Source of the DNA: Candidatus Thorarchaeota archaeon | Lineage (GTDB): Archaea > Asgardarchaeota > Heimdallarchaeia > Hodarchaeales > Hodarchaeaceae | NCBI GenBank assembly: GCA_048882505.1 | Contig: JBHLRO010000002.1 | Location: 60,001 to 92,000 of the forward strand | Direction of reading: 5' to 3' | DNA: 32,000 bases | Program-made: the position numbers and the translations under genes | Shown here: positions 1-32,000 of the stretch, piece after piece | Layout of the letters: each line of letters opens with the position of its first letter | How positions within the stretch are numbered: the first letter of the stretch is position 1 | Notes under the pieces: generated by a model | Database searches by the model: none | The model's input: only the letters and a program-made list of their open reading frames with translations | Told to the model about the DNA's origin: nothing

Positions 1-2
1 CC

Positions 3-686
3 ATTATTGGAAAAACGCCAGAGTATGGATATCATCTTTCAAAAAATCGGCAGCCCGAAGTGAAAGTAGATGTCACGGCCAAACTGCGTGGGACACACCA
101 ATTTGGTGCTCTGGGTAAAGAATTAGGTGATAAACTAGGAAACAAACTGGCCTATATTACGGGGATCCCAGAAGCATCTGTTGAAGAACTAAAAGCGCTT
201 TGTGCGTCTTATGCCACGTATGGAGGTATAGGAATGTTTCACATGGAAAATATCACACCTAATCCTGTTCACAAAATCCCAGAAGAAACGTTCACGGTTC
301 AGGCCGAAGACATTACACAAGTTCTCCAGGAGTTGAGACAGGCAACAACCATCGATTTCATAAGCATTGGTTGCCCCCACGCGTCATTAGCCGAGCTAGA
401 GAACGTAGCCAAAAAACTCAATGGAAAAACAGTTCGGAAAGCAATGTGGATTACTACCTCTCGGCCTATCAAAGAAATTGCAGATCGCATGGGCTATACC
501 CAGATGATTGAGAATTCTGGGGCCATTGTTGCGGCCGATACATGCTGTGTGGTGGCTCCCATTAAAGGCCGATTCGTCGGGTTGGCTACCGATTCAGCGA
601 AAGGATGTTATTATGGAGCGGGTCGCAATCAGTTTGAAGTTTCAATCATGAGCGTAGATGAATTGATCGAAGAGGCACTTAAATGA
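3..686 (+). CDS. Phosphomevalonate dehydratase large subunit (aconitase X catalytic subunit, DUF521); 5' end lies outside the window
   Basis: Frame is open from position 3 (IIGKTPEYGYHLSKNRQPEVKVD...). Contains GIGMFHMENITP, SIGCPHAS and DTCCVV, the AcnX Fe-S ligand motifs. Overlaps the small-subunit gene (ATGA-type coupling). Confidence 0.9.
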   Translation: MIGKTPEYGYHLSKNRQPEVKVDVTAKLRGTHQFGALGKELGDKLGNKLAYITGIPEASVEELKALCASYATYGGIGMFHMENITPNPVHKIPEETFTVQAEDITQVLQELRQATTIDFISIGCPHASLAELENVAKKLNGKTVRKAMWITTSRPIKEIADRMGYTQMIENSGAIVAADTCCVVAPIKGRFVGLATDSAKGCYYGAGRNQFEVSIMSVDELIEEALK

Positions 687-1075
687 AGGAATTGGTCGGT
701 AGACGTATCTACAAGGGAAAGGCAGAGGGAGAGGCACTAGTTACCAGGCAAGCCATTTCGTTTTATGGAGGAGTCGATCCTGAAAAAGGGATGATTGTTG
801 AACGGGGCCACGAGCTAGAAGGGCAGCACATTACCAACAAGATCCTGGTATTTCCCCGTGGAAAGGGTTCTACAGTTGGCTCATATATCTTATACCATCT
901 GAGTAAAGTAGGGAATGCTCCAAAGGCCCTCATCCTTACTGAATGCGAAGCGATCGTAGCTGTTGGTTGCATTATTGGCGAAATCCCTTGTGTCGATCAC
1001 ATTGATATCCAACAGATTCATACTGGGACCGATGTACGAGTAAATGCTACTCAGGGTATCATCGAGGTAATGTAA
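683..1075 (+). CDS. Phosphomevalonate dehydratase small subunit (AcnX swiveling domain, DUF126)
   Basis: ISFYGGVDP..G, HELEGQ and FPRGKGSTVGSY motifs; adjacent to the large subunit. Confidence 0.93.
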   Translation: MKELVGRRIYKGKAEGEALVTRQAISFYGGVDPEKGMIVERGHELEGQHITNKILVFPRGKGSTVGSYILYHLSKVGNAPKALILTECEAIVAVGCIIGEIPCVDHIDIQQIHTGTDVRVNATQGIIEVM

Positions 1076-1090
1076 GTACTTCATTGCGTC

Positions 1091-1675
1091 ATGGTGGAAT
1101 TGTTGGAATCAAAGCGAATAACAGTAGCATTGACTGGGGCATCAGGGGCCATTTATGGGGTTGAACTTGTAAAAGCGTTGGTTCAAAGTGGGATTGAGAC
1201 TTACGTGATCCTTAGCGAGTGGGCGGAGTATGTTTTGAAAGAAGAAACAAACACTAGCTTGGATCAGCTTAGGAATTTAACAGATCGTGTATATTCAAAC
1301 CGTGATATGGCTTCTCCCTTAGCCAGCAGCTCTACTCTGATCGATGGGATGGTGGTGATGCCTGCCACAGTCAAAACTGTGTCAAATATCGCTAACGCAA
1401 CAACAGGTGATTTAATTTCGAGAGCAGCCGATATTATGCTCAAAATGCAGCGTCCCCTTATTATTGGGATCAGGGAGACGCCCTTAAGCCCTCCTTGCCT
1501 TCATAACCTTGCCCAGCTTTCAACCTATGGTGTGGTAATAATGCCCTTGAGTCCGGGTTTTTACCATTACCCGAAAATAATACAGGACCTCGTAGATTTT
1601 ATTATTGGAAAAACTTTGGATATTCTTAGAATTCCAAATGAAAAATATCGGCGGTGGAAATCACAGGAATCTTGA
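1091..1675 (+). CDS. ubiX: Flavin prenyltransferase UbiX (prFMN synthase)
   Basis: TGASGAIYG, ASPLASSS, RAAD, RETPL and PGFYHYP motifs. Confidence 0.95.
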   Translation: MVELLESKRITVALTGASGAIYGVELVKALVQSGIETYVILSEWAEYVLKEETNTSLDQLRNLTDRVYSNRDMASPLASSSTLIDGMVVMPATVKTVSNIANATTGDLISRAADIMLKMQRPLIIGIRETPLSPPCLHNLAQLSTYGVVIMPLSPGFYHYPKIIQDLVDFIIGKTLDILRIPNEKYRRWKSQES

Positions 1676-1680
1676 GTACC

Positions 1681-2814
1681 ATGGAAGTAGACTACAACTC
1701 GGCCATTGAAGACCATTTGAAAAAAAACAACGTGACATCCGACCGTAAATTAGCACATCTCCAGATTTGTTTGGAACATGATGTGCAGGCTCGGAATGTC
1801 ACGACAGGTTTAGAAGACATCACTCTCATTCATCGGGCCACTACTGACCTCAACCTTGATGAAATCGACCTAGAAACCAAGATATTTGGGAAAAAACTGG
1901 CTTTACCTCTAATTTGTTCGGGAATGACTGGCGGTCACGATTTTGCAAAGAAACTGAATTTGTTTTTATCTCAGGCTGCCCACCAAACACGAATCGGTAT
2001 GGGGGTTGGTAGTCAACGCGCGGCGTTGGAAAAGGCAGATGTTCGAGATTCTTTTGTTGTGGTTCGAGAACAAGCACCTGAAGCCCTAGTCATAGGAAAC
2101 ATTGGGGCAGGCCAGGTTGCGCTGGGTCTAACTGAAGATGAATTCAACAGGATCATTTCCATGGTTCGCGCCACCGCGATTGCCATCCATTTCAATCCCT
2201 TACAAGAAGCCCTCCAACTCGAGGGTGATACTCACCTAGCTAATCTGCATGATAAAGTTGCAAAACTTGTCAAACAAAGCTCTGTTCCTGTAATAGCCAA
2301 AGAGGTGGGAGGAGGATTCAGTCTAAGTGATATTCTTAAAATAAAGAGCATGGGTTTTCAGGCCATTGATATTCAAGGCGTGGGAGGAACTTCATGGCCT
2401 GGAGTGGAATCCATTCGTACTACATCTCCGACCTTGAAAGCTGCAGGAGAGATCTTTTGGGATTGGGGTGTTCCTACCGTTCTGAGTACTATTCTCGCAG
2501 CCAATCATTTTGACGGAATCATCATTGGGTCAGGTGGGGTTCGTAATGGGCTGGATGTAGCGAAATTGCTTGCCTTAGGAGCGGATGCCGCGGGTATGGC
2601 AATTCCATTCTTATTTGCTACCCAACAGCAATCTAGTGAAGCTGTAGTCAATTTCATAATGGATATCGCCTTTCAGCTCCGTCTGGCTTGTTATCTTACC
2701 GGCAGCCAAAACCTCGAAGAATTGAAAACGACTCCTCTTCTTATTTCAGGTGAAACGGCCGAAACTCTTATAAAATATGGGATCGATCCCAAAACTTACC
2801 TTCATCGCCTATAG
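1681..2814 (+). CDS. fni: Type 2 isopentenyl-diphosphate delta-isomerase
   Basis: RKLAH, MTGG, GVGSQR, GNIG, HFNPLQE...EGD, KEVGGG, GGTSW and SGGVRNGLD motifs. ATG 1681 chosen over the ORF-track start at 1654, which overlaps ubiX. Confidence 0.97.
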   Translation: MEVDYNSAIEDHLKKNNVTSDRKLAHLQICLEHDVQARNVTTGLEDITLIHRATTDLNLDEIDLETKIFGKKLALPLICSGMTGGHDFAKKLNLFLSQAAHQTRIGMGVGSQRAALEKADVRDSFVVVREQAPEALVIGNIGAGQVALGLTEDEFNRIISMVRATAIAIHFNPLQEALQLEGDTHLANLHDKVAKLVKQSSVPVIAKEVGGGFSLSDILKIKSMGFQAIDIQGVGGTSWPGVESIRTTSPTLKAAGEIFWDWGVPTVLSTILAANHFDGIIIGSGGVRNGLDVAKLLALGADAAGMAIPFLFATQQQSSEAVVNFIMDIAFQLRLACYLTGSQNLEELKTTPLLISGETAETLIKYGIDPKTYLHRL

Positions 2815-2952
2815 AGTAACTATCAGGATCTTTATCTCGTGACCGTTCTTCAGATATACATCAATGTCAGGTTTTTCTGTTCTCTCAATTTTTCCTTATA
2901 TAAACTGGTGAGAATTGGAATCCATGATAATCCTCTTTTAAAATCCTATTGT

Positions 2953-3200
2953 TTATGATGCGGTTGGTCTGACAGTATAGTAGATTAACCCAAGGATAAA
3001 ACACAGCACACAAACAGCTATTCCATCTAGGATTAATTGTCCCCCCTAAGATCGATATCGGAATTAGAATGAACCCTGAAAGAAGAGACGTAAGCAAAAT
3101 TTTTTCTGCTAATAGGGCTTTTGATGAAATTTTGAAATGTTCGAGAAAAATCCTTGATTCTTTAACCCAAGGAAAGAGAGTGACAATGCCGATGGTGAGA
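2953..3200 (-). pseudogene. 3' fragment of a diverged copy of the ABC permease at 7709-9133
   Basis: Aligns to 7709-7958 (LTIGIVTLFPWVKESRIF...YYTVRPTAS* vs LTIVIITLFLWVKESKVF...YYTMKPTVA*), about 45/82 aa identical by eye, with a 2-nt deletion near 3042. Cut sharply at 3200. Confidence 0.9.
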
Positions 3201-3240
3201 CTTCTCATTTCTGGCGAAACTGCCGATACTCTCACAAAAT
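3201..3240 (+). repeat. Second, truncated copy of the fni 3' end (LLISGETADTLTK*)
   Basis: 33/40 nt identical to 2737-2776; 6 of the 7 differences are at third codon positions. Confidence 0.85.
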
Positions 3241-3336
3241 AAAAACTAATAATATATTACTGGATCTGACGGTAGCAGATTCTCATCTTATCCTTCCTTT
3301 GGACCATTATCGTCAAGATCACGCAGAAACGCACAT

Positions 3337-3522
3337 CTATGGAGCACCATTGTAGATAATAATAGCAGCTGTTAAAAAGAAAAGCAACACGCCACTAGCC
3401 TTGATTACAAAGATAGATGAAATCAAAGCAGCTCCTGCGAGAACCCATTCGATGGGCTTGAGTACTTGTGAAAATTAGACACGTAGTTCTGATAATTCTT
3501 CAAAAATTGAATGCGTACGCAT
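3337..3522 (-). pseudogene. Possible remnant of a small membrane protein
   Basis: MRTHSIFEELSELRV*FSQVLKPIEWVLAGAALISSIFVIKASGVLLFFLTAAIIIYNGAP*: hydrophobic, with an in-frame TAA at 3475-3477. No family recognised. Confidence 0.3.
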
Positions 3523-3591
3523 TTGTTGGTGGAGTTCTTCCTTAAGCTAAGTTTTTGGTATTCTTGCTATGAATTCCTATAACTCTCACGT

Positions 3592-4125
3592 TCACATTTC
3601 GATAACCGTTGTATTCCGCTCCCATCGCCGTAAGCCCGAAGGGCCCTCTGCCATTACACCAACATAGATTGAGATAGAGGGGTGCAACTGGTAAGAGACC
3701 TGAAATCTAATAGTGACTTCATCGTCTATAGCTAGGTTTAGATTCCCCTTATCAATTGTTACTTGAGAGACTTTCTGAATCTCCCCCAAGGTTTGATTAA
3801 ATACGAGGGAACCATTTTCAGCAGTCGTGAATTCCATTAGATCGCCATGATTTTGGATCAACCATAGGTAAACGAATTGGATTTGATATTGATCCCCTGA
3901 TGGCCTGGGATACCCCCCATAACTTAAGAAATAGGAGCGTGCTGTGAAATGCACCGTTCCATTTATATAAACCGCTTCATTTTCGATCCTAATTCCTTGA
4001 TCCGCATGAGGAAGAAGGCTAGTTCTATTTTGGGGGCGAACAAACCCAATTACTAATATTCCTATACCTATCAAGACAAGGATTATAATAAAGCCGAGGA
4101 GAATCCTTTTGTGCTGGACTCTTAT
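3592..4125 (-). CDS. Membrane-anchored, probably N-glycosylated surface protein of unknown function (canonical start missing)
   Basis: Frame extends 17 codons upstream of the ORF-track TTG start to an ATA (IRVQHKRILLGFIIILVLIGIGILVIGF = basic residues plus a signal anchor). Five N-X-S/T sequons (NRT, NGT, NGS, NQT, NTT). Confidence 0.6.
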   Translation of the reverse strand: MRVQHKRILLGFIIILVLIGIGILVIGFVRPQNRTSLLPHADQGIRIENEAVYINGTVHFTARSYFLSYGGYPRPSGDQYQIQFVYLWLIQNHGDLMEFTTAENGSLVFNQTLGEIQKVSQVTIDKGNLNLAIDDEVTIRFQVSYQLHPSISIYVGVMAEGPSGLRRWERNTTVIEM

Positions 4126-4157
4126 CTACTCCTATGATTTGTTATTAGATTCTTTTG

Positions 4158-4868
4158 TCATAATAACCCGCCTGTGGGGATCTGTGAGACTTTAATGTTG
4201 TCCCAATAAGCATAGCCATAGTTGCCCGAAGACCAACCACCACGAAAACCTATTGCTATGGGGCCACTCATGTAACTATAACCATAAGCGAATGGGCCTC
4301 CCAATGTGATCAAAGGCGAAGTATATTGTGAGTATTCTGCTTTTCGTGACACGTACATCCCTAAATACCAGGAATAGTAATAGATATAGGTAAAAATCTC
4401 TATTTCTACTTGCTGCCAGTCGTAACACCACCAACCGGTATGACTATAAACATTCTCTTCGTAAAGCTTTGTTGTTGTACCCTGATACCTCCGATAAACC
4501 TGTAAATACTTATAATAGAGTCTTACCTGGATGTAGTTATTACTATCCTGTAACACAGGATAGAAATCATGATATGCATACGTATATGAATTTGAGCGTC
4601 GAGTATAATAGGAATAGTACCTACCGTATCCGTTGTCGCTTTTGACTGGTTGATTTCCAATCGCATTCCAGTAATAAAGGACTTGCTTGTCCCCTGACGT
4701 ATCTTGCATATATAGTCTGCCGCGATCGGTTCCAGATGGATATGGGGACGGGCCTGTATGGGAAACAACATCGAATCTTGGCGATGATGCCTGTGTTAAA
4801 TAATGGAGGGACCACCCATTGACATTATTATCTTCAAAATCATCTTCCGTAGCATAGGAAATTGCTTC
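4158..4868 (-). pseudogene. C-terminal Tyr-rich beta-sandwich (ConA/LamG/DUF1080-like) part of the S8 protein, in frame after a single TAG
   Basis: Reads EAISYATEDDFEDNNVNGWS...GRLYMQDTSGDKQ... with no stop and joins ORF 4158-4709, ending GPIAIGF...YAYWDNIKV. DDFE...GW and W-DNI-V are typical borders of this fold (fold call is inference). Confidence 0.7.
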
Positions 4869-6167
4869 CTATGCATCCGTAATACCATGACCATAATAAT
4901 TATTCTGTCTAGAATACGTTGCATCGTAGTCGTAACTGGATGTGTCCTGACCACCAGGGTCACAATGGTATTTAATCAAATCTACTACGGTAGATCTAGA
5001 GGGTTTAGAGCCTCTAATGTTCTTTAACGTTTGGTAAACTTGCGCAGCTTGACCGGCAACTATTGGCGTGGAAAAACTAGTTCCTGATTTATCAGAATAC
5101 CCCCCGCCTTCTGATGGAGTATAAACTGGGTTTCCTGGAGAGGTAACGTCAAGATCGGGACCATATCCCGACCAACTAGGTCTTATACCTTCATCTGGTT
5201 CGTCACGGGTATTTACCGCTCCAACTGACATTACATTACTCAATTTTGCTGGATAATATATGATAGGACCCCCATCGTTCCCTGATCCTGCAATGAAGAC
5301 CGTTGTTCCATCGGCGAGTAAATCGTTTATGGGATCATCCCATCCAGAATAATGAGAAGGTTCACCCCAAGAAGCACTGATTATATCAGGATCGTGTCCC
5401 CAGGCATGTAACAATTCAAGCCCCCAAGCACTTGCCACCTCATCTATAGTGGTTCCAAAATCATTGAAATCGACCCATACTAAGTCAACGTAAGGAGCCA
5501 TCTTCAATAATGCCCCTGTTACTGGTGTTCCATGATTACTCCCATCATAGATACCGACCTTAAAATCCGGATCGTGTGAATAATCACTATATGTGGTCCA
5601 TTCACTTTCTGTGTTGATGTAGGTATTGGATGCTTCATAAGCATATTGCCAGTAACCAAATGGCCAGATTCCAACATAGTACTTATACCAATTAATGTCA
5701 ATGTACCACATATGACGCAAGGTCTCATCAGGTTTTCGTTTTATATCGTCGTGTGGGTAAACTCCACATCCTGTGAGGGCCACCGTTACACCTTCTCCAT
5801 AACGAGGCATGCTTATCATATCTAACCAATTTTGACTTCGATCATAATTAACCATTTGGTATGCCTTGACTCCTGAACTCATTAACTGTATTTTTGACTC
5901 ATTTCCTTCATTATCCTTCCTAACCACTATTTTTGCATAACTCTGATTTATTTCCGATGAGATTATTTTTGCCCGAGAAAATCTATTCGGATCTTTTGCA
6001 AGAACAGATTCAAAATCAGAACTGTTTCCAGAAAGAAGTGTTGTTGAAGCGTTATTCTCAAATGAAATGTCATTCTTACTCACATAAGGTGTTTCCAAGT
6101 AAGATGCCGCAATACTTATTTGGAAAAGCAGGATAAGAATGCACCCTACTATGGGTTTCCGATTCAT
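4869..6167 (-). CDS. Secreted subtilisin-like (S8) protease domain, ending at an in-frame TAG; catalytic Asp position is Gly
   Basis: Signal peptide MNRKPIVGCILILLFQISIAAS (ATG 6167); His motif NHGTPVTG, oxyanion GSGNDG, Ser motif SGTSFSTPIVAG, and C-terminal YGHGITDA. Confidence 0.88.
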   Translation of the reverse strand: MNRKPIVGCILILLFQISIAASYLETPYVSKNDISFENNASTTLLSGNSSDFESVLAKDPNRFSRAKIISSEINQSYAKIVVRKDNEGNESKIQLMSSGVKAYQMVNYDRSQNWLDMISMPRYGEGVTVALTGCGVYPHDDIKRKPDETLRHMWYIDINWYKYYVGIWPFGYWQYAYEASNTYINTESEWTTYSDYSHDPDFKVGIYDGSNHGTPVTGALLKMAPYVDLVWVDFNDFGTTIDEVASAWGLELLHAWGHDPDIISASWGEPSHYSGWDDPINDLLADGTTVFIAGSGNDGGPIIYYPAKLSNVMSVGAVNTRDEPDEGIRPSWSGYGPDLDVTSPGNPVYTPSEGGGYSDKSGTSFSTPIVAGQAAQVYQTLKNIRGSKPSRSTVVDLIKYHCDPGGQDTSSYDYDATYSRQNNYYGHGITDA

Positions 6168-6531
6168 TCGTTTATTGAAAAATCCTCCATTCTGGCTCCC
6201 ACAAATAATATGGAACTCTTTCTTCATTCAGTTACCTCCTTTAACCCTGTTGAATTGGCTTACTAAAGGACAAGACGTTGGCCTGATCGAGGAATCGTAT
6301 TTCTTAACCCAAATGAGTAGATTCAGGTATTAAAGGCATTGTAAGCGATTTTAGAACGTGAGATGCTTCGTAAGGACATTCAATGTTGATAAAATTCTAA
6401 AATCTCACGTTATCAAGAAACATTTCTCAAAGTATGTGATCGATCTAATTGCTGCGAATATGGTAGGAACAATAGTTGTATCTTAAGATGGTGAGATTTT
6501 TATACCCTAATTCCCTAAACGTCTTGAAGAT

Positions 6532-6798
6532 ATGAAAGGAATTAAAGTATACATTGACCCAAAGATTGAAGAAGAATTTCGAAAAACAGCAATGAAAATA
6601 TTTGGTTATGGAAAAGGATCTTTGAGTAAAGCAGCGGAGCAAGCCTTCAAGAAATGGATTCAAGAATATTCGAGTAACTTGGAAACATTAAGCATTCCAG
6701 ATGATCCAATTTATGAAATCAGAGGACAACTAGAAGGGATAACTCTCACATCTGTAGAACTCCAACATAAAGCAAAGGAATATCGTGTCGGAAAATAG
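6532..6798 (+). CDS. vapB: Antitoxin, CopG/ribbon-helix-helix-like (VapB type)
   Basis: 88 aa with an N-terminal beta-helix-helix pattern (IKVYIDPKIEEEFRKTA...SLSKAAEQAFKKW); directly upstream of a PIN gene. Confidence 0.75.
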   Translation: MKGIKVYIDPKIEEEFRKTAMKIFGYGKGSLSKAAEQAFKKWIQEYSSNLETLSIPDDPIYEIRGQLEGITLTSVELQHKAKEYRVGK

Positions 6799-6817
6799 TA
6801 GGTTGTCGGGAGTAATT

Positions 6818-7219
6818 ATGTTAATTGATGCAAACATATTCTTGGAAGTACAACTCAATCAAGAAAAAGCACAAGAAGCATCGGAAATATTAGAAGCAGT
6901 TTCTAATAATATCATCCAAGGGTATATCACTGATTTTACAATTGATTCAATTGTAATCATTATGGAACATTATAACAAATCACCAGCTGAAATAAAACGA
7001 TTCCTTGTCTCCTTACTTGCTTATGAAGCTCTAGATTTCTATCAGCTATCTATTTTCGACAAAATTAAGGCAACCGAGTATATGAGCTCAATACCGCTTG
7101 ATTTTGATGATGCCTGCATGTATCAAGCCATGCAGGTACTGAAAATCGATATACTTGCTTCCTTCGATAATGATTTTGATAGAATTCCTAATATAAGACG
7201 GTTAGAATCAGTGCCATGA
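6818..7219 (+). CDS. vapC: PIN-domain ribonuclease toxin
   Basis: MLIDANIFLE, LDFDDA and SFDNDFD acidic PIN motifs; intact frame. Confidence 0.9.
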   Translation: MLIDANIFLEVQLNQEKAQEASEILEAVSNNIIQGYITDFTIDSIVIIMEHYNKSPAEIKRFLVSLLAYEALDFYQLSIFDKIKATEYMSSIPLDFDDACMYQAMQVLKIDILASFDNDFDRIPNIRRLESVP

Positions 7220-7257
7220 TTTCTATCCACTACTTCTCTACTTCGTCAAAGGGTGAT

Positions 7258-7477
7258 ATTACAAGGTAATTCTTGAAAAGGAGCCGACGGGAGGATATAT
7301 CGCGATCTGCCCCTCATTTCAAGGGTGTTATAGTCAAGGAGAGATTATTGAGGACGCGTTAGATAACATTAAAGAAGCCATCGAGCTTTGTATTGTGGAT
7401 CTAAAAGTCAGGGGGTACCTATCCCCGATTCTAACCACTTTTTTGTGGGGAGTGTGGTCATTCTTCATGAATCCTAA
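7258..7477 (+). pseudogene. hicB: HicB-family antitoxin pseudogene (start codon lost, frameshift)
   Basis: YKVILEKEPTGGYIAICPSFQGCYSQGEIIEDALDNIKEAIELC is canonical HicB. GGTGAT-AT-TAC suggests a 1-nt loss from ATG. A frameshift in the G5 run at 7411-7415 restores RGVPIPDSNHFFVGSVVILHES*. Missed by the ORF track. Confidence 0.88.
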
Positions 7478-7596
7478 GCTTCTCGAATTTCGGGAAAAAA
7501 CACAATAACAGCTTTTGTAAAGCTAGGATATTTTTCCATCAGACAACGAGGGAGCCATGTTAGGTTACGACATCCAACAGATTCAGCAAGAAGACC
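7467..7596 (+). pseudogene. hicA: HicA-family mRNA interferase pseudogene (frameshifted, 3'-truncated)
   Basis: MNPKLLE/SGKNTITAFVKLGYFSIRQRGSHVRLRHP carries the GSH motif. Frameshift near 7487; cut off exactly where the fni copy at 7597 begins. Confidence 0.85.
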
Positions 7597-7674
7597 CTCC
7601 TCATTTCTGGGAAAACCGCAGAAACTCTCAAAAAATATGGAATCGATCCAACATCTTACCTTGATCGCAAGTAA
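7597..7674 (+). pseudogene. Displaced complete 3' end of fni (third copy; LLISGKTAETLKKYGIDPTSYLDRK*)
   Basis: Same 78-nt length as 2737-2814; 60/78 nt and 19/25 aa identical; ends at the homologous stop codon. Confidence 0.92.
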
Positions 7675-7708
7675 CACGACTAAAGGAACGCGCGAATGAG
7701 GGTACGTT

Positions 7709-9133
7709 TTATGCTACGGTTGGTTTCATGGTGTAATAGACCATCCCAAAAACAAAACAGAACATGTAAACACCTAGACCCCCCAAAAACACTATTCCAC
7801 CTCCTAAGATCCCAATAGGAACTAGAATGCATCCTGCTAGGACAAAAGAAAGCGCCATTTTTTCTGTCACTAAGGCCTTGAAGGAGATTTTGCAATTCAC
7901 AAGAAAGACCTTTGATTCTTTAACCCAAAGGAAGAGTGTAATAATGACGATGGTGAGAATTCCAACAGGGGTGAACCAGGGAAGGATATTAACAGCTAAC
8001 ACAAACCAGAAAACGAAAATTATGCCATAAACCAGCATGATGAGGGTATAATTTAAGGAAATACGGTATTTGTCCAACATGAGCAGGTCTTTGTGGAGAA
8101 GACTTACCACCTCATGGATGAATTGACTTTCGTATTGCAGAAAGTTAAACCATGAGGCTCTTCCTTGAAAAAAAGAAGTGAAAATGTAATAGCCAGTTAA
8201 AGCAAGTTCGATGTCCACCGAAAACGCATCGTGCAGGGGTTGCCTCTCATATAATCGGGCTAATGGGTCGATTTTCCCGTGAATAAGAAAGAAAAGTCCG
8301 AGAGTTACACCCCATTCGAGGATTAAGGTAATCGTGGTAGGAACCAGGTAGGTTTGAGACCAGGTCTTAGAAAGCGCCGCTAAGACTAGATAAATGATAT
8401 TGAACGGGGGGAGATACCACCAGTTCAAGATAATCTGTTCTAGGAGTGAAGAATTTATATTCTCAGATGTAGAGATGAAAACTAAGCCGCCTAAAATGAC
8501 AATTACACCAATCAAAGCCATTGCATTGTTAAGGAGAGAGAAGTTCTGTTCTCGCCATCTTGGTCTTAATTGTTCTAGCAGCTCCTCTGTAAAAGTGTAA
8601 ACAAACGTTCCCAGTAACATGAATAGCTGGATCCCCAAATATAGAGTGATAAGTACAAGTATTATGTTTGGCCAAGGGATTTGGGATCTAATCGCATACG
8701 ATATGACTGTGAAAGCCAAGAAGAATACATATAGCAGCACTTTGAGCGAATTTCGGAAGAATCCAATAAGAGCCCACGAGATGGGATCGTTCGATGTCTG
8801 GGATAGAATATTTAGATCCGTCTTATCAAAATGATAGGGGTTTGTCGCAAATAACGCCTCTTTCCCTGGAACAACAAAGGCACTACCAGCCAAGATCATC
8901 ATACCAAAAGTTAATACAAATAGACTGAGAATGACATGGGCCCGAGGGTTGGTATAGAGAAATAAAGGATAGTAGTGTCCCAATGTAGCTACAAAGAAAG
9001 AACAAATCAGAACTACTGCGTAAAATAAAAGGGACAATTTTGGGATTGAATCCCATGGTTTTTGGAGCTTCTTCCATTCGAGCCAGATAAACTGGGCAAG
9101 CAATCTGCGCTTACTAATCTTCTTCCGCTTCAT
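7709..9133 (-). CDS. ABC exporter permease (multi-pass membrane protein)
   Basis: About 474 aa with many hydrophobic segments; start overlaps the end of the ABC ATPase gene. Confidence 0.8.
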   Translation of the reverse strand: MKRKKISKRRLLAQFIWLEWKKLQKPWDSIPKLSLLFYAVVLICSFFVATLGHYYPLFLYTNPRAHVILSLFVLTFGMMILAGSAFVVPGKEALFATNPYHFDKTDLNILSQTSNDPISWALIGFFRNSLKVLLYVFFLAFTVISYAIRSQIPWPNIILVLITLYLGIQLFMLLGTFVYTFTEELLEQLRPRWREQNFSLLNNAMALIGVIVILGGLVFISTSENINSSLLEQIILNWWYLPPFNIIYLVLAALSKTWSQTYLVPTTITLILEWGVTLGLFFLIHGKIDPLARLYERQPLHDAFSVDIELALTGYYIFTSFFQGRASWFNFLQYESQFIHEVVSLLHKDLLMLDKYRISLNYTLIMLVYGIIFVFWFVLAVNILPWFTPVGILTIVIITLFLWVKESKVFLVNCKISFKALVTEKMALSFVLAGCILVPIGILGGGIVFLGGLGVYMFCFVFGMVYYTMKPTVA

Positions 9134-9917
9134 TATGCCAAGCCTCCAAAACAAACGATTCAAATGGTTTCGCTTTAGTTCGATCCTGTTTTATCTCTTC
9201 AATAGTCCCCTGCCAAACTATTTCCCCTGAATGAAGGAGAGCTACCTGAGTACATAATTCCTCTATATCGGTGAGAATATGTGAAGCAATGATGATCGAC
9301 CCTGGGATGGTTATATCTAGTTCTGGAATTCCTCGAAAGATGAATTCTTTGAGAAGTTTTTTGGTTTTTTTTCGGATTTTCACATCTAAATTGGAGAATG
9401 GCTCATCTAGAACTAGGATTTCAGGTTGGTGAATCAAAGCAGTACATAACATCAATTTTTGGAAATTTCCTGTAGAAAGATGTTTGACCAGAGTTTCGGT
9501 CCAGTTTTCTAGCTCAAAGAATTGCGAAAGATACTGGGAATACTGCTCGTAACCTTGTTCCTTCACTGCAAATAGCTTGCAGAGGAACTGAAGATATTCC
9601 TCCACAGTCAAAAATGGATAAATTTCCAGGGATTCTGGTACGTACCCAATTCTCGGTCGAATCTCTCGAAGGCCTGCTGATATTTTCCCATTTGTGACCA
9701 CCCTACGACCAAGGAGGTCGATATTTCCCTGTTGAATATTCACGAATCCCATTAAGCATCGAAATAATGTGGTTTTCCCAGCTCCATTTGGCCCGACGAC
9801 CCCTAGACACTCCTGGCTTTCTAGATTTAAATTCAGATTTTTAAGGACGCCCACGTTTCCATAGCTTTTAGTCAAATCATCAACACTTATTTGGTATTTG
9901 ATTTGTGTTGATACCAT
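9114..9917 (-). CDS. ABC transporter ATP-binding protein (CcmA/ABC-2 type)
   Basis: Walker A GPNGAGKTT, signature LSTGNFQK, Walker B ILVLDEP, H-loop ASHIL. Start uncertain (ATG 9917 or 9947). Confidence 0.93.
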   Translation of the reverse strand: MVSTQIKYQISVDDLTKSYGNVGVLKNLNLNLESQECLGVVGPNGAGKTTLFRCLMGFVNIQQGNIDLLGRRVVTNGKISAGLREIRPRIGYVPESLEIYPFLTVEEYLQFLCKLFAVKEQGYEQYSQYLSQFFELENWTETLVKHLSTGNFQKLMLCTALIHQPEILVLDEPFSNLDVKIRKKTKKLLKEFIFRGIPELDITIPGSIIIASHILTDIEELCTQVALLHSGEIVWQGTIEEIKQDRTKAKPFESFVLEAWHNEAEED

Positions 9918-10886
9918 AGAATTGAGCGGTGAATTACGCGATGACATTGAGGTACTCTCAAAGATGAGGTGGTAAGCGATGCGACATCCTTCTTGATCAG
10001 ATGTAGTGAAACTTAGTATTAGTGCCCTATTTAATATTTGGTATTGTGGAATCACTATATTTTAATCAATTCTGGGCGACTACCAGGTCAGAAGGTTCCG
10101 AGGTTGAAAAGCGTTACTGATTTTAGAGAATCCTTTTTCTATCTATGTGGATTTCGTTCTTTTTTATCATTTTTAGTACCAATTTCCATCTAGTTGGATT
10201 TATGGATAGGATTTCAAATACTGTAAATGTAACAGCCATATTCCTCCCTGGAGGATTAATCCTAGCCATTTACGGATGATGCACCCCGACACGGGGCTCT
10301 TTCTGCTTGACATCAGGATTATCCAAGTAGCAACAGGCATCACGAGCAGGACGCACTCCAAACGGCTGCTCCATACCTATCGAATCGAACGGGAGTATCC
10401 TGCAGTTTTTCTGCAGTTCGATACACCTCCGTCAACACCACGATTCCACCGATAATCCCCTAATCCAAGCTTTTCAGTGGTATGATCGCACCGCCGCTAG
10501 TATGACACGGAACATTCGATCCCCCAGAAACAATCGGTACACGTGGGAAGCGAAAGGAACACTAGATTTTAAAGCCCTAACTCATGAACTAGAACAAGTA
10601 GAAGACAACATCTGGAGATTATATCAGCACAATTATCAGTCAAAAGAGTTACACCAATTAAATGAAAGCCTAAATCATGGTCATTCCTCGCTCCGGTACC
10701 ATCTCCTCCTCATAGTCAATCTCATAGTGCAAGACTATCTTAGGGGACACCTCTAAATGGCATTGTACGTTTCAAGACAGGATTCCGTTGTTTTACTGAT
10801 GATACGAGAAGGCGTGGAAGTAAAATGCTCAAGGTTTCTGCTTAAGCCCCCTATCCAAAAGAGTTTTGGGGCATCCTTAAGACACA

Positions 10887-10900
10887 CGAAAATATATTAT
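10887..10900 (+). promoter_or_regulatory. Putative BRE/TATA box for the rpl7ae operon
   Basis: CGAAAATATATTAT about 90 nt upstream of the L7Ae ATG; position only. Confidence 0.4.
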
Positions 10901-10948
10901 TAGGCGACAAAGGCGGGTGACTCGCCCGACATTCACCGACCAAGGATT

Positions 10949-10978
10949 GGGTATGATTATTCGTTGGTAATAAGACCC
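10949..10978 (+). promoter_or_regulatory. Kink-turn in the rpl7ae 5' leader (putative autoregulatory L7Ae site)
   Basis: GGG-UAU-GA-UUAUU-cguuggu-AAUAA-GA-CCC: 3-bp C stem, 3-nt bulge, tandem G.A/A.G, 5-bp NC stem. Abuts the GGAGG Shine-Dalgarno at 10980-10984. Confidence 0.8.
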
Positions 10979-10991
10979 TGGAGGTCGTTAT

Positions 10992-11369
10992 ATGAGTAAA
11001 CCGTTTTATGTAAATTATGAACAGCCAGATGGTCTCGAAAGCGATGCTTTAGAGATTCTTGAAACCGTGAGTAGTGACGCCGTAAACATTCGGAAAGGTA
11101 CAAACGAAACTACTAAGAGTATAGAACGTGGCCTGGCCAAACTAGTCTTTATTGCCCTAGATGTTGAACCCCCAGAGATCGTGGCACATTTACCTTTGCT
11201 CTGTAAGGATAAGAAAATCGCCTATCTCTATGTAATTTCTAAAGAAGTCCTGGGAAATGCCTGCAATCTAGGGATCAAGACAGCTAGCTGTGCGATAGTT
11301 GGCGAAGGAGAACTAAAAGCAAGGATTGATACTCTTGCGGCTCGTATCCATGAGCTTGCTGGAATTTAA
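10992..11369 (+). CDS. rpl7ae: Ribosomal protein L7Ae (k-turn binding protein)
   Basis: IRKGTNETTKSIERG.AKLVFIA.DV.PPEIVAHLPLLC signature. Confidence 0.98.
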   Translation: MSKPFYVNYEQPDGLESDALEILETVSSDAVNIRKGTNETTKSIERGLAKLVFIALDVEPPEIVAHLPLLCKDKKIAYLYVISKEVLGNACNLGIKTASCAIVGEGELKARIDTLAARIHELAGI

Positions 11370-11411
11370 TCACTAAGATTATTAAATATAAAATAAATCG
11401 GAGGAACCTGA

Positions 11412-11627
11412 ATGAGCGATGAGAATATTTCTATTCCTGCTGAGGTGCTACAGATCATTGGCAGGACTGGAGTTACTGGCGAGATTACCCAGGTTCGTGT
11501 CCGAGTTCTAGAAGGACGTGATCGTGGTCGCATTATAGTACGGAATGTTAAGGGGCCCGTACGAAAAGATGATATCCTTATGCTTAGAGAAACTGAGCGT
11601 GAAGCCCGTAATCTAAAACGGCCCTAG
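11412..11627 (+). CDS. rps28e: Ribosomal protein S28e
   Basis: [38 protein letters not shown]. Confidence 0.98.
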
Positions 11628-11688
11628 CCGCCCAAGGTTAGGTTCAAACACATGTTACATCAAGAAGAATTGTAGAATGTGAACAATC

Positions 11689-11886
11689 ATGGTTCGTCTC
11701 TTTGAATGCAGCTATTGTGGACATCAAATTGATCCGGGAACTGGGATCTCCTTTGTTCGTAGGAATGGCCAGGTAGCTAGATTCTGCAGCCGTAAATGTC
11801 GTCGTTCATTGTTGGATTTTGCACGTGATCCTAGAAAGTTCAAGTGGACAAAGAAATATGTCCCCAAAATAAAGGTCGATAGCTAA
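11689..11886 (+). CDS. rpl24e: Ribosomal protein L24e
   Basis: CSYCG.QIDPGTG...FCSRKC...PRKFKWT. Confidence 0.98.
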   Translation: MVRLFECSYCGHQIDPGTGISFVRRNGQVARFCSRKCRRSLLDFARDPRKFKWTKKYVPKIKVDS

Positions 11887-11889
11887 AAA

Positions 11890-11932
11890 AAGCCTACATA
11901 GATCTCAAAATGGGAGGAAATTATGTAGGCTT
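11890..11932. terminator. Hairpin between convergent rpl24e and slyD (possible terminator or processing signal)
   Basis: Perfect 11-bp inverted repeat AAGCCTACATA/TATGTAGGCTT with a 21-nt loop. Confidence 0.45.
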
Positions 11933-11985
11933 GCTTCTTTAAACCAGGTTTTACCGTATGCTGGTCGATCTGAGGAGACCGCAAC

Positions 11986-12765
11986 CTAGGATTCCTCTAA
12001 TTCTTCGGTGGCCTCTCCACCAATATCCTCATTTGATTCTGATGTCTCGGGTGTTTCCTCAGATTCTACTTTTTCTTGATAGTCAAAAAGCTCACTAAAC
12101 CTAACCTGTTTAAAATCGAGGTAATCACGAAGTTCTGTAGCAAGGGAATACTTGGCAATTCCTAAACCTTCCATAAAGATGACATAACTTGGAAGAGTAA
12201 TGGTAATGTTCCGGGGATCCTCGGCAGTCTCAATTGTAATATCATCAATGTTAATTCCAGCAAGCCGCCTTCCAATGATTTCTTTTTGGATGGCCGTTTC
12301 GTCTTCTAATTGCTCTATTACTGTGACTTCAAAGATCAGATTTTTACCGGCCAGTGGATGGTTAAAATCGATACGAGACCGCCCTCCTCCGACCCAAATT
12401 ATGGTTCCACTACGCCCTGCCAGCTGAACGTGTCTGCCAACCTGGGGAGTAATATTGGCTTTACGAAGACGTCTTGTAGGAACCATCTCAATCTTACTTG
12501 TATCGCGCTCCCCATATCCCTCCGCCATTGGTACCTCGATAGATTGGGGAGAATTCAGATCCAAACCGACAAGAGCTTTAGCAAGCCCAGGGATAAGAAA
12601 TTTCTCATCTCCAGCTCTGCAAATCATTGGATTATATGTCCGTTTGTCATCGAAAATGCCTTCTGCTCGGGCAACTTCCTCCAATGTTGTATCAAATACT
12701 TTTGAATCTTCCTTTAGACGACCAGTATAGTTAATCTTTATCCAATCGTTTTCTGAAATTGTCAT
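11986..12765 (-). CDS. slyD: Long-type archaeal FKBP peptidyl-prolyl isomerase/chaperone
   Basis: INYTGRL...VFDTT, LIPGL, YGERD, DFNHPLAGKNL.F, extra C-terminal domain and acidic tail. Confidence 0.95.
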   Translation of the reverse strand: MTISENDWIKINYTGRLKEDSKVFDTTLEEVARAEGIFDDKRTYNPMICRAGDEKFLIPGLAKALVGLDLNSPQSIEVPMAEGYGERDTSKIEMVPTRRLRKANITPQVGRHVQLAGRSGTIIWVGGGRSRIDFNHPLAGKNLIFEVTVIEQLEDETAIQKEIIGRRLAGINIDDITIETAEDPRNITITLPSYVIFMEGLGIAKYSLATELRDYLDFKQVRFSELFDYQEKVESEETPETSESNEDIGGEATEELEES

Positions 12766-12806
12766 TATTTTGTCCCTGCTCTAATTAGATAATCTCTTCT
12801 TGTGAC

Positions 12807-13268
12807 TTAATCTGAGATACGATCCGCTGTTACCAGTTTCAATTGATACCCCTGCGCACATTCAACGGGATCCTTAGAGATCGAAACAATCTGAAGCTTC
12901 TCGCCCTCGGAGAGATAGGATGGTTTACAATGGTGTTGGTAGTGGGGACATTCGATGAGATCACATACCCGTGGTGTGAAAGCAAAAGTGGCCCCTTCAA
13001 CTGCTAACTTTACCCCTGTAGTTACATGATAGGAGGGTTCAAAGATTTCTACCGTTTGAACCCCTTCCTCAAAAACCGCGCATGAATGGACAGTCTCTTT
13101 GACACTAGCCACTTCAAAGATCCTTCCCTCTTCAAGTTTCAAACATGCTCCACGAAGTCTACATTCACTGCAACTATCGGTTTCTCCGAGGAAAAGGAAT
13201 TGGTTCCCTGGCTTAGATTGTCTAACGCCTAGTAAGGTAATCTTCGTCGGTTTGTCTACACTTGTCAT
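12807..13268 (-). CDS. UPF0179 family protein
   Basis: KITLLG...G..F.F.G....C..C.LR..C..LEEGR.FEV..V....H.C pattern, followed by a second Cys cluster. Confidence 0.85.
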   Translation of the reverse strand: MTSVDKPTKITLLGVRQSKPGNQFLFLGETDSCSECRLRGACLKLEEGRIFEVASVKETVHSCAVFEEGVQTVEIFEPSYHVTTGVKLAVEGATFAFTPRVCDLIECPHYQHHCKPSYLSEGEKLQIVSISKDPVECAQGYQLKLVTADRISD

Positions 13269-13404
13269 ATGGTGGAGCCCCAGGTTATTACAGTCTGCCC
13301 GCTTATATTGAAAGCCAAGGCTAGTGAGGCGACTTCTTTGGGGTTACTTAACATTTTGTCCCAAAATTCCCTTACGATTTAGGTAAAAAGCGGCCCCAAA
13401 GCTC

Positions 13405-13965
13405 CTAGTCACCAAAATAGCTTTGTGCCACGGTGCGGAAATCTTCGGCATTATGACATTGGACGTAATCTTTCAATAATTCAGCATTCATAATCCAGAA
13501 TTGGTTTCCCCATTTAAACACAGATAACAGGTCAGTTGCCATACCTATTGAACCAAACAAGTATAAAGCCGCGGCAAGTGCCTCAGCACTAGATAGCTTC
13601 TCGGGTCTACCGTAATTGACAGGATTGGCCGCTATTAATAACGGAAGTTTTCGTGAATTCGTATAGTGTTTTTCAAAGATTTCCTCTGCTTGTTTCCAGG
13701 AGCAATCTAGCACAGTTAACCCTGACCGTTCAAAAATGTCTACATCTTGAGATGTCAGAAAATTGGGCGCCATCGGGTTGAGGATTATGGAAAAACGTGG
13801 AATATGAGGAAAACGCCGTACTAAATTCAATGTTTTGATGTTCTGGAATCGTCCTTGCCTATAGAAATGCCAAAGCTTGGTTCCTGTACATTTTTTTGGA
13901 TCGCATTGGTTGGCATGAAAAATAGTGATTGAACATGAGCCCTTATTGTTCATAATAATATTCAC
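13405..13965 (-). CDS. tsr3: SSU rRNA aminocarboxypropyltransferase Tsr3
   Basis: QCDPKKCTG.KL, LDCSWK, LPLLIAANPVNYGRP.KLSSAEALAAAL, FKWG..F..MN. Overlaps the ABCE1 3' end. Confidence 0.96.
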   Translation of the reverse strand: MNIIMNNKGSCSITIFHANQCDPKKCTGTKLWHFYRQGRFQNIKTLNLVRRFPHIPRFSIILNPMAPNFLTSQDVDIFERSGLTVLDCSWKQAEEIFEKHYTNSRKLPLLIAANPVNYGRPEKLSSAEALAAALYLFGSIGMATDLLSVFKWGNQFWIMNAELLKDYVQCHNAEDFRTVAQSYFGD

Positions 13966-15802
13966 CCTGGGTCTTTTGTTGTCGGTCTAGTTTGGAATCA
14001 AGCTTATTGACCCGGGGACGTCCTGTTTTTAAGTCACGACGAAATGTTATTTTGATATTTCCCAAAAATCGATTCATGCCTGACCTTACGGCTGAGGGGG
14101 GGTACGCTCGCCCATACTCGCCAGGAGTCCCCAAAAACACGATAATGCGATCACTGGCATAGTCCTGAAAGATTATATCATGTTCCACGATGAACGCAGC
14201 CGCATTTCGGTTTTGAATTACCCTGCGTATCAATTTGGCGGTTGTTAGCCTGTCTTCTATTGACAGAAATGCTGAAGGTTCATCAAAGAGGTATAGATCC
14301 GCATCGGTTCCTAATGTCGCTACAATCGCCACTTTCTGCATTTCCCCACCACTCAGCTGTACAATGGGTTGCTCAAGTATATTTGGTAAATTAAATGGCT
14401 GAAGAATCTCACTTCGAAATTGGGAGGTTGTAACTATGCCGCCACTATATTGAGCTAGAAACTCTTCAACAGTTAGTTCTGTATCAAGAGTACTGGCCAC
14501 GTATTGAGGTTTATAAGCAACACGAAGTTTTGTGTTCTGATTTTCTTCTTCTTCCTCCTTTACTTCCTGGCCTTTTCTGGTTAAGGTGACTCGATCAACG
14601 GTTCCCGAGCTTGGGGATTCTAATCCAGCCAGTATTTTAATGAAGGTCGTTTTTCCGATTCCATTTGGCCCCAGTATACCAATAATTTCGTTTTGATGGA
14701 TCGTCCCACCTCGTACATCAAGTGAAAACCCACTTTGGTCATATTTCTTTGATAAATCCTGATATGTTAACAAGGCTTTGGAGACAATTTGTTTCTCTCT
14801 TACCGATGATTTTTTGATCTTTATCGAATATTCCCGAAATCTCATATTCTCTGAGGGTATGAATCCATCCAAAAAGACATTAATTCCCTCCTTTTCCGTG
14901 TAAGGTTGCGATACAATTCCATATGACGCAGGAGTTCCATAGAAAGTGGTAACATAGTCAGACAAGTAGTCCAAGACGGCTAAATCGTGCTCTACCACGA
15001 CCACTGTCTTATTCACGTCTAATAATCCTCGGATTACCCTTGCCACTCTAAGACGTTCATGAATATCTAAGAATGAAGTTGGTTCATCGAACAGGTACAT
15101 ATCTCCCTCTCTAGCCATGGTCACAGCAATTGCGAGTTTCTGCAATTCTCCGCCAGAAAGCACACTCACATCACGCTCCCAGATTTTTTGAAGTCCTAGG
15201 GACTCTTTAAGATCGGCCAATACATCACGCTCATTGAAACGTGTCAAAATTTCACGAACCGTACCTTTCACATGTTTGGGTATCGTTTCAATGTATTGGG
15301 GTTTACGGATGCATCCGGTCTTGCCTTCAACCATGTTTTGAAAATGATTCTGCAACTCTGTCCCCTTATAATAATCTCGTACTTTATCCCAAGTAGGTTC
15401 CTCCTCGACCATCCCAAAATTCGGAATAATGTCTCCTGATATAATTTTTATAGCCGTACTTTTACCCGTTCCGTTTTGGCCCACCAAACCGTTGACCTTT
15501 CCAGGTTTGATCATAGGAAGTCGGAAAAGTGAGAAACCGCTTCTCCCAAAACGATGGGTCATCTCCTTATCTAGACGTTCAGGCGTATTCACGACCGAAA
15601 GTGCAAGAAAACGACAGCCCTTTCTCGTTGTACAAAGCCCACATCCCGTGCAAAACTGCTCATGAATGATTGGTTGGGTTACGCCACGAATCTCAAATTC
15701 AATCATTTGCGTCCCAGATCGAACAACTGGACATATCGTCATACATTCCTGGACACATCGCTTTGGTTTACATTTATCTGAGTCTAAGACAACGATTCTC
15801 AT
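13943..15802 (-). CDS. rli1: Ribosome recycling ATPase ABCE1/Rli1
   Basis: N-terminal 2x[4Fe-4S] Cys pattern, two NBDs (GQNGTGKST, GPNGIGKTT, LSGGE, FDEP), and terminal TFRRD...GRPRVNK. ATG 15802 preferred; an in-frame ATG also exists at 15898. Confidence 0.98.
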   Translation of the reverse strand: MRIVVLDSDKCKPKRCVQECMTICPVVRSGTQMIEFEIRGVTQPIIHEQFCTGCGLCTTRKGCRFLALSVVNTPERLDKEMTHRFGRSGFSLFRLPMIKPGKVNGLVGQNGTGKSTAIKIISGDIIPNFGMVEEEPTWDKVRDYYKGTELQNHFQNMVEGKTGCIRKPQYIETIPKHVKGTVREILTRFNERDVLADLKESLGLQKIWERDVSVLSGGELQKLAIAVTMAREGDMYLFDEPTSFLDIHERLRVARVIRGLLDVNKTVVVVEHDLAVLDYLSDYVTTFYGTPASYGIVSQPYTEKEGINVFLDGFIPSENMRFREYSIKIKKSSVREKQIVSKALLTYQDLSKKYDQSGFSLDVRGGTIHQNEIIGILGPNGIGKTTFIKILAGLESPSSGTVDRVTLTRKGQEVKEEEEENQNTKLRVAYKPQYVASTLDTELTVEEFLAQYSGGIVTTSQFRSEILQPFNLPNILEQPIVQLSGGEMQKVAIVATLGTDADLYLFDEPSAFLSIEDRLTTAKLIRRVIQNRNAAAFIVEHDIIFQDYASDRIIVFLGTPGEYGRAYPPSAVRSGMNRFLGNIKITFRRDLKTGRPRVNKLDSKLDRQQKTQGEYYYEQ

Positions 15803-15998
15803 TTTAATACAACATTTTGTAAGTTTGTGTGGAACTCCACTGTGATCATATTCAGTGTAAAATCTTGTTTTTGCGCCGTACAGTACGGCGACTCTCATGT
15901 CGTTTAATTCAGGGTGGGTTTAGAAAGATTTGTATGCAAAGACGATAATATTGCGTATAACTCGAAAAGTTCAAAAGGGAAAATAGTCAATGTTTCTC

Positions 15999-16374
15999 AG
16001 AGCACCGGAGCAGAAGTCTGACTTCCGGGTCGTTTGGACGACCTGAGGAAATTCCGGCCATTCATCTCTGCTGAACAGTTGGTAAGAACCTCCATGAGGC
16101 CTTATTGCTGTCAACCGAGAGGTTGGGCGCTGCTACAGAAACGACACGTCCCTGTTCATACGGCAATGATGGAGTGAAACCCATGGTGACATGAGGTGAG
16201 TTAATCTCCTGAGGACGAATAGGGGACCGATGAAACGAGCATCCTCAGTGAATGCAAGCAAAATTGGGGCCTTTGAGACCCTGATAAAAAGCGCGTAGGG
16301 TGATGTCAGAAACTCCCGTGGGGTAACCCAAAAGGAGTGAACAGAAGCCGGATTACTCTTTGGAACGGTGCTCT
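15999..16374 (+). ncRNA. rnpB: RNase P RNA (archaeal, type A-like)
   Basis: P1 AGAGCACCG/CGGTGCTCT; P2 CTGAC/GTCAG; P3 GGTCGT-ttgg-ACGACC; CR-I GAGGAAATTCCGGC pairing with CR-V AACAGAAGCCGGATTA (P4); P5 ATTCA/TGAAT; P6 TCTC/GAGA; P9 CAACC-GAGA-GGTTG; GCTACAGAAA and GATGAAACG conserved regions. Confidence 0.95.
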
Positions 16375-16475
16375 TCTCTTTCTTTCATAAGTCCTTGCTA
16401 TTTTAAGGCTAATCTCAATGATTATATGTATATCCAAAGAGATTCCAATCAAATTTTCCTTCAGTTCTGAGATTC

Positions 16476-17006
16476 TTAGGTTTTTCGGACGTACTGAAGC
16501 TCAACTACTCCTGTAGGATAATCAACGATTTTCATAAGTTTTAATGGAACTTCAATGTCTTGAGGAACGAATAAGGGGATTCCCTTCCCTAAAAGATGCG
16601 GGACAATATAGATTCTGTATCGATCAATCAGGTTCTGCTTGATAAAAGCCTCTATAAGTGCTCCTCCTCCTACTAGCCATATATTCTTTCCGTCTTCCTG
16701 CTTTAATTGAGGTACAAATTCATTGATCGGTGTATTGACGAACACAACGTTATCATCTTGACCATCTTTGGTTCGAGAAAAGACATAACACTTTTTGCCT
16801 TGGTAGGGAAATCTTGCATTTCTACTTAAAATTTGGTCGTAAGTTTTGCGTCCCATCAGGACGGTGCTAACATTCGAAAAAAATCCCGTAAAACCGTATC
16901 CTTCATCTCCGGGTGGTAACCAATCAACCTTACTTTGTATGTTAGCAACGTAACCATCTAAACTTGTCGCAATGTATAGGACAACTTCTCTTGGCATTTC
17001 ACTCAC
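16476..17006 (-). CDS. Dihydrofolate reductase-like protein (RibD C-terminal domain family)
   Basis: LYIATSLDGYVA, VLMGRKTYD, IWLVGGG.LI, LLGKGIPLF. Confidence 0.92.
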   Translation of the reverse strand: MSEMPREVVLYIATSLDGYVANIQSKVDWLPPGDEGYGFTGFFSNVSTVLMGRKTYDQILSRNARFPYQGKKCYVFSRTKDGQDDNVVFVNTPINEFVPQLKQEDGKNIWLVGGGALIEAFIKQNLIDRYRIYIVPHLLGKGIPLFVPQDIEVPLKLMKIVDYPTGVVELQYVRKT

Positions 17007-17356
17007 ATCTTACGTAAAAAAAAGACTCTTTCTCTTAATCTGCGCTCAAATTGCATTAATCCAATTCAGTACATTTGAAGGTTGTTAATTAGGGGCCCCT
17101 CCATCCTTAGGATGCAACGTATGAGCCCTGGTTTTACTCGTTCAACCTGTGAATATTGTAACATGCTTGATTTAAAAAATAATGAGGTAACCAAATCGTA
17201 ATCGTTCAGTTTCAAGACTTATATCACATATGGGGCCAAGAAACGCGATCAGGAGTCGTGTCAGAACTTTTCTAGTGAAGACTTTGCTAGGATAGAACAA
17301 ATGCCTTTATCCGTTGAAAGATTTAAATATGGGAGATATCTATATGAAAGGAATGA

Positions 17357-18433
17357 TTATAGTGCGAGTCCCATTTTTTTCTCGATATACCAGGGATTTT
17401 CAATAACAAATTGGCCATACCTTGCAAGCGACTCGGTCATTGGAACCTGATATTGAAAGCCAAGTTTCGTTATTTTTCCGCCATCGATCAAAATATCCTT
17501 CCCCAAATTTTGGAATAATTCCGGTATCAATATGGATCTTTCTTGTGGACGTTTGAACTTTCGTACGAGCTTGGCGATAAGGTTTCCCGCTCGAAAAAGA
17601 GTGAGGGGGATTGAAAATACCTTTAAGTCGTTTTTCTGTAGTGCTTGACCCAGACTCGTCACAAAGTCGCGAATAGATGTTACTGTCCCAACCAAGTTGT
17701 AAGCTTCCCCATTTCCCCGCGCATAATCTGTGAAAAACATGATAGCTCGGGCCACGTCATTCACATCGACCAAACTGATTTTATCAAGACCTCCACGAGG
17801 TAGTGGCGTGTACGGGGCACATAACATTCTACTAAACATGTCTAGGGTGTATCCAGGGCCACCGATTATGCCTGCAGGTCTTAGAATAGTGATGAGGCGA
17901 TCGGGGTGATCTTGTAGATAATCTCTAACTAGTGATTCGCCAAAAGCTTTCGTTCGCTCATACCCGAGTATCTCCGATGGATTTACAGGAAACTCTTCCG
18001 TGACTGCTTTCCCATTTTGACCATTGTAACTACCATAAACTGCGACTGACGACACATAGATCATTTTGCGCAGCCCATGATATTCGAAAGCTTGCAGAAT
18101 CTTTTGGGTGCCTTGAACGTTTACTGCATATAACTCTTCATACGGTTCCCAAAGATTAAAAATCGCCCCACTGTGTATCAAGATAGAGTCTTCTGGATCG
18201 ACTACTGAAGTAAAGCCAATTATCGACATGGTCTTTTTCAGGTCCCCGTAGAAGATTTCTACTCCCTGTTGACTACACCAACTCAAAAACTGTTCACGAT
18301 ACGGATTTCTTCTTCGTTTTCGAACTAACAATCGGATTTTTTGTGGCTCGCGGGCGTAAGGAGTCCGGGCAAGAAGATTCCGTACCAAAGCTTGACCAAC
18401 TAAACCCGTAGCCCCAGTTATTAAAAGAGTCAT
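17357..18433 (-). CDS. NAD-dependent epimerase/dehydratase (extended SDR, 3-beta-HSD-like)
   Basis: LLITGATGLVG, VNVQGT, YVSSVAVYG, YERTK (YxxxK), ILRP..I.GP. Start set at MTLLITG. Confidence 0.92.
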   Translation of the reverse strand: MTLLITGATGLVGQALVRNLLARTPYAREPQKIRLLVRKRRRNPYREQFLSWCSQQGVEIFYGDLKKTMSIIGFTSVVDPEDSILIHSGAIFNLWEPYEELYAVNVQGTQKILQAFEYHGLRKMIYVSSVAVYGSYNGQNGKAVTEEFPVNPSEILGYERTKAFGESLVRDYLQDHPDRLITILRPAGIIGGPGYTLDMFSRMLCAPYTPLPRGGLDKISLVDVNDVARAIMFFTDYARGNGEAYNLVGTVTSIRDFVTSLGQALQKNDLKVFSIPLTLFRAGNLIAKLVRKFKRPQERSILIPELFQNLGKDILIDGGKITKLGFQYQVPMTESLARYGQFVIENPWYIEKKMGLAL

Positions 18434-18533
18434 ATAGACCACTATGGTGATTTTGAAGTTAGAGCAATAGAACATATCCAACTTCAGATAAAACCACCCT
18501 AGTTCTTGGCCCGGGGTCCTTAAATAAACTATA

Positions 18534-18567
18534 TATAGTCCAGTCTATAAATTTATAGTCCAGTCTA
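18534..18567. repeat. 14-bp direct repeat with 20-nt period, overlapping a TATAAATTTATA palindrome
   Basis: TATAGTCCAGTCTA at 18534-18547 and 18554-18567, about 100 nt upstream of the SDR start. Confidence 0.75.
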
Positions 18568-18641
18568 AATTAATTATAATAAAATAATTTCGTTTAAAAT
18601 CGATATAATTATAATGGGCCTGCCTGTATATGATATCCAAC

Positions 18642-19835
18642 TCATTCGGGATGAGAAATCAGAAGGTCCACACAGTTTTCCCAAATCCCAGTTCCTTGCA
18701 ATTCTTCCCGAAGTACTTGGAGATATTGGGTATTTGCTTCTTCCACTAGTGCGGGCCGATCCACATCTTGAGGTCCAACTGGAGGGTCATGGATCAATGT
18801 ACTGCCTTTAATGTTGTATGTATTTTCACAAAATTGGCGCCAATCTTCAGGGGTTTCCGTGGGTAGCTCCTTTCCTAGCACTGCTGCTAAAGTGGTTAAC
18901 CATACACGGGCAACTGAATCGGGATTATACCCTCCCCCTCCCAACATCAATAATTTTCCTTCGGCGCGCGATTGTTGACTTAATTCAGCAATTCGTTGCC
19001 CCAAATGCTGATACGTCTTGGTAGTTAAGTTCAGATGACCTAAATAATCTCGATAATGGCCATCGGCGCCACATTGCCAGATCACAAACTCAGGGTCGAA
19101 TTCATTAGATAGGCAGGGGACTACTTTTTCGAACATCTTGATGTAAAGATCGTCCCAGGTTGCTGGGAATATCGGTACGTTAATGGTGTAACCGCGGCCA
19201 ATTCCTTCGCCAATCTCGTTGGAAAACCCGGTTGCAGGAAAAATAAATTGGGGAGATTCATGAATAGAAATCCCCAAAACTCCCTGGTCTTCGTAAAACG
19301 CATCCAATACGCCGTCACCCGCGTGAACATCAGTATCGATATATAAGATCCGTTCCAAATTGAACTTTTCCTTAAGATATTTGATGATAATAACGACATC
19401 GTTATAATAACAGAATCCTGCGGCTCGCTGAGCGAATGCGTGATGAAGTCCTCCTAGAAGACTGAAAGCAATCTTCACATCCCCATTTTGGATACGTTTA
19501 ACCCCTTCTAAGGCACCGCCTACAATGATCCGAGAAATCTCGTGCATTTCTGGAAAAACCGGACAATCGCCAGTTCCCAGTCCATAACGAAGATGATTCC
19601 CGCTGGTCTGAGCACTGTCTTTGACTGCTTGAACATAACCAGGGGTATGAAATCGTAGTATATCAGCTTCAGGCGCAGGTTGAGGTTCAAATTGCTTTAT
19701 ACTATGGATTTTAAAGAAGTTTAGACTTTCAAACAGTCTAAAGGGGATAACAAGCCTTCTAGGATGCATAGGATGTTCATCTCCGAGCTTGTATCTCGTA
19801 TATGTTTCTGACCAAATGATTCCTGAAGGAGGCAT
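18642..19835 (-). CDS. Class I histone deacetylase / AcuC-family Zn-dependent deacetylase
   Basis: HPMHPRR, GDCP, GGLHHA, GFCYYND, DTDVHAGDG, SIHE, QCGADGH..D, GGGGY. Confidence 0.95.
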   Translation of the reverse strand: MPPSGIIWSETYTRYKLGDEHPMHPRRLVIPFRLFESLNFFKIHSIKQFEPQPAPEADILRFHTPGYVQAVKDSAQTSGNHLRYGLGTGDCPVFPEMHEISRIIVGGALEGVKRIQNGDVKIAFSLLGGLHHAFAQRAAGFCYYNDVVIIIKYLKEKFNLERILYIDTDVHAGDGVLDAFYEDQGVLGISIHESPQFIFPATGFSNEIGEGIGRGYTINVPIFPATWDDLYIKMFEKVVPCLSNEFDPEFVIWQCGADGHYRDYLGHLNLTTKTYQHLGQRIAELSQQSRAEGKLLMLGGGGYNPDSVARVWLTTLAAVLGKELPTETPEDWRQFCENTYNIKGSTLIHDPPVGPQDVDRPALVEEANTQYLQVLREELQGTGIWENCVDLLISHPE

Positions 19836-19922
19836 ACGTTTTAGCACCCACAAGACGAATGACGGTATTACAACCAGTTACAGTTAATCTTTTAAATTGG
19901 AGGTATCCAGATGGAATATATA

Positions 19923-20006
19923 ATGAACAGAAAAATACAAAGATCAGTGTACTAGACAGTGGTGCCCCACTCATGTCCAAAAAGAATGCGAAAATCAGTG
20001 TATTAG
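19923..20006 (+). repeat. Diverged tandem duplicate of the Arf gene start (dead upstream copy)
   Basis: 19923-19955 (ATG AAC AGA AA- AAT ACA AAG ATC AGT GTA CTA G) vs 19973-20006 (ATG TCC AAA AAG AAT GCG AAA ATC AGT GTA TTA G): 26/34 identical with a 1-nt gap. Confidence 0.65.
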
Positions 20007-20551
20007 GTTTAGATCGAGCTGGTAAGACAACCATGCTTCAACGTCTTAAGACAGGACGTTGGATTCCCGACACAACTCCCACTATTGGTATGAATGCCGA
20101 AACTATCCAGATTGGAGATGTTACGTTTTCAGCATGGGACTTAGGGGGGCAGCTACAGTTCAGAAGAGCGCTATGGGAGATGTATACGAAGAACAGCGCT
20201 GGATTGATTTATGTCATAGATGTAAGCGACCCAGCCCGATATCCTGAGGCCCGTAATAATCTGTGGCGTATGCTGAAGATGAATCATTTACAGAATGTCC
20301 CTTTAGCCATCTTCGCAAATAAGGTTGATCTAGTAGACTCAGTTACAGAGGAGGATCTGGCGAATTTCATGGGAATCAATAAGAAGATGTCTCGCGTCCT
20401 AAATATCTTTAAAACATCTGCAAGGACTGGAGAGGGCATTCATAAAGGTATCTACTGGTTAGCAGATGCCATCCAAGAAGGAAAACAAATTACAATGGAA
20501 GTTTATCAGATTAAGTCCTTATTCGGACGACCCAGTTCAATTTTGGCTTAA
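19973..20551 (+). CDS. Arf-family small GTPase
   Basis: G1 GLDRAGKTT, switch I PTIG.N.E, G3 WDLGGQ, G4 NKVD, G5 TSA; Arf-type W and Y residues (WEMY). No Gly2 myristoylation site. Confidence 0.95.
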   Translation: MSKKNAKISVLGLDRAGKTTMLQRLKTGRWIPDTTPTIGMNAETIQIGDVTFSAWDLGGQLQFRRALWEMYTKNSAGLIYVIDVSDPARYPEARNNLWRMLKMNHLQNVPLAIFANKVDLVDSVTEEDLANFMGINKKMSRVLNIFKTSARTGEGIHKGIYWLADAIQEGKQITMEVYQIKSLFGRPSSILA

Positions 20552-20561
20552 TTCTTTCTCT

Positions 20562-21419
20562 CTATCGATGCCTCGGGCCTCTCGGGACTTTTTGACGAAC
20601 GTGACGTAGAGCACGGTAGATTAAGTCTTTATCTTCTGGAAACAGCCGATCCTCATCACGTAAGAGCCACCCTTTCGCTTTTGCGAGAAATGTGGCATCT
20701 TCGAGTAAATTGGCCTTCAGTAACAGTTTTACGCCTTGAAAATATAGGTTATGCACGATTTCGGGCTTTTCCGTCGAAAGCTGTCGCATTAAGGCAGAAG
20801 CTTCATATTTGTTCTCCCCTAATAGGGTACAAATCACAGCACACGAATAATTCAATGCTGCATTGTCAATGAATTGCATACCAAGGTGTTTCTCGCCTGC
20901 TTCAAGATAAGCTTTCTTGGCCGTGGAATAGCGTTCACGATCTATCTCTTGAGATGGAGGTGGTGGGGCCTTTTCGTCAGGAGTGGAATGAAGGACATCC
21001 TTCCCAAATCCAGATCGACGCATTTCCTCAAGAATATCCGTGGCCGGATCATCAGAGAAGGAATATGCCTCTTCATCAATCAATCTTCGATCTGATCCTG
21101 GTAATTCTGGAAATGGAGGACGAGAGGAAATATCTTTCGAAAATAAAGGAGGAGGTGCCAAACCGTGGTTTTCACCGGAGTCATCTGAAGTTATCGGACG
21201 GAGAGGAGTGCCTTCCACTGGTTTTTTGGTCCTAAATTCCATTCGAGGTGGCCCTTGAGTACCAGATGAGGTTCGAGGTGAAAGGGCTTGTGAATCTACC
21301 CTAGGAGGCCCCTTATATATGCTTGGAGTCTGCTCTACATCTTGATTTGACAAATTAGGAGGAGGAGGCAAATCCTTCTGTTTTTCTTTCTTCTTTTTCC
21401 TGCGGAATGAGGGGGACAT
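20562..21419 (-). CDS. Proline-rich disordered protein with a C-terminal TPR/SNAP-like helical domain
   Basis: Basic N-terminus RRKKKKEK; LPPPP, APPP, RPPFP, APPPP and two GPPR motifs; then amphipathic helices (AKKAYLEAGEKH...AALNYSCAV). Fold call is inference. Confidence 0.7.
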   Translation of the reverse strand: MSPSFRRKKKKEKQKDLPPPPNLSNQDVEQTPSIYKGPPRVDSQALSPRTSSGTQGPPRMEFRTKKPVEGTPLRPITSDDSGENHGLAPPPLFSKDISSRPPFPELPGSDRRLIDEEAYSFSDDPATDILEEMRRSGFGKDVLHSTPDEKAPPPPSQEIDRERYSTAKKAYLEAGEKHLGMQFIDNAALNYSCAVICTLLGENKYEASALMRQLSTEKPEIVHNLYFQGVKLLLKANLLEDATFLAKAKGWLLRDEDRLFPEDKDLIYRALRHVRQKVPRGPRHR

Positions 21420-21600
21420 ACCGAATCTCCAAAAACGCAAAGATATCCTAAAAGGGTTTTCTCAGGAGTTATATTACATGACGCCGTTTAAAAACGTTGA
21501 CAAGGGAGAAGCCCATCAGATTCTACCACTGTTAAATCGATCATAGGATGAAAATATAGGTAATTTCTCCATTATATTATCAGTACGAGGTAGAAAGAAC

Positions 21601-21639
21601 TTTAAATCAAGGAAACAGGACTTATAACCTTGATTTAAA
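21601..21639. repeat. 12-bp perfect inverted repeat (terminator or regulator site)
   Basis: TTTAAATCAAGG-N15-CCTTGATTTAAA. Confidence 0.7.
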
Positions 21640-21727
21640 CAGGTAAACAAAGGAATAAACGCAAAAGTTGTTTTGGATTAAGATATATTGTAAAATCACT
21701 AGGAAATTTATCCTATACATGGAATAA

Positions 21728-23155
21728 TTAAAGAGAGTCTAAAGCATTCTTTAACGCATCAATAGCATCCCTTGTTCCTTCAAGGCCTACCGAATATCTA
21801 ATTAAATTTTCCGGAACACCAGAATTTTGTCGCATTTCCAGTGTCATTTGTCCATGAGTTGTTGATGCTGGATGTACCCAGGTTGTATAATTCCTCCCTA
21901 AGTCAGTTACTTGTACTCCGAAATCGAAGAGTCTTGCAAACTTCTTGGCTGCTTTGAATCCTCCACGGACATTAAAGGACATTAAATGACTAAAACCGCT
22001 AGTTCCATCTTCAAAACGTAACAGTTTTTTCGCAAGCTCATGCTGAGGATGGGATGGCAATCCTGGGTAATTCACATTTTCTATACTTGGATGATGACTC
22101 AAAAATTCGGCGATATTCAGGCCCGAATCAGACATGACCTTCATTTTCATCTGTAAGGTAGCCAAGTCATCCCAGATGGCGGAGGCTGAAGGTGGATGAA
22201 GACAGGGACCTAGGTTTCGAAAATGACCTCCTTTGACTTTTATAACAAAATCCTCAACCAAATCCGGGACATTGGTTTCTATATGCTTCTTTCCCACGAT
22301 GGCTCCTCCAATGGCACGACCGCTACTTCCCATTACCTTTGAAATCGAATGAATTATCACATCTGCCCCATGTTCGAACGGTCGAAGTAGGGCTGGTGAA
22401 GCAATGCTCGAATCGACAATCAGAGGCAAGTTATGATCGTGGGCTAGATTGGCTAACTTTGGTAAATCAGCGATGAATACTGTGGGATTCGAGGGTGTTT
22501 CGACGTATAGGAGTTTTGTATGTGGCGTGATTGCGTCCGACCATGCGTCTAGGGACCAAGGTTTATGTACCCATTTCACATTCCAGCCCATTCTTTTGTA
22601 AGTTACATTAAATAATTGCTCTGTTCCCCCATACACTCGGTTAGATGAAAGAATTTGATCTCCTGGCCTCAAGAACGGCATGGTACCCAAGAAAACAGCA
22701 GCCATTCCAGATGCAGTGCATAATGCTTGAGTCTCTTCTACCAGATTTTGTCCTTCAAGTGCAGCGATTTTCATCGCTAAGTGATCTATCGTTGTGTTAT
22801 CGATTCGAGAATAAATCTTGTTTGGATCATTGATGGTTTGGTAGCTTAACAAAAGGGCACCGTCAATCAAAGAATCATAAGGCGCACCCGTTGAACTGCT
22901 AAAGACTGGAAGAGTCATTGATTTAAATTGGCGCTGATCTACATTGTCATACAATCCCCACAAGGCAACTGTATTAAATTCTAACTGTTTAGTTCTTAGA
23001 AACTGCGCCTTTCTTCTTGCAAGCGTTTCCATACTCCGAAGACGAAAAAAGTCTTCGTCACAGGCCATTTCCTTTAATTTGGCAAGTTCCTCCTCTAATT
23101 GGACAATTTTTTTTCGACAATAATCTACATCTGATTCCTCAATTGTTTGGGTCAT
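21728..23155 (-). CDS. Cys/Met metabolism PLP enzyme (O-acyl-homoserine sulfhydrylase / cystathionine gamma-synthase family) with an N-terminal extension
   Basis: ASGMAA, YGGT, ETPSNP, HSISK (PLP Lys), V.YPGL..HP.H, HPASTTH.Q, LIR.SVGLE. Start set at MTQTIEE. Confidence 0.92.
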   Translation of the reverse strand: MTQTIEESDVDYCRKKIVQLEEELAKLKEMACDEDFFRLRSMETLARRKAQFLRTKQLEFNTVALWGLYDNVDQRQFKSMTLPVFSSSTGAPYDSLIDGALLLSYQTINDPNKIYSRIDNTTIDHLAMKIAALEGQNLVEETQALCTASGMAAVFLGTMPFLRPGDQILSSNRVYGGTEQLFNVTYKRMGWNVKWVHKPWSLDAWSDAITPHTKLLYVETPSNPTVFIADLPKLANLAHDHNLPLIVDSSIASPALLRPFEHGADVIIHSISKVMGSSGRAIGGAIVGKKHIETNVPDLVEDFVIKVKGGHFRNLGPCLHPPSASAIWDDLATLQMKMKVMSDSGLNIAEFLSHHPSIENVNYPGLPSHPQHELAKKLLRFEDGTSGFSHLMSFNVRGGFKAAKKFARLFDFGVQVTDLGRNYTTWVHPASTTHGQMTLEMRQNSGVPENLIRYSVGLEGTRDAIDALKNALDSL

Positions 23156-23340
23156 TAGACATCTACCAACAGATCTGAATTTTAAATGCCAAAGGATTTC
23201 TGTTCTTGATTGTATAAGAGCGTGGATCAGAGTGTTTTTGTATCTTACGTTTTTCGTAGGTATCCGAAATTTATTCAATTTATCCTTTCCCAACCAAAAT
23301 CCTCCCGAAATTCAGAAATTGGGCCTTAGACAAGGAAGGT

Positions 23341-23931
23341 ATGGTGATAATAACGGAAATAGAGATAAAAATCCCATTAGTTGGGGAAAATTCTGATATT
23401 GGCAGGATAAAATCTCAAATATTTGCCAAGTTTGGCACACCTAAAGACAGGATGCACCAGATTGACACTTACTTCCAAAGTCCCATCGTGAACTTCCATC
23501 AGACCGATGAGGCTCTACGGATTCGGCAGATTCAAGAGAATGAAACACAAGAAATCGAACTAACCTATAAGGGCCCAAAAAAAGGAAACGAAATGAAAAT
23601 TAGGGAGGAAATTACCCTTCGTGTCTCAGACGCGGAGACAGCCCATATTTTATTGACCCTGCTTGGTTTCCAAGAAGTAATGAGAGTCAAGAAACATCGG
23701 ATTAACTGGGTTTTATCTGAAGGCGTTCAAGTATCCTTGGACCGAGTTGAAGGTCTCGGGGATTTTTTAGAGATCGAGTTACTTGAGACAGATCTTTTAG
23801 AGGATTTGGATCTAGGCAAACGGAGGATTCGACAAGTGGCAAACGCCATTTTTCCCAAGTGGGATGGAACGGAAGAGCGGCGCTCTTATCTAGAGTTACT
23901 CTTGACCGTTAATCAAGACGATAATCTTTGA
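23341..23931 (+). CDS. cyaB: CYTH-domain protein (class IV adenylyl cyclase CyaB / triphosphate tunnel metalloenzyme)
   Basis: EIEIK, Q.DTYF, ALRIR, LTYKGP, V.K.R, LDRVEGLG.FLEIE, SYLELL. Confidence 0.92.
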   Translation: MVIITEIEIKIPLVGENSDIGRIKSQIFAKFGTPKDRMHQIDTYFQSPIVNFHQTDEALRIRQIQENETQEIELTYKGPKKGNEMKIREEITLRVSDAETAHILLTLLGFQEVMRVKKHRINWVLSEGVQVSLDRVEGLGDFLEIELLETDLLEDLDLGKRRIRQVANAIFPKWDGTEERRSYLELLLTVNQDDNL

Positions 23932-24173
23932 GAAGGACTACAAGATGATTTCGGATCGTAACTCTTGTTACCTTATTCCTTTAAAGACTGTAACGATCAT
24001 AGGAATCATCTAGCCCGCCAAGTACAGATAGGACATTACAGCAGGGAAAGATTAATGGATTACCTAGTAGTAAATATGAATGGATTTGGCATTCAAGGGA
24101 GCAGGATTTTCATAGTCGATCTAAACGACTTAAATATTCGGGCATACTGTATCCTTAGGAAGGGCCGCTGCTA

Positions 24174-24743
24174 ATGAGGAAAGTTAATTACTCGATTGAT
24201 AAAAGAAAATGGCAACCAAGTCTAATTCCTGGTCCCATCGTCCTGATTTCCACTTATGACTCAAGAAAAATCCCAAATATCGCTCCCAAAAGCTGGCTCC
24301 AGATGGTGGCGTTTGATCCTCCTGTGTTGATGTTTTCTGGGTCTATGGGACAAACGACAGAAAATAACATCCTAGAAACTAATTGTTTTGGAGTAAATAT
24401 CGTTGACTCCTCCTTGACTTCACACGTTTATTCCTGCATTAAATGGTTTGGAATTGAAAGAATCAAAAAGCTAGGATTCACACTTCATGATGCCTCGAAA
24501 ATTGATGCCCCCCTCATAAACGAATGCAAGGCCCATTTAGAATGCCGTCTTCGCAGTACTAAAGAAGTTGGTAGTGGTTTTGTCGTGTTTGGTGAAATTG
24601 TGGCCGCCTCAATTTGGGAGGACGTACTGAAGGGAGAGACTCTCCAAGAAAAATACGAATTGCTCGATCAGATTGTATATTTAGAGAGTGGGATTTATGC
24701 TAGGATCGTTAACATCGAGGAAATCAGCGAATATCAGCCCTAG
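24174..24743 (+). CDS. Flavin reductase-like FMN-binding protein
   Basis: PGPIVLIST, NIAP.SW, T..NI..T..F.VN, AP.I.EC...LECR. Confidence 0.88.
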   Translation: MRKVNYSIDKRKWQPSLIPGPIVLISTYDSRKIPNIAPKSWLQMVAFDPPVLMFSGSMGQTTENNILETNCFGVNIVDSSLTSHVYSCIKWFGIERIKKLGFTLHDASKIDAPLINECKAHLECRLRSTKEVGSGFVVFGEIVAASIWEDVLKGETLQEKYELLDQIVYLESGIYARIVNIEEISEYQP

Positions 24744-24783
24744 AAATTGTACGCTGTCGTGGTGCTTATGATACGAGAAAACG

Positions 24784-25776
24784 TTGAACAACATGCCCAA
24801 GAGTTCTAACGAAACATCCAGCGTCGGCCATCATCAGGAGGTCCAAAAAACGATCGCACATGAGTTTATTAAACGGTGGGAGTTTTTTTATGGTAAAGAG
24901 GGAGTTCAAGAACTCATTTATCAGCTAAGACGTGAAGATCCACGTATAATCACTCCTAACACATTAATAATCAATTTACATGACCTTCAAAGACGCCTTG
25001 AAAGACAGGGATTCAAATTCTCAACCCTCCCTGAATATACTGCATTACGGGTTCAATACGAACCTTTCAACCTTGTTGCTACTCCTGAGTACCTCGGCGG
25101 ATGGTTTTCTATTCAGGCACTATCCTCCTTAATTCCACCCCGTGTGTTGCCTCTCCATAAGGATACAACCATCGCAGATCTGGCAGCGGCTCCTGGAATA
25201 AAAACTAGTTTACTAGCTATGGAAATGAAAAATCGAGGTACAATCTTGGCCCTGGAAAAATCAAAAAAGCGATTATCAGCATTAAAAGCTACCCTTGCAC
25301 GAATGGGAGTTCATAATACCTTCGTGATCAATTTAGACTCGACAAAATTCGCTCAACTCCGCATTTCAGTCTCAGGAGTTCTTTTAGACGCTCCTTGTTC
25401 TGGTACAGGATTAAAATTTGCAAAAGACAAACGTTTAGCTCCACGAATACTCGGTGATATTTCCAGATTGGCTTCCATCCAGAGCCAGCTTCTCGAGAAT
25501 GCCTGGCAGCAGCTACAAGAAGGCGGAACACTAGTTTATTCAACTTGCAGTCTGGAACCAGAGGAAGGAGAAGTACTGATAGATGAATTCATCTCTCAAC
25601 GCAAGCCTGAAGAGGTGGAACTTCTTCCTATCCCATTCCAGGTTGGCCGACCAGGAACTGAGACCCATTGGTATGAACCATTCTCGGCTCCCTTACTTGA
25701 AAACACACGCCGAATTTTTCCTGATCTTGGAGTTGATGGTTTTTTCATTGCTATGATGAGGAAGGTAGCTAGATGA
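24784..25776 (+). CDS. NOL1/NOP2/Sun-family RNA m5C methyltransferase
   Basis: IQALSS, DLAAAPGIKT, LLDAPCSG (motif IV Cys), YSTCSL..EEGE (motif VI Cys), DGFFIA. Start TTG 24784 or ATG 24793. Confidence 0.95.
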   Translation: MNNMPKSSNETSSVGHHQEVQKTIAHEFIKRWEFFYGKEGVQELIYQLRREDPRIITPNTLIINLHDLQRRLERQGFKFSTLPEYTALRVQYEPFNLVATPEYLGGWFSIQALSSLIPPRVLPLHKDTTIADLAAAPGIKTSLLAMEMKNRGTILALEKSKKRLSALKATLARMGVHNTFVINLDSTKFAQLRISVSGVLLDAPCSGTGLKFAKDKRLAPRILGDISRLASIQSQLLENAWQQLQEGGTLVYSTCSLEPEEGEVLIDEFISQRKPEEVELLPIPFQVGRPGTETHWYEPFSAPLLENTRRIFPDLGVDGFFIAMMRKVAR

Positions 25777-26348
25777 AGGCCTGGATATCTCTTGATTCCA
25801 AAGAAGTAGAAGCAGTCATCCAGAAGGTGAATGCTATCTGGGCTGCTGATATCATGACCCGTCTTCTTGGCAGGTATCTATTAGTTAAACAGGAAGGAGA
25901 ACGGAGCGAGGTGTATTTAGTTCCCCAATCAGACCTGAAACTACTGAATTTACTTACTTCGTCTCTGACACAGCAAAATGGGCAATTAGAATATGCGAAA
26001 ACGAAGCTAGGATTCTTTATCCGAAACCAATTTCACCTCGGAATCGAATCCCTCAGCTTTTTGTTTGCGGTTGCTGGGCCACCAACCCGAAAATTGATTT
26101 TGCAGCCTAAAGAGACCCAACAATTCATCTATGGAAAAAACCTGGAGCAGCTATCCCCACAAACGCTACGACAACTTGAAGAGCTTGCTATTCAAGAGCG
26201 GGGAGATGAAGAAGCACCTATTATTGTGTTGTCCGACAGACAAATCCCCCTAGGATTGGCTTCTTATCGTGTAAACGGAAATTCACGATGGCTCTTGAAC
26301 ATTGTAGATGTAGGCATCTACTTACGGGCAGAAAAAACAGCGTTTTGA
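25773..26348 (+). CDS. nip7: Nip7-like ribosome biogenesis protein (PUA domain)
   Basis: G..LG...K..F.L.IE-like segment, F.YGKN, C-terminal N.VDVG.YLR.E; coupled to the Nop2-type methylase (ATGA overlap). Confidence 0.8.
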   Translation: MKAWISLDSKEVEAVIQKVNAIWAADIMTRLLGRYLLVKQEGERSEVYLVPQSDLKLLNLLTSSLTQQNGQLEYAKTKLGFFIRNQFHLGIESLSFLFAVAGPPTRKLILQPKETQQFIYGKNLEQLSPQTLRQLEELAIQERGDEEAPIIVLSDRQIPLGLASYRVNGNSRWLLNIVDVGIYLRAEKTAF

Positions 26349-26400
26349 TTGAATGAGGGATATCCCTTGAAATGGGCGTTTATTCTTCTATGATTGTAAC

Positions 26401-26769
26401 TTACGAGTATCCAAATTGCTCAATAGAAATCTTGTTTCCTTCTGGATCCTTGATGTCAAAAACAAATGTATTAGGTACTGGTTCCCTGATTTCGCTATCT
26501 AAAATCCCTTTATCCTTGAAATACGAAAATGCTTCCTGAATGTCTTGTACCTCAAATGTGAATCGAGGACTATCGGTCCCAATTTCTCCCTTACCTCCCG
26601 TATGAAGAGCAAGTGTTGCTTCACCAGTGGAGAAGGTTACCCAAAACTCCTTGCTGTAATCCCTAATATCAGGATAGGTTATTTTCAAGCCGAGGATGTC
26701 TCGATAGAATTCAACTTGTTTTTGCATATTAGCTGTGTAGAGAATGATTTGACGAATAGTTCCAAGCAT
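26401..26769 (-). CDS. VOC/glyoxalase family protein
   Basis: I.Q..LYT.NM.K.VEFYRDILGL, F.V.DI.EA, F.IKDPEGN.I.I. Confidence 0.9.
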   Translation of the reverse strand: MLGTIRQIILYTANMQKQVEFYRDILGLKITYPDIRDYSKEFWVTFSTGEATLALHTGGKGEIGTDSPRFTFEVQDIQEAFSYFKDKGILDSEIREPVPNTFVFDIKDPEGNKISIEQFGYS

Positions 26770-27079
26770 ATGATCCGAAAAAAGAGTTTAAATAAAAAGC
26801 ATTATTGACCCAGACAGTTGAGGATTTTTCGGGTTTTTGATAAGATAATGCCTTTAAAAGTCAAATTTTTTAGAGAGAGTTCAATTCATCATAAGACTTT
26901 TAAGAAAGAGTGAAACCTGGGGTCTTTGAAAGGAAGAACAGACCATAGATGAAAAAAATCTAGTTTTGTGGATCACAACAGCTCTCTTTCAACTAGAATC
27001 GTAAGGATTAGCCACCATAAAATGGTTATTTTTTCGAAATTGGTCTTTTTGGCTACTCCATCGAGAAATGTGAGAAACA

Positions 27080-27568
27080 ATGAATATATCAACACCCATA
27101 GAAATGAATTCTGAAGAAAAAATCCAAAAAATTGAAGATTTAAATCCATTGGAAGAAAACGTCACGGTTACGTTTAAAGTAATTGAAAAAGGCGAAGTGA
27201 GAGATATTTATAAACGGTACTCTGGCGAAACCCAGCATGTTTGTGATTTTCAAGTAGCTGATGATACCGCCCGAATTATTTTAACCCTCTGGCAAGATGA
27301 CATTGATGCAACTGAGGTAGACCGTACGTATAAACTGGAGCATGGATTTGTAAATATTTTTAAGAACCGACTTCGTTTAACAAGGGGTCGATCGGGAAAA
27401 ATAAGTGAAGTTGACGATGTGGAGTTCGACGACCTCAACTTGGATAATAATCGCTCCGATGAACAGCACGAGGATCCACGCAGACAACGTACTAGTTACA
27501 AAAGCGATTATTTTGATACCTCTTATAGGAACTCGCGTGTTCAAAGAGATGACAGATGGCGGTACTAG
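27080..27568 (+). CDS. ssb: Single-OB-fold single-stranded DNA binding protein with an Arg/Asp/Tyr-rich tail
   Basis: KIEDL.P...NV...FKV.EK, VADDTARI.LTLW, GFV.IFK..L.L..GR.G.I pattern of archaeal SSB/RPA OB folds. Confidence 0.88.
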   Translation: MNISTPIEMNSEEKIQKIEDLNPLEENVTVTFKVIEKGEVRDIYKRYSGETQHVCDFQVADDTARIILTLWQDDIDATEVDRTYKLEHGFVNIFKNRLRLTRGRSGKISEVDDVEFDDLNLDNNRSDEQHEDPRRQRTSYKSDYFDTSYRNSRVQRDDRWRY

Positions 27569-27680
27569 ACTCGGGTTATTACTACAATCTTTTTTCCTTC
27601 TTTCCTCAAAACAGGCCGTCCTCATTGGGTTAAGACTCATCTAATAAACTAATCATCAAATGAAAAAAACAGGCGCTTCC

Positions 27681-28133
27681 TTATTTAATATCCAAAAGTC
27701 TAACGGTAAAAAACAAGGTTTTTCCAGCAAGTGGATGGTTGAAATCAAGTAAAACATGGCTGCTTGCTACTTCTATAACTGTAGCGAGCAGTTTTCGTCC
27801 ATCTTTCAGTTTCACATCAATAACAGCGCCTTCTACTAAGTCCTTTTCCTTTGATCCTTTTGAGATCCTTTTTACTTTCTTTGGATTATATCCTCCGTAC
27901 GCGTCTTGAGGTTGTATCTCGACTTCTTTTTCTTGCCCAATTTCCATCCCAATAACGGCCATATCAAGGCCTTTTATTACCTCCTCGGCTCCTACTTTAA
28001 ACCTTAACGGGTCATCTTCTTGAGCTTGGGCAACGATAGATTCATCGCGTAATGTTCCAACATATTCGATTTCTACTATATCTCCGAATTCTACATTTTC
28101 AGTTTTTGTTTTTCTTTTTTCTGATGCTTCCAT
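27681..28133 (-). CDS. Short-type SlyD-like FKBP
   Basis: V.IEYVGTL.D, VG...VI.GL, AYG, DFNHPLAGKTL.F.V. Confidence 0.92.
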   Translation of the reverse strand: MEASEKRKTKTENVEFGDIVEIEYVGTLRDESIVAQAQEDDPLRFKVGAEEVIKGLDMAVIGMEIGQEKEVEIQPQDAYGGYNPKKVKRISKGSKEKDLVEGAVIDVKLKDGRKLLATVIEVASSHVLLDFNHPLAGKTLFFTVRLLDIK

Positions 28134-28709
28134 AGTTCTCTTCCTTCAATCTTTTCTGAGAACAAAGCCTGAAGAGCATTATGATAGTTAATCTGGACTG
28201 CAGGAAATGGATATTCCAGTAAACTTTTTGTAATCCAAGACACAAGTTATCATACCGATCCCTAGCGAAGGGCAAAATCGTGTCTGAAAAGTCCAACACG
28301 AACCTGTTGTTATTGTGGCGGCAGTAATAATACGCACAAGTCCTGTATCAGGAATGACAATAATCTGTATATTTACTTGGGGCATATCTTCTTTAATATC
28401 AAGTTTTATTTCAGTTTGAACCGTATGATTATATTGGCTCCATTTTGACGATTTTTTTTGAAAAAGCTGTTTTTTCATCATGATTAATGATATCAAGTCA
28501 TCTAATAAACCTTATTATCCTTAGAAAACTAACCAATGGTAAGAAGTAGAATCCAAGGAACTTAGGCGAAAAAAGCTCTAAAAACATTATGATGACGAGT
28601 CAAAATATATATCCAGAATGATACCAGATGAAAACTCCAAGAAAAGCTGAACCCATTGATGAAAGCGGATGGTTCAAAATCTTTTAAAGAAGAAAGATCA
28701 TACCTTTAT

Positions 28710-28819
28710 ATGCCCTATAATCGCGAGAATGCCAAGGCGTTCGTTTGAAAAGAAATTGAAACTATCTTTAGTTTTCAATTCTTCTCAGTAAGACCCTTCA
28801 TTCAAGGGATTATAGGCAT
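28710..28819 (+). ncRNA. Putative structured leader or small RNA (four-way junction) upstream of the NYN-LOTUS gene
   Basis: By-eye fold: closing stem 28710-28722/28808-28819 plus three hairpins (28727-28742, 28746-28787, 28794-28808). TTTTAAAG at 28682-28689 lies at TATA distance from its 5' end. Confidence 0.45.
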
Positions 28820-28843
28820 TACTTTAGCGAGAGGGATTAAAAC

Positions 28844-29977
28844 ATGAATAACATAATGTCCGATAAAATAAATCCCGTTTTTCCTCCTACCGCTGCCGTT
28901 CTTTTTGATGGTGGTTACTGGAACAAGATACGACAAGAGCTAGGGGTCCATAATGTCGATTTGACCAAGTTAAGCGACGCGATTTGTCAACCTGCATATC
29001 GTCTTCGAAGCTACTACTTTGATGGCAAAAACGACAAGCAGCAAAGCTTCCATTATGGTTTGCAGTTTACTCCAAGGTTTGAAGTAATCCTCGGTGATCT
29101 AGTTGAACGGAAAACACCGTGTCCGCATTGTCAGCAGCAGATAGTAACCCAAGAGCAAAAAAGGGTGGATGTCCAGCTCGCCGTGCAAATGGTACATTTA
29201 GCAACAACCCAGCAGGTTAGTCTTATTGTTTTAGTGGCTGGGGATCGTGATTTTCTTCCTTCAGTAGACATAGCCAAACATGCTGGAGTCATTGTTCGTC
29301 TAGTTCACGGACCAAAAAACACGACTTCAACAGACCTGCGGCAGTGCGCGGATGAAACGATGGAATTAACCCCGGAGTTTCTTCTCAAATTCTTACGTAG
29401 ATCAGAGGATACTGGAATTGAACGTAAGATCTCAATTAAAAAATCAGAGCCTTCTGTTTCTTCCACGATATCGAATGAAAGAATCAAGTACTCGCAAAAT
29501 CTTCTTCAGAAGGCTCTAAAAAATACTCCATCTAATCCTGATGGAAGTATCTTGGCTAGTAGACTAGGCATAACGATATCTAGTATTGAACCTGATTGGA
29601 AAACTATATACAAAGTGAAATCACTCAGTAGCTTGATTGAATTAAGTGGTCAAGGATTGGTTACTCCCAAATATAAAAACAAAGTTCTTCATCTATTTCC
29701 AAATTCTCACCTCATTTCAAGTGATGATAAGGATTTAGAGGTTCAAAAGACTGATCGGGCAATTGATTTTCTTCTCAAAACATTGAAGGAGCTTCAAGCA
29801 GAGAAACAAACTAATATGGTAAGATATTCTGAACTTGGTCTCCGTTTAAGTAAGAAAGATCCAAATTGGAAAAAACGTTTTCATGTTAAGAATCTAGATA
29901 CCTTGGTGGAAAGGGCTTCAAAGTGGGTACAAACCAAGGGTGGTGGAGCGGGGAAGCAAGCCGGTCTTGCTTCTTGA
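28844..29977 (+). CDS. NYN-domain (LabA/DUF88, PIN-like) ribonuclease with two C-terminal LOTUS/OST-HTH domains
   Basis: FDGGY, QKRVDVQLA, GDRDFLP, and a CPHC insert; two repeats of the type LASRLG.....EPDW...YKVKSLSSLIE / YSELG......DPNW...FHVKNLDTLVE. Confidence 0.88.
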   Translation: MNNIMSDKINPVFPPTAAVLFDGGYWNKIRQELGVHNVDLTKLSDAICQPAYRLRSYYFDGKNDKQQSFHYGLQFTPRFEVILGDLVERKTPCPHCQQQIVTQEQKRVDVQLAVQMVHLATTQQVSLIVLVAGDRDFLPSVDIAKHAGVIVRLVHGPKNTTSTDLRQCADETMELTPEFLLKFLRRSEDTGIERKISIKKSEPSVSSTISNERIKYSQNLLQKALKNTPSNPDGSILASRLGITISSIEPDWKTIYKVKSLSSLIELSGQGLVTPKYKNKVLHLFPNSHLISSDDKDLEVQKTDRAIDFLLKTLKELQAEKQTNMVRYSELGLRLSKKDPNWKKRFHVKNLDTLVERASKWVQTKGGGAGKQAGLAS

Positions 29978-30275
29978 TGAAAAAGGTCAAAACTGACCAA
30001 AGAATCCCAGCTCCGACATTCATCTCTGTAAATGATTGATCTGTCTTTAAAATTGATTTTGTGGTTTTGTGGTAATAATGAGACCTGGCTCTTAATTCCG
30101 GAGAATCAGACGAGATCGACCCAAGATATTTAAATATAAACAGCTTATGCATTTAGTAAAGAAACGTACCAGCTGAGATCGATAATAATCGTTTTCGTGT
30201 TAAAGGGACGGAACATCTAACACACGAATACTATCGAGATTGACGATTTCTTGATAATGCAGAGTGCTATTACTT

Positions 30276-30560
30276 ATGGGAAGAAAACGAAAAAGTAGGG
30301 GACGATCAAAAGGGAAAAAAGGGGCATCTCAAAGGGTACAGTGCTCATCATGCGGCCAACAGGTACCTAGAGATAAAGCCAAACGGAAAACAGCTTATAA
30401 ATCATTAGTCGATCCAGTTATCCGATCTGAATTAAGAAAACAAGGAACTAAGGTTCCACGGATACCTATGATACGCTATTACTGTGTTTCATGTGCTGTA
30501 CACCGAGGTATAGTCCAGATAAGATCCGAAGATCATAGAAAAGGAAGACCCCGGTACTAA
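30276..30560 (+). CDS. rps26e: Ribosomal protein S26e
   Basis: MGRKRKSRGRSKG...VQCSSCG..VPRDKA...YCVSCAVH..IV.IRS. Confidence 0.98.
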   Translation: MGRKRKSRGRSKGKKGASQRVQCSSCGQQVPRDKAKRKTAYKSLVDPVIRSELRKQGTKVPRIPMIRYYCVSCAVHRGIVQIRSEDHRKGRPRY

Positions 30561-30715
30561 TATTCTTCATACTATTTATCTGCAATATACACTAAACCGA
30601 GGACTATCATGCCTTCCTTTCTTGTCTCTTCACTGCTTTTCCGATAGAGGACTGTGGCTCCCGATTACGATTTTCTATGTTATTTGTAATGCTCGCTTTA
30701 AGTGCATCCGGGAAC

Positions 30716-31144
30716 CTAGCCCCATATCTTTATAATTCTGACTTTTAGATGCAATGTTTTTCCAGCTAGAGGATGATTTAGGTCAACAGTGAACGTTTTA
30801 TCAGCTGTTTCCGTAACAATGCCCGGAATTTCAAAACCATCTGCGAAAGTAACTATTATTGACATTCCTTGGTGTAGGTTTTCTACTATCGGAACCTGAT
30901 CTTTGTTTATTTTCATAACTAGGTTGGGATTACGAAATCCAAATGCGGCTTTTGGAGGAATTGAAAATTCCTTTTCTTCCCCTTCTTTCATTTCTCTTAA
31001 TTCATTCTCGATGCTGCTTAATATCGTACCTGACCCTAATTCGAACTCTAATAGGCTGCTGTGATTGTTATAATTCTCTAAAACAGTTCCATCATCTAAT
31101 GTTGTTATACATTTCATTTTCACTTTCTTTCCTTTCTTTATCAT
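30716..31144 (-). CDS. Short-type SlyD-like FKBP (degenerate active site)
   Basis: TLDDG, LG.G, P..AFG, VDLNHPLAGKTL. Confidence 0.9.
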   Translation of the reverse strand: MIKKGKKVKMKCITTLDDGTVLENYNNHSSLLEFELGSGTILSSIENELREMKEGEEKEFSIPPKAAFGFRNPNLVMKINKDQVPIVENLHQGMSIIVTFADGFEIPGIVTETADKTFTVDLNHPLAGKTLHLKVRIIKIWG

Positions 31145-31385
31145 AACACAAAACGCTCTGACATGATCTTCTATTCCCAGATCCCAATTTTGGGGATTTT
31201 TCCTGCAAATTTGTTATATATCAGCCAATCGGTCCAGTTTTTTTCCAAGTAATCCGTTTTTTCGAGAATTTTGGAACTTTTCTTATTCTAGATGCTGTGA
31301 AACCCGAACAGAAGAATGCAGAGAGGGAAGTTATAGCTACTACTACCAAAAGATTGGATTTTGGAATGAAATTTTCCCCAAGAGA

Positions 31386-31937
31386 TCAATTATTGCGGTA
31401 ATGGGACCTACCACCTGGTAAACGTTTCATTCCACAGTTAATGAGCATTCCTTTTGTATTTGAGGCTTCTCTGAATCCAAATCGACGATAAAAATCTTTC
31501 AATTCTAAAATATCTTCAGGGGTTGGTTTTTTTTCAGGACTGATAAATGGCTTGGCGTGGAGAGTCAAAACAATCCCTAATTCATCGGCAAAGGTACCTA
31601 TCTCATTGAGGAGTTTAGTTCCAAGTCCATTACCACGAAAGTCCGGTTCAATCCAAAGATTTCCAATGTAGCATTCGTTTTTTGTAGGTTCCCATGTAAG
31701 TGACACGCTCCCTATAATGTGAAATTCGCCTCCGTTTTGCACACCAATGTCTATAAGGCATTGTAACATAGTTTTTTGAGCTATTGCGCTTTTTAATGAT
31801 ATATAATCGCCTATAAAGACTTGATTTATGCTCTGAAATTTAAAACTATGGAACCCGTCGTTTATTCGAAACTCAACTTGAAAGTCCCAATAATCAAAAC
31901 TTGGAAAATTTCGTTTATTTTCTGCAACGGAAAACAT
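31386..31937 (-). CDS. GNAT-family acetyltransferase
   Basis: YIGNLWIEPDFRGNGLGTKLL (acetyl-CoA loop R/Q-x-x-G-x-G) and FYRRFGF. Confidence 0.88.
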   Translation of the reverse strand: MFSVAENKRNFPSFDYWDFQVEFRINDGFHSFKFQSINQVFIGDYISLKSAIAQKTMLQCLIDIGVQNGGEFHIIGSVSLTWEPTKNECYIGNLWIEPDFRGNGLGTKLLNEIGTFADELGIVLTLHAKPFISPEKKPTPEDILELKDFYRRFGFREASNTKGMLINCGMKRLPGGRSHYRNN

Positions 31938-32000
31938 GACTGTTCCCTTTGAAATAAAACAAGATAATTTTCCCCTATTTAAGATTTAGCGAAAATAATC

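Follow-up and report, generated by a model that had tools for sequence, protein, structure and literature searches.

The fni locus of the Asgard (Hodarchaeales) genome analysed here is best read as a genuine, now decaying array of foreign segments that were added one by one at codon 352 of the gene, and each stacked segment starts with a fni tail that evolved as the functional gene end of a different Hodarchaeales lineage. The window is a stretch of 32,000 nucleotides from this genome (G000); G016 designates its nearest relative and L066 a JGI contig. The features used below are, in window coordinates:

1681-2814, + strand: fni, type 2 isopentenyl-diphosphate isomerase, intact, 377 aa
1770-1800: mosaic breakpoint within fni, relative to G016 (codon ~40)
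2737-2814, + strand: tail A, the working end of fni, 25 codons and stop, LLISGETAETLIKYGIDPKTYLHRL*
2815-2955: spacer A (138 nt) and stop codon of the permease fragment; the tblastn match ends at 2956
2956-3200, - strand: perm'A, 3' fragment of a permease, ~82 codons, frameshift near 3040, cut at 3200
3201-3241, + strand: tail C, 13 codons then TAA, LLISGETADTLTK*, abutting perm'A directly
3242-6466, - strand: cargo block, made of 350 nt of unknown nature, a 160-aa ORF and an S8 subtilase
3592-4074, - strand: membrane-anchored ORF of 160 aa, in the cargo block
4158-6227, - strand: S8 subtilase with a Tyr-rich C-terminal part (Pfam Peptidase_S8, E 2.4e-25)
6467-7235, + strand: vapBC-type toxin-antitoxin cassette with sharp ends (Pfam PIN, E 5e-10)
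6532-6798 and 6785-7219, + strand: vapBC antitoxin and PIN toxin, respectively
7257-7596, + strand: hicB-hicA remnant (Pfam HicB_lk_antitox, E 3.5e-7; HicA_toxin PF07927, E 7.5e-7)
7597-7674, + strand: tail B, 25 codons and stop, LLISGKTAETLKKYGIDPTSYLDRK*, in no gene
7709-10055, - strand: xenologous operon of the full permease (7709-9163) and an ABC ATPase (9114-10055; Pfam ABC_tran, E 4e-27)
10056-10422: right end of the variable region, unassigned
10992-11369, + strand: L7Ae, ancestral right neighbour of fni, from the gene order in relatives

Tails, joints and cargo

The product of fni matches the Pfam family FMN_dh (E 8e-20) and the PDB entry 2zru (IDI2, E 1.5e-74), and its homologues in Hodarchaeales MAGs are annotated as type 2 IDI. 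The three tails described in the initial annotation were recovered with coordinates and counts that are all correct: A and B agree at 60/78 nt, C agrees at 33/40 with A and at 33/40 with B, and A and B agree at 31/40 over the same stretch, the probability of a 33/40 match by chance being ~1e-11 per position (binomial estimate). Pairwise pN/pS lies at 0.15-0.27 and synonymous differences are significantly in excess (binomial P = 0.003 for A-B, 0.018 for A-C), which establishes that the tails diverged as working coding ends in separate lineages and not in place, in agreement with the initial annotation, which had called the differences mostly synonymous and the tails functional fni ends from separate lineages. 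The longest exact match from tail to tail is 7-11 nt, and between the larger A and B blocks 17 nt; Glu at tail residue 6 is common to A and C only, among ~22 tails. The shortness of tail C (13 codons) reflects either a short tail in donor 1 or later damage to C. The alignment of the fni product to Thermus IDI2 (1vcf) ends near query residue 348 and the tail lies beyond it, so that swaps of the tail may be tolerated.

The claim that all three tails begin at the same first base holds for B and C, the starts of which coincide within 0-4 nt at codon 352 (first Leu of LLISG), and not for A, which is continuous with the gene and therefore has no visible boundary. The start of B can be placed only within 0-2 nt (shared CC), and that of C only within 0-4 nt (permease similarity extends to 3204). 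The left neighbours are those previously described, a frameshifted minus-strand C-terminal permease fragment (2956-3200) and a HicA fragment (PF07927), and both are genes severed mid-way (perm'A at 3200, hicA' at 7596). Their joints carry 2-4 nt of microhomology: at the hicA/B joint hicA has AGACCTCTTATT where fni has ACTCCTCTTCTTATT at the same place, and at the perm'A/C joint the permease similarity extends 4 nt inside tail C. The variable region likewise severs a gene mid-way where it ends on the right (10423). Mid-gene cuts with microhomology fit illegitimate end-joining better than an att arm.

A and B are parts of a larger diverged duplicate consisting of tail, spacer and permease 3' end, the convergent junction having been duplicated whole (2737-3200 versus 7597-7962). 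The spacer from tail to permease measures 138 nt in the A copy versus 34 nt in the B copy. The permease copies share 74% nucleotide identity (3042-3204 versus 7800-7962), perm'A matches the C-terminus of the full permease at 43-52% amino acid identity in two frames, and no permease similarity was found past 3242 (score 14 versus 12 +/- 1.3 for shuffles). Since perm'A is oriented as in the B copy, unit A is taken as a contiguous piece of a donor fni-permease neighbourhood.

Within the cargo block, of which paralogues lie on contigs C45, C52 and C59 of the same genome, the subtilase is interrupted by a single in-frame TAG (4869-4871), its two ORFs lying in one frame. The vapBC cassette is 86-87% identical at the nucleotide level in five species, the fni genes of which are only ~65% identical. 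The hicB-hicA cassette is truncated at both ends: hicB is without its first ~7 codons, and hicA (ATG at 7467) is frameshifted and ends at 7596 after ...DSARRP, where full-length hicA in G012 and G002 runs on ...RRPL(T/I)VPL...

The fni neighbourhood in other genomes

The empty site that the initial annotation had placed at a fni-permease junction exists in another form: fni is followed directly by L7Ae in about 17 lineages, L7Ae-S28e-L24e beginning 130-170 nt past fni in 10 of 18 genomes of the genus and in 7 further lineages, and no empty fni-permease junction was found. An independent spare tail of fni occurs in a second species (G011, C3:10747-10886); it is 62-64 nt long and 73-76% identical to the tails of other species (best G008, E 2.7e-5), begins 8 nt from the G000 point and continues without a gap into a copied L7Ae leader and 14 codons. 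Given the coincident breakpoints and this independent tail so close to them, the 3' end of fni is a preferred joint and a real hotspot, not a chance duplication. The L7Ae piece behind the G011 spare tail is a piece of the DNA that normally lies downstream of fni. No donor or intermediate genome for the units was found in viral, metagenome and genome collections.

Aligned with each other, G000 and G016 differ at 2 positions of 1616-1799 but at 10 of 1800-1829; identity is 95-100% left of the break and ~78% from the break to the fni stop. A break as sharp as this is what a homologous left crossover or a co-conversion tract would leave. As G000, G016 and L066 are at about equal distances in fni, the recombinant may be G000 or G016 alike. 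The mosaic break lies at codon ~40 and not at 2737, which does not support the proposal that only the C-terminus of the working enzyme was imported. Tail B agrees at 61/78 with the tail of G016 and at 67/78 with that of L066; identity to relatives is 68-71% for tail A, 77-85% for tail B and 78-80% for the fni body, fni tails normally lying 5.6 +/- 5.2 points below bodies, so that tail A may or may not be cognate with the gene body. The designation of B as the displaced original end is not supported, since B is attached to a foreign ABC-permease operon and is only 77-78% identical to the G016 tail, though the left flank is 95-100% identical to G016.

In the G016 assembly, SecY and ADH flank the best homologue of the full permease (62%), and of the native permease of G000 only ~30 codons are left at the SecY-ADH locus (C6:74006-74111). 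The operon beside tail B is an import, the native copy having been deleted from that locus. No fourth fni tail was found in 10056-10422; from 10423 onwards, starting within a truncated 245-aa ORF (remnant 10502-10756), the window is again syntenic with G016, and window positions 10423-17281 are 90% identical to G016:C58:2402-9295 (blastn).

Proposed break repair and its alternatives

The explanation tentatively preferred here, at somewhat under an even chance, is repeated breakage at one point of fni, with repair by copying of a foreign fni allele and then end-joining. The following course of events, with its break, copying, order and donors, is inferred. The gene would break at or beside the codon 352 point, its left end would invade the diverged fni allele of a related archaeon, carried on incoming DNA, and copying would proceed rightwards through the donor tail and for a variable distance into the DNA downstream of donor fni. 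The new strand would be joined by microhomology to the right-hand end of the recipient, which begins at the break point, and the resident tail would thereby be displaced downstream. Round 1 would have brought tail C and the cargo, ending mid-hicA and joined to resident tail B; round 2 would have brought tail A, the spacer and part of the donor permease, joined to resident tail C. The process would be a homology-facilitated illegitimate recombination (C-terminal displacement) acting on a housekeeping gene. In its favour stand the synonymous excess, the coincident tail starts beside genes severed mid-way, the orientation of perm'A, the microhomology, the G011 tail, the mosaic break, the lack of a recombinase in the island and beside fni, the right edge within a gene, and the spare 3' ends behind smc and tfb in the same genome. 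Against it, plain illegitimate joining does not predict two G000 joints that agree to within 0-4 nt and a G011 joint only 8 nt off, and an extra site-specific factor must therefore be assumed. Such a fixed-place breaker would be a site-specific nuclease or a fragile sequence; no nuclease or known-family endonuclease ORF was found in the cargo with Pfam.

Site-specific integration, a less likely but still serious rival, would make LLISG the attB core of a tyrosine or serine recombinase encoded elsewhere (in trans) or lost. Unit C (3201-7596) would then be an element that integrated through a fni-like attP of 40 nt, B the displaced resident tail, and unit A (2737-3200) flanking DNA of a previous host that was carried off by aberrant excision, in the manner of specialised transduction, before it integrated again. 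The left boundaries of the displaced tails coincide (in G011 nearly so), those of an array behind smc in the same genome are equally sharp, and the order perm'A/tail C ... hicA'/tail B is by reasoning the exact product to be expected if a circle (tail C-cargo-hicA'-O-tail A-spacer-perm'A) integrated via its internal site. In addition, the B, G016 and L066 tails carry an imperfect inverted repeat (TTTCTG-N9-CAGAAA), and bacterial tandem arrays are known in which some members lack an integrase. However, Pfam detected no recombinase in the island, the single PF00589 gene of G000 (contig C5) is Xer-like and conserved in every genus member, and in 21 genus genomes fni has no recombinase or integrase next to it. 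Viral, metagenome and genome collections yielded no circular or recombinase-linked version of the kind that the initial annotation had proposed to look for; of the initial view of fni as a recombinase attB, the hotspot is retained and the recombinase is not supported. The tails lack an identical core, the supposed attP arms are broken hicA and permease genes with microhomology at the joint, and the mosaic break is left unexplained. Spare 3' ends also stand behind smc (5, with a common left boundary and unrelated left flanks) and behind tfb (7), in arrays that hold ordinary cargo genes; no motif common to the smc, tfb and fni sites was found, which makes a single trans-acting enzyme unlikely.

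Homologous recombination only, an improbable account, needs no recombinase: circles with the fni-permease junction and cargo would integrate by host recombination in that homology, duplicating the junction, and the common left boundary would be inherited from a single founding capture. The duplicated unit covers the ends of both convergent genes, so that integration anywhere in it keeps both whole, and the tfb array has a repeated unit resembling 'gene end plus downstream'. Nevertheless, at 74-77% identity the copies have diverged too far to recombine efficiently, except in an old event, and tail C offers just 40 nt of homology. Two unlike left partners (perm'A and hicA') abut the boundary directly, with a third in G011, which argues that the joints were made anew repeatedly and not inherited; the smc cassettes likewise have unrelated sequence left of their boundary.

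A chimeric MAG contig, or in-place tandem duplication followed by decay, is very improbable: the genome is an 83-contig MAG with 3.7% contamination and the G016 assembly breaks within fni, with contigs overlapping by 77 nt (which suggests population heterogeneity at fni), but the exact repeats of 7-17 nt are far below assembler k-mers and make a k-mer chimera unlikely, the joints have no shared sequence for mis-joining, the locus lies 60 kb from the end of a 452-kb contig, the synonymous excess excludes decay in place and the independent G011 example sits in a 257-kb contig.

Comparison with known systems

The elements e14 and phage 21 integrate in the protein gene icd of E. coli with a replacement 3' end, and icd then has, like fni, a synonymously diverged working tail and a displaced tail at the far border. 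They have an integrase beside attP and a core identical to attB, whereas the fni locus is without both and its arms are broken genes. In Firmicutes, integrative elements and integrase-less cis-mobilisable elements accrete in tandem at gene 3' ends; as at fni, att-like repeats stand in a row behind one gene and some units lack an integrase, but these arrays need a neighbour's integrase and near-identical att sites, neither of which was found in G000.

In fungal mitochondria, homing-endonuclease ORFs duplicate the C-terminal part of the gene that they invade. As proposed for fni, a conserved gene is broken at a fixed point and the donor allele brings a new tail; as at fni, the old tail stays as a pseudo-end and synonymous changes surround the site. 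The fni locus differs in having no known-family endonuclease in its cargo, and several kb of ordinary genes.

Sequential displacement at Vibrio T6SS and Rhs loci is ascribed to homology-facilitated illegitimate recombination (PMC5361080). Displacement arrays (Rhs, CdiA-CT orphans, Vibrio T6SS effector-immunity loci) resemble the fni locus in that a conserved gene provides the homology for anchoring, and the arriving DNA supplies a new 3' part and displaces the old one downstream in the same orientation, with no dedicated recombinase, a mosaic upstream gene and illegitimate joints. These arrays exchange variable toxin tips and retain immunity genes, under diversifying selection, whereas the fni locus swaps the conserved tail of a housekeeping enzyme, has unrelated cargo (protease, toxin-antitoxin pairs, transporter) and an Asgard host, and its joints coincide within a few bases.

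Organization of the fni 3' end in the window

The window (G000:C2:60001-92000, where C2 is a contig of genome G000) belongs to a MAG of 4.3 Mb in 83 contigs. Its fni gene (1681-2814) encodes an intact type 2 IPP isomerase (Pfam; PDB 2zru, E = 1.5e-74), whose homologues bear the names Hodarchaeales, Heimdallarchaeota or Promethearchaeota. Direct repeats of the fni 3' end, designated tails A, C and B (+ strand, starting at 2737, 3201 and 7597, respectively), bracket inserted DNA, and their positions and match counts in the initial annotation were exact (60/78 between A and B, and 33/40 for C against either). Differences between tails are mainly synonymous (pN/pS 0.15-0.27), with a significant synonymous excess between A and B (P = 0.003), which indicates that the tails diverged as coding, working ends in separate lineages. 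All three group with the tail of the nearest relative, genome G016 (71-81% identity, against ~62-68% for other genus members). B, G016 and the JGI contig L066 have the initial 17 nt of the site in common; in A and C these are different, and a unique Lys-to-Glu change unites the two, Glu occurring in them only and Lys or Arg in every other tail. No identical core was found between the tails, the longest exact matches being 7 nt (A-C), 9 nt (A-B) and 11 nt (B-C). Neither A nor B was separated as the tail cognate with the gene body by a calibration of tail-versus-body identity over 190 gene pairs.

Tails A and B each belong to one copy of a longer, diverged duplication that takes in a whole convergent junction, composed of fni tail, spacer and permease 3' end (2737-3200 versus 7597-7962), with a spacer of 138 nt in the A copy and 34 nt in the B copy. 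The permease fragment of the A copy (perm'A) is frameshifted, cut at 3200 and directly abutted to tail C, and its similarity to the full permease extends up to 4 nt into C. Since no permease similarity was found past 3242, beyond tail C, the possibility that C lies as a patch within a longer remnant of the permease was rejected. The right edge (10040-10520) held no fourth fni tail, scores being at shuffle level. The DNA between tails C and B is composite and decaying, and carries the following features.

Features between tails C and B
4872-6227 and 4158-4868, - strand: S8 protease and Tyr-rich ORF, linked by a single in-frame TAG (4869-4871) into one frame of ~690 codons
6467-7235: vapBC cassette, a promoter and two genes with sharp ends
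Between vapBC and tail B: hicBA pair, hicB without its first codons, hicA frameshifted and cut at 7596

The TAG in the protease frame is either a recent nonsense mutation or a site of read-through. Full-length hicA in two other species goes on AGACCTCTTATT..., where fni reads ACTCCTCTTCTTATT, and the cut at 7596 shows a 2-3 nt overlap with fni and a CCTCTT/ATT resemblance; as the hicA continuation resembles fni at the cut, the joint between truncated hicA and tail B sits in microhomology. Inspection by eye established no palindromic or inverted microhomology at the joints.

The vapBC cassette is 86-87% identical at the nucleotide level in five species (G020, G001, G019, G009 and G018; loci L069-L073), compared with ~65% for core genes, which points to recent interspecies movement of the cassette as a discrete unit. 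In G001 and G020 it is bracketed by a conserved ~43-nt site (...AACTCCGTCAAA-GGCTGGTTTAGATTAGAAAAGGATATA), in direct orientation and every 0.6-1 kb.

Copies of the 43-nt site
L070 (G001:C22): 1399, 2361, 3008
L069 (G020:C20): 114, 757
G000:C17: 30445 (minus strand)

The copy on C17 is the only one in G000 at ≤6 mismatches. An integron-like cassette array at the fni locus was rejected because the site is absent from the window at ≤3 mismatches.

The permease-ABC operon adjoining tail B is an import. The best homologue of its full permease (62%) is located between SecY and alcohol dehydrogenase in the G016 assembly, and G000 retains a native permease remnant, consisting of the last ~30 codons (C6:74006-74111) and flanked by SecY and a Zn alcohol dehydrogenase. 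This remnant is ~78% identical in nucleotides to the full G016 gene at that locus; it was also considered as another fni-linked scar, and rejected on account of its native origin. The native permease operon of G000 was deleted, and a 62%-identical xenologue adjoins fni. With an import next to it, B cannot be taken without more ado as the original end of fni, and its initial designation as such is not established.

The fni locus in related genomes

L7Ae-S28e-L24e follows fni after 130-170 nt in 10 of the 18 genus genomes and another 7 lineages; fni directly before L7Ae is the ancestral, empty state. The empty states seen were of this fni-L7Ae type, and none of them was a junction between fni, tail B and the permease.

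Across ubiX and the initial 120 nt of fni, G016 and G000 are 95-100% identical. A sharp drop follows at window 1770-1800, to ~78% identity from there to the fni stop, so that the mosaic break of the working gene lies at codon ~40 and not at codon 352, where an imported C-terminus had been proposed to begin. The DNA downstream of G016 fni is different (a metalloprotease island, also present behind fni of L066), and synteny is recovered at window 10423, within a truncated ORF. On the basis of the identity drop and of the different downstream DNA, positions 1800-10422 were considered non-collinear with G016.

ORF cut at the right-hand limit of non-collinearity
L039 1998-2735 (G016, upstream of L7Ae): 245-aa ORF, family not assigned; in G000 (window 10423-10756) cut at 10423, with the last 84 codons left as an ORF

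The G016 assembly breaks inside fni (end of C100 and start of C58; loci L040 and L039), the two contigs overlapping by 77 nt, and several fni alleles in that population may be responsible. The upstream side is variable too, with extra small ORFs between ubiX and fni in some lineages (loci L082, L083, L085 and L086).

Searches within 15 kb downstream of fni in the 18 genus genomes, using A and B as queries, gave no extra tails. When each genome's own tail was used, genome G011 gave the sole real extra tail; weak matches in G001 and G013 (LLNTSTIEPSEYFSRP) were rejected, not being upheld at the DNA level. The "islands" behind fni in G011, G009, G017 and G007 were rejected as separate insertions, as they represent a shared conserved gene block. 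Spare fni tails occur in only 2 of ~30 lineages, which makes fni a landing point of occasional use and not a busy one.

In the fused stretch of G011 (C3:10747-10886; L053 8195-8334 as oriented), the tail is a frameshifted remnant of 62-64 nt, 73-76% identical to the tails of other species (best E = 2.7e-5). Its direct fusion partner is a 75-nt copy (88-89% identical) of the leader and first 14 codons of L7Ae; this copy is cut at codon 14 and lies 1.3 kb upstream of the real L7Ae. Homology to fni begins here 8 nt 3' of the G000 point. The common breakpoint of the initial annotation is retained: the two G000 joints are 0-4 nt apart and that of G011 is at +8 nt, so that a span of ~10 nt in a gene of 1134 nt contains three joints with three different left partners. 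If breakpoints were uniform, such clustering would have, by our rough estimate, a probability of ~1e-4. In two of the three joints, the left partner is a piece of the normal fni downstream DNA.

Self-comparison of G000 revealed several arrays of diverged direct repeats. The smc array (C7:4293-12366) contains five copies of the last ~27 codons (~84 nt), each ending at the stop; their start points agree to within 2 nt, and the sequences to their left are unrelated. The tfb array (C11:49980-64953) contains seven copies of the tfb end and ~150 nt downstream (130-220 nt including downstream hairpins). In both arrays the copies separate blocks of 1-5 kb that carry ordinary genes as cargo. On C10, C14, C31 and C37, further repeat arrays were observed.

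Searches for recombinases, nucleases and mobile forms

The island (the variable DNA between fni and L7Ae) was searched for recombinase domains using Pfam on named ORFs, short ORFs of unassigned stretches being read by eye, and none was found. The genome-wide search, performed with PF00589, gave a single gene in G000 (contig C5, at 211534), which is Xer-like and conserved in every genus member; across 21 genus genomes, 0 of 48 matches lay beside fni. The recombinase anticipated next to the displaced end was thus found neither in island ORFs nor, for PF00589, in the fni-adjacent DNA of these 21 genomes. No endonuclease ORF (LAGLIDADG, GIY-YIG, HNH, PD-(D/E)xK) was detected using Pfam on the named island ORFs and G016 island ORFs, or by eye in other small ORFs, and no Pfam family was assigned to ORFs of the G016 island or to small ORFs of the window.

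Comparison of the fni protein with metagenomes gave no relatives. A degenerate 33-nt tail pattern had no match in metagenome or viral contigs and, among genome contigs, matched G016 alone. By pattern and protein scans, no element-borne copy of the fni tail was found in viral, metagenome and genome collections, and the collections searched contained no donor or intermediate genome. In one close relative (Logan contig of P0003), a full-length TnpB (IS605 OrfB/Cas12f-like) separates fni from L7Ae, and TnpB-like N-terminal fragments were observed in the fni-L7Ae gap of several species, in L053 (4821-5324), L054 (6277-6780), L056 (6189-6677) and L048 (2254-2772). TnpB as the agent was rejected, as the G000 island bears no trace of it.

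Models of insertion and comparison with known systems

The inserted units run rightwards from the fni break point over 0.46 kb, 4.4 kb and at least 2.8 kb, end mid-gene, and are read as pieces of foreign chromosome starting at this point. They quite possibly result from copy-and-join after a break at fni, with an inferred order of events. In such a process fni would be broken at a fixed point, the left end would invade a diverged fni allele and copy the donor tail and its neighbourhood, and the new DNA would be end-joined to the right-hand end of the recipient. Copy-and-join would explain why the displaced tails start together and abut broken left partners, why microhomology and a mosaic left break are seen, and why no recombinase was found.

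A broader reading, advanced tentatively, is a lineage-wide mode of gene gain in Hodarchaeales that operates without a cis-encoded recombinase. Essential or housekeeping genes (fni, smc, tfb) would undergo breakage or recombination at a single fixed codon close to the 3' end, foreign DNA with a replacement tail would be copied in and spare tails would be stacked, driven by an undiscovered site-specific nuclease or recombinase family. In this broader reading fni would show the process most clearly, because every sequence joined to a tail is recognisable as part of the fni neighbourhood of the donor.

An integrase acting in trans, with specialised-transduction-like capture of the unit at 2737-3200, reproduces the topology as well as copy-and-join does and explains the fixed site, but its enzyme is missing, an identical core (whose absence could also be due to age) is lacking and the mosaic gene is not predicted, so that we consider it rather unlikely. 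As the joint partners are recognisable, copy-and-join and site-specific integration make testable predictions. Homologous recombination alone appears improbable as the origin of this arrangement, and an artefact hardly credible.

Gene exchange is poorly known in Asgard archaea, the closest known relatives of eukaryotes. At this locus, foreign DNA can settle repeatedly at a core isoprenoid-lipid gene, with no integrase apparent. The anchor gene turns into a mosaic of alleles ~20% apart between flanks that are 95-100% identical, which matters for phylogenies derived from such genes. The published surveys that could be searched describe tRNA-targeting elements, aloposons, proviruses and Tn7-like elements, and no spare-tail stacks behind protein genes.

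Among known systems, elements of the e14/icd type likewise have gene 3'-end repeats bracketing the insert, but carry a recombinase gene in or beside the element, where none was found at the fni locus, and share an identical attL/attR core, whereas the longest exact match between fni tails is 11 nt. Tail duplication by homing endonucleases differs by an endonuclease ORF beside the new tail, none being found in the fni island. The 17 nt common to B, G016 and L066 but different in A and C give no more than a hint of cleavage at the boundary, with donor tails protected by synonymous changes. In integron-type arrays, cassettes are split by a conserved site, and the recurrence of the 43-nt site in G001 and G020 resembles such an array. 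Copy-and-join corresponds to homology-facilitated illegitimate recombination, which has been proposed for Rhs and T6SS displacement arrays (PMC5361080). These arrays have a homologous anchor in a conserved gene, as at fni (mosaic break at 1770-1800 versus G016), and illegitimate far ends, as in perm'A (3200), hicA (7596), L7Ae (codon 14, in G011) and the 245-aa ORF (10423). As at fni, their displaced 3' parts are stacked downstream in the same orientation with no dedicated recombinase. Recipient joints are expected to be scattered in displacement arrays, in contrast to the clustering of the fni joints at one point; a site-specific factor, namely a fixed break site, must therefore be added to the displacement model.

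Follow-up and report, generated by a model that had tools for sequence, protein, structure and literature searches.

Integrative and cis-mobilisable elements accrete in tandem at the 3' ends of protein genes, and aberrant excision of prophages gives rise to specialised transduction. Free-standing homing-endonuclease cassettes with a replacement gene end are represented by the mORFs of fungal mitochondria. In the C-terminal displacement of rhs genes (Jackson et al., 2009; PMC2935791), an incoming end brings with it the new genes that follow it, and the old ends are not deleted but moved further downstream. There is no dedicated recombinase at the rhs loci, and homologous recombination has been proposed (PMC2935791). 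In the homology-facilitated illegitimate recombination (HFIR) of transformable bacteria, foreign DNA enters through one homologous anchor, and a microhomology of a few bases suffices for the joint at the other end. According to a later summary, which names de Vries and Wackernagel (2002) and Prudhomme (2002) as sources, the joints have 3–10 nt of microhomology, lie at scattered sites and usually delete recipient DNA (PMC6382021).

Here we analyse the DNA downstream of fni, the gene for type 2 IPP isomerase, in a window of 32,000 nt from the genome of an Asgard archaeon. No closer relatives of the eukaryotes are known than the Asgard archaea, whose gene gain is poorly understood. A 464-bp scar in the window (2737–3200) holds an fni 3' end and the 3' end of a convergent permease gene. 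According to the original prediction it was host flank of another organism, carried in by the aberrant excision of an integrative element. The scar is indeed DNA of a diverged relative, but it looks like the product of integrase-free gene-end replacement at an insertion hotspot rather than of prophage-style mis-excision.

Organization of the fni downstream region

The window belongs to a metagenome-assembled genome (MAG) of 4.3 Mb that is 94.5% complete and is called G000 in the genome comparisons. The live fni gene (1654–2814, plus strand) matches Pfam FMN_dh, and its product has 63–69% amino acid identity to those of the relatives and 86% to that of G016. The final 26 codons of the gene, here called tail A (2737–2814, plus strand; LLISGETAETLIKYGIDPKTYLHRL and stop), are live and homologous to the tails in all relatives. 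Alignment delimits the next feature, the 138-nt spacer of the imported junction (2815–2952), in which approximately 15 nt right after the tail A stop resemble those after tail C and after G016 fni. The dead 3' fragment of a diverged ABC permease follows (2953–3204, minus strand), comprising the last 82 codons with a 2-nt deletion near 3036. Tail B (3201–3241, plus strand; LLISGETADTLTK and stop), also defined by alignment, is a dead, partial fni tail of 41 nt. By itself, the 464-bp scar is without function.

Tail B is separated by the cargo of block B (3242–7596), in which a recombinase is absent, from tail C (7597–7674, plus strand), a complete and unbroken, yet dead, copy of the final 26 codons of fni. 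A 34-nt spacer (7675–7708) lies between tail C and the intact permease of a rare ABC module (7709–9163, minus strand, 484 codons), whose partner is an ABC ATPase (9114–10055, minus strand). The segment specific to G000 ends in unique non-coding DNA (10056–10421), which is part of a strain-variable indel of 627 nt (9964–10590). At 10422 the synteny with G016 resumes in a 3' remnant (10422–10757, plus strand; codons 136–245) of a gene that has all its 245 codons in G016. Further downstream is rpl7ae (10992–11369, plus strand), the direct 3' neighbour of fni in most relatives. An Rfam scan of 2600–11100 returned no RNA family, and there is no tRNA in the window.

The regions 2737–3204 and 7597–7962 have the same layout: the last 26 codons of fni, a spacer and the last 82 codons of the convergent permease. 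The original prediction had seen this mirroring for 2737–3200 and 7597–7958, and its details, i.e., spacers of 138 and 34 nt, the 2-nt deletion and the abutment on a further fni copy, were all confirmed. A repeat finder and alignment gave 81% identity between 2737–2808 and 7597–7668, 71% between 2952–3020 and 7708–7776, and 74% between 3042–3204 and 7800–7962. On the minus strand the fragment reads LTIGIV...ILGG, a frameshift, and QLILDG...RPTAS with the stop; one base lies between its two reading frames, hence the 2-nt deletion. The fragment and the C-terminus of the intact permease are 70% identical in nucleotides and share 44 of 81 residues; the earlier count was 45 of 82.

Tails A and C are alike at 60 of 78 nt, and tail B matches each of them at 33 of 40 nt (83%). 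All three share a 41-nt block (2737–2777, 3201–3241 and 7597–7637) with the same first base and 78–83% pairwise identity; direct repeats derived from the target gene thus bound the insert, as the att cores of an integrative element would. The joint site in fni reads ACTCCT followed, across the joint, by CTTCTTATTTCAGGTGAAAC, and tails B and C carry variants of it. The permease homology ends in GGTGAGA (3204) and the fni-tail homology begins with CTTCTC (3201), an overlap of at most 4 nt. The 4.3-Mb genome has no further fni tails besides A, B and C. The idea that tail B is a decayed full-length tail was rejected, as the similarity of 3242–3300 to the second half of the tail was not above chance (p 0.02–0.37, with control windows scoring equally high). 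A candidate for a fourth tail near 10066, where TCAATTCTGGGCGAC is faintly tail-like, received no support from BLAST.

Assembly and strain variation

A Logan contig of the probable source run spans 1770–10703 with zero differences. Identical pieces come from an independent study of 2022, among them one of 3027–3828 that covers the joint of the fragment and tail B, and the junction is thereby found in two independent metagenome studies. In the piece from the independent study a further 9 nt are deleted at 3047, within the dead fragment, a strain polymorphism. An assembly chimera of strains co-occurring in the MAG would have to be reconciled with these contigs and with copies that, being 70–83% alike, are too unlike for assemblers to join or collapse. 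Related strains do co-occur, the Logan contigs break at about 1770–1799 and 10674–10703, which are points of strain divergence, and a G016-like contig was found in a run of the same study; nevertheless, we consider a chimera extremely improbable. Joints of 2736 to 7597 or of 3200 to 7597 were absent among the contigs of four runs, contigs being a form of data from which rare variants are dropped. One X2 joint (7625 to 10885), which has 28 nt on one side, most plausibly stems from the fni-rpl7ae contig of another species.

Insertion hotspot and recombination boundary

In at least 10 of the 21 other genomes of the genus, rpl7ae, with its k-turn leader and start, lies 100–270 nt after fni. The gap measures 1.8–8.4 kb and contains differing genes in G006, G016, G017, G009, G011 and G000, and it is an insertion hotspot across this Heimdall-group genus. 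In G000 the whole stretch 2815–10421 is lineage-specific. The view that 7597–7958 represents the ancestral flank of the host did not hold, as this DNA is absent from G016, the closest relative, and rpl7ae directly follows fni in the genomes just mentioned.

The backbones of G000 and G016 are 90–98% identical in nucleotides, with a pS of 0.06–0.13, and their backbone proteins are 94–98% identical. Nucleotide identity amounts to 95–100% over 154–1799 and to approximately 79% over 1800–2814. The pS against G016 is 0.07 before 1795 and 0.61 after it, mismatches are dense from 1800 on, and the boundary is located at 1768–1800, inside fni. Such a sharp recombination boundary supports DNA transfer between lineages, as the original prediction had proposed. 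Relative to G016, 940 nt of the fni body upstream of the supposed att site have also been replaced, and this counts against site-specific integration, which would not do so.

On the other side, synteny with G016 is back abruptly at 10422, inside the 245-codon gene, of which the first 135 codons are missing in G000. The ABC modules of the two genomes are homologous over the two genes only (7720–9910). In the simplest reading of the alignments, the G000 lineage would have replaced 1800–10421, with the left crossover made by homology in fni and the right joint non-homologous. This polarity, with G000 as the probable recombinant, follows from the truncated gene at 10422 only; on the left side, however, G016 may be the recombinant. 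A homologous anchor with a conversion tract on one side, as known from HFIR, is thus present, with G000 as the presumed recombinant. The 245-codon gene family, a full-length member of which lies on contig 2 (387977–388792), was considered as a candidate for the missing enzyme; the dead tails in this genome show no consistent link to it. Its N-domain is weakly RAMP-like (Foldseek E 2e-3, for a model with a mean pLDDT of 59) and HD-like motifs were discerned by eye only; the family had no matches in Pfam, PDB or Atlas.

Selection history of the permease fragment

The permease is rare. It is present in 4 of the 21 other genomes of the genus and in none of the 61 other genomes of the class, and a search of 5.8 billion proteins found only five homologues. 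In all other carriers it sits on other contigs or at other loci, away from fni, and the adjacency of fni and permease is seen only in the two copies of this genome. Searching JGI metagenome contigs with the fragment peptide gave no relative, and a metagenome search with the permease-family profile gave one contig, on which no fni tail lies beside the permease. When 2815–7600 was searched as DNA against 22 genomes of the genus, the first 390 nt matched the resident permease only. Neither a donor genome nor a pre-insertion allele was found in the genomes of the genus, the JGI metagenome contigs or the contigs of public runs.

It was predicted that dN/dS between the copies would be well below 1. 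The value for the fragment and the intact permease is 0.29 (Nei-Gojobori; bootstrap 95% confidence interval 0.14–0.55), in agreement with the prediction. Approximately 0.6 is expected if one copy has been dead since the duplication, a value reached by 1.1% of the bootstrap replicates, and none reach 1. Relative-rate counts of unique residue changes with three outgroups are 12 vs. 8, 13 vs. 8 and 8 vs. 8, i.e., the fragment branch is not accelerated. The defects of the fragment are one frameshift and the strain-variable 9-nt indel, and there are no stop codons. The dN/dS and the lack of acceleration make local duplication followed by neutral decay unlikely.

Synonymous divergence is equal in the two parts of the repeated layout, with a pS of 0.52 for tails A and C and of 0.53 for the permease pieces. 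Equal divergence implies that tail, spacer and permease descended together, in linkage, from a lineage whose gene order was the same, as had been proposed for the donor. Tail, spacer and permease end would on this evidence have diverged jointly, as working genes in two lineages, until one copy was cut recently. Tail C differs from the G016 tail with a pN of 0.12 and a pS of 0.55. The phylogenetic pattern predicted for the copies, with one grouping with the close relatives of the host and the other with a different lineage, was not recovered: neither tail groups with the close relative (tail A is identical to G016 at 55 and tail C at 61 of 78 nt), and the nearest relative of the fragment is the resident permease (54% amino acid identity, vs. 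43% to the G016 permease) and no other sampled lineage.

Cargo and search for recombinases

Block B encodes, on the minus strand, two uncharacterised ORF products that are probably secreted (3592–4074 and, Tyr-rich, 4158–4709), and an S8 protease (4869–6227). On the plus strand follow vapBC (6467–7235) and frameshifted hicB/hicA pseudogenes (7258–7596). The vapBC genes form a separate module of approximately 750 bp, with 86–87% nucleotide identity to copies in five distant genomes of the genus and 76% to one in a sixth, and its flanks are unrelated in all of them. Alignment with the intact copies of G012 and G002 revealed that hicA is cut mid-gene at 7596, exactly at tail C. Both dead tails are therefore preceded by genes cut mid-gene, the permease and hicA.

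No recombinase or homing-endonuclease domains were detected in the ORFs of 2815–10421 with Pfam, NCBIfam and PADLOC. In six-frame searches the whole genome yielded a single tyrosine recombinase (PF00589), on contig 5 (211534–212040), and no serine recombinase (PF00239), and six-frame family searches for LAGLIDADG and HNH gave no match in the window, the matches in the genome lying only at other loci. Conserved arms beside the tail cores are absent: to the left are the truncated permease and the truncated hicA, and to the right are unrelated sequences. Nor is there a conserved motif to the left of the dead tails at fni. An apparent motif at the smc-like locus was dismissed; the tail copies there are longer, and it is probably part of their coding sequence, which is weakly conserved. 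The claim of an integrative element is thus not upheld, with an island devoid of a recombinase gene, an 'element' ending in truncated hicA and unrelated flanks of the copies. Aloposons, the tRNA-targeting elements carrying giant genes that Wu et al. described (2022; PMC8813620), have no relation to the fni locus.

Similar signatures at other loci

In G011, fni is followed by 7.1 kb of ordinary metabolic genes, and at the end of this stretch a copy of the rpl7ae leader with 14 codons is joined to a piece of the fni tail; intact rpl7ae is found 1.2 kb further on. A census of dead tails in G000, in which 2,569 long ORFs were scanned, revealed at least eight long genes with partial same-strand dead copies of their own last 17–31 codons downstream; an smc-like gene is followed by four of the copies and a tfb-like gene by three. 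A LAGLIDADG match (C2:361904–362131) lies between the end of the gene C2:360198–361746 and its dead tail at 363531. At fni itself, tails A, B and C consist of a live gene and same-strand dead 3' ends heading different DNA, the hallmark of gene-end displacement. As the same signature occurs behind several conserved genes, it may mark a major route of gene gain in this group.

Origin of the insertion

The explanation that we favour, with the balance for and against it about even, is that a foreign insertion of 4,860 bp (2737–7596), headed by the 464 bp, entered the last 26 codons of fni by gene-end displacement. DNA of a relative, approximately 20–30% diverged, would have recombined through homology in fni. 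Its head would have consisted of a replacement fni tail, which is now the live one, the spacer of the donor and the 3' end of the convergent ABC permease, a working gene in the donor until it was cut. At the far end, a non-homologous joint (microhomology of 4 nt or less) would have been made where the Leu-Leu-Ile-Ser-Gly-coding block of the resident tail begins, on its first base, and the resident tail would have been pushed downstream as a dead copy, i.e., gene-end (C-terminal) displacement. The inner joint of fragment and tail B may already have existed, having arisen in a different genome. As tail C has no break and mostly synonymous changes, it was probably displaced last; the arrangement suggests that 2737–7596 arrived as a single composite block. 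A homing-type nuclease cutting the LLISG-coding block, followed by one-ended repair, would yield exactly such an anatomy, and a gene for such a nuclease was absent here from the LAGLIDADG and HNH searches of the window and from the Pfam matches of the island ORFs. The original prediction had envisaged one chain of events involving two hosts. The order of events agrees with ours, whereas the integrase and att sites and the 'host' junction are not supported.

Several features of the locus bear against gene-end displacement as we propose it. Two joints on exactly one base (3201 and 7597) are not expected from plain illegitimate recombination and are atypical of HFIR, their microhomology of at most 4 nt being judged against proxy parents; they imply a site-specific break or an enzyme acting in trans, and a site-specific recombinase fits at least equally well. 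The threefold 41-nt block has the geometry that attL, an internal att and attR would have in elements accreted in tandem, the part that the 94.5% complete genome lacks may contain a recombinase gene, and the adjacency of fni and permease is known from the two copies of this genome only, with no donor genome or pre-insertion allele found in the searches above. The main rival is an integrase-driven origin, in which an element (3201–7596) residing in the fni of another host mis-excised, with one end at its left att site and the other at a secondary site in the permease of that host, took along the fni and permease ends and entered at tail C, or in which two att-bounded elements accreted with the recombinase supplied in trans. 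The topology works exactly (fni body, then tail A with spacer and fragment, tail B with cargo, and tail C), the 41-nt block is approximately 83% identical with the same start base in all three copies, an unbroken tail C is expected if it was displaced last, and the working-gene history of the fragment fits a captured flank. Yet the island lacks an integrase, the genome has one tyrosine and no serine recombinase, the 'element' ends in truncated hicA, the arms beside the three cores are unrelated, and the 'secondary site' and the core have just TTC in common. Furthermore, the 940 nt of fni body to the left of the core have diverged from G016 too, tail C with its permease does not belong to the ancestral DNA of the host, the cargo is a mosaic in which the toxin-antitoxin modules are each mobile on their own and which is nowhere else seen as a unit, and dead ends behind at least eight genes would demand many integrase specificities. 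On balance we regard an integrase-driven origin as unlikely, if still to be taken seriously.

Considerably less probable is an old tandem duplication from the fni tail to mid-permease, here or in a donor of the whole region, with divergence in place and later arrival of block B. A single unequal crossover would give tail-spacer-fragment next to tail-spacer-permease, the resident permease is the closest relative of the fragment, and at a neutral change of about 15% a stretch of 81 codons would escape stop codons in 27% of cases. The dN/dS lies below that of a copy dead from the start, however, amino acid changes are not in excess on the fragment branch, and the pS of approximately 0.5 between the copies is 5–10 times that of the G000–G016 backbone, even though G016 is without the arrangement; tail B and the joint of hicA and tail C are left unexplained as well.

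Gene-end displacement as favoured here leaves room for a wider proposition. The base-precise joints point to the work of an enzyme, and it is conceivable, if rather doubtful, that archaea of the Hodarchaeales type possess an integrase-free, base-precise system that stacks foreign blocks with replacement ends at the last conserved coding block of genes. Its proposed targets would be housekeeping genes: fni, the smc-like gene, the tfb-like gene and others. The agent could be a trans-acting nuclease or recombinase. If such a system exists, the fni scar is a by-product that records a transfer between lineages approximately 25% diverged.

Comparison with known systems

The fni locus is a readable record of transfer, in which a donor gene end with its flank, a boundary in the anchor gene and two dead resident tails are preserved. 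An ABC exporter, a protease and toxin-antitoxin pairs were added behind an essential gene of the lipid pathway, with no integrase gene in the inserted DNA. The value of the scar lies in its record of integrase-free gene flow at an Asgard hotspot, one of several loci that hint at a site-specific step.

Similarly to tandemly accreted elements, direct repeats of the fni 3' end bound the blocks, and the complete end of the live gene is supplied by the insert. In contrast to them, the fni island has neither an integrase nor conserved arms, the block ends in truncated genes and the upstream gene body has been replaced. The mORF cassettes offer another parallel, in that a break at one fixed site of a conserved coding block, if repaired with a donor allele, would leave a new tail followed by cargo and, from the cut onward, the old tail as a stranded remnant; unlike in those cassettes, LAGLIDADG/HNH and Pfam endonuclease matches are absent between fni and rpl7ae.

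With HFIR the locus shares a homologous anchor, having its boundary at 1768–1800, and a microhomology joint, whereas its joints strike one base twice and the recipient tail is kept. We know of no natural transformation in this organism. The closest likeness in layout is to the rhs genes: behind the live fni lie dead copies of its 3' end on the same strand, and each marks a replacement with new genes. The differences from rhs are that the anchor is the gene of a housekeeping enzyme, that the tails are near-synonymous where rhs has alternative toxin tips, that the dead copies begin on one fixed base where rhs core fragments vary in length, and that the host is an Asgard archaeon.

Strain variation and recombination in the fni region

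Two deletions in the region were found to be polymorphic between strains in an independent metagenome. The larger one, 627 nt in length (window 9964-10590), takes out the sequence upstream of the ABC ATPase gene, including the 10421|10422 joint where synteny with the closest relative resumes, and the smaller one removes 9 nt at position 3047, within the dead permease fragment. Comparison of fni with that of the closest relative revealed a sharp recombination boundary at window 1768-1800. In the source run, independent Logan contigs also stop here, which indicates co-occurring strains having only the left flank in common.

Toxin-antitoxin modules

Behind fni lies a vapBC module (PIN toxin and antitoxin) of approximately 750 bp (window 6467-7235). 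Copies in five genomes of the genus match it at 86-87% nucleotide identity, and that of a sixth genome at 76%; the fni proteins of the same five genomes are just approximately 65% identical. The homology ends at the same two edges across the copies, the flanks being unrelated. This vapBC module is a small cassette that has been spreading in recent times and carries no recombinase. Next to it resides a decayed hicB/hicA pair (window 7258-7596), in which hicA carries a frameshift within an A-run near 7505 and lacks its last approximately 36 codons at the joint with the dead fni tail copy C. Intact relatives (77-82% nucleotide identity) are carried by the genus genomes G012 and G002.

Dead gene ends elsewhere

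Dead gene ends are also found at other genes and in another genome. In the genus genome G011, a copy of the rpl7ae leader and first 14 codons is fused to an fni-tail fragment, 7.1 kb behind the fni gene of G011 (minus strand of extracted locus L067 from contig 3, about 7740-7920). The leader copy is 89% identical to the intact rpl7ae leader and start, located 1.2 kb further on. For at least eight long genes across the genome of the window (G000), the last 17-31 codons recur downstream, on the same strand, as partial copies; an smc-like gene has four of these and a tfb-like gene has three. The loci are on contig 7 (722-12347), contig 11 (48977-59696) and contig 2 (115789-119929 and 360198-363647), with further ones on contigs 1, 4 and 37. 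A LAGLIDADG match on contig 2 (361904-362131) lies between a gene end and the dead tail of that gene.

The same genome has a second orphan piece of the permease family represented by the dead fragment in the window, a C-terminus of 27 residues (67% identical) on contig 6 (74028-74108; extracted locus L010:1540-1620). This solitary piece has a zinc-type dehydrogenase gene downstream and no fni tail nearby.

A gene family with many truncated copies

A family of 245-295-codon genes was detected in 17 of the 22 genus genomes, G000 included, each having a few complete genes alongside many C-terminal remnants that are truncated at the 5' end and in which stops are frequent. Members are found in the window (10424-10753), in the closest relative (G016, locus L047:1998-2735) and on G000 contigs 2 (387977-388792) and 24 (3586-4404). 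In G008, one remnant precedes fni by 130 nt. The family has no match in Pfam, PDB or Atlas. Its conserved motifs (LLHDF..H, HH and YDR) look HD-like by eye, and the N-domain, modelled with low confidence, bears a weak resemblance to RAMP (Csm3/Cmr) folds; the family could represent a selfish nuclease gene.
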